Origin: Myxococcales bacterium
GTDB taxonomy: Bacteria > Myxococcota_A > UBA9042 > JABWCM01 > BTVJ01
Assembly: GCA_045863395.1 (NCBI GenBank)
Contig: BTVJ01000007.1
Location: 1 to 64,000 of the forward strand
DNA length: 64,000 nucleotides
Direction of reading: 5' to 3'
The notes beneath the pieces were generated by a model. That model was not told where the DNA came from. It ran no database searches and saw only the letters and a program-made list of their open reading frames with translations. Of this stretch, positions 1 through 64,000 are shown one piece after another (within the stretch, counting starts at the first letter, position 1; the number at the start of each line of letters is the position of its first letter). The position numbers and the translations under genes were made by a program.

Positions 1-92
1 TGCCAGCGGGGCGCATCGGGGCCCTCGATGGATCAGGTTGTTATGCACCGGCGCCATAGGCGAACGCCTCGGAGCTTCGGGGGCGTGCGGTC

Positions 93-2294
<2,202 letters not shown>

Positions 2295-2389
2295 CGCTGC
2301 CTGGCCCTGGGCGCGGCCTGGGGCGCGCGGAAGGGGGCGCGTCGTCCCGGGGCGTCGAGTCCCTCGGTGGGAGGGTCGTCGGGGGCCGA

Positions 2390-3058
2390 TCAGGCCGGCC
2401 GGTTCCTCACGTAATAGACTACCGCGGCCGGCCAGAAGACGACGGCGAGGACCATGAACACCACGGGGTTGAAGGTGCGGCCGCCGGCGGGCGCTGGGGC
2501 GCCAGGCCCTGGAGGCGGGTTGCGGAGCTCGGCCAGCGCCTTCAGCCGCAGCTCGTTGAGCGTCGCAGAGCTGAACGCCGCGCCGCAGTGGCTGCACACG
2601 GGGCTCTGGGAGGCGCCGAGGGGGACGCGCTGTGACACGCGCGCCCCGCAGCTCGGGCAGCTCTCGACGAGCACCATCTCCGACCGCAGCCGCCCATCGA
2701 CGATCATGTCGGTGTCCGTATCCCACACGAACCAGGCGAGCCCCCGCCCGTTGACCGCCCGCAGCGTCTCGGCGACGTCCTCGCGGCTGAAGCCGGTGCT
2801 CTGCAGCAGGTCGCGGACCCGCACCTCCTTGGCCCGGTCCAGGATGCGCCAGATGGCGACGCAGCGCTTCTCCCGGGCCCGCACCCGGTAGCCCAGCGTC
2901 AGGAGCCCGACGGGAGCCAGCGCAAACAGGACCGCGAAGGGCGCAGCGGCCGGCTTCTCCATGGACCCCAGGACCCAGAACACGCTGAGGACGCAGGTAG
3001 CCCACCCCACCCGGATGAGGATGTCGTCCTGCCTGAAGAGGTTCTCGCGCACGCCCAT
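2390..3058 (-). CDS. Hypothetical membrane protein with Zn-ribbon (CPSCG...CSHCG)
   Basis: Two N-terminal TM segments, central HTH-like stretch, CxxC pairs, C-terminal TM. Start set at ATG 3058 (MGVRENLF); the ORF track extends to 3379. Confidence 0.65.
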   Translation of the reverse strand: MGVRENLFRQDDILIRVGWATCVLSVFWVLGSMEKPAAAPFAVLFALAPVGLLTLGYRVRAREKRCVAIWRILDRAKEVRVRDLLQSTGFSREDVAETLRAVNGRGLAWFVWDTDTDMIVDGRLRSEMVLVESCPSCGARVSQRVPLGASQSPVCSHCGAAFSSATLNELRLKALAELRNPPPGPGAPAPAGGRTFNPVVFMVLAVVFWPAAVVYYVRNRPA

Positions 3059-3218
3059 GGTTGGGGAGGATACCTGCGCGGTGGGGGGACGCAAGCTCGC
3101 CGGCAGGTTCTCCGTGGGCGCATCGGCACCAGCTACGACGTTCCCGCGCTTCTGGCGGCGATCAGCGCTGCGAGCCATGGGCTTTGTCGTGCGTTTGGCG
3201 TTGGGGAACCTCGATAGC

Positions 3219-3248
3219 ATGACACTGGCCTGACCAGTGTTGTATCCT
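3219..3248 (+). promoter_or_regulatory. Putative sigma70-type promoter of the kinase gene, overlapped by a 7-5-7 inverted repeat
   Basis: ATGACA(3219-3224)-18 nt-TATCCT(3243-3248); ACACTGG-cctga-CCAGTGT at 3222-3240. Confidence 0.4.
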
Positions 3249-3299
3249 GATCCGGCAGCAGCCGTGTCTCGGCAAGGTGAGCAACCAACCGGAGGCGCC

Positions 3300-6200
3300 G
3301 TGACCAAGCACGAATCCGTCGGGCAAACGGGTCTCGAGGACCTGCTCCGCAGTCTGGAGAGATCGGCACCCCCGTTCATCGCGTGGATCGCTCACGACAT
3401 TCTCCGGCGCGGTGGACGATCCCATTGGGAGCGCGACTTTGGGCGCGAGAGCACCCTGGTTCACGTAATTACCCGCTACCTCATCTGGGTGCTCTCGCGA
3501 TCCTCTGGGAAGCCGCTTGTCGCGCAGACCACGGTGGCGGAGGATCTCAAAGACCTGAGTTCCCTGCCTTACGGTCTCGGCCGCGCAGCTCGGCTTCTGG
3601 CCGTCGGGGACGAGGCACTCGCAGAGACGAGCCGACGACTGGGCCTGCCACTCGACGCGGAGCACCTGGCTGCGTTTCAGGAATCGCTACAGTGTTGGTG
3701 GGAGAGGGTGCGTCACTCGCGGACGCACGCCCGCCCGCCGGGAGAGTGTTGCGAGGAGGACCACCTGCTGTTGATGCTCCGAGCGGCACACGGAGCCCTC
3801 ACCGCGATGCGTCTCTTGGTAGTCGTTGGTAACGATGCGGGGCTGCGTCCAGGGTCCCCTCGAACTCTTCTCGTCGATGTCTATCGCGGCGCTCGGGTAT
3901 CTCGACGTGAGACCTGGGCTGTCAAGGACACGTCCGAGCTGGCACATCTCCAGCGCGGGGTTCCCTACCTCTGGTGGAGCAGAGCGGAGGCCAGGACCGG
4001 GTGCCTCCTGCTGCTGTACCCTGCTGCTCTCATGGCTCGCAGAGCGGACCGGGTGGATGTCTACGACGGTGCCTACCTCGAGCCCTGCCTTCTCGCCGCC
4101 CCAGAGGGCGCTGACCTGGCGTCTCGTCTGAGCGCACACGGGAGCGCGGTGATTGCGACCGGATCACTGATCGAGCCTGGGGTCGGCCTCGACTGTGCGG
4201 TTCGCTTGCGCCTGCCCTCGACGTGGGGAGACCTGGCGCCGGCGCTGCACGAAGTCGCCGGCAGTGGCTTGGTGAACGTGGAGCTCACCGAGAGTCCGAA
4301 CTTCCTGCAGTTGGAGTTGCTCGGGCCGGACTGGCGTGACGCGACCGATGAGAACCTCAGACCCGTCGCGGGAGCCTTTGGAACCGTGTATCCCTGCACT
4401 CACGTGAAGTACCCCGACCGGTTGTTCGCGGTGAAGGTGTTTCACGACCATGTCGATCTTCACCCGAGCTGGCGCGACGGCCTCGACCGCGTGGAGCGAG
4501 CCTCCAGCGGTAGTCCGGGCGACAGCGTGGTCCACTACTACCCTGACCTCTCGCGGATGGAGTTCGGCAAGCGCCCCGCCTACGTCGTCATGGACTGGAG
4601 GCGATCCAGGGGCAACCTGGATGACGTGGACGCTCGGGGCCTCATCGGGCGCACACCCACGGAGCGCCTCGGCTTCAGCACGAAGCTGGTGGAGGCGGTG
4701 GCCTGGTTGCACCGTCTGAACGCTCCGCATCGTGATCTGCACCCGTCCAATGTACTGGTCTGCGAGGCGAAGGACGGGATGGCCGCTCCGGTCCTCGTCG
4801 ACCTGGGTCTGGCGCTCATTCAGCAGGGGGGCTCCAGCACTTCGGCCGTGACCGGGACGCTTCTCGGTGCCGGGCGCCGCCCATTCGTGGCGCCCGAGAG
4901 CGCTTTGGTTGAGCATGACCCGTTTCGCGCGGACGTCCACGGCGTGGGTTGGTTATGCGTCATGGTGCTGGCCGGGAGGGCCCCCATGGAGTTGGAGCTC
5001 GCCCCCGACCGAGCGCTCAAGCCAGTCCAGCGGATGTGCAAGCACGGAGCGTTGCCCGCCGCGCTTTCGGATCTGCTCGATCAGTGGGTAGCCAGCGATC
5101 CAATGGAGCGCCCCGAGAGCGCCGTGGAGGCCTTGGACCAGTGGATGCGGATCGCGCGGGGCCAAGCGAGGGCTGGTGCTCGCCTTCCAGGCGGGTTTGA
5201 GCTCATGCAGTCAGCGGGAGGCGACGCGCGACCCTACGCTGTCTGCGTTCACGCCAGAGACCGGGAGGCTGCACTGGTTGTGCCTGTGCCCTCGGACCAC
5301 ATGGGAGCCCGCACCTTGCTGGACCGGTGGCGGGAAGGTCGGCTCGGCGTGCCGCACCTGGCACCCCTTGTGGCCGTCGCCTCAGACCGTTCCCAGGCGC
5401 TCGTCCGGGCGCCTGCGGTCCGAGCCATGGTCCTCGACGCCAGCACTCTGCCGTCCAGCGCCCGGGCTCGTGCCGCGTTGCTCGCGTCATTGCTGGAAGT
5501 GTGCGTCGGATTGGCCCGCTGCGAGGTGCGCGCTTGGGTTCACCGCGACGGTCTGCTCGTGGATACGAGCGGCGCGCTTCACGTGGTGGCGCTTCGGCCG
5601 GGGACGTGCCCGTCAGAGGAGCGCGAGATTTCATGGGTTGAGCGCCTGTGCGATGCGCTGCTGAAGGAGGCTCGGGACGATCATGTGGACGTGGGCTGGC
5701 CAGACGCCGTGGGCGTGAGGATCTTCGGCGACCAGGGCGATGCCATCGAGTCCACGGCCAGCCCTGTCGTCAGGGCGCTGGGCCTGCTGGGCCGCCGCGA
5801 GGACCGCGACATCGGAGACGTGATGGCGCTCGGCGTTGAGTGCTTCCACGCGCTCGCTCCAGCTCTTCACGGCAAGAGGCCGATCATCGAGCTCGCGGAC
5901 GACCTGGTGATTCGGCTCCTTCGCTCGGCGTCGTCTGCGCTGCCCACTCCAGAGGTCATCTCAAGCGACGATGTTCGCACCGAGTCGGACATCATCAGGG
6001 AGCGTTTGCCCACCCTGCGAGAGGAGCACTGGCGAGAGCACCAGCACGAGGTCGATCACAAGCGACGGGAGCACGAGGAGGAGCGGGAGCTACGGAGGGT
6101 GGAGCACGAGGAGGAACAGGAGCGTCGGAGGGTGGAGTACGAGGAGGAGCAGGAGCGACGGAGGGGGGAGCAGCAGTTGGAGCGGGAGAGGAGCAGAGTC

Positions 6201-7130
6201 GAGCGATTCGAGGGCGATCCGGCGCAGCTAGAATTGGAGCCATGCGAACCCCCGCCCTTCGAAGTGCGACCGTTCGAGAACGTGCCATTCCAGGAGCCCG
6301 TCCGAGAAGCATTTGCCTCTTGGGCCTTCCGGCGCATGGACCCGACCTCTCCAGAGACGTGTGCCCGATGGGAGTTGAATCATCGGGGAGACTGCTTGGA
6401 ACTTATGGCTCGCCCCACCAAGGTGCGAATCTACTCCGGGCCCAGAGCGCTGGTTGAGATCGACCCGGGCGGTACTGCCCTCCGCTCCATGGCGCCGGCG
6501 AGCCCGCTCTCGGAGGTGTTGCAGCGCCTGCCGCGGTGGATCGACGAGTCCTTCGTGCCCGTCGTTCCGGGGATTGACGCGGAGTCTCTGCGCCTGCGAG
6601 TCGAGGTCTTGCAGGTCCTGCGCGCGCTGACCTGGCTCTGTGTGACCCTGGATCTGGCGGACGATCAGGTAGGCGCCATGGGTGCCGTCAGGATCTGGCA
6701 GGACAGAGGGGTGGGCCAGTGGCAAGTGTGGTCCCAAGCGATGCCGGAGTGGTTCGAGAAGCGCCCGGCTGGGCCGAGCGCGGATTGGAACATCAAACTC
6801 CACGAGGCACTGGTCTGCGTGTGGGCGTCTTGCCGCTTGACCGGTGCCACCGATGATCCTGGAGCGGCCCGAGCGCATCTCTCGTGCTGGCTGGAGTTGA
6901 TCTTGGAGCGGCTCTCTGGCATCGCACCTCCGAGCCCCGTCGCGCGGCGGGGCATCGGCGCACACGAAGAGCGCGCTGACCTCAAGTCGCGGCTCATAGC
7001 GCTCGGCTTGGCGATCCACTTGGCCGAAGGGGGGTTCGCGTGGTTCCACGGCGCCGCGTCCATCGACCGGCCGGAGGTCCTCTACGCGGTTCCTCCGACG
7101 TGCATCGTGGAGGCGCGGTCGGTGCGGTAG
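3300..7130 (+). CDS. Large soluble Hanks-type Ser/Thr protein kinase with a second degenerate kinase-like domain and an E/R-rich helical repeat
   Basis: GAFGTVY (Gly loop), FAVKVF (catalytic Lys), HRDLHPSNVL, LVDLGLA, PFVAPE, RADVHGVG. GTG start at 3300 preceded by GGAGG. No obvious TM segment or signal peptide. Confidence 0.85.
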   Translation: MTKHESVGQTGLEDLLRSLERSAPPFIAWIAHDILRRGGRSHWERDFGRESTLVHVITRYLIWVLSRSSGKPLVAQTTVAEDLKDLSSLPYGLGRAARLLAVGDEALAETSRRLGLPLDAEHLAAFQESLQCWWERVRHSRTHARPPGECCEEDHLLLMLRAAHGALTAMRLLVVVGNDAGLRPGSPRTLLVDVYRGARVSRRETWAVKDTSELAHLQRGVPYLWWSRAEARTGCLLLLYPAALMARRADRVDVYDGAYLEPCLLAAPEGADLASRLSAHGSAVIATGSLIEPGVGLDCAVRLRLPSTWGDLAPALHEVAGSGLVNVELTESPNFLQLELLGPDWRDATDENLRPVAGAFGTVYPCTHVKYPDRLFAVKVFHDHVDLHPSWRDGLDRVERASSGSPGDSVVHYYPDLSRMEFGKRPAYVVMDWRRSRGNLDDVDARGLIGRTPTERLGFSTKLVEAVAWLHRLNAPHRDLHPSNVLVCEAKDGMAAPVLVDLGLALIQQGGSSTSAVTGTLLGAGRRPFVAPESALVEHDPFRADVHGVGWLCVMVLAGRAPMELELAPDRALKPVQRMCKHGALPAALSDLLDQWVASDPMERPESAVEALDQWMRIARGQARAGARLPGGFELMQSAGGDARPYAVCVHARDREAALVVPVPSDHMGARTLLDRWREGRLGVPHLAPLVAVASDRSQALVRAPAVRAMVLDASTLPSSARARAALLASLLEVCVGLARCEVRAWVHRDGLLVDTSGALHVVALRPGTCPSEEREISWVERLCDALLKEARDDHVDVGWPDAVGVRIFGDQGDAIESTASPVVRALGLLGRREDRDIGDVMALGVECFHALAPALHGKRPIIELADDLVIRLLRSASSALPTPEVISSDDVRTESDIIRERLPTLREEHWREHQHEVDHKRREHEEERELRRVEHEEEQERRRVEYEEEQERRRGEQQLERERSRVERFEGDPAQLELEPCEPPPFEVRPFENVPFQEPVREAFASWAFRRMDPTSPETCARWELNHRGDCLELMARPTKVRIYSGPRALVEIDPGGTALRSMAPASPLSEVLQRLPRWIDESFVPVVPGIDAESLRLRVEVLQVLRALTWLCVTLDLADDQVGAMGAVRIWQDRGVGQWQVWSQAMPEWFEKRPAGPSADWNIKLHEALVCVWASCRLTGATDDPGAARAHLSCWLELILERLSGIAPPSPVARRGIGAHEERADLKSRLIALGLAIHLAEGGFAWFHGAASIDRPEVLYAVPPTCIVEARSVR
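6060..6191 (+). repeat. Four imperfect 33-bp in-frame tandem repeats (11-aa units such as RRVEHEEEQER) in the kinase
   Basis: Units start at 6060, 6093, 6126 and 6159 (e.g. cggagggtggagcacgaggaggaacaggagcgt). Confidence 0.85.
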
Positions 7131-8752
7131 ACCTCGGCGTAGCTGGCCGGAGCGAAGGTCGGGGATGTCCACCACGTGGCGACAAGGTCCCCAAACCCCA
7201 TCCTGGTGGAGACGGCGCCGATCAGGCTTCGTGCTGCGCCCCGGAGGGCCTCCACGTCGGTGCTCTCGACCGCGTCCGTGCGGTGGGCGCAGTCGTTGCG
7301 CAGGCGGCTCCAGCGCATGGAGAGCCACCACGCGGCCGTCCCAAGCGGCTCGAAGTCGATGATCGAGGCGCCGGTTGCGCCGGGGATCTCCAGCCTCAAG
7401 GTCGATGAATCTCCTTGGTCGGACTGGGGCTCACGGTGCTCCTCCGGGAGGAACGGGTTGGCGACGGCGTCCGGCGTGAAAATATCACCCTCCTTGGCCT
7501 GCCCGCGAAGGAGGAGCCAGGACGCCGTCTTGGCGCTCCCAAGAATGTCTTTGGCTCGCTTGAGGACCCTCCGGCTCGGGTTCGGGCAGCCGTCCAGCGT
7601 CAATGTCCTGTTCGAGAGCATCCACTCCACGAGCGCCGAGAGAGCCAGCTCGCCGAGTCCATAGAGGCGCAAGGTGGCGGACCGCGGCTCGAGGTTGCCA
7701 CGCCCGACCCAGCGCCAGCCGTCGACCAGGAAGCAGAGCAGCGCCTCGGGCTTTGACGCGAGGCGCCGGACCGCGCGCGATCTGCCCCTTCCGAAGTCCG
7801 CAGCAAGGACCTTCACAGGCTCCGGGAGGTCACTGCCGCTGGCTGCGATAAGCGACTCCGCCTCGCCATACCTTGCGGCCTCCCATGCGACACACCCGCG
7901 CGCGTAGGCCAGGGTCCCGCGGAGGGCGTCGTCCTCTGGGTCCCGCTCTGGGGAGCCCTCCGCGCCGCTCCCAGGACCTGCGTTGCTCGCGCCTCCCACG
8001 CCTCTCTCTGCCAGCACTCGTTCCAGCACAGTTACGGCCTCCCCAAACCTCGACTCACCGAAGAAGCGGCCCACGGCTCGGAGGTCGCGCAGATGGAGCG
8101 CGGTGGCGGGGTTGGCGAGGGACAGAAGCCGAAGTGTGAAGGGGCGGGGCTGGTGGACGGCCGCCACGTAGGTGCCGTCCAGGTAGACCGCCTGGATGTC
8201 CAGCTCAGAGGCCAGCAGAAAGGCCGCCGACACCATGGTCTTCTTGCCACCAGTTACATCGAGCAGGGTTGATCTCCGCGGTCGCGCGGAGCCGGGCGGG
8301 CCCTCCGCGACGACGTCCGCCTGGACGAGGGCCCCCCGCAGCCTTCGGTAGATCTCGGTCGGATCCGTCTCATCGATGAGCACCAGGTCCGTCGCGGGTG
8401 CGGCGTCGAGCGCGAGCGCCACCGGCACCGCCGCGATGCGCGCGATGCGCTGGGCAACCTCTCGTGTCACGTCCGTGTGGGCGAGGATGAGCATCGCCGG
8501 CCGGACCAGTGCGATCAGCGCGAGGATCGGCTGCGGTGTCGTCCCCACGACGCTGACGAGGGTCTCGCACTCTGGTGGCGGAGTCGCTGCTGCGCGAAGG
8601 CGCCTCACCTCGTGGGGTACGAGGTCCTGGACGTAGGATCCCAACGCAACTTCGCTGTCACCGACCCACGGGGGTCCGTCGTCCCGGGAGTCGCCAAGCT
8701 CGTCGACCCACCGGTCGAACTCGTCGCAAATGTCCACCTGGCTTCGGGGCAT
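7082..8752 (-). CDS. CRISPR-associated CARF-domain effector with C-terminal HEPN motif (Csm6-like / TIGR02710-like)
   Basis: CARF motifs VSVVGTTPQP and LLDVTGGKKTMVSAA, helical middle region, RNDCAH (R-X4-H) near the C terminus; last gene of the cas operon. Confidence 0.85.
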   Translation of the reverse strand: MPRSQVDICDEFDRWVDELGDSRDDGPPWVGDSEVALGSYVQDLVPHEVRRLRAAATPPPECETLVSVVGTTPQPILALIALVRPAMLILAHTDVTREVAQRIARIAAVPVALALDAAPATDLVLIDETDPTEIYRRLRGALVQADVVAEGPPGSARPRRSTLLDVTGGKKTMVSAAFLLASELDIQAVYLDGTYVAAVHQPRPFTLRLLSLANPATALHLRDLRAVGRFFGESRFGEAVTVLERVLAERGVGGASNAGPGSGAEGSPERDPEDDALRGTLAYARGCVAWEAARYGEAESLIAASGSDLPEPVKVLAADFGRGRSRAVRRLASKPEALLCFLVDGWRWVGRGNLEPRSATLRLYGLGELALSALVEWMLSNRTLTLDGCPNPSRRVLKRAKDILGSAKTASWLLLRGQAKEGDIFTPDAVANPFLPEEHREPQSDQGDSSTLRLEIPGATGASIIDFEPLGTAAWWLSMRWSRLRNDCAHRTDAVESTDVEALRGAARSLIGAVSTRMGFGDLVATWWTSPTFAPASYAEVYRTDRASTMHVGGTA

Positions 8753-8753
8753 C

Positions 8754-9161
8754 TCAGCCTCCCCGAGCCCGCTCGGCGGCCCCCATCAGGCGACGGCACC
8801 AGGCGAGGACGTAGGCTAGCGCCTCCGGTGTCGAGTCTTTGCCGCAGGCCTCTCTCACCGACGGAAGGCGTCGCAGCACCTCGGTGCAGACCCTCTCATA
8901 CTGCGGGCCCGCTGAGCGGGTGTAGGCCGCGAGGTGGGACTTGGGTAGCAGCTTCAGGTACGTCTCGATGTCCTCGATGGCCGGACGGGTCGAGAGGAAG
9001 CGGATGATCGGGCTCAGCACCGCCGGGTCCACCGAGGCGCCGCTCCCGCCAGTGCGAAAGGCGCCGAGGGCTTGGGCCATCTTCTGTCCGGTGTCCAGCA
9101 ACTTGCGCTTCCGCTCCTGGTCCTGTTCGGCTGCTTGCCTCCGATTCAGCTCCTCGCTCAT
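8754..9161 (-). CDS. Small alpha-helical protein, candidate Cas11-type small subunit (second)
   Basis: 135 aa, helical, ends YVLAWCRRLM (W-x-x-R like Cmr5/Csm2 C termini); overlaps the upstream RAMP stop (ATGA). Confidence 0.55.
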   Translation of the reverse strand: MSEELNRRQAAEQDQERKRKLLDTGQKMAQALGAFRTGGSGASVDPAVLSPIIRFLSTRPAIEDIETYLKLLPKSHLAAYTRSAGPQYERVCTEVLRRLPSVREACGKDSTPEALAYVLAWCRRLMGAAERARGG

Positions 9162-10039
9162 CGCGTCCCTCCGGTCCCCTGCGCCGCGCGCAGTGCCGCG
9201 AGCGCCTTCTCTCCGCCCGGTGGCAGCCGTACCGCCTCGATGGCCCCCCGCACCCAGGCGCCGATGGCGTCAACGTCCAGTCGCTTTGGCACCGGGTCGT
9301 CGTACCCGGCGCGGAGCACTGCCCGCTCGGGGCGCACTGCGATGCGCCCGAGGCCGCCGAACTTGCCGCCCCCGGCGCGCGGGTGGAAGGTGCCGTCACA
9401 CCCGGAGGCGAGCAGCACCAGGCCCAGCTCCGACTCTGTGACGTTGCTCAGGGCCAGCGGCACCTCGAAGGTCACGCCGGCCGGGACGACGACCATGGGC
9501 ACCTCGCGGGGCAGCTCGACGCGGGGCGTGGGGTACAGGCGGCGGCCGGCGGCGCGGCGCGGCGCGAACGCACGTGGCAGGAACCGCAGCTCGATGCGGT
9601 CTGCGTCCGCCGAGTCTCGCAGGACGCCGTCGCCCGCGCCCACACGGCCCATGTGCTCCCCGCTCCGGCGCGTGACGAAGCCGAACAGCACGCACGCCGG
9701 GCACTCGCCGCAGCACTCTGGCTCCATGTTGCATCCGCCCCCCAGGGCCTCGACGAGAGACCGGAGCACGCCCTTGAGCGAGGCGCCGGGCAGCAGGGGA
9801 GCGCCCTTGCGAAGCAGGATGTCCCGCGCGAGGACGGGCCCCCGGTTCGTCTCGAAGGGATACTCGACTCCCGAGCCCACGTGGAGCGGGTCGACGGTGG
9901 TGACGGCGAGCGTGAGCGTGCCGGTGACGCGGTCGCGCTTGGTCAGGTGGTGCCAGTGCTCCTTGGTCAGGTGTGTCTGCACGCGCGGCGCCGCGGGGAG
10001 CTCGGCATAGACGGTGAGCGGCGGCTGGTCCTGCCTCAT
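9158..10039 (-). CDS. Type III RAMP, Cas7-group (Csm5/Csm3-like)
   Basis: PLHVGSG, LPGASLKGVLRSLVEAL, CPACVLFG, G-rich loop GGGKFGGLGRI; start ATG 10039. Confidence 0.85.
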   Translation of the reverse strand: MRQDQPPLTVYAELPAAPRVQTHLTKEHWHHLTKRDRVTGTLTLAVTTVDPLHVGSGVEYPFETNRGPVLARDILLRKGAPLLPGASLKGVLRSLVEALGGGCNMEPECCGECPACVLFGFVTRRSGEHMGRVGAGDGVLRDSADADRIELRFLPRAFAPRRAAGRRLYPTPRVELPREVPMVVVPAGVTFEVPLALSNVTESELGLVLLASGCDGTFHPRAGGGKFGGLGRIAVRPERAVLRAGYDDPVPKRLDVDAIGAWVRGAIEAVRLPPGGEKALAALRAAQGTGGTR

Positions 10040-11007
10040 CGCCCGCTCCCCGCGGCGACCAGTGCCTGCCAGGGCCCCTGGGTCTGGCAGCGCCGGAAGA
10101 AGTCCCAGACGTCGGTTCCCGTGGCCTCCCACACGCGGAACACGGGGTCGTCGGCGGCCCAAGCGGCCGGAACCTCCCGCAACGTGTCTCCATCGATGAG
10201 GCCGTAGGGCTGCGCCAGCGCTGGGGCGAGCGCCCCTACCCCCGCGGGCACCCCCGGTGCGCCGAGCTGGCGGTAGCGCAAGGCGCGCGGGGTCACGTCC
10301 ATCATCCCGAGGCCGCGCGTCTTGCCGGAGCCCACACGCACGATGCCCTCCCGCAGGTCCTCCAACACCACTCCGATGAGCGCCACCTGCCAGAGCTGGA
10401 CGTTCTCCATGTGGATCCGCACAGCGAAGCTCCCCGCGACCACCACCTCGGACTCGTAGAGTTTCCCGCGGGCCGGTCCTCCGCTTCTGCGGTCGATGCT
10501 GACGCCCGCGCGGGTCTCCGTCTTGTTGGCCGTGCGAAGCGCCTTCTCGTCGGCCGGGTAGGCGTCGGCGAAGCGGATTCGGCCGGCGAGTGCCTGGCTC
10601 CCGAAGCAGCGGCAGGCGCCGCAGAGCATTCGATAGACCGGCGCCATGGGGTACTGCTCTCGCTTGACCTTGCCCCGGGCGATGTCGTCACCCAGGCGCG
10701 AGGCCTTCGCGTGACAGTCACTCTTGTGGTCCATGGGGTCGCAGGCCATGGAGGCTGCGTCCCCCGGGTTGAGTGATCGCAGTACGCGCTCCGCTGCGGA
10801 CCGGACCACGCCCTTCAGCGAGCTCCCCGGGATGAACACGGATTCCTGCCCGCCCAAGTGATCGGGCGCTCGTCCCCGCAAGGCCATGAGGTCCGGGCGC
10901 TCCGGGTGAAGCAGGTTCCCCCCCTTCGTATCTGCCTTGATAAGGAAGCCCGTCCGCGGGGACAGCTCCAGCTCCAGCGTTACAGTGTTCAGCGTCGCGT
11001 TGAACAT
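10036..11007 (-). CDS. Type III RAMP, Cas7-group (Csm3/Csx7-like)
   Basis: FIPGSSLKGVVRSAAE, CGACRCFGS, GRIRFADA, GVSIDRRSG, VGSGKTRGLG. Confidence 0.9.
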   Translation of the reverse strand: MFNATLNTVTLELELSPRTGFLIKADTKGGNLLHPERPDLMALRGRAPDHLGGQESVFIPGSSLKGVVRSAAERVLRSLNPGDAASMACDPMDHKSDCHAKASRLGDDIARGKVKREQYPMAPVYRMLCGACRCFGSQALAGRIRFADAYPADEKALRTANKTETRAGVSIDRRSGGPARGKLYESEVVVAGSFAVRIHMENVQLWQVALIGVVLEDLREGIVRVGSGKTRGLGMMDVTPRALRYRQLGAPGVPAGVGALAPALAQPYGLIDGDTLREVPAAWAADDPVFRVWEATGTDVWDFFRRCQTQGPWQALVAAGSGR

Positions 11008-11008
11008 C

Positions 11009-11836
11009 TCAGCCCACCTCCGTCCGGGCCCGCTCTGCCACGGCTTCGCGTAGCGCCTTCATCCAACGCCCCTGCGTCGCTTCGTCCTGCATCTCCCCCG
11101 GCCGTGCCTCCAGGATGTCATCCAGGGTGCGTACGGTGACGGTCAGCTCCTCCACCCGGCAAACGCCCAATCCCCGGCTTCCGAAGCCCCCGATGCGGAC
11201 GCCGCCGCCCTCCACCATCCGCAGGCTTGCCCGCAAGAGTCCGCGCTGCCAGTCCACCAAGTTCTCTCCCTCGATGAGCAGGGGGAAACGGGCGCCGGCG
11301 TTCACCACCTCGAAGTCGAACTTGCGCCCGCCGGAGACCCGCCCCAAGTCCCGGTCGATGGAGACCCCGTCCCGCACCTGGGCTGAACCCGCGGCGCAGG
11401 CGTCGTGAAAGCGAACATGGGCGGCGAGACCCGCGAGGCCAAAGGTGGCGCAGGCAAGGCAGGCCCTGTCGCTGACCTGCTTCCGGTGCTCCACTACGCG
11501 GCCTCGCGTCTCCTTGGTGTCGTCACCGTCTCCCATGGCGTCCGAGCCCCCCCTGAAGCACGGGGCCAGCAGCGGGTCGCAGGCGACGCGCGCAGCGTCT
11601 CCGCCTGCGTTCATCGCCAGACCGCGCAGCAGCCGCTCGGCGGCGCTCCGCAGGACTCCCTTGAGCGAGGCGCCCGGGAGCAGTGGCTTGCCATCGTGGC
11701 TCCGCAGCAGCGGCAAGTCGGTCATCGTGGACTCCATGGAGCGTCCCTGGCCGACCCGCAGCCCTGTCTCGGCGACGAGGGTCGCCTCCAGGCGGGTGAG
11801 GTCCACGAAGGCGTCGAACCACTTGAACGGCTCCAT
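11009..11836 (-). CDS. csx7: Type III RAMP Csx7/Csm3-like Cas7 backbone subunit
   Basis: TGLRVGQG..TDLPLLR (Asp at the Csm3 catalytic position), LPGASLKGVLRS, CLACATFG, RDGVSIDR, IGGFGSRGLG; start ATG 11836. Confidence 0.85.
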   Translation of the reverse strand: MEPFKWFDAFVDLTRLEATLVAETGLRVGQGRSMESTMTDLPLLRSHDGKPLLPGASLKGVLRSAAERLLRGLAMNAGGDAARVACDPLLAPCFRGGSDAMGDGDDTKETRGRVVEHRKQVSDRACLACATFGLAGLAAHVRFHDACAAGSAQVRDGVSIDRDLGRVSGGRKFDFEVVNAGARFPLLIEGENLVDWQRGLLRASLRMVEGGGVRIGGFGSRGLGVCRVEELTVTVRTLDDILEARPGEMQDEATQGRWMKALREAVAERARTEVG

Positions 11837-11837
11837 T

Positions 11838-12176
11838 TCACGCCCCCCTGCCGCGCTCGGCGGCGACCTGGAGTCGGGCGATATGGCCGAGGAGCATCGC
11901 CGCGATGTCAAGGTCGTCCTCGCCCTGGCCCTTCTCGCCGATGGCTCGCTTCAGCTCCGCCACCAGTACGTCCTTCAGGCTGGCAACTGCCTGCACTCGA
12001 CTCGCTTGATACTCCAGCGTGATCCAGAGCTCTTCGATGACCGTGGCCTCCTGGGCCGCCTTCTGCAGGTTCTTCAAGGCGGTACGGCTGTCCGCGCTCG
12101 CCAGTGCCTGCCGCCGCTTCTCGTCCGCGTAGAGCTCCCACGCCTGGACCGCCGTCCTCGCGCTCACCGTTGCCAC
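11838..12176 (-). CDS. Small subunit Cas11 (Csm2-like)
   Basis: 112 aa, helical, LEYQASR motif resembling III-D small subunits; GTG start with GGGAGG RBS; lies between csx10 and csx7. Confidence 0.65.
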   Translation of the reverse strand: MATVSARTAVQAWELYADEKRRQALASADSRTALKNLQKAAQEATVIEELWITLEYQASRVQAVASLKDVLVAELKRAIGEKGQGEDDLDIAAMLLGHIARLQVAAERGRGA

Positions 12177-12192
12177 GTCACACCTCCCGTGA

Positions 12193-13977
12193 TCATCCCA
12201 GCGCACAACTCCAGGCGCAGAGCCGCCCGAGCCCGAGCTTCGTCCCTTCGCCGACCCCTGCCGTCTCTGCCCGTACGAGCGCCGCCGTGTTCAAGGGCGC
12301 CTCGCCGTCGATGAGGAGCAGCCAGACCGCCCCCGCGCGCAGCACTGGCGTGAAGGGGCGCGGCCCGGCCGTCGTCCCCGCTCCGTCCCAACCCGACCGA
12401 ACCCCCGCCCGCGCGAAGGACCAGGCACGCACCTGGCGCCCAGGGAACAGCGTCTCCCCGAGCCAGCGACCGCTGCTTGCGGGGGTAACTTCACCCGGGA
12501 GCTGCATAGGGGTCCTGGCGACCAGCTCCAGCCAGCGCCCTTCGGGCAGGCCCAGGAGTTCGCGCACAGGCGTCGTGACCGCGGAGATCCGCTCCCCCTG
12601 GTCGGAGACCCTCTGGTCGACGTTCCTTGAGTCGAAGGTCGTCCAGTTCAGACGCACGCGCCCCAGGCCACGTCCCCGCATGCCGCCGAGGCGTATGGGG
12701 TGGCGAAGTTGAGCGAGCAGCCCACGGACCGTCGCATCGAGACCGCTGACGGTCGCCGAGAAGCGTGAGTGTGCCTCTATCTGCTCGCGGCTGAAGAGCA
12801 TCCCCTCGGCGGCGCTCCGTGTCGTCGGGTCCAGCGCCAGGCGAGTCACGATTCGCGTGTCGACGATCAACGGCGACGTCGGCCTCGATGGGTGCCGCAC
12901 GCCGCTTGCTCGCCGCAGGGTCTCCGTACACCCCTTCCGCGTGCAGCGCGCGGGCTCCGCTGGACGACCCCCGTGCGCCAGCAGCGACGGCGCGAGCGCA
13001 AGGCCCGCCGTGCGGTCCACCACGATCCGGTCGTGTACGGGGCACGCGAACAGCGTGCGTGGTGCGGGGCACCAGAGGTCGCCGTCCGACGTCGGCCACG
13101 CGTCCGAGACGGAGAGCGTCGCGAGGAGGTGCTTGAAGTCCACAGACTGCGGGTTCACGCCGCCCCGGACGAGGGCTGCCGCCAGCGCGCCCTGGATGGC
13201 CGACCCGGGGATGAAGCGGGTGGTCCCCTTGAAGTTGCCTCCGTCCGGCACGTCGCCGAAGTGCAGATCGGACTCTGCCGTGATCACGAGCACGGCTTCG
13301 CCCTCCGGGAGCGTCACCCCGTCCGGTGACACCGCCTCGGCGTCACCCAGGGTGATGGAGATTGCTCCGAGCCCACGGCTGCGACTGTTCCCGATGGCCC
13401 CGAGCAGGAGGCATGCCTGGCGGAGGAGCGTGACCTCGTCGTCCGTCAGCCAGCCGCACACGGCGCCGAGGTAGGGGCTGTCGCTCCCCGCGACCTCCCG
13501 GACGAAGAGCAGACCGTCGCTGGCGTGTCCCGTCTTTCGGTCGACGCCCACCCCATGCCGGATGCGGGACGACTCGAACCATGAGTCGGCAATCAAGTCC
13601 TCGAACCAGAGGGATCCGGGCATCTCCGCAGACGGTGTGCCCGATTCGGTTCCGGTTGCGCTCCCCTCGGAGTTCGGCTCGCCCGGACGGTCCGGCCCCG
13701 GACGACCGAAGAGCCGACACACCAGGCAGGGATTAGGGCCGCACGGCTCGTCGAACGGGAGGCACGCCTGCTTGCCCCGGCCGCGGACCAGGCGCACGGT
13801 GGCTTCTCGAAGCGCGCCCTTGAGTGCTGAGGCCGGAATGATCGGCTTGCCCCGACCACTGCGGCTCACCTCCCTCGCGGTGGAGGAGTCGAGGAAGGGG
13901 GCGGTCTCCGAGTGTCCACCAATCAGGAGGTCCCCTGTGACGTGTGCCGTCACCGGGAGTCGTCTGAAGCTTCTCAT
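12193..13977 (-). CDS. csx10: Csx10-like Cas7-Cas5 RAMP fusion
   Basis: N-terminal RAMP (IIPASALKGALRE, CLVCRLFG, RHGVGVDRKTG, IGNSRSRGLG), second RAMP region (FIPGSAIQGALA, RLGGMRGRGLG) and terminal GVGEGTKLGLG; ATG 13977 overlaps the cas10 stop. Confidence 0.8.
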   Translation of the reverse strand: MRSFRRLPVTAHVTGDLLIGGHSETAPFLDSSTAREVSRSGRGKPIIPASALKGALREATVRLVRGRGKQACLPFDEPCGPNPCLVCRLFGRPGPDRPGEPNSEGSATGTESGTPSAEMPGSLWFEDLIADSWFESSRIRHGVGVDRKTGHASDGLLFVREVAGSDSPYLGAVCGWLTDDEVTLLRQACLLLGAIGNSRSRGLGAISITLGDAEAVSPDGVTLPEGEAVLVITAESDLHFGDVPDGGNFKGTTRFIPGSAIQGALAAALVRGGVNPQSVDFKHLLATLSVSDAWPTSDGDLWCPAPRTLFACPVHDRIVVDRTAGLALAPSLLAHGGRPAEPARCTRKGCTETLRRASGVRHPSRPTSPLIVDTRIVTRLALDPTTRSAAEGMLFSREQIEAHSRFSATVSGLDATVRGLLAQLRHPIRLGGMRGRGLGRVRLNWTTFDSRNVDQRVSDQGERISAVTTPVRELLGLPEGRWLELVARTPMQLPGEVTPASSGRWLGETLFPGRQVRAWSFARAGVRSGWDGAGTTAGPRPFTPVLRAGAVWLLLIDGEAPLNTAALVRAETAGVGEGTKLGLGRLCAWSCALG

Positions 13978-15638
13978 GTCCGGCCCCCTTCGATGCGCCG
14001 GGTCGCCAACAAGTCTACCAGGTCGGGCAGGGCCGACGACCACTCCGCCTGCTCCGCCAGCCCCAGGGCCCGTTCGTCGCGGACGAGCAGAGTGTCCAAT
14101 CCAGCCCACGGTGCGCCGGGGGATGGGTAGATACCGGCGGCATCGACCCCGGCGCGCGCCAGCGTATACGCCACCGTCACAACGCCCGCGACGGGGTCCT
14201 CGTCCAGGGCCTGGCGCGCGTGGTACAGGGCGGATCGGCCCAGCTTCTCACCCTCCAGGCGGCTCCCGAGCGCACGCAGGTCGCCCAGCTCAGCCAGCGT
14301 GTAAGGCTTGCGGTACAGGCGGAAGCTCCCCTCCCGCTGCGACCCGGGAGCATTGAAGCGGCGGCTCTTGCGTCTCCTGAGACCCGTGATGGAGCCAGAC
14401 ACCAGGGAGCTGCCCGGGAAGTACTCGAAGTCGATGGCCGCGAGGGCGTCGTCGCCCACCCGCCGCTTGGCGCTCGCGACCATCTCCTTGGCCAGGTTGA
14501 ATCCTAGGCGAGCGGGTAGGTTTCGCGCGACGGCCACGCCGACCCCGAGGCCGGGCACGGGGACCTGAGCGCCGCCGATGGTCCGCCGAAGCGCGTCGCG
14601 TGTCTCTTGCCCCTGCTTCACGGCCCGGTGTGCCAGCTTCTCCGCGAGCTCCACAGGCCCGCTCCAGTCTGGCCCTCTGGCGCCAGCCCCCACCACGAGC
14701 AGCACGTCGTCGCCGCCGCTGATCACGCGCCAGACCGAGTCCGGCTCGACACCGATGGCGCGTAGCGCCTCCTCCACTCCCACGGCACCGAACATGCGGT
14801 GCAGAGTGGTGGAGAGCACGGCATAGTCCCCCAGGGTTCTGAGGCTCTGGAGGGTCTTGCCCACGCCCTTTCCGTCGATGGCGATGTAGGCGGGCCCACC
14901 GGGGAGCTCGTCGAAGGTGCGCGGGTCCTTGCCTCGGTCTCGGCGCCCGCCCTGCCGGAAGGAATCGCAGCGGTCGCAGCGCAGTACACTCTGCTCTCGG
15001 GGGATCCCGCCGCGCTCTCCGCACTCCTCGCACCGCTGGGGGGCGGGCCGCGCCTTCGCCGGTCGCGGCTGGTCCTTGCGCAGCGCCAGGGCGGCGGCAC
15101 ATTCACCGAGGAGGGCGCCGAAGCCGCCACCTCCGCCGCTGTCCACGCCGAGTTTCTCCAGGGCTGCCACCTCCGTGGCTGACCGCCCCGTCATCGGGGC
15201 TGGGCCGTGGATCAGCGCTCTCGGAGAGACGACCCGTGCCACCGCGCGTGCCTCGCCCTGCGTCTCTCGTGCGAAGAGGCGCTCCAGCTCGGCTGTCCGC
15301 TCCTCATGCCCAGCCGCGGGCCCAAGCAGCACGGACAGGCCACCACCCGAAAACAGCAGGACGTGGTCGTTGCTTGACGCCCACGTCTCGGCTCGTTGGT
15401 CCCAGCCGGCGAGCACCCGGCTCGCGCCCCGCGTAGTCGTCGGGCTCCGTGAGGCGAGCACCAGCTCCTGAATCTCAACGGCGTCGCAGAGCAACAGAGC
15501 CAGAGATTGCTCGGACGGTATAGATACCTCGTCTGTCCCCCGAAGCACTGCCGTGGCAAGCCTCTCAGCCCCCTCCACGCCGAGTCGCCCAAGGAGTGTG
15601 CCGATGTCCCGCTCGAGCTCTTCGATTCTCTTTGCCAC
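13974..15638 (-). CDS. cas10: Cas10 (type III large subunit), HD-less, Palm domains with intact GGDD
   Basis: D..IQELVLAS....RGAS (Palm1), FSGGG, Zn finger CEEC..CDRC, YIAIDGKGVG, ISGGDDVLLV; GTG start 15638 with GGGGAG RBS. Confidence 0.9.
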   Translation of the reverse strand: MAKRIEELERDIGTLLGRLGVEGAERLATAVLRGTDEVSIPSEQSLALLLCDAVEIQELVLASRSPTTTRGASRVLAGWDQRAETWASSNDHVLLFSGGGLSVLLGPAAGHEERTAELERLFARETQGEARAVARVVSPRALIHGPAPMTGRSATEVAALEKLGVDSGGGGGFGALLGECAAALALRKDQPRPAKARPAPQRCEECGERGGIPREQSVLRCDRCDSFRQGGRRDRGKDPRTFDELPGGPAYIAIDGKGVGKTLQSLRTLGDYAVLSTTLHRMFGAVGVEEALRAIGVEPDSVWRVISGGDDVLLVVGAGARGPDWSGPVELAEKLAHRAVKQGQETRDALRRTIGGAQVPVPGLGVGVAVARNLPARLGFNLAKEMVASAKRRVGDDALAAIDFEYFPGSSLVSGSITGLRRRKSRRFNAPGSQREGSFRLYRKPYTLAELGDLRALGSRLEGEKLGRSALYHARQALDEDPVAGVVTVAYTLARAGVDAAGIYPSPGAPWAGLDTLLVRDERALGLAEQAEWSSALPDLVDLLATRRIEGGRT

Positions 15639-15909
15639 GTGAGACTCCCCATCCTTTGGGTGGCGAGCGTTCGATGAAGCCACACAAGGGCCGTGCGCGT
15701 CAAGCGACTTTCGCTCATCTCGCGCTCATTCTGATCGCAGCGATGTCTTTCTGCCCCCCGCTGAGTCGGGCTGTGTGTCGCTCCGCCGGACCCGTTGACG
15801 GCCACGGGCACCGCATCGACAGCGTCGCGGTATCGAGCCAGTTTGGCGCCGGCTCTGATGGAGATTCTCCGCGTCGGAACCGGTTCAGCCGTGGCGCCCC
15901 GCGCGGCCC

Positions 15910-16524
15910 TCACGACCCCCGCGCCGCCTCCACGAACGCCCGCATCCGCGCGGCGTCCTTGACCCCCGGCGCCGACTCCACCCCGCTCGCGACGTCCACC
16001 CCGGCTGGGCGCACCGTGCGAACCGCCTCCGCGACCGTCTCCGGCGTGAGGCCGCCCGCCAGCAGCATCGTCCCCAGCCTTGCCGCCTGGCGCGCCAGGT
16101 CCTGGTCCGCCGTCCGCCCGGTCCCGCCCGCCTGTGTCGGGTGCCACGCGTCCGCCAGGAACAGGTCGCTCCCCCACTCCCGAATCCTGTCCACGTCCTC
16201 CGCGGTCCTCAGCCGGTGGGCCTTGAACCAGGGCCACGGCAGCGCCCGACACCACTCCGGCGGCTCCGAGCCGTGGAGCTGCACCAGGTCGAGATCCGCC
16301 CCCGCCATGGCGGCGCCGATGGTTTCGCGGTCCGCGTCGACGAAGACGCCCACGACTCGCACGGGGCCCGCACCCCTGGCGGCCCTGCTGATCATCCCTG
16401 CCACGGCGACGCTGACGCAGCGCGGCGACCGCGCATGGAAGTTGAGCCCGATGAGGTCTGCGCCGGCCTCCACCGCTCCCACCGCGTCCTCGGGGCGCGT
16501 GATCCCGCAGATCTTGACGAGCAT
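15910..16524 (-). CDS. trpF: Phosphoribosylanthranilate isomerase
   Basis: VKICGIT, VQLHGSE, LAGGLTPE, GVDVASGVE; start coupled to the trpC stop. Confidence 0.95.
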   Translation of the reverse strand: MLVKICGITRPEDAVGAVEAGADLIGLNFHARSPRCVSVAVAGMISRAARGAGPVRVVGVFVDADRETIGAAMAGADLDLVQLHGSEPPEWCRALPWPWFKAHRLRTAEDVDRIREWGSDLFLADAWHPTQAGGTGRTADQDLARQAARLGTMLLAGGLTPETVAEAVRTVRPAGVDVASGVESAPGVKDAARMRAFVEAARGS

Positions 16525-17309
16525 CACGCCCCGCTGAGGCTGCGCAGGAGGGCCCCGGGCGAGGGGGCTCGGACCAGGGCCTCCCCCACGAGAAACGCTC
16601 CATACCCGCACCCATGGAGGCGCTCCACGTCGGCGCGGCAGGAGATCCCGCTCTCGGTGACGCGGACGACCCCCGGCGGAAACAGGGGCGCCAGGCGCTC
16701 GCTGGTCGCGAGGGACACCTCGAAGGTCTGGAGGCTCCGGTTGTTGACGCCGACGATGCGCGCGCCTGCCGCCAGCGCCACCGCCAGCTCCTCCTCGTCG
16801 TGCACCTCGACCAGCGCCTCCATTCCCAGGGATCGCGTCGTCCCGAGCAGGTCGCCCAGCGCCGCCGGCTCCAGCGCCGCCACGATGAGCAGCACCAGGT
16901 CGGCCCCCACGGCCCGGGCCCGTTTGATCTGCCAGCTCGTGACGATGAAGTCCTTGCACAGGACGGGGACCTGGACGCACTGCCTGACCAAGGCCAGGCG
17001 GTCGAAGCTCCCGTGGAAGTAACGCTCGTCCGTCAGCACGGAGATCACCGCCGCCCCGGCCGCCTCCACCTCCCGGGCGTAGGCCACCGGGTCCAGATGG
17101 GGGGCCAGCACCCCCTTGGACGGCGAGGCCGTCTTCACCTCGGCAATGACGCGGACCCCGTCGCGCAGGAGCGCACCCAGGGCGTCACGGGGCTTGGGGG
17201 CCGCCTGGGCCAGCCGCGCGATCTCTCCCTCCGGGAGGATCGCCATCTCTCGCGCCACCTCCGCGCGCTTGTGCGCCAGGATGGCGTCGAGCCAGGCCTC
17301 GGTGCTCAT
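16524..17309 (-). CDS. trpC: Indole-3-glycerol phosphate synthase
   Basis: IAEVKTASPSKG, ISVLTDERYF, LCKDFI, VGVNNR, TESGI. Confidence 0.95.
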   Translation of the reverse strand: MSTEAWLDAILAHKRAEVAREMAILPEGEIARLAQAAPKPRDALGALLRDGVRVIAEVKTASPSKGVLAPHLDPVAYAREVEAAGAAVISVLTDERYFHGSFDRLALVRQCVQVPVLCKDFIVTSWQIKRARAVGADLVLLIVAALEPAALGDLLGTTRSLGMEALVEVHDEEELAVALAAGARIVGVNNRSLQTFEVSLATSERLAPLFPPGVVRVTESGISCRADVERLHGCGYGAFLVGEALVRAPSPGALLRSLSGA

Positions 17310-18328
17310 GGCTCCTCCTCGTTGCTCGCCTCGATCAGGCGCCTCAGGGTGCGCGCCGCCTCCCCGCCTTCGATGGCTCCGCGCGCCAGCTCCACCCCAC
17401 CCCGCAGGTCGGCCGAGGCTCCTGCGACCCAGAGCGCGGCCCCGGCGTTGAGCAGGAGCACGTCCAGCTTGGGTCCCTGCACGGTCCCCGCGAGCAGCCC
17501 GCGGATCAGCGCCGCGTTCTCCGCTGCCGTTCCTCCGGCAAGCTCCTGCGTGGATGCCCGCTCGATCCCGCCGTCCTCCGGCACGATGACGAGCTCTCGC
17601 AGAGCCCCGTCCCGCACCTCGACGGCCCACGTCTCCCCGGCCAGGGTCAGCTCGTCCAGCCCGTCGCAACCGTGCACGACCAGGGCGCGCCGCGTCCCCA
17701 GGTCGCGCAGCACCGTCGCCACGTCCCGGAGCCTCCCCCGATCATAGAGCCCCACCACCTGGCAGTCCGCGCCGGCGGGGTTCGTCAGGGGGCCCATGAG
17801 GTTGAACAGCGTCCGAAACCCGAGCACACGCCGCACCGGGGCCGCGTGCCGCATGGCCCCGTGGTGGGCGGGCGCGAACAGGAAGCCCACCCCCGCCTCC
17901 CGGATGCACCGCTCGACCCCCTCCGCCGAGAGCCCGACCCGAACCCCCAGCGCCTCCAGCACGTCGGCGCTGCCGCTCCGCGAGGAGACTGCGCGGTTGC
18001 CGTGCTTCGCCACCTTGACGTGCGTGGCCGCCACCAGGGCTGCCGCCGTCGAGATGTTGTAGGTGTTGGTCTCGTCGCCCCCGGTGCCGCAGGTGTCGAC
18101 CACCGGCCCGGCACCTGCGTCCACCCGCACCGCCCGCTCCCGCATGGCGACCACCGCGCCGCGCAGCTCGTCGGCCGTTTCACCCTTCATGCGCAGCGCC
18201 GTCAGGAGCGCCGCGATGGCCTCCGGCGCCCACAGGCCGTCCATGATCTGGCCGATGGCCCCGTGCATCACCTCGGCGCCCAGATTCTGGCGCGCCATGA
18301 CGCGCTCGATGAGCTCCCGGGCGCTCAC
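17306..18328 (-). CDS. trpD: Anthranilate phosphoribosyltransferase
   Basis: [38 protein letters not shown]. Confidence 0.97.
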
Positions 18329-18912
18329 CCTCGCCCTCCCAGCGGCCCGTCCAGGAAGTTCTTCAAGAGCGTGTGGCCGTGCTCCGTCAGGATGGACTCG
18401 GGGTGGAACTGCACGCCCTCCGTCGGGTGCTCTCGGTGCCGCAACCCCATGATCACCGGCCCGTCGTCCTGCGTGGTCGCGCTCACCTCCAGGCAGCCGG
18501 GCAGCGTCTCCGGCTCGGCCACGAGCGAGTGGTAGCGTGTGGCGAGAAACGGGCTCGGGAGCCCCCGAAACAGGGTCCTCCCATCATGGCTGATCGGCGA
18601 CGTCTTGCCGTGCATGATGCGCCCGGCCCGCACGATGCGCCCGCCGAAGGCCGCCGCGATGCTCTGGTGCCCGAGGCACACCCCGAGCAGTGGAAGGCGC
18701 CCGCTGAACTTTTGTACCACCTCCAATGAGATGCCCGCCTGCTCCGGGTCGCAAGGGCCGGGGCTCACGAGGATGTGCGACGGCCCCAGCCCCTCGATCT
18801 CGTCGACGGCGATGGCGTCGTTCCTCCGCACGACCACCTCGGCGCCCAGCTCCCCGAGGTACTGCACCAGGTTCCAGGTGAACGAGTCGTAGTTGTCGAT
18901 GACCAGGATCAC
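18325..18912 (-). CDS. trpG: Anthranilate synthase component II (glutamine amidotransferase)
   Basis: [33 protein letters not shown] start overlaps the trpE stop. Confidence 0.95.
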
Positions 18913-20402
18913 GCGGCACCCCCGAAGGCCCTGCGCGCGGCGGCCACGGCACGCAGCACCGCGCGCGCCTTGCTGCGCGTCTCCTCGTACTCCCGCCCAG
19001 GCTCCGAGTCCCACACGATGCCCGCCCCTGCCTGCACGTGCAGCTCTCCGCCCGTCGCGACCAGGGTCCTGATGGCGATGGCCAGGTCCAGCTCCCCCGA
19101 CCACCCGACGACCCCGACGGCCCCTCCGTACACGCCCCGGCGCTCCGGCTCCAGCTCCTCGATGATCTCCATGGCCCTGACCTTCGGCGCCCCCGACAGG
19201 GTCCCGGCGGGGAAGGCCGCGCGGATTACGTCCGCCGCCCCCGTCCCCTCGCGCACGCGCCCGCTCACGTGGCTGACGAGGTGCATCACGTGGGAGTAGC
19301 GCTCAACGACCATGCGCTCGTCGACCTTCACGCTCCCCGGCACGCACACCCGTCCCACGTCGTTGCGCCCGAGGTCCACGAGCATCACGTGCTCTGCGAT
19401 CTCCTTCGGGTCGGCGCGCAGCTCCGTCTCCAACGCCGCGTCCTCCTCCACCGTCCCGCCGCGCGGCCGCGTCCCCGCGATGGGGCGCACTTCCATCACT
19501 CCCCCTCGAAGGCGCACGAGCACCTCCGGAGAGCTCCCGGCCACCGCGTCCTCGCCGAGGCGTAGGAAATAGAGGTACGGCGACGGGTTGATGGTGCGCA
19601 GCACGCGGTAGACGTCCAGCGGGTCGACCCCGCGCTGCTCCACCGTGAACCGCTGCGACAGCACCACCTGGATGATGTCTCCGGCCCCCACGTACCCACG
19701 CGCCTTCTCCACCGCCGCGCAGAACCCCTCCCGCGTGAAGGTGGACCGGACCTCCTCTTCGCCCCCGACCGCCACGTCCGGCGCGTCCAGCGCCTCCCGC
19801 GGTGCCAGCAGCCGCGCCACCGTCGCGTCCACGGTCGCGCACGCCGTGTCGAACGCCGCGTCCACGTCCGCCCCCTCGGGGACCGGCGCCGTGGCGACCA
19901 CCCTCACCGTCTGCCTGAGGTTGTCGAAGACCACCACCGCGTCCGTGAGCATGAGCACTGCGTCCGGCACGTCCGGGCCCGCCGCTGCGCGCGAGGGCAG
20001 CCGCTCCATGTGGCGCACCATGTCGTACCCAAGCGTCCCCACAGCCCCCCCGTAGAAGGGCGGGAAGCCCGGAGGCGCCGCCGGGCGGTGCGCCGTGACC
20101 CGCTCCAGCAGCACCGCCAGCGGGTCGTCGATGGTCATGGTCCGCTCCGCCCCCAGGGCCGAGACCCGCACCTCGTGGTCGCGCACGGTCCACACCTCGC
20201 GGGGCGCCGACCCCACGAAGCTGTACCGGCCCCACCGCTCGCCCCCCTCCACGCTCTCCAGCAGGAACGCGTGCCGCCCGTCGTCCAGGGCCTTCAGCGC
20301 CGCGACGGGGGTGAGCAGGTCCCCGTGCAGCTCGCGGCTGACGGGCACCAGGTCCCCCTGGCGTGCGAGGGCATGGAAGGCTTGCCGGTCCGGGTAGTAC
20401 AT
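18909..20402 (-). CDS. trpE: Anthranilate synthase component I
   Basis: [49 protein letters not shown]. Confidence 0.97.
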
Positions 20403-20460
20403 GCTAAGTTCCAGTATTGATGGAATATTTACCCATGTCTTGCCCGGAGGCAGCGACCCG

Positions 20461-21135
20461 ATGAGAGTCCACGTCCACTACTTCGCTCGCTGCCGGGAGC
20501 TCGCCGAGATCTCGGAGGACACCCTCACGCTGCCAGACGGCGCTACCGTCGAGCAGCTCGCCGCGGCCCTGATCGACCTGCGCCCGCGCCTCGCCCGCAT
20601 TCTTCCGAGCGTTCGCATGGCCGTCAACCAGGAGTTCGCCGCGCCGGCCTCCCCGCTCGCCGACGGCGACGAGGTCGCCCTCATCCCGCCGGTCTCCGGG
20701 GGCGCCCCCGACGAGCGCTTCGTCATCACGGGAGACCCCATCACCCCGGATGCTGCCGTCGCCCTCCTGCGTGACTCGCCGGAAGATCGTGGCGCCCTCG
20801 CCACCTTCGCCGGGGTCGTCCGCCGGCGCAGCAACCTCGGCAAGGACGTCACCCACCTGGAGTACGAGGCCTATCCCCCCATGGCGGTCCGCATGATGCG
20901 CGTCATCGAGGCGGAGGCGCGCGAGCGTTGGTCTCTCCTCGACCTGGCCATCGTCCACCGCACGGGGCGGGTGGACATCGGTGGGGTGGCGGTCTCCATC
21001 GCCGTCAGCTCGGTTCACCGGGCAGAGGCCCTGGAGGCCTGCCGTTACGTCATCGACCGCCTCAAGCAGGATGTCCCCATCTGGAAGAAGGAGACGAGCC
21101 CCGCGGGGGAGGAGTGGTGGTCCGAGGGGAGCTGA
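20461..21135 (+). CDS. moaD-moaE: Fused molybdopterin synthase sulfur-carrier and catalytic subunits (MoaD-MoaE)
   Basis: Ubiquitin-like N-domain ending VALIPPVSGG, then MoaE motifs LEYEAY, HRTG, SVHRAEA, LKQDVPIWKKE. Confidence 0.9.
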   Translation: MRVHVHYFARCRELAEISEDTLTLPDGATVEQLAAALIDLRPRLARILPSVRMAVNQEFAAPASPLADGDEVALIPPVSGGAPDERFVITGDPITPDAAVALLRDSPEDRGALATFAGVVRRRSNLGKDVTHLEYEAYPPMAVRMMRVIEAEARERWSLLDLAIVHRTGRVDIGGVAVSIAVSSVHRAEALEACRYVIDRLKQDVPIWKKETSPAGEEWWSEGS

Positions 21136-21171
21136 CGGGGCCCACCATCACTCCGGAGCCCCGCCGGGCGG

Positions 21172-23409
21172 TCAGGAGTACCGCTCCCGCAGCAGGAACA
21201 GGATGGCCTCCTTCGCGCACTCGTTGCAGTAGCCGTAGCGCTCCCGCAGCGTGGTCAGCGTCTGCTCCGAGCGCTGCCGCTCCTTCTCGGCCAGCGAGCT
21301 GCCCTCCCCCGCGATCCAGCGCAGCAGCTCTTCCTTCGCCTTCTGCACGACGGCGCGCTGCTTGGTGTAGTACTCCTCCCGCAGGAGGTGGAACAGCTTG
21401 GGGAACAGGCGCTCGTAGTCCGGTGGCTGGCCCGGGTGGTCCAGATACCAGGCCCCGACCGACGAGATCAGGTCCGAGCGGAACTCCCCGGGAGACTTGC
21501 CGATCTTGAACGTGGCCTCCATCTCCTCCATGAAGCGCCGATCCGGCTCCTCCAGCCGCCCGGTGACGGGGTTCAGCAGCTTCTCGCCCTTCGATGCGTA
21601 GCTCACGTTCATCACGTACCGGGCGAACAGCTCGTGGTACTGCTTCTCGGAGACGAGGCCCATGGAGTCTCGGACCTCGTCGTTGATCAGGTCGAGCACC
21701 CGGTTGCGCACCGCCTCGATGAAGCGCCCCTGATCGTTGTACTCGCCCTGGGCTTCGAGCTTGAGGAAGTCGTAGACCGAGCGGTCCCGGACCAGCTCCG
21801 CGATCTGCTCGATGATCGCCTGCGCAGAGACACACGGATAGCGCTCGTCCTGGGCCGCGTTGAGCAGGATGGTCTTCACCTCCCGCGGCGACGCCCCGGA
21901 CGACCCCTCGTAGCTGGACGACGCGGACAGCTCCTCGTAGAGGTCGCCGATGATGGCGCGCAGCTCCTTGGACTGGTCCACGGTCAGGTGCTTCGGCGCC
22001 TGCCCGGTGGCGTACAGCTCGGCCTTGTCCAGGGGCGACAGGCGCGCCACCAGCTCCCGGACCTCCGACGGGTAGGAGTCCGCCCGCGGCCGGCGCATGC
22101 GGGTCAACACCGCCCACAGGGACGCCGCCAGCGTCGCGTGGGGGGCGATGTGCTTGTTCACTGTGCGGCTGGTGATCTGCTCGTCGTAGATCTGGCGCTC
22201 CACGATGTAGGACCGGATGTAGGGCGCCTTGATCAGCTCCATGCGCCCCTTGAATGACTGGAAGTCCGGGAACTCCTTGAAGGCGCTCAGGTGCTTCTCG
22301 TTGGAGCTGGCGATGAACAGCTCGTCCAGGTACAGGATGCTGCCCGGCAGCGCCACGTTGGCCTTCTCGCAGGTCGCCAGGATGTACTTGAAGGTCTCCA
22401 CGGGCCGCTTGAGCAGATCGTTGTACTCGACCACGCCCCGGTTGGCGTCGACCAGGTCGCCGCTCGGCTCGAAGAGGTTCAGGTTCTGGAGCATGCGGGG
22501 CAGCGACGCCAGGCTCCGGTCCGCCGTGATCTGGTGGACCTGGGCGTCCACGTGCATCTGGGGCTCGACGGTCACGGCGGCCCGCCGGTAGCGGCGCGAC
22601 ACGAAGAAGCGCTCCACCTGCACGTGCTGCAGCACCCGCTCGTAGTCGCCGTTGTAGCTCGACAAGAGCGCCTCGAAGATCTGGCGCGACTTGGGGGACA
22701 GGTCCCCATAGGCGATGTAGTCGCTCAGCAGGAACTCGTCGCGCCGCTCGTTCTCACCGCCGGTCGTGCGGAGCAGCTCCTCGATGACCTTGCGCCGGCT
22801 CTCCCTCGGGACGAGGAAGATGGGGTGGTCGCGCAGATCGCTGGGGATGCGCGCGTCGACGTCGTCTCCCTCGAGGTACGCATAGGTATGGATGGGCTCG
22901 GCCTCGGGCTCGCTCCCGAAGCCGAGGCGCTTCCGCGACGTGCCCTGCTTGCTCGGGAAGATCCAGTTGAAGCCGTAGAGTGCGCCCTCGTCCAGGGTGG
23001 AGAAGTGCTCCATGGCGCGGGTGATGCACGCGATGAGCGAGGACTTGGCGGACCCGTTCGGTCCGTGGATCAGCGCAAGCTGCGTCACCCGCCCGGACCG
23101 CGTGAAGTTGCGGATCATCCGGTAGACCTCGCCCTGCACCTCCTCCTGCCCGATGAGCCTGTCCTGCCCGTGATCCCAGGGGCAGTCGAACAGCCGCCAG
23201 CGCGTCACGGCTCCCGTCGGGGCCTCAACCGTCACCCGCCCATAGTGGTGGAACATGTCGAGCACGTACTGGGCGACGCCCCGCGCCTGCCGCCGGGGAT
23301 CGGCGGCGAGAAGCCCGAACCACTCCTGGTAGGAGAGCACCCGCTTCTTGGACGCGAAGTCGCTCTTGACGTGAGCGTTCAGTCCATCGAGCGCGGACGG
23401 CTTGCTCAT
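21172..23409 (-). CDS. prkA: PrkA/YeaG-family AAA+ serine protein kinase
   Basis: HGPNGSAKS Walker A, GDLVDANRGVVEYNDLLKRP, SGASPRE, ERYGYC; start ATG 23409. Confidence 0.88.
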   Translation of the reverse strand: MSKPSALDGLNAHVKSDFASKKRVLSYQEWFGLLAADPRRQARGVAQYVLDMFHHYGRVTVEAPTGAVTRWRLFDCPWDHGQDRLIGQEEVQGEVYRMIRNFTRSGRVTQLALIHGPNGSAKSSLIACITRAMEHFSTLDEGALYGFNWIFPSKQGTSRKRLGFGSEPEAEPIHTYAYLEGDDVDARIPSDLRDHPIFLVPRESRRKVIEELLRTTGGENERRDEFLLSDYIAYGDLSPKSRQIFEALLSSYNGDYERVLQHVQVERFFVSRRYRRAAVTVEPQMHVDAQVHQITADRSLASLPRMLQNLNLFEPSGDLVDANRGVVEYNDLLKRPVETFKYILATCEKANVALPGSILYLDELFIASSNEKHLSAFKEFPDFQSFKGRMELIKAPYIRSYIVERQIYDEQITSRTVNKHIAPHATLAASLWAVLTRMRRPRADSYPSEVRELVARLSPLDKAELYATGQAPKHLTVDQSKELRAIIGDLYEELSASSSYEGSSGASPREVKTILLNAAQDERYPCVSAQAIIEQIAELVRDRSVYDFLKLEAQGEYNDQGRFIEAVRNRVLDLINDEVRDSMGLVSEKQYHELFARYVMNVSYASKGEKLLNPVTGRLEEPDRRFMEEMEATFKIGKSPGEFRSDLISSVGAWYLDHPGQPPDYERLFPKLFHLLREEYYTKQRAVVQKAKEELLRWIAGEGSSLAEKERQRSEQTLTTLRERYGYCNECAKEAILFLLRERYS

Positions 23410-23438
23410 CGCTCGTGCTCCTGAGTGAGACACCGGCC

Positions 23439-23924
23439 TCAGTCGACCTGGACCACCCAGGCGACCTTCTCGTTGCGGTACACGAGGCACGCGTCGTCGT
23501 TGCACACGCTGAAGTTTGCGGTGCCCTCGAGGCTCGCGGTTCCTGGCGAGACGGCCTCGAAGGGGATGGCCAGGGTCGCCTCCGGGCCCTTCTCCTTCGC
23601 CTGGAAGGCGGCCGTCTCGAACTCGGCCTTGTCCAGCTTCACCGCGGCGGGCACCGTCGCCACCTTGAAGGCGGCTGGATACTCCATGTTCCACTTGTAG
23701 CCGGTGGCCGCCTTGATGACGACCTTCATCTCCGCCTTGGACCCCGCCTTCGCTGAGGGGGCCGTGACCGCGATGGTGAACTGTTTGGCGTCGTCCGCCG
23801 GCTTTGCCCCGGGCGCCGCGGCCCCTTTGTCCGCGGGGACCTGGCCCTCCGCCGGGGTCGAGCCTTGCTTGCAGGCGACCCCGAGCAGGGCAGCGATGGA
23901 GAACCACGTAAGGAACCGTCTCAT
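23439..23924 (-). CDS. Lipoprotein with DsbD N-terminal (Ig-like)-type domain
   Basis: Lipobox LLGVAC, GYKWNMEYP, C-terminal FSVCNDDACL (CxxxxC). Confidence 0.6.
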   Translation of the reverse strand: MRRFLTWFSIAALLGVACKQGSTPAEGQVPADKGAAAPGAKPADDAKQFTIAVTAPSAKAGSKAEMKVVIKAATGYKWNMEYPAAFKVATVPAAVKLDKAEFETAAFQAKEKGPEATLAIPFEAVSPGTASLEGTANFSVCNDDACLVYRNEKVAWVVQVD

Positions 23925-24235
23925 CTGGAAGCCTCCGTTCTGGTGTGGACGGGCATCGAGCCGCCTCCAGAACCCGGTTGAATAGCAGATCCATTCCGAT
24001 CCGCCAAGGCGCGACAGATGACCACGCGACGACGCGCCGCGTCACGGGCCGGCCTTCGAGCGCCTGGCTCCCGCGCTGGCTCACCTCTGGGGCGCACGCT
24101 CGCCCCCCTGGCGTCCGTGGATTGTGGCTCTCGGCGGTTGAAGTTTCCGCCGCGCCGTCTAGAATGGCCCGCACCTGAACGGGTGAACCGCATGGCGTTG
24201 CGCTCAGGCGCTCCACCCGCGGTTCGGGAGGTCGC

Positions 24236-24889
24236 GTGACGCTACGATTCCTCATCGCGCTGCTGGTGTTCGTAGGCGCGTTTGCCGCGGGCCTGTTGGG
24301 CACCTATGCCTTGATCTCGCGCAGCTCGGGGCAGGGCATCCACGCCGTGCCGAGGCCCGACGCGCCTGGAGCGGTCTCGAAGCGCGAGGCTCCCGCCGTC
24401 ACCGAGCCCGTCCCGTCCCCCCGCGACGCCCAGGCCGGAGAGGAGCCGCTGGCGCTCCCACAGCCCCCCTCGGAGTTCGTACCGCCCGTCGACGTGAAGC
24501 TTGGCACGCTGGACGCTCTCCCCACCGAGCCTGCGCGAGATCCATCCTGGTGGTCCGGCCTCGTCGGCACGCGCTGCGTCGTGCTGTTGGCCGAGGTCGG
24601 CTTCACGAGCCTGTCGGTGCGCGCGGGCGCCTTGGAGGACGGCGAGCGCATCGACTGGGGCGCTCGGTTCGGCAAGGCGCGCAAGGTTGGCTCGGTGCGT
24701 GCCAACCAGGGCGCCCTCGTGCAGCTCGAGGCGCTCGGTTACGGCGCGGACGACACGCCGAACGCCGCCTTGGTGACGGTGCTGGGCGCAGGCAAGGGCG
24801 TCCGCGGGGTCATGTCGCTCCAGGTGGAGGGAAAGCAGGTGCGACTGGAGCCCGCGCCGGTAGAGGAGGCGACGGGGGGGCCCCGCTGA
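24236..24889 (+). CDS. Hypothetical protein with N-terminal membrane anchor and Pro-rich linker
   Basis: GGGAGG RBS before GTG, hydrophobic N terminus. Confidence 0.6.
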
Positions 24890-25205
24890 GCCCCGTGTCT
24901 CGAGACGGGTCGTGGCCAGTGCTTGCCGGCTCCCGTGGGGACCGCGTGCGCCTCGGTTCGAGGCTGCCGCCCAACAAGAGGTGTTGACATTTTTCGGACC
25001 CCGGCGGATAGGTGAAGGTTGCAGGCCGAGGCGGTCATGGCCGTCACTGCGGACGGCCCCCGCGGGTACGGCGCACAGAGAGGGCAGTCGGGTGACGCTC
25101 ACCGGCACGACGCCCCGGGGCCCCGGGGGCAGGAAGGCTCGACGGGCCGGTGACCAAGCACAGCATCAGGTGTCGGTTCCCGTGCAAGATGGACCGGAGA
25201 AATCA

Positions 25206-25709
25206 GTGAAGACGCCGACGTCCACCGGGTCCGGGGGCTCCCGCAGGGGTGGTTCGCGTGGGGGCGACGACGGCACGGAGGGGCGCAAGGGGCGCCGCAA
25301 GTCGCGCACCATCCCGATGCGGCAGCTCACCCGGGAGGAGATGGTCACCGGCGCCGAGCTCGCCGACTTCATGGACTACCACCGGCCCCACCACCGCTCG
25401 GAGTGCGTCAACGGGGTCCGACCGTGCCCCTTCGTCACGTGCAAGCACCACCTCTATCTCGACGTCAACCCGGACACAGGCTCCATCAAGCTGAACTTCC
25501 CCGACCTGGAGGTCTGGGAGATGAAGGAGACCTGCGCCCTGGACGTCGCCGACCGTGGTGGCATCACGCTGGAGGAGGTGGGAGAGATCCTGAACCTCAC
25601 GCGTGAGCGCATCCGGCAGGTGGAGGTCAAGGGTCTCGAGCGCCTTCGGGATGCCGGACGCCGCGTCGACTCCCGCGAGCCCGTCGATGAAGATGCCGAG
25701 GAAGAGTAA
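25206..25709 (+). CDS. Small DNA-binding protein with sigma70 region-4 HTH and a Cys/His cluster
   Basis: [21 protein letters not shown] (sigma70 r4 signature), upstream [25 protein letters not shown] start after GGAG. Confidence 0.8.
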
Positions 25710-25722
25710 CCGCTTGGTCTTC

Positions 25723-27156
<1,434 letters not shown>

Positions 27157-27183
27157 GGGGGACCGGAGCGGCGCACGCACGCA

Positions 27184-29625
<2,442 letters not shown>

Positions 29626-29737
29626 GGGCTTCACCTGGAGGGACGTGATCGAAGCGGCGCGGCCGCCGGATGTGCGGTGGCGCCTGTGCGGAGCAGGCAG
29701 GCCCGCCGGGGGGAGCGGCGCGCGATGGGGGAGCGCG

Positions 29738-30991
<1,254 letters not shown>

Positions 30992-31242
30992 CTTGGGCTC
31001 CTTGCTGCGCCAGGGCACTCGGGTCACTGCAGGGCCGGTGAGGCGCTCCCTCGCACACTCATCGTCTTACCGCTGCACGAAACGGGCTCCCTGGTCGCCG
31101 CGTCAACGACAACAATGCCGCCTGGCTCCCCATTTCGCCGTGCGACCCTGCCGTCCTGGAACGGGAGCATACGAAAAACCCTGGGGGAGCACAACACGGC
31201 CACCGTGCACGCCGTTGAACCGCGGCCGGGGCCATGCGCAGC

Positions 31243-31857
31243 TCAGATCTTGGCGTCCTCACGCTGGCCGTCGTCCTTGCGCACGATGACCTCGTCGATG
31301 ATGCCGTACTCGCGGGCCTCTGCCGCCCCCATATAGAAGTCCCGGTCGGTGTCCGAGCGCACCTTGTCGACGTGCTGGGACGTGTGCTTGGCGAGGATCT
31401 CGGTGAGCTTGTTCTTCACGAAGAGGATCTCGCGGGCCTGGATGTCGATGTCGGTGGCCTGACCGCTGAAGCCGCCGAGCGGCTGGTGCAGCAGCATGCG
31501 GGAGTGGGGCAGCGAGTAGCGGCGCCCCTTGTCTCCGGCTGCCAGCAGCACCGCGGCCATGCTCGCGGCCTGCCCGATGCAGATGGTCGTGATCGGGCAG
31601 CGGATGTACTGCATGGTGTCGTAGATGGCCAGCCCCGCCGTCACCGACCCGCCCGGCGAGTTGATGTAGATGGAGATGTCCTTCTCCGGGTCCTCCGACT
31701 CGAGGAAGAGGAGCTGCGCGATGATCACGTTCGCGATCTGATCCTCGATGGGGAAGCCGAGGAAGATGATGCGGTCCTTCAGCAGCCGGGAGAAGATGCT
31801 CCACTCGCGCTCGCCGCGGTGCGTGGTCTCGATGACCGTCGGGATCCACCAGCTCAT
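31243..31857 (-). CDS. clpP: Clp protease proteolytic subunit
   Basis: [32 protein letters not shown]. Confidence 0.98.
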
Positions 31858-33179
31858 TCTTCGTTGCCCTCCGTGGTCTCGGGCTCGTCCGGGTCCGGCG
31901 CCGTCGCCGGCTCCACAGTGGCGCGCGAGCGCAGGAAATCAAGCACCTTCTCGCGAAGGAGCTGCGACTTCAAGCCGTTGCGTCGCGAAGCGTCCCCCCA
32001 GAGCGAGCGCACGAACTGGGCGGCCCGGCCACTGCGCTCGGCGAGCGACTCCAAGTACGCGTCCACGTCTGCGTCGTCGGCGCTCAGGCCGTTCTGCTTG
32101 GCGATGGCCTCTACCAGGAGCGCCTCGCGGACCACGCGCTCACCGCGGGCCAGGAACATATCGCGCGCCTCCGGCCCACCGAGGCCCAGCTTCTCGATGT
32201 CGATGCCCTGGCGCTGCATCTCGCCCGCCATGTGCTCGGCCAGCATCTGGGCGCGGTCCTCTACGAGGGTCTGGGGGACCATGAAGTCCTCCCGCGCCAC
32301 GAGCTGGTCCAGCAGGCGCTCCGTCGTCGCGCCCTTGGCGTCGGTGGCCTTCTGCTCCTGGATCTCTGCGCGCAGCTTGTCGCGCAGGGCGTCCAGGCTC
32401 TCGTGATCCATGTCCCGGGCCAGATCGTCGTCCAGCTCCGGGATCTCGCGGCGGCGTACCTTCTGGGCGGTGACGTCGAAGAAGGCCTCCTGGCCCGCCA
32501 GGTGCGCCGCGTGATAGTCGGCCGGGAAGCTGATGGAGAGTGTCCGGGCCTCGCCTGGGCGAATGCCCAGGAGCTGGTCCTCGAAGCCGGGGATGAAGGA
32601 CCCGGAGCCGAGCTCCAGGTCGTGGCCCTCGCCCGAGCCGCCCTTGAAGGGCTCGTCGCCCAGGCGCCCGACGAAGTCGATGGTCACGATGTCGCCGGTG
32701 TCTGCCCCGCCGTCTTCCACCGGGACCAGCTCGGCGCGCGACCTCCGCAGCTCCTCCAGACGACCCGCGATCTCCTCGTCCGAGGCCGAGTGGTCGAGCT
32801 GGGGGATCGTCAGGCCATCGAGGCTGATGGGACCAAACTCCGGAGCGATGTCCACCTTGATGCTGTAGCGGTATGCGGAGCCCTGGGCGGCCGGCGCTTT
32901 GTCGATGGCGAGGATGCCGACCGCCTCGACGGACGCCTCCTGCAGGGCCTTGGCCGCGGTCTCTTCGACCAGGCGGTCCCCGATGTCCGTCGCGAGAGTG
33001 GCGCCGAAGCGCTTCACGAGCAGGCTCCGGGGCACCTTCCCAGGCCGGAACCCCTTGATCGGGTTGCTCCGCGCGATGGCCCTCCAGGAGTCCTCGAACT
33101 CCTTGTCGACGCGCGCGGCGTCTATCTCCACCGTGATCTGCTTGGTGACGGGGCTCAGGGACTCGACGTCCACCTTCAT
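31854..33179 (-). CDS. tig: Trigger factor
   Basis: GFRPGKVP signature, FKBP domain [14 protein letters not shown]; tig-clpP-clpX-lon order. Confidence 0.96.
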
Positions 33180-33318
33180 AGGAATCCTCGTGCTGGCGAC
33201 GGCGCCCGGGGGCGGCCGGTGTGCTTTTTGCCGGCGGGCGTCGCGTTTGAGCGAACCAGACCGGCCGTCCGGAGCCGCTCCGCGTGATGCCGCTGGCCGG
33301 TGGTCGGCCTGCGCTTCA

Positions 33319-33402
33319 TGGTGCGAGGGAGGGGACTCGAACCCCTACGGTGAAACCGCTGGAACCTAAATCCAGTGCGTCTACCAGTTCCGCCACCCTC
33401 GC
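33319..33402 (-). tRNA. tRNA-Leu (anticodon TAG), CCA encoded
   Basis: Reverse complement GCGAGGGTGGCGGAACTGGTAGACGCACTGGATTTAGGTTCCAGCG...GGTTCGAGTCCCCTCCCTCGCACCA; long variable arm. Confidence 0.95.
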
Positions 33403-33433
33403 CTTGACACCAGGACTCAGGGCCCTTGAACAG

Positions 33434-33463
33434 AAAAACCGCCGCACCGGTCGGCGCGACGGT
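33434..33463 (-). terminator. Possible intrinsic terminator downstream of tRNA-Lys
   Basis: Minus-strand RNA ACCGUCGCGCCG-AC-CGGUGCGGCGGU then a U-tract (two G-U pairs). Confidence 0.5.
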
Positions 33464-33481
33464 CTCTCAGGAATGAACGAG

Positions 33482-33554
33482 TGAGCCAGGAAGGAATCGA
33501 ACCTTCAACCTCCGGATTAAGAGTCCGCTGCTCTACCAATTGAGCTACTGGCCC
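33482..33554 (-). tRNA. tRNA-Lys (anticodon CTT), CCA not fully encoded
   Basis: Reverse complement GGGCCAGTAGCTCAATTGGTAGAGCAGCGGACTCTTAATCCG...GGTTCGATTCC. Confidence 0.95.
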
Positions 33555-33592
33555 ATCTGACTTCCGGGAACCCGGGAGCCTTTGGAGGGCTG

Positions 33593-33621
33593 AGATTATC
33601 CATCTCGCCCTGCCCGGTCAA
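33593..33621 (-). promoter_or_regulatory. sigma70-type promoter for tRNA-Lys
   Basis: TTGACC-17 nt-TAATCT on the minus strand. Confidence 0.75.
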
Positions 33622-33664
33622 CGAAATTCTCGTGCGTCGCCGCTGCTTTTCTGACTCCCCTCGG

Positions 33665-33739
33665 TACGCCCGGCAGGATTCGAACCTGCGGCCTGCGGAT
33701 TCGAAGTCCGACGCTCTATCCGGGCTGAGCTACGGGCGC
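33665..33739 (-). tRNA. tRNA-Arg (anticodon TCG), CCA not fully encoded
   Basis: Reverse complement GCGCCCGTAGCTCAGCCCGGATAGAGCGTCGGACTTCGAATCCG...GGTTCGAATCC. Confidence 0.93.
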
Positions 33740-33792
33740 ATGGATCATACAGCGCGTGTCGCTTCGAGTGTTTTCAAGGGCATACGCCCTGC

Positions 33793-33868
33793 GGGGTGAG
33801 TGAAGGGACTTGAACCCTCGACGGCCGGAACCACAATCCGGAGCTCTACCTACTGAGCTACACCCACC
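33793..33868 (-). tRNA. tRNA-His (anticodon GTG) with encoded G-1
   Basis: Reverse complement GGTGGGTGTAGCTCAGTAGGTAGAGCTCCGGATTGTGGTTCCGG...GGTTCAAGTCC. Confidence 0.95.
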
Positions 33869-33903
33869 ATCGTCGCGGCCCGTCGGGCCGTCAGCGAGGC
33901 AGG

Positions 33904-33932
33904 ACCTTAGCAGGGAGGCGCGAGCGTGTCAA
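33904..33932 (-). promoter_or_regulatory. sigma70-type promoter for tRNA-His/tRNA-Arg(TCG)
   Basis: TTGACA-17 nt-TAAGGT on the minus strand. Confidence 0.8.
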
Positions 33933-33952
33933 CGCCACTTCTGTCTCATTCT

Positions 33953-34029
<77 letters not shown>

Positions 34030-34055
34030 ATCGCTTATGCCCTCCCAGGCGCCGG

Positions 34056-34084
34056 ATGGTATGCGGCCACCATGGGCGCGTCAA
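34056..34084 (-). promoter_or_regulatory. sigma70-type promoter for tRNA-Arg(TCT)
   Basis: TTGACG-17 nt-TACCAT on the minus strand. Confidence 0.7.
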
Positions 34085-34126
34085 GGCGGCGGAGTGTGCG
34101 TGCCGCCTGACGGGCCGCGGGCGAGG

Positions 34127-34657
34127 TCAGGCGTGGGGCCCAGCCTGATGGTGTCGCCCGATGACCGTCCAGTGCAGGACGAGGCCGAGCGCCACGAGCG
34201 CGAGACCCCCGATGGGCACCCACAGGATGGGCAGCTCCGGCTGCTCCACCACGTCGTTGCCAAACCACACGCGCCGAGCGGCGATTCGATCATGGAGCGC
34301 CGCGCCCCAGAAGGTCATGAGCAGGAGCGAGGTCAGGAGGGACGAGACCTTCGGCAACGGGGTGCGCCGGTAGTGGCCCTTCACGTACAGGAGGATGAAG
34401 GCCAGGATGACGAGCCACATGGCCAGGAACATGAACCAGTCGCGGAACGGGTGGACGACGACGATGGCGGTCCCGGCTGCCGCAGTGGCCCCGTAGAGCA
34501 GCAGCAGCCCGATGAGGTAACGGGAGTGAATCGACGCGAGGAGGGAGCCCAGAGAGCGCACTCTCTGTACGGCGTCGCCTACGATCTCGCGGGCTTCCTC
34601 GACGGGGTCGTGCTGTGGCTCGGGGGGCGAGGGTGCGGGGTCCTGGGGCTCGGCCAT
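34127..34657 (-). CDS. Hypothetical 4-TM membrane protein directly downstream of nuoN
   Basis: Start ATG 34657 (MAEPQDP), four hydrophobic segments. Confidence 0.65.
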   Translation of the reverse strand: MAEPQDPAPSPPEPQHDPVEEAREIVGDAVQRVRSLGSLLASIHSRYLIGLLLLYGATAAAGTAIVVVHPFRDWFMFLAMWLVILAFILLYVKGHYRRTPLPKVSSLLTSLLLMTFWGAALHDRIAARRVWFGNDVVEQPELPILWVPIGGLALVALGLVLHWTVIGRHHQAGPHA

Positions 34658-34671
34658 GGCCTTGGGAGGCC

Positions 34672-36402
34672 TCAGGGGGCCGCAGCGGGCGCCGGATCTC
34701 CGGGGCTCGGGGCGCGCACGGCGGCCGCGCCGGGGACCTTGGGCTGCTCGAGGCGCACGTTCCGGAGGGCGCGGACCTGGTTTGCGTCCAGCAGGCGGAA
34801 GTTGGGCTTGGGCGCAGCCTCCGCCTGGACCGCGGGTGCCGGCCCGGCGTCTGCCCCCGCTGCTGCTACCAGGTCGTCGCGCGAGGCCGCACCGTAGATG
34901 GTGCTCGCAGCCGCCTTCTCTGCCCAGGTCACGTACTTCGAGGGGAACATGCCCGCCTGGAGCACGAACAGCGCCGAGATCCCGAAGACGAGCGCCATGG
35001 GGGTGCTGCGGATGGCCTCCGCCTGCCGGCGCTCCCCGCGCATGTACATGTAGACCGGGACCTTCAGGTAGTAGTAGACGCTGACCAGGCTGTTGAGCAC
35101 CGCGATGATTACGAGCGGGAGGTACTTGTCCGTGTTCGTGGTCAGGACCTGCGTGAACACCAGGTACTTCCCGAAGAAGCCGGCCGTGGGCGGGATGCCC
35201 GCGAGGCTGACCATGAACACGACCATGGCGACGGCCGCGAAGGGGTGGCGGTAGCCGAAGCCGGCGAGGTGCCCGAAGGAGATGTCCTCCTCCATGTCCT
35301 TGCCCAGCATGGACAGGACCGTGAAGGCGCCGATGGTCGCGACGGAGTAGACGAGCAGGTAGTAGAGGAGCCCGCTGCTCGCCACCTGCGCGACCTGGCC
35401 GCCGCCCAGGTCGAAGCCGCGGGTGGCGAGCACGGCGATCAGCAGGTAGCCGGCGTGGGCGATGCTCGAGTAGGCGAGGGTGCGCTTCACGTTGCGCTGG
35501 ACCACCGCGAGGATGTTGCCCACGCTCATGGTCAGGATGGCGAGCCAGAAGAAGATGTCCTGCCACGTGAACGCGAGCTGCGACCAGCCGCTGGCCTCGA
35601 AGAGGGTCAGGAACACGCGGGACAGGGCTACGAAGGTCGCCGTCTTCACGCCGGCGGCCATCAGGCCCGTCACGGGGGTCGGCGCGCCCTCGTAGACGTC
35701 GGGGGTCCACATGTGGAAGGGCACGGCCGCCGCCTTGAAGCCGAAGGCGACCACCAGCATGATCAGGATGATGTAGCCGAACCAGCCGTCAGCCGGGCTG
35801 TTGGCCGCGAACCAGGCCGCGATCTCGGAGAGGTTCGTCGAGCCCGACACCCCATAGGCGTAGGCGATGCCATAGAGCAGGAAGCCGGTGGAGAAGGCCC
35901 CGAGGAGGAAGTACTTGAGGGACGCCTCCACCGCGAACACGCTCTGGCGCTTGAAGCCCGCCAGCACGTAGATGGAGATGGACATGATCTCGAGGCCCAC
36001 GAAGAACGCGATGAGGTCCGCGGACATGACCATGGTCATCATGCCGGCGATGGCAAAGACCACCAGCATGTAGAACTCGGGCCACTCGCAGCGCTGCTCG
36101 GGCAGGTAGTCCACGGCGGAGATCAGGGCCAGGATGCCGACGATCAGGCAGACCGCGATGCCGAAGAGCGCGAAGCGGTCCACGACGAGCATGGAGCGCC
36201 AGAAGGGGGTGACCAGCTCGGTGCTGCCCTGCGCGAACAGCACGCCCGTGGCGAGGAGCGCGATGCCGAGCCCCGCTGCCGACAGGTAGCCCAGGAAAGC
36301 CTTGCGGTCGTCGAGGTTGGCGAACACGCCCGCGATCATCACCAGGAGCCCGACGGCCGTGACGATCAGGAGCGGCGATAGGGTGACCAGATCTCCCAGC
36401 AT
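34672..36402 (-). CDS. nuoN: NADH-quinone oxidoreductase subunit N (with C-terminal extension)
   Basis: EASLKYFLLGAFS, FKAAAVPFHMWTPDVYEGAP, KRTLAYSSIAHAGY. Confidence 0.95.
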   Translation of the reverse strand: MLGDLVTLSPLLIVTAVGLLVMIAGVFANLDDRKAFLGYLSAAGLGIALLATGVLFAQGSTELVTPFWRSMLVVDRFALFGIAVCLIVGILALISAVDYLPEQRCEWPEFYMLVVFAIAGMMTMVMSADLIAFFVGLEIMSISIYVLAGFKRQSVFAVEASLKYFLLGAFSTGFLLYGIAYAYGVSGSTNLSEIAAWFAANSPADGWFGYIILIMLVVAFGFKAAAVPFHMWTPDVYEGAPTPVTGLMAAGVKTATFVALSRVFLTLFEASGWSQLAFTWQDIFFWLAILTMSVGNILAVVQRNVKRTLAYSSIAHAGYLLIAVLATRGFDLGGGQVAQVASSGLLYYLLVYSVATIGAFTVLSMLGKDMEEDISFGHLAGFGYRHPFAAVAMVVFMVSLAGIPPTAGFFGKYLVFTQVLTTNTDKYLPLVIIAVLNSLVSVYYYLKVPVYMYMRGERRQAEAIRSTPMALVFGISALFVLQAGMFPSKYVTWAEKAAASTIYGAASRDDLVAAAGADAGPAPAVQAEAAPKPNFRLLDANQVRALRNVRLEQPKVPGAAAVRAPSPGDPAPAAAP

Positions 36403-36412
36403 GAATGGCTCC

Positions 36413-38314
36413 TCAGTGGCTCGCGCCGGGGCGGAAGGCTACCTCGACCCGCTCGCGCGCGGCCTCGACGACCTGGGCGGGCTCGTCGGCTTCCGCGCGC
36501 GCCTGCTCGATGAGCAGCTTCTGCTTCATGCGGGGCACCGTCTCGGGCGAGCGGTGCTCCGTCATCGGCATCTGGTAGGTGCGCACGAAGCTCTCGACGG
36601 ACGCGTGCATCTTGTCCAGCATCGTGGACGGGAAGAACCCGATCACGAAGATCGCCGCGACCAGGGGCATCAGCACCACCCACTCCCGCAGGTTCAGGTC
36701 CTTGATGTTCTGGTTCTTGACCTGGGTGACGGGCCCGAACAGCACGCGGCGGTACATGGACAGCATGTAGATGGCGCCCAGGATGACGCCCGTCGTGGCG
36801 AGCGTGCCCATGGCCAGCGAGTAGTTGCGGAAGGTGCGCAGGGCGTTCACTCCCTGGAGCACGAGCCCGTAGAGCTCGGCTCTCCAGAGCACCACCACGA
36901 GGACGGCCACGAGCACCAGGGCGCCGGGCACGACCTTTCGGGTGATCGGGTCCTCCATGTCGCGGAACAGGGCGTAGGCGACGGCCAGGATGCCGATGAG
37001 CACGCTCGCGAAGAGGGCGGCCGCGATCATGTGCTGGAGGGAGCCGGGCTCCGGCGCCGCCTGCAGCACGGAGCCCAGGCCCGCCGTGAAGGTGCCGCTC
37101 AGGATCAGGAACTCGCCGATGAAGCCGTTGGTGCCCGGCAAGCCGATGGACGACAGGGTCATGATCATGAGCATGGTCGCAAACCAGGGCACGACCCGGG
37201 CGATGCCGCCGTAGTCCTCGATGAGCCGCGTGTGACGGCGCTCGTAGATCATGCCGACGAGGAGGAAGAGCCCGCCCGTGGAGATGCCGTGGTTGATCAT
37301 CTGGAGGATGGCGCCCTCCACCGCCTCCTGGCTCATGGCCATGAGGCCGAGCATCACGAAGCCCAGGTGGCTCACCGACGAGTAGGCGACCAGCTTCTTG
37401 ATGTCCTTCTGGGCGTAGGCGACCAGCGCGCCATAGATGATGCCGATGACGGACAGCAGCATGATCGGCATGGACCAGGCGCCCGCGGCCTCGGGGAAGA
37501 GCGGGATGGCGAAGCGCACGAAGCCGTAGGTGCCCATCTTGAGGAGCACGCCGGCCAGCACCACGGAGCCGGCCGTCGGCGCCTGGACGTGGGCGTCGGG
37601 CAGCCACGTGTGGAAGGGGAAGATGGGCACCTTGATGGCGAAGGCGAGGCCAAAGGCCCCGAAGAGCCAGAGCTGCTCCGTGTAGGAGAGCTCCGTCTGC
37701 ACGAAGTCGAGGAGCGAGAACGTGGAGTGGCCCGCCTTGATGTAGATGTAGATGATGCCGACCAGCATCAGGAGCGAGCCGACCATGGTGAACAGGAAGA
37801 ACTTGACCGTGGCGTAGATGCGGTCCTGGCCGCCCCAGATGCCGATCATCAGGAACATGGGGATCAGCATGAACTCCCAGAAGATGTAGAACAGGAACAC
37901 ATCCAGGGAGATCAGGGCGCCGAGCATGCCGGTCTCGAGGACCAGGTAGCTCATGTAGAACTCCTTGGAGTTCGTCTCGATGGCCGAGAACGCGCCCAGG
38001 ATGATGATCGGGGAGAGGAAGGTGGTCAGCAGGACGAGCCAGAGGGAGAGGCCGTCGACGCCGAGGAAGTAGGTGATCCCCAGCGCCTCGATCCACGAGC
38101 GCTGCTCCACCATCTGGAAGCCGGCGGCGGTGACGTCGAAGTCAGCGAGGATGCGCAGGGAGAACACGAACCCGAGCGCGCTCACGCCCAGCGCGATGTT
38201 GCGGATCAGGAGCGCCTGACCGCGGGGCACGAGCGCCAGCAAGAGCGCCCCGAGCAGCGGGATGAACGTGACGATCGTCAGGATCGGGAAGCCGGCCACC
38301 GTCTCGACTTGCAT
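36413..38314 (-). CDS. nuoM: NADH-quinone oxidoreductase subunit M (with insertion and extension)
   Basis: FWEFMLIPM, PFHTWLPDAHVQAP, KKLVAYSSVSHLG, GLPGTNGFIGEF. Confidence 0.95.
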   Translation of the reverse strand: MQVETVAGFPILTIVTFIPLLGALLLALVPRGQALLIRNIALGVSALGFVFSLRILADFDVTAAGFQMVEQRSWIEALGITYFLGVDGLSLWLVLLTTFLSPIIILGAFSAIETNSKEFYMSYLVLETGMLGALISLDVFLFYIFWEFMLIPMFLMIGIWGGQDRIYATVKFFLFTMVGSLLMLVGIIYIYIKAGHSTFSLLDFVQTELSYTEQLWLFGAFGLAFAIKVPIFPFHTWLPDAHVQAPTAGSVVLAGVLLKMGTYGFVRFAIPLFPEAAGAWSMPIMLLSVIGIIYGALVAYAQKDIKKLVAYSSVSHLGFVMLGLMAMSQEAVEGAILQMINHGISTGGLFLLVGMIYERRHTRLIEDYGGIARVVPWFATMLMIMTLSSIGLPGTNGFIGEFLILSGTFTAGLGSVLQAAPEPGSLQHMIAAALFASVLIGILAVAYALFRDMEDPITRKVVPGALVLVAVLVVVLWRAELYGLVLQGVNALRTFRNYSLAMGTLATTGVILGAIYMLSMYRRVLFGPVTQVKNQNIKDLNLREWVVLMPLVAAIFVIGFFPSTMLDKMHASVESFVRTYQMPMTEHRSPETVPRMKQKLLIEQARAEADEPAQVVEAARERVEVAFRPGASH

Positions 38315-38327
38315 CGGTTCCTCGCCC

Positions 38328-40322
<1,995 letters not shown>

Positions 40323-40350
40323 CGAGCGGCTCTCCTCGGATGCGCCGGTC

Positions 40351-40659
40351 TCAGTGTTTCAATGCCTTGATCTCGTCCACGTTCAGCGTCTGTTTGTGAC
40401 GGAACACGGACAGGACGATGGCGAGCCCCACGGCAGCCTCCGCGGCGGCCACCGCGATGACGAAGAACGCGATGGCCTGGCCACCCTCGTCGCCGCGGTA
40501 GCGGGAGAAGGCGACCAGCGTCAGGTTGACCGCGTTGAGCATGATCTCGACGCTCATGAAGATGATCAGCGCGTTGCGGCGCGTCAGCACGCCGACTGCG
40601 CCGATGGCGAACAGCACGGCGCCGAGCGTCAGGTACCAAGAGAGCGGGATCGTCGACAT
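40351..40659 (-). CDS. nuoK: NADH-quinone oxidoreductase subunit K
   Basis: [31 protein letters not shown]. Confidence 0.96.
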
Positions 40660-40692
40660 GCGCGGTCTCCTCGGGGCGTCCCCGGCGCCGGA

Positions 40693-41208
40693 TCAGAGCT
40701 GCTTCTTCGCCATGACGAGCGCCCCGATGACCGCCACGAGGAGCAGCACCGAGGTCAGCTCGAACGGGATCATGAAGTCCTTGTAGAGGAGCTGCCCCAC
40801 GGACGCGACGCTGCCGAAGTCCGGGGCATCGTTGAGGTTTGCCCCCATGCTCGCGGCCAGGGGGTCGCCCGAGATGAACGTGAAGAGCTTGCCCAGCACG
40901 AACAGCAGGGCCAGGCCGCCTATCACCTTCGTCAGCGTCAGGCGCGAGTCGCCCAGCTCCTCGGTGCGGAGGTTCAGCAGCATGATCACGAACACGAACA
41001 GCACCATGATCGCGCCGGCGTAGACCAGGACCTGGAGCGCGGCCAGGAGGTGCGCCGCCAGCAGGGCGAACAGGCCGGCGATGGCGGCGAAGCTCAACAC
41101 CAGCGACAGGGCCGCGTGGATGGGGTTGCGGCCGAACGGAGGCACCACGACCGCCAGCGAGGTGATCACCGCGCCGACTGCGAGGACCCAGAAGACTGCC
41201 TGCTCCAT
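40693..41208 (-). CDS. nuoJ: NADH-quinone oxidoreductase subunit J
   Basis: NPIHAAL, QVLVYAGAIMVLFVFVIMLL, PFELTSVLLLVA. Confidence 0.95.
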   Translation of the reverse strand: MEQAVFWVLAVGAVITSLAVVVPPFGRNPIHAALSLVLSFAAIAGLFALLAAHLLAALQVLVYAGAIMVLFVFVIMLLNLRTEELGDSRLTLTKVIGGLALLFVLGKLFTFISGDPLAASMGANLNDAPDFGSVASVGQLLYKDFMIPFELTSVLLLVAVIGALVMAKKQL

Positions 41209-41229
41209 GGCTCGCCGTTCTCGCTTGTT

Positions 41230-42504
41230 TCAGGAGGCCTTGTACGGACAGCGGCCCAGTTCGATGTGCCGCTCGAACTCCGAGCGGTACTTCTTGACGA
41301 AGCTGCGGACCGGCCACGCAGCGGCGTCGCCGAGCGCGCAGATCGTGTTGCCCTCGATGCGGCTCGCGCCGTGCTCGAGCAGGTCGATGTGCTCGTGCTT
41401 GCCGACGCCCTTCTCGATGTCCTTGATGATGCGGTAGAGCCAGCCCGTGCCCTCGCGGCAGGGCGTGCACTGGCCGCAGCTCTCGTGGGCATAGAAGCGG
41501 CTGATGCGCAGCAGCACCTGCACGAGGCAGGTCGGCTCGGCGATGACCATGACGCCCGCCGTCCCCAGCATGGACCCGACCGCCTTGAAGGAGTCGAAGT
41601 CCGCAGGGATGTCGATCTCGTCCGGCCTGATGATCGGGCACGACGAGCCGCCGGGGATGACCCCCTTGAGCGGGCGGTCGTCGAGGATGCCCCCGCACAG
41701 GTCGTAGATGATGTCCTTCAGGTTCGTGCCGAGCTTGACCTCGTAGAGGCCGGGGCGCTTCACGTGCCCGCTGACGCAGAACACCTTGGTGCCGCCGTTG
41801 CGCTCGGTGCCGTGGCTGTTGAACCAGTCGGCGCCGTGCTTGATGATCTGCGGGACGTTGACCAGCGTCTCGACGTTGTTGACCACCGTCGGGCAGGCGA
41901 ACAGGCCCTCCACCGCCGGAAACGGCGGCTTGAGGCGCGGCTGGCCGGCCTTGCCCTCCAGGGAGTTGAGCAGCGCGGTCTCTTCGCCGCAGATGTAGGC
42001 GCCCGCCCCCGTATGGGTGTAGATCTCGAGGTCGAAGCCCGTCCCCATGAGGTTCCTGCCGAGCAGCCCCGCCTTGCGCGCCCGGTCGATGGCCGCCTCG
42101 ACGATGGCGATCTCCTCGGCGAACTCGCCCCGGATGTAGATGTAGCAGGTGTGGATGTCGAGGGCGAAGCTGCAGATGATGCAGCCCTCGATGAGGGGGT
42201 ACGGGTCCCACTTGAGCCAGTAGCGGTCCTTGAACGTGCCCGGCTCGCCCTCGTCGGCGTTGACGACCAGGTACTTGGGCTTCTCGCTGACCTTGGGGAC
42301 GAAGCCCCACTTGACGCCCGCCGGGAAGCCCGCGCCGCCGCGGCCACGCAGGTTCGCCCGCTTGACCTCGTCGACGATGGCGTCCTTGTCCATGGACAGG
42401 GCCTTCTTGACCGCCTCGAAGCCGCCGCTGGCGCGGTGGACGTTGAGATCGGTCCAGTCCTTGTCGTAGCCCCGGAAGATGTAGTTGTAGGTCTGGACGG
42501 CCAT
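41230..42504 (-). CDS. nuoF: NADH-quinone oxidoreductase subunit F
   Basis: LRGRGGAGFPAGVKW, NADEGEPGTFKDR, GAYICGEET, ESCGQCTPCREG. Confidence 0.98.
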   Translation of the reverse strand: MAVQTYNYIFRGYDKDWTDLNVHRASGGFEAVKKALSMDKDAIVDEVKRANLRGRGGAGFPAGVKWGFVPKVSEKPKYLVVNADEGEPGTFKDRYWLKWDPYPLIEGCIICSFALDIHTCYIYIRGEFAEEIAIVEAAIDRARKAGLLGRNLMGTGFDLEIYTHTGAGAYICGEETALLNSLEGKAGQPRLKPPFPAVEGLFACPTVVNNVETLVNVPQIIKHGADWFNSHGTERNGGTKVFCVSGHVKRPGLYEVKLGTNLKDIIYDLCGGILDDRPLKGVIPGGSSCPIIRPDEIDIPADFDSFKAVGSMLGTAGVMVIAEPTCLVQVLLRISRFYAHESCGQCTPCREGTGWLYRIIKDIEKGVGKHEHIDLLEHGASRIEGNTICALGDAAAWPVRSFVKKYRSEFERHIELGRCPYKAS

Positions 42505-42507
42505 GCG

Positions 42508-42990
42508 CTACCCCCTCGCCCGCAGCTCGTCCACCAGGGCGACCGCCTTCTGGGGAGTCATGTTCTCGTGGAAGCGGCGGTTGACCTGGAGGGCCGGGGC
42601 CGTCCCGCACGCGGCGAGGCACTGCACCTCGTCCAGCGTGAACAGCTTGTCCGGCGTGGTCTCGCCGAGGCCGATCCCCAGCTTCTTCTGCAGCGCGGCA
42701 ACGATCTCGTCGCAGCCTCGCAGGAAGCAGCTCACGTTGGTGCACACCTCGACGTGGTGCTTCCCGACCGGCTTCTTGTAGAGCATCGTGTAGAAGGTCG
42801 CGGTGTTCAGGACCTCGGTGGGGGCCATCTCCAGCCGCTTCGCCACGTACTCCAGCGCCTCGAGGGTCAGGTAACCGTGCTCTGCCTGGGTCAGGAAGAG
42901 GGTCGGGATGAGGGCCGCCGGCTTGTTCGGGTAGCGCTTGAGCAGCGCCTGGAACTTTGCCTCGGTCGCCGCCGAGAAGTCGATGCTCAT
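42508..42990 (-). CDS. nuoE: NADH-quinone oxidoreductase subunit E
   Basis: ATFYTM, VCTNVSC, QCLAACGTAP (2Fe-2S). Confidence 0.96.
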   Translation of the reverse strand: MSIDFSAATEAKFQALLKRYPNKPAALIPTLFLTQAEHGYLTLEALEYVAKRLEMAPTEVLNTATFYTMLYKKPVGKHHVEVCTNVSCFLRGCDEIVAALQKKLGIGLGETTPDKLFTLDEVQCLAACGTAPALQVNRRFHENMTPQKAVALVDELRARG

Positions 42991-43060
42991 GGTGTCGAAC
43001 CGCTCGTAATCATGGTTCTTTTTGCACTATCAGCCCGGCCGGGTGCCGCAAGGCGGGTTG

Positions 43061-43089
43061 ACCCTATCCAAAGGTCCGGATCATGTCAA
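43061..43089 (-). promoter_or_regulatory. sigma70-type promoter for the nuoE-N operon
   Basis: TTGACA-17 nt-TAGGGT on the minus strand, about 70 nt upstream of nuoE. Confidence 0.7.
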
Positions 43090-43179
43090 GGGAAGTGTCC
43101 GGGGCGCTTGGAGCGAGGATTCGCGGGGGGATACGGCGCCCGCAGCGCGGGCCGCGGCGCGTGGTTACGACGCGGTGCG

Positions 43180-45039
43180 TCAGTCTGGGCGGGAGCGCCG
43201 TTGCATCCAGCGCTCGAAGACCAGCAGGGACCAGAGCTGGGCCGAGAGGTCCCGCTCACCGCTCTGGTGGGTGTCGATGAGGTCCCGGACCCCCTCACGG
43301 CGGAGAATGCCCCGGTCCAGGCACCGGGGCGACAGCAGCTCGTCCCGCACCAGGTCGCGCAGCTCGCGCCGGAACCACAGCGCCAGGGGCACGGCGAAGC
43401 CCATCTTCTTGCGGTAGACCAGCCCCGGCGGCAGGTAGCGCAGCAGCAGGCGCTTGAGCAGGTGCTTGGTCTCCGTGCCGCGGATGAGCAGCCGCTCCGG
43501 CAGCGACAGGGCGAAGGTCGCAAGGTGGTGATCGAGCAGCGGCACCCGCGCCTCCAGGCTCACGGCCATGCTCATGCGGTCGACCTTCGTGAGGATGTCG
43601 TCGGGCAGGTAGAGCAGCGCGTCCAGGCGGCGGCAGTCCCGCAGGCCGCCCGTGTGAAGCCCCTGCGCGCGGAGCACGTCCAGCGCCGGCTCGTCGCTGA
43701 CCATGTCCGGTGAGAGGAGGCGCGCCTTCTGTGCGGGGTCGGGGTGAAAGAGGAGGCCGCTGGCGTACCTGTCTGGAAAGGGGAGGGCGGCCCGCGAAAC
43801 CATGCGCCTCGCCCGGTGGACCGGGCCGCGGGACGGCAGGCGCCCAAGCAGCGCTTCCGCGCCGGTCAGGGCCCAGGGCGGCGCGTGGGAGGCGAGCTCG
43901 ATCACCTGCTGCCGCAGGTAGCGCCCATAGCCGCAGAACAGCTCGTCGCCGCCGTCCCCCGACAGGGCGACCGTCACGTGGGCCCGGGTCATCTCGCTGA
44001 CGCACCAGGTGGGGATGGCGCTGGAGTCCGCGAAGGGCTCGTCCATGTGGTAGACGACCTTGTCCAGCAGGCTGACCACGTCCGGGCGGAGGATCTCCTG
44101 GGTGTGCTCCGTGCCCAGGTGGGCCGCGACGGCGCCGGCGTAAGGGGTCTCGTCGTACTCCGCCTCCTGGAAGCCGATGGTGAAGGTCTTGACCGGGCGG
44201 TCCATGGCAGCCGCCATGGCGGCGACGACGAGGCTCGAGTCCGTGCCGCCCGACAGGAAGGCGCCGAGCGGGACGTCCGAGACCAGGCGCACGCGCACGG
44301 CATCGCGGACCAAGGAGTCCAGGCGGTCCAGGGCCTCCTGCTCGTCGAGGTGCGGGTCCACCTGGACGTCGCGCAGATCCCACCAGCGGCGGAGGCGCGG
44401 AGGGGCGTCACCCTCGACGACCAGCAGGTTGCCCGGGGGGAGCTTGTGGATGCCCTCCCACGCGGAGCGAGGGGCGGGGATCCACCCGAGGGAGAAGTAG
44501 AGCTGGAGGGCGCCCGTGTCGACGCCGGCCTCCAGGGCCGGGGCGGCCAACAACCCCTTGATCTCGCTCGCGAAGAGGAAGCGCTTGCCGTCGTCGTACC
44601 ACGCGAGGGGCTTGATGCCGAAGCGGTCCCGGGCGAGCAGCAGGCGCCTCCGAGGGCGGTCCCAGATGGCGAAGGCGAACATGCCGCGCAGGTGATCGAC
44701 CAGCGCGTCGCCGTGCTCCTCGTAGAGGTGGACCAGCACCTCCGTGTCGCAGCGGGTCCGGAAGGTGTGCCCGGCCGAAGTCAGGCGGTCGGCCAGCTCT
44801 CGGAAGTTGTAGATCTCGCCATTGAACACGACGGCGATGGACCCATCCTCGTTGAACATGGGCTGGTGGCCGCCAGCGACGTCGATGATCGAGAGGCGAT
44901 CGTGGCCGAGCGCCAGAGGCCCGTCCACGAAGACGTCCTGGTCGTCCGGGCCGCGGTGGCGCATCGCGCGTACCATGCGCCACGCCATGTCCCGCGGGTC
45001 GTCGCCCGCGCGGTCGAGGGCGCCGGAGATGCCGCACAT
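43180..45039 (-). CDS. asnB: Asparagine synthase (glutamine-hydrolysing)-family amidotransferase
   Basis: N-terminal MCGI, HRGPD, RLSIID, FLSGGTDSS, LSGDGGDELF, KVDRMSM.VSLEARVP. Confidence 0.92.
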   Translation of the reverse strand: MCGISGALDRAGDDPRDMAWRMVRAMRHRGPDDQDVFVDGPLALGHDRLSIIDVAGGHQPMFNEDGSIAVVFNGEIYNFRELADRLTSAGHTFRTRCDTEVLVHLYEEHGDALVDHLRGMFAFAIWDRPRRRLLLARDRFGIKPLAWYDDGKRFLFASEIKGLLAAPALEAGVDTGALQLYFSLGWIPAPRSAWEGIHKLPPGNLLVVEGDAPPRLRRWWDLRDVQVDPHLDEQEALDRLDSLVRDAVRVRLVSDVPLGAFLSGGTDSSLVVAAMAAAMDRPVKTFTIGFQEAEYDETPYAGAVAAHLGTEHTQEILRPDVVSLLDKVVYHMDEPFADSSAIPTWCVSEMTRAHVTVALSGDGGDELFCGYGRYLRQQVIELASHAPPWALTGAEALLGRLPSRGPVHRARRMVSRAALPFPDRYASGLLFHPDPAQKARLLSPDMVSDEPALDVLRAQGLHTGGLRDCRRLDALLYLPDDILTKVDRMSMAVSLEARVPLLDHHLATFALSLPERLLIRGTETKHLLKRLLLRYLPPGLVYRKKMGFAVPLALWFRRELRDLVRDELLSPRCLDRGILRREGVRDLIDTHQSGERDLSAQLWSLLVFERWMQRRSRPD

Positions 45040-45040
45040 C

Positions 45041-45763
45041 TCAGACCTCCACGGAGTCGCCCGGGGCGGGCACCAGCGCGCCGGGGGCCGCCGCAGCGGC
45101 CTGAGCACGGAGCTCCTTGGCCACGTGGACGAGCGCCAGGCGTCCGACGCCGGCGCGCCCGGCCAGCGCGACGACCTGGGAGACCGCGGCGTGGCCCTTG
45201 TTGGGGGCGTCGAGCCAGAAGGCCTCGTGGACCAGCAGGTCGACCCCCGCGACCAGGCGCTCCGACGCGGGCGTAGGGGCCCCGTCCCCGCTGTAGGCGA
45301 CGCGGGCGCCGTCCGTGACGCACACGGCCAGGTTCCGCACCGGGTGGAGGGTGCGGGCGGTGTCCAGGCGCATGGGGCCCCACTGTGTCGGGTGCCGGGG
45401 TGACACCGGGAGGGCCTCGATGGGGAACGTCGACTTGGTGCGCATCCCCGGGTAGGCGAGGTTGCAGAGCCGCGTCAGCCAGCGGTCGACCCCCGGGCCC
45501 CCGAGGACCGTCAGCGGCCGGGTGCGGCCCTGGAGGCGCATCCACAGGAGCAGCGCCGGCAAGCCGAAGGTGTGGTCGGCGTGGGTGTGGGAGACCCACA
45601 CGCCGTCGAGCAGGTCCGGATCCCGTGACAGGGCCCACAGGGCGTGCGGGACCCGATAGCCGCAATCCAGGAGCAGCGTCCGGCTGCCGCGCCACAAGAG
45701 CGAGGTGTTGGGCAGATCGGGGTCGAAGGCTTCTCCGGTCCCGACGAAGGTCAGCGTCCCCAT
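45041..45763 (-). CDS. MBL-fold metallo-hydrolase, RNase Z-like
   Basis: FVGTGEAF, LLDCG, SHTHADH, YSGD, LLVHEAF, ALVH; start ATG 45763. Confidence 0.8.
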   Translation of the reverse strand: MGTLTFVGTGEAFDPDLPNTSLLWRGSRTLLLDCGYRVPHALWALSRDPDLLDGVWVSHTHADHTFGLPALLLWMRLQGRTRPLTVLGGPGVDRWLTRLCNLAYPGMRTKSTFPIEALPVSPRHPTQWGPMRLDTARTLHPVRNLAVCVTDGARVAYSGDGAPTPASERLVAGVDLLVHEAFWLDAPNKGHAAVSQVVALAGRAGVGRLALVHVAKELRAQAAAAAPGALVPAPGDSVEV

Positions 45764-45891
45764 GGGCGCATCATCGCACACGTCGGAGGATGTAGCCAAA
45801 GTGGCCCGGGGCGAGGCGCAGCAGGGCCTCCTTGGCGACACCCTCCGAGCGCCCTTGCACCCCTCTGGGGTCGGGATATGATGGCGAGGTC

Positions 45892-46686
45892 ATGGAGCAA
45901 CGCCCCCTGGAGCTTGTCTTCGATGTGCCCTCCGGGCCCCTGCGGGCGCGCTTCGTGCGTGGCGGCTTGGCCGGCGCGCTGCTCTCCGGGCCGCACCCGC
46001 CCGACGGGGAGCTGGTCCGGTTCAAGGTCTCCGGTGGCGGCTACCCCGAGGGTCACGTCCGTGGCCTGGGGCGGGTGGCCCGAGCGGGCACCGGGCACGG
46101 CGACGCCTTCGGCCTCAAGCTCCTGCAGCTCGAGTGCGGTGACGGCCTCCCGCCCTTGAAGGAGCTCCTGCGGGAGCACCTGCACACCGAGCTCTCGGAG
46201 CTCCCCCACTCCCAGGTGCAGCGCATCGCCAACCACTGGGCCATCTGCTGCTCGCCAGAGGACCCCGACGCCGCGCTGGTTCGCTTGCCCCCCATCGAGC
46301 AATCGGCCATCGAGGCATGGTTCCACCCCGTGGGGCGCTCGCCGGTGCTCAACGTCTACGTGCGGCGCACCGTCGCGTACCTCGTCAACTTCGTGCCGTT
46401 CTACGGGCGTGGCGCACGTCTCAATGAGACGACCTTTCTGATCCACTCGAACCTGGTGCTGCCGTCCCTCGGCTCGCAGATCATGGTGCAGATCCGCGTC
46501 ACCCTCGAGGACGTGGACTCGTGGGTCGTCCTGATCGGCGCGGTGCAGCGGCGCAGCGATCAGCGCGACCAGTCCGTGTTCAAGGGCAGCTTCGAGATGC
46601 GCGTCGACCGGGTGGAAGAGATCGGCACGGCGGGCATCTTCTTCCGTCTGCTGGACCAGCTCCGCAGCGAGGGGAGCGACCCGTGA
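45892..46686 (+). CDS. Hypothetical protein, possibly two degenerate PilZ-like beta-barrels
   Basis: GAGG RBS before ATG 45892; two beta-rich halves ending G.V.R...FG/F.(L/M). Confidence 0.55.
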   Translation: MEQRPLELVFDVPSGPLRARFVRGGLAGALLSGPHPPDGELVRFKVSGGGYPEGHVRGLGRVARAGTGHGDAFGLKLLQLECGDGLPPLKELLREHLHTELSELPHSQVQRIANHWAICCSPEDPDAALVRLPPIEQSAIEAWFHPVGRSPVLNVYVRRTVAYLVNFVPFYGRGARLNETTFLIHSNLVLPSLGSQIMVQIRVTLEDVDSWVVLIGAVQRRSDQRDQSVFKGSFEMRVDRVEEIGTAGIFFRLLDQLRSEGSDP

Positions 46687-46723
46687 TCCGTCGAGTCCCG
46701 CGACCCCGGTACGGTCCGCCCCC

Positions 46724-48076
46724 ATGAGCGCGACGGATGCAACACCCTTCGAGCCGCTCCTCCCCGCGCTAGTCACCGAGGTGCCCGGGCCAGGATCGCG
46801 GACCCTGGCGGCCCGGCTCCAGCGCGTCGAGAGCCGCAACGTGACGTGGGTCGCCCCCGACGGCTCCTTTCCCGTGTTCTGGGAGAGGGCGGCTGGGTCC
46901 AACGTCTGGGACGTGGACGGCAACCGCTACCTGGACCTGACCGCCGCATTCGGCGTGGCGTCGTGCGGGCACGGGCACCCGCGGGTGGTCGAGGCGCTGA
47001 TCGCGCAGGCGCGCAAGCTGCTGCACGGCATGGGCGACGTCCACCCGTCGGCGGTCAAGGTGGAGCTGTGCGAGCGGCTCGCGGCCCTCGCGCCGGGCGA
47101 CCTCGGCCACGCGATCCTCGGGTGCAACGGGGCCGACGCCGTCGAGGCCGCCCTGAAGACGGCGCTCCTTCACACGGGCCGTCCCGCGGTCATTGCCTTC
47201 GCGGGCGGCTACCACGGGCTGACCGGGGGGGCGCTGAGCGTGACGTCCTTCGAGCGCTTCCGGCGCCCGTTCGAGGGGCTGTTGGCGGAGCGCACCACCT
47301 TCCTCCCGTACCCCGACCCGATGCACCCGGTCACCGGAGTGGAGCCTGAGAGGATCGGCGACCACGTCCTCTCGCTGGTCCGGGCGCGCCTGGACGACCG
47401 GCGCGCGCCCGTCGGTGCGATCATCGTGGAGCCGGTGCAGGGGCGCGGCGGCGAGGTCGTGCCGCCCGCGGGGTTCCTGCGGGGCCTCCGGGAGCTGTGC
47501 GACGGGCGCGAGACGGTGCTCATCGCCGACGAGATCTACACGGGGCTCGGGCGCACGGGCGCGCTCTGGGCCTGCGACCACGAGGGGGTCGTGCCGGACC
47601 TCCTGTGCGTCGGCAAGGCCCTGAGCAACGGCATGCCCCTGTCGGCCTGCCTCGGGCGGCCCTCCGTGATGGAGGCCTGGCCCCCGTCGCAGGGGGAGGC
47701 CATCCACACCAGCACGTTCCTCGGCCACCCTGGCGCCTGCGCGGCAGCCCTGGCCGCCCTGGACGTGATCGGCGAGGGGTTGCCGCAGCGCGCGGCGGCG
47801 CTCGGGGGGCGGCTCTGCGAGCGGCTCAGGGGGCGCCTGGGGGAGCGGGTGCGTGGGAGGGGGCTGCTGGTCGGCGTCGAGCTCACCGGCGGCGGGGCTC
47901 CCGACGCCCGTGGTGCGGCCGAGGTCATGATGGGCGCGCTGCGGCGGGGCGTCCTGGTCCTCCCGTCGGGCACCTCGGGCAACGTGGTCGCGTTCTCTCC
48001 GCCGCTGACCATCGACGAGGGCCAGCTCCTCTGGGGGGCGGACGTGGTCGCCGACTGCATCCTGGCGCTGCCGTGA
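46724..48076 (+). CDS. Class III PLP-dependent aminotransferase (omega-amino type)
   Basis: WDVDGNRYLD, GGYHG, IVEPVQGRGG, LIADEIYTGLGRTG, PDLLCVGKALSNG. Confidence 0.92.
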   Translation: MSATDATPFEPLLPALVTEVPGPGSRTLAARLQRVESRNVTWVAPDGSFPVFWERAAGSNVWDVDGNRYLDLTAAFGVASCGHGHPRVVEALIAQARKLLHGMGDVHPSAVKVELCERLAALAPGDLGHAILGCNGADAVEAALKTALLHTGRPAVIAFAGGYHGLTGGALSVTSFERFRRPFEGLLAERTTFLPYPDPMHPVTGVEPERIGDHVLSLVRARLDDRRAPVGAIIVEPVQGRGGEVVPPAGFLRGLRELCDGRETVLIADEIYTGLGRTGALWACDHEGVVPDLLCVGKALSNGMPLSACLGRPSVMEAWPPSQGEAIHTSTFLGHPGACAAALAALDVIGEGLPQRAAALGGRLCERLRGRLGERVRGRGLLVGVELTGGGAPDARGAAEVMMGALRRGVLVLPSGTSGNVVAFSPPLTIDEGQLLWGADVVADCILALP

Positions 48077-50430
48077 GCCGGCAGGCGGAGGCGCGGGCCC
48101 TGGATGGGCGCATCATGGCCCTGATCGCCAGGGGCGCCCGCGCGCCCTTCGAAGAGGCCGCCTTCGACGCGCTGGCGCGGGACCTGCTGCTGCACCAGGT
48201 CGCCCACGGAGACGTGATGGGACCGTGGTGTGTCTCGCAGGGGGTGAATCCCGAGCGCATCGCATCGTGGCGAGACATCCCTCCGCTGCCCGCGCTGGCC
48301 TTCAAGTCGCTACGGGTGGCCGCCTTTCCCCCAGGGGAGGCGGTGGCGACGTGGTGGACCAGCGGGACCACCGGAGCCGGTCGGGGCGCACACGAGGTGG
48401 ACACCATCGATCTTTACAGGGAGGGGAGCCTCGCCGCCTTCGAGGCGGCGCTGCTGCCCGACGGGGTCCGCCTGCCTGCCCTGATCCTGGCGCCCTCGCC
48501 AGCGGAGGCTCCCCACTCGTCGCTGTCCGCCATGTGCGGGTGGGTCGCGGAGCGCTTTGCGGCCGGCGCCGAGTGGCTGATGCGCGGGGCGCTGGACGAA
48601 GGCGCCGTGATCGAGGCGCTCGAGCGCCAAGTCGGGCCCGTGCTGCTTCTCGGCACGTCCTTCGCCTTCGTCATGCTCTGTGACCGGCTCGCAGGCGAGA
48701 GGCGGCGGTTGCGGCTCCCCCCGGGGAGCCGGGCCATGGAGACCGGGGGCACCAAGGGGCGCACTCGCGAGGTGGAGCGGGCGGAGCTGGTCGATGCCAT
48801 CGTCGACCGGCTGGGCCTCCTTCCCTCTCACGTGGTCAACGAGTACGGCATGACCGAGCTGTCCAGCCAGCTCTACACGGGGTCGCTGGCCGGGGCGTGC
48901 GGCTCGCCGTTGGGGGGTGAGGTGCGCCGATGGTGGGCGCCGCCGTGGCTCCGTGCGCGAGCTCTGGATCCAGACACGCTGGAGGATGTGCCTGCTGGTC
49001 GCGTCGGTGTGCTGGCCCTGGTGGACGTGCTCAACCGGGGCTCGGCCGTAGCCGTCCGCACGGCGGATCGCGGCATCGTCCACCTGGACGGCTCCGTGGA
49101 GGTCCTCGGGCGTGCCCGCGGGGTCGAGGCCCGCGGGTGCTCGCTGGTCCACACGCCGCGGGCGGCGCATGTGGCGTCGGCGGAGCCGCCAGCGGCCGTG
49201 ACCGACGCCGCGGAGGCCCTGATCACCGCGCGTGAGGCCATCGCAGGGCGCAGCGTCGCGTCCATCGCGGAGTCGCTGGGGCGGGTGTCCGCCCGGTGGC
49301 TGGACCCGGCGGATCCACTCAGGAGAGAGGCCCTCGCCACGCTGCCCGAGACCACCGGGCTGTCCCCGGAGGTGCTCGCCGCCGGGCTGGATCTCTCCTT
49401 TGGGGAGTGGACCACAGAGGCGCTGCGCGGCCTCGTGCGGGCCGAGCTGGGCGCGGACGAGCCCCTTGATCGTTGGCAGCCCTGGGGCACCGGCCTGACC
49501 CGCCCGACGGGGCCACGGCTGACGCTGGTGGTCGGTGCGGGGAACCTCCCCGCTCCTCTGGCTCTCGACGTGAGCTGCGCCCTGCTGCTGCGTAGCGCCG
49601 TGCTGGTGAAGCCTCCGTCGGACGAGCCGCGCTTCGCGGCCCTCGTCCGTCGCGCCATCCTCGAGGTGGACCCCGATCTCGGGGCGTGTGTGGCCGTGCG
49701 GAGCTGGCCCGGCGGCTCGGTCGCTCACGAGGACGCGGTCCTGGCAGTGGCCGACGCGGTGATCGCCACGGGTGAGGATGAGGCGGTGCTCGCTCTGCGG
49801 CGCCGGGCTCCCCTGGCGACGCGCTTCATCGCGCGCGGGGCTCGCCTGTCCGTGGGCCTCATCGCGCGGGAGGCCGTGGCCGACCCGACGCTTCCGGCGC
49901 GCATGGCGGTGGACACCCTGCTCTGGGATCAGCGGGGCTGCTTGTCCCCTGTCGCCTGGCTCGTCGAGGGCGACGTGGACCGCCTGGCGGTGGCGCTGGA
50001 TGAGGCATTGGCAGCGCTGCACCCGGCCCTGCCACACCTCCCGGGGGCGGTGGACGCCCGGATCGCGGCGCTGGAGGATCGCGCCGCGGCGGACGTCCGG
50101 CAGATGTCGGGTGAGCCCGTGCGGCGGGTGGGGCGTGTCGTGGTCGATGGCGGGCCGCTGCGGCCGCTTGCCGGTCGCCAGGCGCTGCTCCACCCCGTCG
50201 GCGACCTGCGGGAGGCGCCGGCCGCGCTCGCGCCGTGGCGTGGTCGCCTGTCCAACGTGGTGCTCGCCCTCCCGCCCGAGCGGCAGGGCGCGCTCGTGGC
50301 GTCCCTGCTCTCCCTGGCGCCGACGCGCCTGTGCGCTGTTGGAGCGGCGCAGCAGCCTCCGGCGAATCACCATCACGACGGTGACCCGGTGCTCCTGCCT
50401 CTTGTTCGATGGACGGATTTGCAACCGTAG
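48073..50430 (+). CDS. Fused LuxE-like acyl-protein synthetase and LuxC-like acyl-CoA/acyl-protein reductase
   Basis: N-half: IPPLPALAFK, TSGTT, METGGTKG, NEYGMTELSSQ, VLGRARGVEARGCSL. C-half: GAGNLP, LVKPPS, VIATGED, DQRGCLSP. GTG start overlaps the aminotransferase stop (GTGA). Confidence 0.82.
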   Translation: MSRQAEARALDGRIMALIARGARAPFEEAAFDALARDLLLHQVAHGDVMGPWCVSQGVNPERIASWRDIPPLPALAFKSLRVAAFPPGEAVATWWTSGTTGAGRGAHEVDTIDLYREGSLAAFEAALLPDGVRLPALILAPSPAEAPHSSLSAMCGWVAERFAAGAEWLMRGALDEGAVIEALERQVGPVLLLGTSFAFVMLCDRLAGERRRLRLPPGSRAMETGGTKGRTREVERAELVDAIVDRLGLLPSHVVNEYGMTELSSQLYTGSLAGACGSPLGGEVRRWWAPPWLRARALDPDTLEDVPAGRVGVLALVDVLNRGSAVAVRTADRGIVHLDGSVEVLGRARGVEARGCSLVHTPRAAHVASAEPPAAVTDAAEALITAREAIAGRSVASIAESLGRVSARWLDPADPLRREALATLPETTGLSPEVLAAGLDLSFGEWTTEALRGLVRAELGADEPLDRWQPWGTGLTRPTGPRLTLVVGAGNLPAPLALDVSCALLLRSAVLVKPPSDEPRFAALVRRAILEVDPDLGACVAVRSWPGGSVAHEDAVLAVADAVIATGEDEAVLALRRRAPLATRFIARGARLSVGLIAREAVADPTLPARMAVDTLLWDQRGCLSPVAWLVEGDVDRLAVALDEALAALHPALPHLPGAVDARIAALEDRAAADVRQMSGEPVRRVGRVVVDGGPLRPLAGRQALLHPVGDLREAPAALAPWRGRLSNVVLALPPERQGALVASLLSLAPTRLCAVGAAQQPPANHHHDGDPVLLPLVRWTDLQP

Positions 50431-50434
50431 CATT

Positions 50435-50448
50435 TGTAACTGGTTACA
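50435..50448. promoter_or_regulatory. 14-bp palindrome TGTAAC-TG-GTTACA, candidate operator
   Basis: Read directly; resembles LacI-family operators; upstream of TTGACG-17-TAGAAG (50504-50532). Confidence 0.4.
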
Positions 50449-50558
50449 CGTTGGCGCGTTCTTCTTGCGATCCCACTGCATCGTTGCGGCGTCTGAGTCG
50501 TCGTTGACGGCGGGGCCGCGGGGGCCTAGAAGTCAAGATGCCCATAGGGAGGACCAGC

Positions 50559-51641
50559 ATGATCAGGACGCGAGCCAACGCGACGACGAGCACACGGACC
50601 GACGCGGAGCGGCTCACCCTCCTACTGGTCGACGACGATCTTCCGGTCCTCGCGATGCTGGAGCGCAAGCTCGGCGTGGACTACCGGGTCATCGCCCTGG
50701 AGACGTCGGAGCAGGCGCTCGACGTGCTGCGGAGGGAGGAGGTCGCGATCCTTCTGGTCGATCAGGTGCTGACCACGAGCCGCATGCAAGGAGACGCGCT
50801 GCTCGCCGCCGCCCAGGAGGTGAGCCCGGGGTCCGTCGGCATTCTCTTCAGCGGCGGAGCGGAGGCGGACGACGTGGTCCGCGCCATCAACGCAGGCCAC
50901 ATCTACGCCTATGTCCGCAAGCCCTGGAGCGACGCGGAGTTGCAGTCCACCCTGTCCCGGGCGGCGCGGACCTGGCAGCTCGCCCGAGACAACCGACGCC
51001 TGGTCCGCGAGCTGGCGGAGCTGAACGCTCAGCTCGAGGAGCGAATCCGCGCGGCCACCGCCGAGCTGGAGACCAAGAACGAGCGCCTGGAGGAGCTGAC
51101 GGCCTCGCTGGAGGAGAAGAACCGCCTGCTCGGCGAGCTGGCGGTCACGGACGAGCTCACGGGCCTCTACAACCGCCGCTATGCGCGGGTGCGCCTCGAA
51201 GACGAGCTGCGGCGCCACGAGCGATACGCGCCGGCGCTTGCGTGCATCCTCCTCGACATCGACGACTTCAAGGCGGTCAACGACACCTACGGGCACGGGG
51301 TGGGGGATCGTGTCCTCGTTGCGGTCTCGGACGTCATCCGCAACACGGTACGTCGCACGGACGTCGCCGCCCGCTACGGGGGCGAGGAGCTCCTGGTCGT
51401 CTGTCCGTCGACGGGCCTGGAGGGGGCGGTCGTGCTGGCGGAGCGCTTGCGCGTGGGCATCGCGGAGGTGATCGTCGACGCCGGCGAGGGCCGGACGGTG
51501 CGGGTGACGACGAGCGCTGGGGTCGCGACGACCGCCAACGTCCATGCCGACGCCGACGGCTTCCTCGCGGCTGCTGACACGGCGCTCTATGAGGCCAAGC
51601 ACGCGGGCAAGGATCGGGTGGTGGTCGCGCGCCCCCGTTGA
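50559..51641 (+). CDS. Response-regulator receiver, coiled coil and diguanylate cyclase (GGDEF domain)
   Basis: LLVDDD, LLVDQ, KPW; TDELTGLYNRR, DIDDFKAVND, RRTD I-site, RYGGEEL; GGGAGG RBS before ATG 50559. Confidence 0.92.
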   Translation: MIRTRANATTSTRTDAERLTLLLVDDDLPVLAMLERKLGVDYRVIALETSEQALDVLRREEVAILLVDQVLTTSRMQGDALLAAAQEVSPGSVGILFSGGAEADDVVRAINAGHIYAYVRKPWSDAELQSTLSRAARTWQLARDNRRLVRELAELNAQLEERIRAATAELETKNERLEELTASLEEKNRLLGELAVTDELTGLYNRRYARVRLEDELRRHERYAPALACILLDIDDFKAVNDTYGHGVGDRVLVAVSDVIRNTVRRTDVAARYGGEELLVVCPSTGLEGAVVLAERLRVGIAEVIVDAGEGRTVRVTTSAGVATTANVHADADGFLAAADTALYEAKHAGKDRVVVARPR

Positions 51642-51659
51642 CAGGCGACGACGAGCCCC

Positions 51660-51959
51660 TCAGGGGCACGGACGGGGGACGCAGTTCCCGCCGGAGCACT
51701 GGCCTCCGCAGCCAGGCGCCTCGGATACGCAGGGCGCCCCGTCAGGCGCAAACTCCACATGGCACCCACCTGTGGTCGTGTCGCAGCGGGCGGCTCGGCA
51801 GGGCGGGAGTCCGGGGAGGACGGCGGCGCAGATGGCGTCTCCGTCGCATCCAGCCTCGCTCACCGTGGGTGGGGTGCCCGTGTCCGCAGCGGACGTGTCG
51901 GAAGGGGAGAGGTCGCCGCGGCAGGCGCCCAGCAAGAGCAGGAGGGCGAGGCGACGCAT
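51660..51959 (-). CDS. Small Cys-rich lipoprotein
   Basis: MRRLALLLLLGAC lipobox; about 10 Cys in the mature part. Confidence 0.65.
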   Translation of the reverse strand: MRRLALLLLLGACRGDLSPSDTSAADTGTPPTVSEAGCDGDAICAAVLPGLPPCRAARCDTTTGGCHVEFAPDGAPCVSEAPGCGGQCSGGNCVPRPCP

Positions 51960-51962
51960 GGC

Positions 51963-52211
51963 TCAGCGGGGGAAGATGTCCGACATGGTGCGGCCCTTCT
52001 TGCGGGCCGGGCCCTTGCCCGCGCGCTCCATCACCCGGGTGTCGATGCGCATGTTCGGGGGGACGGTCTTCTTCCTGTCCTGGTCGTCTCCGGGCAGGGG
52101 GGGCTCCATCAGCTCGGAGGACACGACCCGCGCCGTCACCCGCTGCACCGCCCCCACGATGACGTAGCGCGCGTCCTCCTGGCTCTCGTCGGGCTGCTGC
52201 TCGTCGGCCAT
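51963..52211 (-). CDS. Small hypothetical protein (82 aa)
   Basis: Fills the gap upstream of the lipoprotein; good upstream promoter. Confidence 0.55.
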   Translation of the reverse strand: MADEQQPDESQEDARYVIVGAVQRVTARVVSSELMEPPLPGDDQDRKKTVPPNMRIDTRVMERAGKGPARKKGRTMSDIFPR

Positions 52212-52246
52212 GGCTCACTCACAGGTCCCCCGCGTGACGGACGTCC

Positions 52247-52275
52247 ATCCTAGCCTTGAGCCTCAGGGCGGTCAA
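52247..52275 (-). promoter_or_regulatory. sigma70-type promoter divergent from groES
   Basis: TTGACC-17 nt-TAGGAT on the minus strand. Confidence 0.65.
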
Positions 52276-52312
52276 CGCGGTCGGGGGGCGAGGAAAATTG
52301 TGTGTGGCGCCC

Positions 52313-52341
52313 CTTGACGGTCGGGAACCCTCGCATAAGTT
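52313..52341 (+). promoter_or_regulatory. Putative groES-groEL promoter (sigma70- or sigma32-like)
   Basis: CTTGACG...TCGCATAAGTT (TTGACG-16-TAAGTT). Confidence 0.45.
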
Positions 52342-52441
52342 GGGCCCCGGATTCCGGCCCTGGGGGGCAAGACACACGACGACGAGCGGCGCGACCCGGA
52401 GGGCGTGTCCGCGAGTACCTACGAAGCCCAAGGAGGAGAGC

Positions 52442-54401
<1,960 letters not shown>

Positions 54402-54432
54402 TCCGGGGCTCGAGTGGCTGATCGCGCTGGGC

Positions 54433-54464
54433 CGGCAGGTGCCTCCTTTCCGGGGGGATGTGCC
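54433..54464. terminator. GC-rich hairpin between convergent groEL and the downstream gene
   Basis: cggcaggtgcctcc-tttccg-gggggatgtgccg, imperfect stem; no clear U-tract. Confidence 0.35.
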
Positions 54465-54557
54465 GGCCCTTCGCGTTTCTGGAGGGCGGAGGGTCGCGGG
54501 GATGTCCACGTGGGGACACGCCCGCGGTCGGCTTGCCGTTCAGCGGGCATCGACGGT

Positions 54558-55268
54558 CTACTTCGCCTTCATGCGCTCGGGGCCGACCCACTCATCCCAG
54601 CTCGAGTCGTAGTTGTCATAGTGGATCTTGTACTTGCCATCCTTCGCCTCGAGGATGGAGGCCGGGAACCAGGAGCCCTTCCACTCCACCTGGAGCGCGT
54701 CGCCGACACTCCAGGAGCCAGCGGGGGCTGCCGGTGCCGCGGCGGCGCCGCCTGAGGACTTCGCGCCGATGCGGTCGCCGCACACGGGGCTCAGGGCCCT
54801 GCCTTGCTCCTTGAGGCAGGCGCGGATGCGGCCGCCGCCCGGCGCGGTGCCCTTGCAGAACTTCTGGATGTCGCCGGCGCACGGGCCGGTCGTGATCATG
54901 CGCTTCTCGAGGTCCTCGTCGATCACAGACTTGCAGGCGTCGGACAGGGCGTAGTGCTTCTTCTCGAGGCAGGTGAGGATGCGGCCCTTGCCCGACTCGA
55001 CGCCGGTGCAGTGCTTGGCCACGTCACCGTCGCAGGCCGCGGCCCACGCCGAGTGGCGGGCGGCCTTGTCGCCGCGGAGCTTGCGGCAGCCGTCGGACAG
55101 CTTGTCCACGTTCTTGTCGAGGCAGGCCTTCACGCGGCCGCCGCCGGCCTTCACGCCCTTGCAGAACTTCGCGATGTCGTTGGCGCACGGGCTCGCTGCG
55201 CTGGCCGTGGTCGCGGCGCCAAGGACAACGCTGAGCGCCAGGGCGGCCATGAGGATCATGCGGTTCAT
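54558..55268 (-). CDS. Secreted protein with three cysteine-rich (GLG1-like) repeats and a C-terminal Tudor/Agenet-like domain
   Basis: Signal peptide; C..D..KFC.G...G.GR...CL x3; [38 protein letters not shown]. Confidence 0.8.
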
Positions 55269-55417
55269 CGTCACTCCTGTGTGCCCGGACGTCCGGGGCT
55301 GCTGGTTCAAGAGACGGCGCGAGAGTAGCCCGAGCGGCCCGGATTGAAAAGCCCTCGCCGGTTGCCCGTCGGGGGGATCTGTGGCAAGGATCACGGCGTC
55401 AGGAGTTGGAGGGTCAC

Positions 55418-56281
55418 ATGGAGCGGCGGATCTCGGCGATCTCGGGGAACTCTCAGCGGTTGGACGGCGGCGCCATGTTCGGCAACGCGCCGCGCGCGCT
55501 GTGGCAGCGCTGGATCGAGCCGGATGAGCGGCACCGCATCCCGCTGGCGTGTCGCGCCATGCTGGTGGAGGAGCCTGGGCGGCGCGTGCTCCTGGAGACG
55601 GGCATCGGCGCATTCTTCGCGCCCGACCTGCGCGACCGCTACGGGGTGCTCGAGGAGCGCCACGTGCTGCTCGACTCGCTCGCGGCGCTCGGGCTGTCCC
55701 ACGAGGACATCGACGTGGTGGTGCTCTCCCACCTGCACTTCGACCACGCGGGGGGGTGTCTGGCGCCGTGGGAGCAGGGCGCTCCGGCGCGCCTCTTGTT
55801 CCCCAACGCGACGTTCCTGGTCTCCGCGGTCCACTGGGAGCGGGCCCTGGCCCCCCATGCTCGGGACCGTGCCTCGTTCGTGCCCGAGCTCAACGCGCTC
55901 CTGCTCGCGTCCGGGCGCCTGGTGCTGGAGCGGAGCGAGCGGAGCGCGGTGCTGGGCGAGGGGTGGCGCTTTCACGCCAGCGACGGGCACACCCCGGGGC
56001 TGATGCTGACCGAGGTGGAGCTCCCCGGGGGGCCCGTGCTCTTCGCGGCGGATCTGATCCCCGGGACCGCCTGGGTGCACACCCCAATCACGATGGGCTA
56101 CGACCGCTTCCCCGAGCGCCTCATCGACGAGAAGCAGGCCCTGCTGGCTGACCTGGTCGCTCGCGGCGGGCGCCTCTTCTATACGCATGATCCTGCGGTC
56201 GCCCTCTCTGGGGTGGCGAGGGACGAGCGCGGGCGGTTCTCCGCGACGGACCTGGTCGCGGCGCCGGTTCGTGTCCACTGA
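55418..56281 (+). CDS. MBL-fold metallo-hydrolase (YtnP-like)
   Basis: [36 protein letters not shown]. Confidence 0.88.
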
Positions 56282-59049
56282 TGGAGCCCCGCATGATCCG
56301 ACCGGCTGTGGCCCTGCTGCTCTTCGCCCTGACTCCTGCCCTGGCCGCCGACGGCACCGACGCCGCCCGGATGGCGGCCCGGCGCCAGCAGATGCTCTCG
56401 GACCTGGCGGCGCTGCGCTTCGAGCGCCTGGGGGACCCGGTGCTTCGCTGGGACCACGTGCCTCCGGTGGAGGCTCCCCGGGAGCAACCCCACGAGCTGC
56501 TCGTCGTCCTCGTGGAGTTCGCGGACGTCCGGTTCGACCGGTTTGCCGGCGAGGCAGATCAGGGGGCGCGGCTGGCGACGTTCTACCAGGAGCTGCTCTT
56601 CGATCCCGACTACAAGCGTCCGGGATCCCTCAGCCACTACTATCTGAACCAGAGCCTCGGGCGGTACCACCTGCAGGGCAAGGTGCTGCCGCCCGTTCGG
56701 CTGTCGAAGGGCCGCGCCGCCTACGGGGCGCCACTGAAGCCGGAGGGAGGCACCTGGCGCAACGACACGGACTCCGAGGGCATGGTGGAGGAGGCGCTGA
56801 TCACCATGGCCGCCGCCCACGCGGGGGAGGACTGGGGGCCCTTCGACCGCTGGGATCCGAACGACTACGACGGGGACGGGGTGCTCGCCGAGCGGGACGG
56901 GTACCTGGACCACTTCGTGCTGGTGTTCGCGGGGGGCGGGCAGTCCTCGTGCCAGCGGCTCTTCAAGCTCGACGACGTGTTCGCGCCGGATGCTGCCGCG
57001 GGGGTCGCCGAGACGCTTCCGGCCGAGGCGCGTGCGTGCGCCGAGCGCATGTGGCCCCACAGGTTCATGGTCCAGCGGCGCACGGGGGAGGGGCCCGTCG
57101 TCGAGGGGCGCAGGAACGCGCGCGGCGGCGTTCCGCTCGGAGGGGGGCTCTGGGCCCGCGACTACAACATGCAGAGCGAGTACACGGACGAGTCCACGTT
57201 CATCCACGAGTTCGGGCACTCCATCGGGCTGCCGGACATCTACGCGAGGACCAGCCAGAACTCCACCGGGGCCTGGGAGGTGATGTCGGGGACGGCGAGC
57301 CCCCTGCCGCAGAGCCTGAGCGCGTGGTCGCGCATGATGCTGGGGTGGCTGCGCCCCGCGGTCGTCACGCCGCCCGAGATGGGCGGGAAGGGCGTGCAGT
57401 CGGCATACCTCGGGGTGCTGGACGACCCGCCCGGGGGGGAGGCGGCGCGGGCGGTGATGGTGGTGCTGCCGCCCAAGACCGTCCACGTCGATCTCGGCGG
57501 GCTGCCTGCGTCCGGCGGGTCGCGCGCGCTCTACAGCGGGCAGGGAAACGAGCTGGACCGGGCCATGGAGCTGCGCCTCGACCTGCGCGGTGCCGGGGCG
57601 CCCGTGGCGCTGGACTTCGACGCCTGGTGGGACATCGAGGGTGGGTGGGACTTCGCCTACGTGGAGAGCAGCGTCGATGGGGGGCGCTCGTGGAAGCGGC
57701 ACGTGACGGAGGACCGGCGGCTGATGCCGGCGAAGCACGGGCACGACGGGGCGGGGTCCCTGCCCGGGTTCACGGGGCTGTCCGGTGACATGGACGGCGA
57801 CGGCAAGAACGAGCGGCAGAAGGGCTGCGACCCCAAGAAGGCCGTGGCGCACGGCGAGGACGCCGCGGGGCAGGGGAAGGACCCGTGCGCCGAGCCGAGC
57901 TGGGTGAAAGCGCGAGTGCTGCTCACGGAGCTGGCGGGCCACGAGGCGCGGGTGCGGCTGCGCTACTTCACGGACATGGCCGCCGTGCAGCGCGGCATCA
58001 TGGTGGACAACCTGCGGGTGACGGCCGGGGAGGGGAAGGCGGCGAAGACCGTGCTCACGGAGGACCTCGAGGGGGAGGCGCTCGGCATACGGCCCGGGCC
58101 GTTCTCGCTGAGCGCCGGGCGGCACACGCTGCTCGTGCCCCACTACTACGTGCTGGAGCTGCGCGACCCCTACGCGCCGGTGCCCGAAGGGGAGCACCGC
58201 TACGACGCAGCGCTGGCGGAGCCCAACTTCGCGTTCTTCGCCGAGCCGGGGGGCGCGGTGAAGGCGCTCAGCGTGCGGTCGCGGCCCGGGGTCCTCGCCT
58301 GGTACTACGACGGGGAGCTGGCGTGGAGCGAGAACGACCCGGCGACGGCGGGGCAGGGCCGGGGCTTCCTGCTGGCGGTGGATGGGTGGCCCGAGGAGGT
58401 GGCGGTGCCTGGGTGGGATCGTTGGCTGACTGGGACCATGGGGCGCTTCGACACCGGCTACGACGTCTCGGAGGCGGCGGCGCAGGAGGCGCTGAAGGCG
58501 GCGTACCTGCGTACCCAGTGCTTCGTGCGGAGCGCCGCGTACCGGCCACGGGATCTCGGGGACCTTGTGACCGGCGCGTGCGCCGGGGAGCGGGGCGAGG
58601 TGGAGGCGCTGGTCGCGCCGACCGGCAAGCCCTTCCTCTACAGCTACGAGGCCATGAACCAGCTCCTCCCCGGGCCGGAGCGGGAGAAGTACGAGCGCGC
58701 GTCCGAGCTGCTCGACTACCGGGTGCGGGCCGGGGCCGTGACGTGGCGCATGCGCGACGTGAGCCTCCGCTTCGCCCACGCCACGGACGCGCCGTTCTCG
58801 CTCCTGCCCTTCGAGGACCACGTGCGGATCTACGGCGTCGAGGGCGGGCGCCTCGTGGAGCTCGAGCGCCGCGCGGCGCCTGCGGTGTCTCGCTTCGAGA
58901 ACGCGCCGGCGAGCCGGTGGAAGAACCCCAAGCTGTTCTTCGGCGGCGTGGCCGTCCCTCCCGTGCCGCTCGCCTTCGAGCTGACCGAGCCTGCGCCGGG
59001 CGCCCCGGAGGGGGCGCGGGTCAAGGTGTACGTGGACTGGAACCCATAG
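56281..59049 (+). CDS. Secreted M6-family metalloprotease (immune inhibitor A-like)
   Basis: Signal peptide, LVVLVEFAD, DYDGDG...DGYLDH, HEFGHSIGLPDIY, WEVM, WWDIEGGWDFAYVE. Confidence 0.9.
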   Translation: MEPRMIRPAVALLLFALTPALAADGTDAARMAARRQQMLSDLAALRFERLGDPVLRWDHVPPVEAPREQPHELLVVLVEFADVRFDRFAGEADQGARLATFYQELLFDPDYKRPGSLSHYYLNQSLGRYHLQGKVLPPVRLSKGRAAYGAPLKPEGGTWRNDTDSEGMVEEALITMAAAHAGEDWGPFDRWDPNDYDGDGVLAERDGYLDHFVLVFAGGGQSSCQRLFKLDDVFAPDAAAGVAETLPAEARACAERMWPHRFMVQRRTGEGPVVEGRRNARGGVPLGGGLWARDYNMQSEYTDESTFIHEFGHSIGLPDIYARTSQNSTGAWEVMSGTASPLPQSLSAWSRMMLGWLRPAVVTPPEMGGKGVQSAYLGVLDDPPGGEAARAVMVVLPPKTVHVDLGGLPASGGSRALYSGQGNELDRAMELRLDLRGAGAPVALDFDAWWDIEGGWDFAYVESSVDGGRSWKRHVTEDRRLMPAKHGHDGAGSLPGFTGLSGDMDGDGKNERQKGCDPKKAVAHGEDAAGQGKDPCAEPSWVKARVLLTELAGHEARVRLRYFTDMAAVQRGIMVDNLRVTAGEGKAAKTVLTEDLEGEALGIRPGPFSLSAGRHTLLVPHYYVLELRDPYAPVPEGEHRYDAALAEPNFAFFAEPGGAVKALSVRSRPGVLAWYYDGELAWSENDPATAGQGRGFLLAVDGWPEEVAVPGWDRWLTGTMGRFDTGYDVSEAAAQEALKAAYLRTQCFVRSAAYRPRDLGDLVTGACAGERGEVEALVAPTGKPFLYSYEAMNQLLPGPEREKYERASELLDYRVRAGAVTWRMRDVSLRFAHATDAPFSLLPFEDHVRIYGVEGGRLVELERRAAPAVSRFENAPASRWKNPKLFFGGVAVPPVPLAFELTEPAPGAPEGARVKVYVDWNP

Positions 59050-59216
59050 GGCCGGTGCAGCCACGATGCCCCTGCTGCGCGCATGCCCCCGCGCTCGCGA
59101 CGGGGCCCCGAGGCTGTGTCCTCCGGCCGGCGTGGAACCGGACCGCGCAAGTCCGTAAACTTGCGAGGGTCCGTGCGTGGGGCCATACTCGGCGCCGCCC
59201 GGACCCGGAGGAGTCG

Positions 59217-59903
59217 ATGTCCCGTTCGCTGGAGCCGCAGGTGTTCGAGGGGGTGCCGGTCTTTCCCCTGCCAGAGTACGTGCTGTTCCCCCACACCCTG
59301 ATCCCCTTTCACATCTTCGAGCCACGCTACCGGCAGCTCGTGTCGGACGTGCTGGCCGGGCAGCGGCTCATCGTGGTGGCGGGGCTGCAAGCCGGCTGGG
59401 AGTCGGACTACTTCGCCTTGCCCCCGGTGCATGCGGTCGCCGGCCTGGGCAAGGTCGTCAACGAGGAGCGCCTCGAGGACGGGCGCTTCAACATCTTCGT
59501 GCACTGCCTCCACCGGGTCCGCATCCTGGAGACGACGCAGATGTCACCGTACCGGATCGCACGGGTGGAGGAGATCCCCGACTTTGCCGCCGGGTATGAC
59601 GCGGCGCTCCTCACGGAGGCGGTGGGTCGGTTGCGCGCCTGCGTGCTCGGGTTGGCTGGGAGCCTCCCCGAGGAGGCCCCCTCCTTGGGGAAGGTGCTGA
59701 CCTCCACGGACGACGCCGCCGTTCTCACGAATCGCCTCGCCGCCCTGATGGTGACGGACGCCGGGGCGCGCCAGGCCCTGCTCGAGGAGCGCTGCCCGCT
59801 CAAGCGCGCCGAGCGCCTCACGGCGCTCATCGCCGAGCGCATGTTCGAGGGCGTAGGGCAGGCTCCCGACGACGCGGACCCCGGTCAGGGATGGATGAAC
59901 TGA
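59217..59903 (+). CDS. Stand-alone LON peptidase substrate-binding (N-terminal) domain protein
   Basis: VPVFPLPEYVLFP..IPFHIFEPRYRQLV, DGRFNI; GGAGGAG RBS. Confidence 0.88.
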   Translation: MSRSLEPQVFEGVPVFPLPEYVLFPHTLIPFHIFEPRYRQLVSDVLAGQRLIVVAGLQAGWESDYFALPPVHAVAGLGKVVNEERLEDGRFNIFVHCLHRVRILETTQMSPYRIARVEEIPDFAAGYDAALLTEAVGRLRACVLGLAGSLPEEAPSLGKVLTSTDDAAVLTNRLAALMVTDAGARQALLEERCPLKRAERLTALIAERMFEGVGQAPDDADPGQGWMN

Positions 59904-60886
59904 CCGGGCCCGGTGGGGGCCCCCTGCTCGACGTGCGCGGGCTCACCACACTGCTGCATCTCCCCGGTGGCTCCCCCGCGGTGGTCGACGCCATCGACCT
60001 GCGGGTGGAGCGCGGCGAGACCCTGTGCCTCGTCGGAGAGAGCGGCTGCGGCAAGAGCATGGCGGCCCTGTCCATTCTGAGGCTCGTGCCTGACCCGCCC
60101 GCGGAGATCGCGGCAGGGCGCGTGCTCTTCGACGGGCGCGACCTTCTCGCGCTGTCTCCCCGTGAGCTGCGGGCCGTCCGGGGGCGACGCGTCGCCATGG
60201 TGTTCCAGGAGCCTTCCGCCGCGCTGAACCCCGTCCACACCGTCGGCGCCCAGGTGGGGGAGGTGCTGCGTGTCCACCTGGGGTGGTCGCGGGCGAGGGT
60301 GCAGGGCGAGGTCGTGGAGCTGCTGCGGAGGGTGGGTATCCCGGACCCGGAGCAGCGCATGCGCGCGTGGCCGCACCAGCTCTCGGGGGGCATGAAGCAG
60401 CGCGTGGTCATCGCCATGGCCATGGCCTGCGGGCCAGACCTGCTGATCGCCGACGAGCCGACCACCGCGCTCGATGTGACCGTGCAGGCGCAGGTCCTGC
60501 GCCTCATGAAGCGCCTCCAGCAGGAGAGCGGCATGGGGCTCTTGCTGATCACCCACGACTTCGGTCTCGTGGCGGAGGTGGCCGACCGGGTGGCGGTGAT
60601 GTACGCGGGGCGCATCGTCGAGGCCGGGCCGGTGGCGGACCTGTTCCGTACGCCCCGGCACCCGTACACGCGCCTCCTCATGGCGTCGAGGCCGGCGGCG
60701 GCCCCGCCCGGGGAGCGCCGGCTGCCGTCCATCCCTGGTGCGGTGCCGCCCTTGCTTGGTCGGGCGACGGGGTGTGCCTTCGCTCCCCGGTGTCCTCGGG
60801 CCTCGGGGCAGTGTGCGGCGGCGCCGGCGTTGGTCGGCGTCGGGCACGCCGTCGCCTGTCACCACCCGGAGGGGGCCCATGGCTGA
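59891..60886 (+). CDS. Oligo/dipeptide ABC transporter ATPase (OppD/DppD-like)
   Basis: GESGCGKS, PHQLSGGMKQR, IADEPTTALD, C-terminal GCAFAPRC. Confidence 0.92.
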   Translation: MDELTGPGGGPLLDVRGLTTLLHLPGGSPAVVDAIDLRVERGETLCLVGESGCGKSMAALSILRLVPDPPAEIAAGRVLFDGRDLLALSPRELRAVRGRRVAMVFQEPSAALNPVHTVGAQVGEVLRVHLGWSRARVQGEVVELLRRVGIPDPEQRMRAWPHQLSGGMKQRVVIAMAMACGPDLLIADEPTTALDVTVQAQVLRLMKRLQQESGMGLLLITHDFGLVAEVADRVAVMYAGRIVEAGPVADLFRTPRHPYTRLLMASRPAAAPPGERRLPSIPGAVPPLLGRATGCAFAPRCPRASGQCAAAPALVGVGHAVACHHPEGAHG

Positions 60887-61841
60887 GCTGGCAGTCGCGC
60901 GCGGGCTGACGCGGCACTATGCGGTGGGCTCCGGGCTCGTGCGGGGCCGCGGCGTCGTGCGCGCGCTCGAGGACGTGAGCTTCGAGGTGCGCGAGGGCGA
61001 GATCCTGGGCGTGGTGGGGGAGAGCGGCTGCGGGAAGTCCACGCTGGGGCGCTGTCTGCTGCGGCTGGAGGTCCCGACGGCGGGGGCGGTGAGTGTTGCG
61101 GGCATGGACCTGGCGGCGCTGCGTGGGCGCCGGGAGGTGCTGGCGCTCCGCCGCGCGGCCCAGATGATCTTCCAGGACCCGTACGGCAGCTTGAACCCAC
61201 GCCTTCGAGTGGGCTCCATCGTCGGCGAGGGGCTGGCCATCCACGGGATAGGAGGGCGGTCGGAGCGGCCGGAGCGGGTTGGGGCCCTGCTCCGCCAGGT
61301 GGGTCTCGCACCGGATGATGCCCGCAAGTTCCCGCACGAGCTGTCCGGCGGGCAGCGGCAGCGGGTGGCCATCGCGCGGGCGCTCTCGGTGGGGCCGCGC
61401 TTCGTGGTGGCGGACGAGCCCGTCAGCGCCCTCGACCCGAGCGTCCAGGCCCAGGTGGTCAACCTGCTCCTGGACCTTCAGGAGCAGCACGGGCTCACCT
61501 ACCTGCTCGTGTCCCACGACCTTGGGCTCGTGGGTCGTATCGCCGACCGGGTGCTGGTGCTTTACTTGGGGCGCATCGTGGAGCAGGGCGTCGCTGCCGA
61601 GGTGCTGGCTGCGCCGCTTCATCCTTATGCTCGCGCCCTGGTGGATGCGGCGCCGGTGGGGGATCCTGCGCTGCGCCGGGCGCGGGTGGTGGTGGAGGGG
61701 GAGCCGCCGAGCCCGCTGGATCCGCCCCCGGGGTGCGCCTACCACCCCAGGTGCCCCCTGGTGATCGGGCGATGCCGGGAGGAGCGCCCCCCGCTGCGTG
61801 GGACGGACCGGCAGGTGGCGTGCTGGGTGACCGGTGGGTAG
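60879..61841 (+). CDS. Oligo/dipeptide ABC transporter ATPase (OppF/DppF-like)
   Basis: GESGCGKST, FQDPYGSLNPR, PHELSGGQRQR, ADEPVSALD, GCAYHPRC. Confidence 0.92.
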   Translation: MAELAVARGLTRHYAVGSGLVRGRGVVRALEDVSFEVREGEILGVVGESGCGKSTLGRCLLRLEVPTAGAVSVAGMDLAALRGRREVLALRRAAQMIFQDPYGSLNPRLRVGSIVGEGLAIHGIGGRSERPERVGALLRQVGLAPDDARKFPHELSGGQRQRVAIARALSVGPRFVVADEPVSALDPSVQAQVVNLLLDLQEQHGLTYLLVSHDLGLVGRIADRVLVLYLGRIVEQGVAAEVLAAPLHPYARALVDAAPVGDPALRRARVVVEGEPPSPLDPPPGCAYHPRCPLVIGRCREERPPLRGTDRQVACWVTGG

Positions 61842-63156
61842 GGGGCCGTGGGGCTTCCACGGAGGGGCCGCCGCGCTTGCCGCGCTGTGGGTGGTGGTGC
61901 TGCTCCCGGCCCTGCGGCTGATGCCCGGAGACGAGGGGGTCTACGTCTACGACGCTCGCAGGGTGCTGGAGGGTGCCCTCCCCTACCGCGACTTCTTCTT
62001 CGCCCACCCCCCACTGCGCCTGCTCCTCGGGGCCCTGGGGTGGGTGGGCGGCGCCACCGGGGCCAAGGCGTGGGCGGCCATCGGGACGGTGGCTGCCGCG
62101 TGGATGGCCGGTGCCGTGGTGCGGCGCGAGGCGGGGAAGGGGTGGGGGCTGCTGACGGTGGGGCTGGTCCTCGGGTCCATGCTGTCGCTGCGCACGGGAA
62201 CGCAGCTCCTCGGGTCCAACCTCGCCATGGCCTTCGTGGCGGGCTCCATGCTTGCGGCCGCGCGGGGGCGATGTGGGCTCGCAGGGGTGGTGCTGGGCCT
62301 CGGTGCGCTCCAGGCGCTGTACGTGTTGCTGGCGCTGCCGGGGCTGGCGCTGTGGTCTTGGGAGCGGAGGGGACGGTTCCTTGCGGGGCTCGCGGCGGGT
62401 CTCGTGCCCTTGGGGGGGTGCGCGGTGCTGTTCGGGGGACCCTTCGTGGAGCAGGTGCTCCTCTACCACCTGCGCAAGGTGGGGGCGACCGGGCTCGCGA
62501 GCGAGGGGGAGCCGCTGCTGGCGTTCGCGGTGGGGGACGTGGGGCTCCTCGCGTTTGGGCTTGCGGGGCTGAGCGCGGCGGGTGCGGGGCGCCTGGCCGC
62601 GGCGACGGGCTTCGTCGCGGCGGCCGTGGTCACGGCCTACCGCAGCCCCGAGGTCTACTACTTCGCGCCGGCGCTGCCGCCGTTGGCGGTGGCCTCCGCG
62701 CTGGGTCTCCGTCACCTCGCGGGACGCCTTCCGCCCCTGGCGGGGCGGGCAGTGGTCGTGGGTGCGGTGGCGCTGACCTACGTGCCTCATGCTCTGCACG
62801 TGCCGGAGCTCCGCGCGGAGCTGCGCGTCATGCGCGCAGATCTTGATCGCGTGATCGGCGCGGCCACAGGAGGCGTGGTGTGGGGCGACATGTTCATCGC
62901 TCCGTGGCTCGCGGCGGAGACGGGGCGGCGTGTGGCAGCGGACGAGGTGGACACCTCGGTCAAGCGCCTGCTCACGGGTATGGCAGAGCCCGGCGAGCTG
63001 GCAGAGCGCGCCCTCGCCGAGGCGGACGTGGTGGTCCTCGGTGCCAGCGGGCTGCTCGCCTTCCCCGAGGTCGCGGAGCAGCTCCGAGCGTGGCCTGCCC
63101 CGGCGCGCCTGGACCTGGCGGTGCTGCCGCCCCTGCTCGTGTGGCGCAGGAATTGA
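61834..63156 (+). CDS. Polytopic membrane protein, GT-C/ArnT-like glycosyltransferase candidate
   Basis: DEGVY..A..V..G.LPYRDFFFAHPP after TM1; many TM segments. Confidence 0.7.
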   Translation: MGRGPWGFHGGAAALAALWVVVLLPALRLMPGDEGVYVYDARRVLEGALPYRDFFFAHPPLRLLLGALGWVGGATGAKAWAAIGTVAAAWMAGAVVRREAGKGWGLLTVGLVLGSMLSLRTGTQLLGSNLAMAFVAGSMLAAARGRCGLAGVVLGLGALQALYVLLALPGLALWSWERRGRFLAGLAAGLVPLGGCAVLFGGPFVEQVLLYHLRKVGATGLASEGEPLLAFAVGDVGLLAFGLAGLSAAGAGRLAAATGFVAAAVVTAYRSPEVYYFAPALPPLAVASALGLRHLAGRLPPLAGRAVVVGAVALTYVPHALHVPELRAELRVMRADLDRVIGAATGGVVWGDMFIAPWLAAETGRRVAADEVDTSVKRLLTGMAEPGELAERALAEADVVVLGASGLLAFPEVAEQLRAWPAPARLDLAVLPPLLVWRRN

Positions 63157-63226
63157 GGGGGTCAAGTATACTCACTTCTCATATCCTGGCGCGCCAAGAT
63201 ATGTGAAGTGAGTATACTTGACCCCC
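63157..63226. repeat. 70-bp near-perfect palindrome (35-bp arms, 2 mismatches), MITE/REP-like
   Basis: GGGGGTCAAGTATACTCACTTCTCATATCCTGGCG|CGCCAAGATATGTGAAGTGAGTATACTTGACCCCC; 35/70 GC; AATT close to both sides. Confidence 0.9.
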
Positions 63227-63243
63227 CAATTGGGAGGCCGTAC

Positions 63244-64000
63244 TTGGCACGTTGCTTCGGATCTGCTCGGCTCGGCGGCCTCTTGCTGCGCAACCGGCTC
63301 ATCAAGGCGGCCACGTTCGAGGGGATGACTCCCGGTGGTGTCCCCTCCGAGGCGTTGCGCGACCTGCACGTGCGCCTTGCTCGCGGCGGGGTCGCCATGA
63401 CGACCCTTGCGTACTGTGCGGTGGAGCCCGACGGGCGCCTCCACGAGGATACCCTGCTGGTCTGCGACGAGGTGCTCCCCGCGCTGGTCGACCTCGTCGA
63501 TGCCGTGCACCGGGAGGGGGGCCTCGTGTCGGCGCAGATGGCGCACGGTGGGGGCTTCAGCAAGAACCGAGGGCTCCGAGGGAGGCGCCCCAAGGGCCCC
63601 AGCTTCGGGATCAACCGACTTGGGGCCGCCGTGGGGATGCCCTTCTGTGACGCAATGAGTGAGGCGGACCTTGAGGCGCTCGTGGGTGCCTACCGCGACG
63701 CGGCGCTGCTCCTCACGTCAGCCGGCGTGGACGCCTTGGAGATCCACATGGGGCATGGCTACGCCCTGTGTCAGTTCATCAGCCCGCGGACCAACCGGCG
63801 CACCGACCGCTTCGGTGGGAGCCTCCTCAACCGGATGCGGCTGCCGCTTCAGGTCCTTGACGCGGTGCGCGGGGTGGTGGGCGCCGACGTACCCGTCGTT
63901 GCAAAGTTGAGCGTCAACGAGCACATCCGGGGAGGGCTCGCCGCCGATGAGGGCGTCGAGGTGGCCCGCATGCTCGACCAGGCCGGCATCGACGGCGTGG
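63244..64000 (+). CDS. NADH:flavin oxidoreductase (Old Yellow Enzyme family), runs off the window end
   Basis: TTG start 6 nt after GGGAGG; LRNRLIKAATFEGM, QMAHGG, LEIHMGHGY..CQFISPRTNRRTDRFGGSL.NRMR; absent from the ORF track because no stop occurs before the window end. Confidence 0.88.
   Translation, partial: MARCFGSARLGGLLLRNRLIKAATFEGMTPGGVPSEALRDLHVRLARGGVAMTTLAYCAVEPDGRLHEDTLLVCDEVLPALVDLVDAVHREGGLVSAQMAHGGGFSKNRGLRGRRPKGPSFGINRLGAAVGMPFCDAMSEADLEALVGAYRDAALLLTSAGVDALEIHMGHGYALCQFISPRTNRRTDRFGGSLLNRMRLPLQVLDAVRGVVGADVPVVAKLSVNEHIRGGLAADEGVEVARMLDQAGIDGV

What the first reader, a model, noticed from the sequence alone, without database searches (positions are those of the whole stretch)
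3300..15638. Candidate new system: array-less type III-D-like CRISPR effector operon physically joined to a large Ser/Thr kinase-pseudokinase
Seen: eight tightly coupled minus-strand genes (cas10, csx10, cas11, three cas7-type RAMPs, a second small subunit, CARF-HEPN) run head-on into a ~1276-aa soluble kinase, and the two 3' ends overlap by 49 bp. By eye the block uses more A/T-ending codons than the flanking trp genes, suggesting one acquired island. Established: Cas10 with GGDD makes cyclic oligoadenylate that activates CARF effectors, and soluble Hanks kinases act in phage defence (staphylococcal Stk2, BREX/Pgl PglW). Inference: the kinase may be a dedicated partner, either a second abortive-infection effector or a phospho-switch on the complex. 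I do not know of a characterised type III module with this kinase architecture.
Basis: partly seen in the sequence, partly recalled or inferred. Interest (0 to 1): 0.9.

Follow-up and report, generated by a model that had tools for sequence, protein, structure and literature searches.

The report
Rare kinase travelling with CRISPR module
An RNA-sensing CRISPR immune module of a known kind sits next to a very rare, large protein kinase, and the same pairing recurs in a distantly related bacterium, which suggests the kinase is an extra, so far undescribed arm of this defence.

Summary
The anatomy is confirmed: eight coupled minus-strand genes (HD-less Cas10 with intact GGDD, Cas7-Cas5/Csx10 fusion, two Cas11-like subunits, three Cas7, CARF-HEPN) meet a 1,276-aa kinase with a 49-bp overlap. 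'Array-less' holds only locally: the assembly has four arrays and a Cas6 elsewhere. The module is a Csx7-type III-D system, a widespread layout. The kinase is very rare, with two full-length homologues found. One was found by following the operon: in genome G511 it lies about 120 bp from the orthologous cas10, divergent upstream rather than convergent downstream (a circular permutation). Kinase and Cas proteins have diverged to similar degrees (28% against 30-46%). The link is optional: 2 of 4 clade loci with readable flanks, 2 of 6 clade genomes, and 0 of 17 outside-clade loci carry it. Likely architecture: HEPN-like N-domain (Rx4H in 3 of 3; fold unproven), active Hanks kinase, probable pseudokinase, coiled coil, unknown C-domain. 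Best reading: an ancestral accessory abortive-infection effector, inherited with the module but not shown to be wired to Cas10. Kinases beside type III loci are already reported (PCk, C3a189); this family was not found in my searches. New variant; the evidence rests on two loci.

The parts
3219..3248 (+). sigma-70-like promoter match (9 of 12) about 50 bp upstream of the kinase start
   Evidence: the only match in 2200-16600; 0.4 expected by chance; consensus match only
3300..7130 (+). 1,276-aa kinase. aa 1-~340: N-terminal helical plus beta domain, possibly HEPN-like (R138-x4-H143). aa ~355-620: Hanks kinase with K379, HRD477-479, DLG501-503, APE531-533, D545. aa ~620-900: degenerate kinase-like region. 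aa ~890-970: coiled coil with a 33-nt tandem repeat. aa ~985-1276: unknown C-domain
   Evidence: Pfam Pkinase E 1.5e-13; motifs; repeat at 6035-6199; homology to the G511 kinase in the N, post-kinase and C regions, z 6.0, 7.0 and 5.7 against 300 shuffles
7082..8752 (-). CARF-HEPN (Csx1/Csm6-like) effector, 556 aa
   Evidence: PADLOC CARF1--CARF_HEPN E 9e-23; DxTGGxK and RNxCAH conserved in 4 of 4 clade members aligned
8754..9161 (-). second small subunit, Cas11-like, 135 aa
   Evidence: no significant library hit; orthologues in G346, G476, G436 and G511; hhalign to the first small subunit E 9.7e-5
9158..10039 (-). Cas7-group RAMP, no large insertion; no Asp visible at the usual catalytic place (by eye)
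   Evidence: PF03787 E 1e-8; TIGR03986 below cut-off
10036..11007 (-). Cas7, Csx7 family
   Evidence: TIGR02581 117 bits, above cut-off 108
11009..11836 (-). Cas7, Csx7 family; invariant D40 in the TDLP motif
   Evidence: TIGR02581 155 bits; D40 invariant in 19 of 19
11838..12206 (-). Cas11-like small subunit, 122 aa
   Evidence: weak PADLOC Csm2/III-D SS hit, E 0.025; conserved position in related loci
12193..13977 (-). Cas7-Cas5 (Csx10) fusion, 594 aa
   Evidence: PF03787 E 4e-27; PADLOC Cas5_IIId E 3e-23; TIGR02674 E 2.5e-17, below cut-off
13974..15638 (-). Cas10, 554 aa, no HD domain, zinc finger, Palm2 with DG..G and GGDD
   Evidence: PF22335 27.1 bits, at cut-off; GGDD and CxxC..CxxC in 6 of 6 clade members

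Best explanation
SHOWN: a Csx7-type III-D effector operon with an intact Cas10 cyclase motif and a CARF-HEPN gene, and an adjacent rare kinase whose orthologue is also adjacent to the orthologous operon in G511. FROM ESTABLISHED KNOWLEDGE: the complex loads crRNA cut in trans, binds phage RNA, Cas10 makes cyclic oligoadenylate, and the CARF-HEPN RNase induces dormancy. The likely crRNA source is the three arrays whose 37-nt repeats end in ATTGAGAC, with the Cas6 on contig C78. INFERRED: the kinase is an optional accessory defence protein, present early in this operon clade, moved with it as one unit (the two layouts are circular permutations with the kinase always antisense) and lost in some lineages. 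It most likely works as a second abortive-infection arm built like PglW/DndF (effector domain, active kinase, dead kinase, scaffold, variable sensor). The C-terminal part or the dead kinase holds it off until infection, and it then arrests the cell by phosphorylation and possibly by RNA cleavage. It acts alongside Cas10 signalling rather than through it.
For: The G511 kinase was found operon-first. It is the only match at E<=1e-8 among 74 candidates in that genome and spans aa 403-1158. It starts about 120 bp from cas10. The three kinase domains form one group among 92 kinases (SH-aLRT 95, quick tree). The two kinase-bearing operons fall in different halves of one 7-member Cas7 clade (100; halves 95 and 82). 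Identities window vs G511: kinase 28%, CARF 30%, Cas10 33%, Cas7 41-46%. A specific gene landing in one of two neighbour slots by chance is about 3e-4, assuming about 6,700 genes. The clade swaps accessory genes: Cas6 in G476 and G511, a different CARF upstream in G436. PglW/DndF grammar: PMC12839542 passages. Cas6 in trans is usual for type III: PMC12669027 passage.
Against: Only two linked loci. The context of the third homologue, P0002, could not be read. The kinase is absent from 2 of 4 readable clade loci and was not found in 4 of 6 clade genomes (78-90% complete). The tree tool flagged the window-G511 join as long branches meeting. P0002 shows no significant pairwise similarity to the window protein in the N and C regions (z -0.3 and 0.4), and leave-one-out profiles of the post-kinase regions scored nothing useful. 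The pseudokinase call is weak (hhalign E 0.14). Nothing here shows defence activity, and this genome has 85 Ser/Thr kinase ORFs, most of them presumably regulatory.
Confidence: 0.5

Rival explanations
1. The kinase is wired into type III signalling. Either cyclic oligoadenylate binds the dead kinase or another domain and switches on the kinase or a HEPN-like RNase (RNase L/Ire1-like logic), or the kinase phosphorylates Cas or CARF subunits to tune the response.
For: Immediate adjacency in both genomes, with a 120-bp divergent intergenic region in G511 that could hold a shared promoter. Rx4H at an equivalent place in 3 of 3 N-domains. The best wide fold match of the N-domain model is the Roquin N-terminus, which holds a HEPN domain (Z 6.0, rmsd 3.7, 130 aligned). 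PCk is a precedent for a kinase proposed downstream of cA3.
Against: No CARF or SAVED domain in the kinase. The module already has a CARF-HEPN effector. The kinase is dispensable. The fold model is poor (pLDDT 37) and the Roquin hit is tied with unrelated GPCRs (Z 5.9). Rx4H occurs 6, 5 and 3 times in these proteins and was picked out after the fact. In the window the kinase has its own promoter-like site.
Confidence: 0.2
2. Passive hitch-hiker: the kinase was a neighbour on an old mobile or defence island and has been carried along, with no role in the same response.
For: Circular permutation needs only one rearrangement, so the two loci may count as one ancestral event. The kinase has the lowest GC3 of the block (0.785). 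It is lost in half of the readable loci. IS-like remnants lie near the G511 locus (by eye).
Against: Adjacency has survived divergence to 28% identity while all other neighbours changed. The ORF is intact in both genomes and in a second strain. No unlinked full-length copy turned up in 703 genomes searched, though only 2-6 candidates per genome were scored.
Confidence: 0.22
3. Coincidence: two generic myxobacterial kinases happen to flank the operon, and the apparent orthology is an artefact of composition and long branches.
For: 85 kinase ORFs in 8.77 Mb give about a 2% chance that some kinase is an immediate neighbour. Unrelated kinases do lie near L012, L082 and L101.
Against: Collinear similarity in three non-kinase regions (1, 0 and 0 of 300 shuffles reached the score). 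Same length and domain order. In leave-one-out tests each member outscored all the genome's other kinases in the comparison set, the window protein only narrowly (72 vs 69 bits).
Confidence: 0.06

Closest known systems
Type III-D CRISPR-Cas (Csx10 marker; Csx7-type Cas7), e.g. III-D1 and III-Dv
   Same: HD-less Cas10 with GGDD, Csx10-type Cas5 fused to Cas7, Cas11, several Cas7, CARF-HEPN. The same gene order recurs in dozens of metagenome loci.
   Different: No Csx19 and no Cas7 with a large insertion detected; a second Cas11-like gene; a strongly diverged Cas10 (one 97%-identical database hit); no local array, cas6 or cas1; adjacent kinase.
PCk kinase of the Haliangium ochraceum III-B SAVED-CHAT/PCaspase cluster (bioRxiv 10.1101/2023.06.23.546230, passages)
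   Same: Ser/Thr kinase beside a type III operon in Myxococcota, proposed as a toxic abortive-infection arm, untested.
   Different: PCk lies inside a protease cascade cluster; this locus has no SAVED-CHAT, caspase or sigma factor, and the kinase is antisense. I did not compare the PCk sequence.
C3a189 type III accessory kinase (Hoch_5581; PMC6546367, table row)
   Same: Kinase family listed next to III-B and III-D cassettes (3 members).
   Different: The PADLOC C3a189 model matches only over the kinase domain (profile 8-255 of 840).
PglW (type 2 BREX) and DndF subset (PMC12839542, passages)
   Same: Large soluble defence protein with a nuclease domain, tandem dead and live kinase, and a variable C-terminal part.
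   Different: Here the live kinase comes first, there is no NERD, wHTH or iSTAND hit, the score is far below cut-off (40 vs 990 bits), and there are no BREX genes.
RNase L / Ire1 (kinase-KEN HEPN; PMC3710099, passages)
   Same: Possible kinase or pseudokinase plus HEPN pairing next to an oligoadenylate-making RNA sensor. Activation of RNase L by 2'-5' oligoadenylate is recalled, not from a call.
   Different: Eukaryotic; KEN is C-terminal; ankyrin or luminal sensors are absent here; HEPN identity here is unproven.

Membership tests
Type III-D | csx10 (III-D Cas5 variant) | tested here: met
   best Cas5 hits are Cas5_IIId E 3e-23 and TIGR02674 E 2.5e-17 (63 bits, below the 177 cut-off, so divergent); marker per PMC11026444
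Type III-D | Cas10 without HD domain, with active Palm2 GGDD | tested here: met
   554 aa, no HD hit, GGDD in 6 of 6; HD is in 3% of III-D per PMC11229360
Type III-D | several Cas7 with catalytic Asp, and Cas11 | tested here: met
   the Asp was checked by alignment for one Cas7 and by eye for the others
Type III-D1 / III-Dv | Csx19 and Cas7 with large insertion | tested here: not met
   no Csx19 hit for either small ORF; the last Cas7 is 293 aa and scores 56 of 161 bits on TIGR03986. csx19 is described as 'often' present
Type III-D | placement in the reference Cas10 tree | not tested
   no reference set at hand; only a Cas7 tree of fetched loci was built
HRAMP/ARAMP array-less derivatives | no CRISPR arrays; HNH or PD-(D/E)xK nucleases associated | tested here: not met
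   four arrays, three cas1 and a cas6 in the assembly; CARF-HEPN instead of those nucleases; definition from PMC12669027
Hanks-type Ser/Thr kinase | VAIK Lys, HRD, DFG-like Asp, subdomain IX Asp | tested here: met
   K379, HRD477, DLG501, D545 present in 3 of 3; APE is missing in G511; the first Gly of the Gly-loop is missing in the window protein
Pseudokinase (aa ~620-900) | kinase fold without catalytic motifs | tested here: inconclusive
   hhalign E 0.14 lines up with the catalytic-loop region; G511 region hits APH(3'') at E 0.03; fold prediction failed
HEPN | Rx4-6H motif at the end of a helix | tested here: met
   RHSRTH, RSAWQH, RNERAH at aa 138, 123, 136; MAFFT puts the G511 motif a few columns off; the motif is common by chance
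HEPN | helical-bundle fold or profile match | tested here: inconclusive
   no Pfam, PADLOC, NCBIfam, PHROGs or PDB profile hit; model pLDDT 37; best VIA match is Roquin, Z 6.0, rmsd 3.7, 130 aligned, tied with unrelated chains
PglW | NERD, pseudokinase then kinase, wHTH, iSTAND, BREX neighbours | tested here: not met
   NF033442 40.5 of 990 bits, kinase domain only
C3a189 | match along the 840-position profile | tested here: not met
   profile positions 8-255 only
PCk module | SAVED-CHAT, PCaspase and sigma factor in the cluster | tested here: not met
   the nine ORFs fill 3300-15638 and none hits such families

The most novel reading that the evidence does not exclude
A bacterial RNase L-like effector: a HEPN RNase-kinase-pseudokinase protein switched on by the cyclic oligoadenylate of the neighbouring Cas10 through a sensor that is neither CARF nor SAVED, linking CRISPR RNA sensing directly to protein phosphorylation.
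Probability: 0.08. Interest if true: 0.92.

Novelty: new variant of a known kind. Interest (0 to 1): 0.63.

Why it matters
Type III CRISPR effectors are mostly nucleases, proteases and membrane proteins. The one type III kinase I found studied, PCk, could not be cloned or tested. A rare kinase family that has stayed beside one III-D clade down to 28% identity is a concrete candidate for testing whether CRISPR signalling uses phosphorylation. If it proves independent of Cas10, it is still an undescribed multi-domain defence kinase with unclassified N- and C-domains.

Tried and rejected
Kinase N-domain against 1.84 billion representatives: self only. Against 401 phylum genomes: self plus 8 hits at E about 1e-3 to 1e-2, treated as chance and mostly not examined. 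Cas10 in genome contigs: one weak hit (L008) with no cas operon in its ORF list, rejected. Cas10 in 40 relatives and in plasmids: none. Kinase in viral contigs: none. The idea that P0002 lies in G346 was rejected. G346:C739, G346:C566 and G440:C715 kinases showed no match to the non-kinase regions. A three-member profile on 182, 107, 113 and 301 genomes gave full-length matches only to its own seeds; sensitivity is low. Alignment A5 was misaligned and discarded. AlphaFold2 of aa 1-1200 failed (pLDDT 31). Foldseek on the N-domain model gave nothing at E<=0.001. N- and C-domains are not detectably duplicates (E 0.76). A homodimer prediction for the N-domain returned no answer. ESM Atlas: the N-domains of the window kinase (0.77) and P0002 (0.93) hit the same three unnamed clusters, plus an EAD11-bearing cluster at 0.80; a lead only. 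RNA-run contigs cover parts of both the kinase and the operon but cannot show transcription; no well-supported joint skipping the block was seen. No repeat copies with up to 8 mismatches in the window or six clade loci plus flanks. Earlier scan findings: none returned.
Full report
SETTING. The window is G000:C7:1-64000 of an 8.77-Mb, 71% GC assembly (97% complete). The phylum is inferred to be Myxococcota from names on the nearest Cas7 homologues. Near-identical DNA occurs in bioreactor, wastewater, sludge and aquatic metagenomes.

OBSERVATION. The nine ORFs, their coupling and the 49-bp overlap are as described. A contig from another study bridges the kinase-CARF junction. GC3 is lower than in the trp genes, but equal to that of the genome's other cas10 genes, so it says little about a single island.

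THE CAS MODULE. Profiles give Cas10, a Cas7-Csx10 fusion, two Csx7 above cut-off, a further Cas7 and CARF-HEPN. Cas10 starts at Palm1, has no HD domain and keeps GGDD in 6 of 6 clade members. The CARF protein keeps RNxCAH in 4 of 4. The two small ORFs resemble each other, so both are Cas11-like. The layout is common: most of the 47 loci of 5 kb or more mapped (two of them other loci of G000), drawn chiefly from the best 80 of 237 metagenome matches, show cas10, cas7, cas5, cas11, cas7, cas7, cas7, often with CARF. The module is therefore a Csx7-type III-D system without Csx19.

ARRAYS. None lie in the window. The assembly has arrays of about 26, 99, 18 and 72-74 repeats, three of them with 37-nt repeats ending ATTGAGAC. 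It also has three cas1 genes and a cas6 on C78 in the same PADLOC family as the cas6 genes that sit in the G476 and G511 loci. Supply in trans is the ordinary explanation (PMC12669027, passages). Which array serves this complex is not shown.

THE KINASE. A search of 5.8 billion proteins (8,000 candidates scored) gave 6 hits: a 99% variant, one protein of like architecture (P0002, 28% over 46%) and four kinase-domain hits. The N-terminal 350 aa found only itself among 1.84 billion representatives. The catalytic residues are intact. The region after the kinase is plausibly a dead kinase, but the evidence is weak. The N-domain carries Rx4H at an equivalent place in all three proteins, followed by H, S or N; PMC3710099 (passages) gives this as the HEPN motif. 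A poor model's best match was Roquin's HEPN-containing N-terminus, tied with noise. I put HEPN identity at about 45%.

LINKAGE. I searched from the operon side. Cas7 searches of 401 phylum genomes and of 107, 154, 31 and 113 genomes by class or order (overlapping sets) gave ten other loci. A Cas7 tree of 61 loci puts the window in a 7-member clade (support 100) with G346, G476, G436, G440, G511 and one short contig. In G511 a 1,221-aa kinase begins about 120 bp upstream of cas10 on the opposite strand. It is the only hit of the window kinase in that genome at E<=1e-8 among 74 candidates. It shares the N, post-kinase and C regions (z 6.0, 7.0, 5.7) and groups with the window kinase and P0002 among 92 kinase domains, with a long-branch warning. 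The two layouts are circular permutations of one unit. Against a dedicated partner: G476 and G436 have readable flanks and lack it; G346, G440 and L015 are cut short; no full-length copy was found in G346, G440, G476 or G436 (396 of 440 candidates scored). None of 17 outside-clade loci with both flanks carries it, while 2 of them carry unrelated kinases; 17 further loci had one long flank only and shorter loci were left out of the count. A three-member profile found no new member in 703 genomes, scoring only 2-6 candidates each. So both members with known context are beside this clade, but the count is two.

MECHANISM. See Best explanation. The cOA-to-CARF-HEPN path follows from established type III biology. 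The kinase's role is inference: a parallel abortive-infection arm (0.5), passive passenger (0.22), direct coupling (0.2), or coincidence (0.06).

LITERATURE. I read passages only (term look-ups), no whole papers and no supplements: PMC11090510, bioRxiv 2023.06.23.546230 (73), PMC11237760, PMC12669027 ('kinase' has 0 occurrences in the main text), PMC3710099, PMC11229360 (both 'kinase' mentions concern histidine kinases), PMC6546367, PMC4346627, PMC12839542, PMC11026444. Searches listed no paper on a III-D module with this kinase; some served classification and Roquin. The library lacks most subscription papers, and supplementary tables of PMC6546367, PMC11229360 and PMC12669027 could list the family. 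Stk2 is known to me by recall and from a reference title.

VERDICT. Known CRISPR subtype, real but optional and thinly sampled link to an undescribed kinase family: new variant of a known kind, interest 0.63.

Noticed in passing
G000:C136:10145-11274: Two spacers, one from the C78 array (40 of 40) and one from the C126 array (36 of 38), match this contig of the same assembly; probably a resident phage or mobile element.
   Followed up: no
G000 contigs C2, C42, C78, C64, C126, C99 (L001-L007): The genome holds three more type III modules, a I-G-like locus (by eye), and an 18-repeat array at the end of C99 with no cas genes recognised nearby.
   Followed up: partly
L102:1291-2580: In G436 the slot upstream of cas10 holds a 429-aa CARF protein with an unassigned C-terminal half, instead of CARF-HEPN or the kinase.
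   Followed up: partly
L107:17776-18070 and 19200-19764: A short Schlafen/AlbA-like fragment between CARF and cas6, and IS66-like remnants after cas6 in G511; both judged by eye.
   Followed up: no
window 14260-14390 (Cas10 aa 418-459) and 7331-7388: Strain differences are clustered: 13 of 14 Cas10 substitutions in P0007 fall in aa 418-459, and run X6 shows nine changes within 58 bp of the CARF gene; suggests recombination.
   Followed up: no
window 6035-6199: Four copies of a 33-nt unit encode the E/R-rich coiled coil of the kinase.
   Followed up: no
L082:190-2352: An unrelated Ser/Thr kinase lies about 1.6 kb upstream of cas10, on the same strand, in a distant Csx7-type locus; its relative L088 shows none in 3.9 kb upstream.
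   Followed up: partly
L101:8080-8160: A perfect tandem duplication of about 36 bp between cas6 and a generic kinase in G476; not recognised as a CRISPR repeat.
   Followed up: no
window 2390-3100: Membrane protein with a zinc ribbon, divergent from the kinase; GC3 0.92 suggests a native gene.
   Followed up: no
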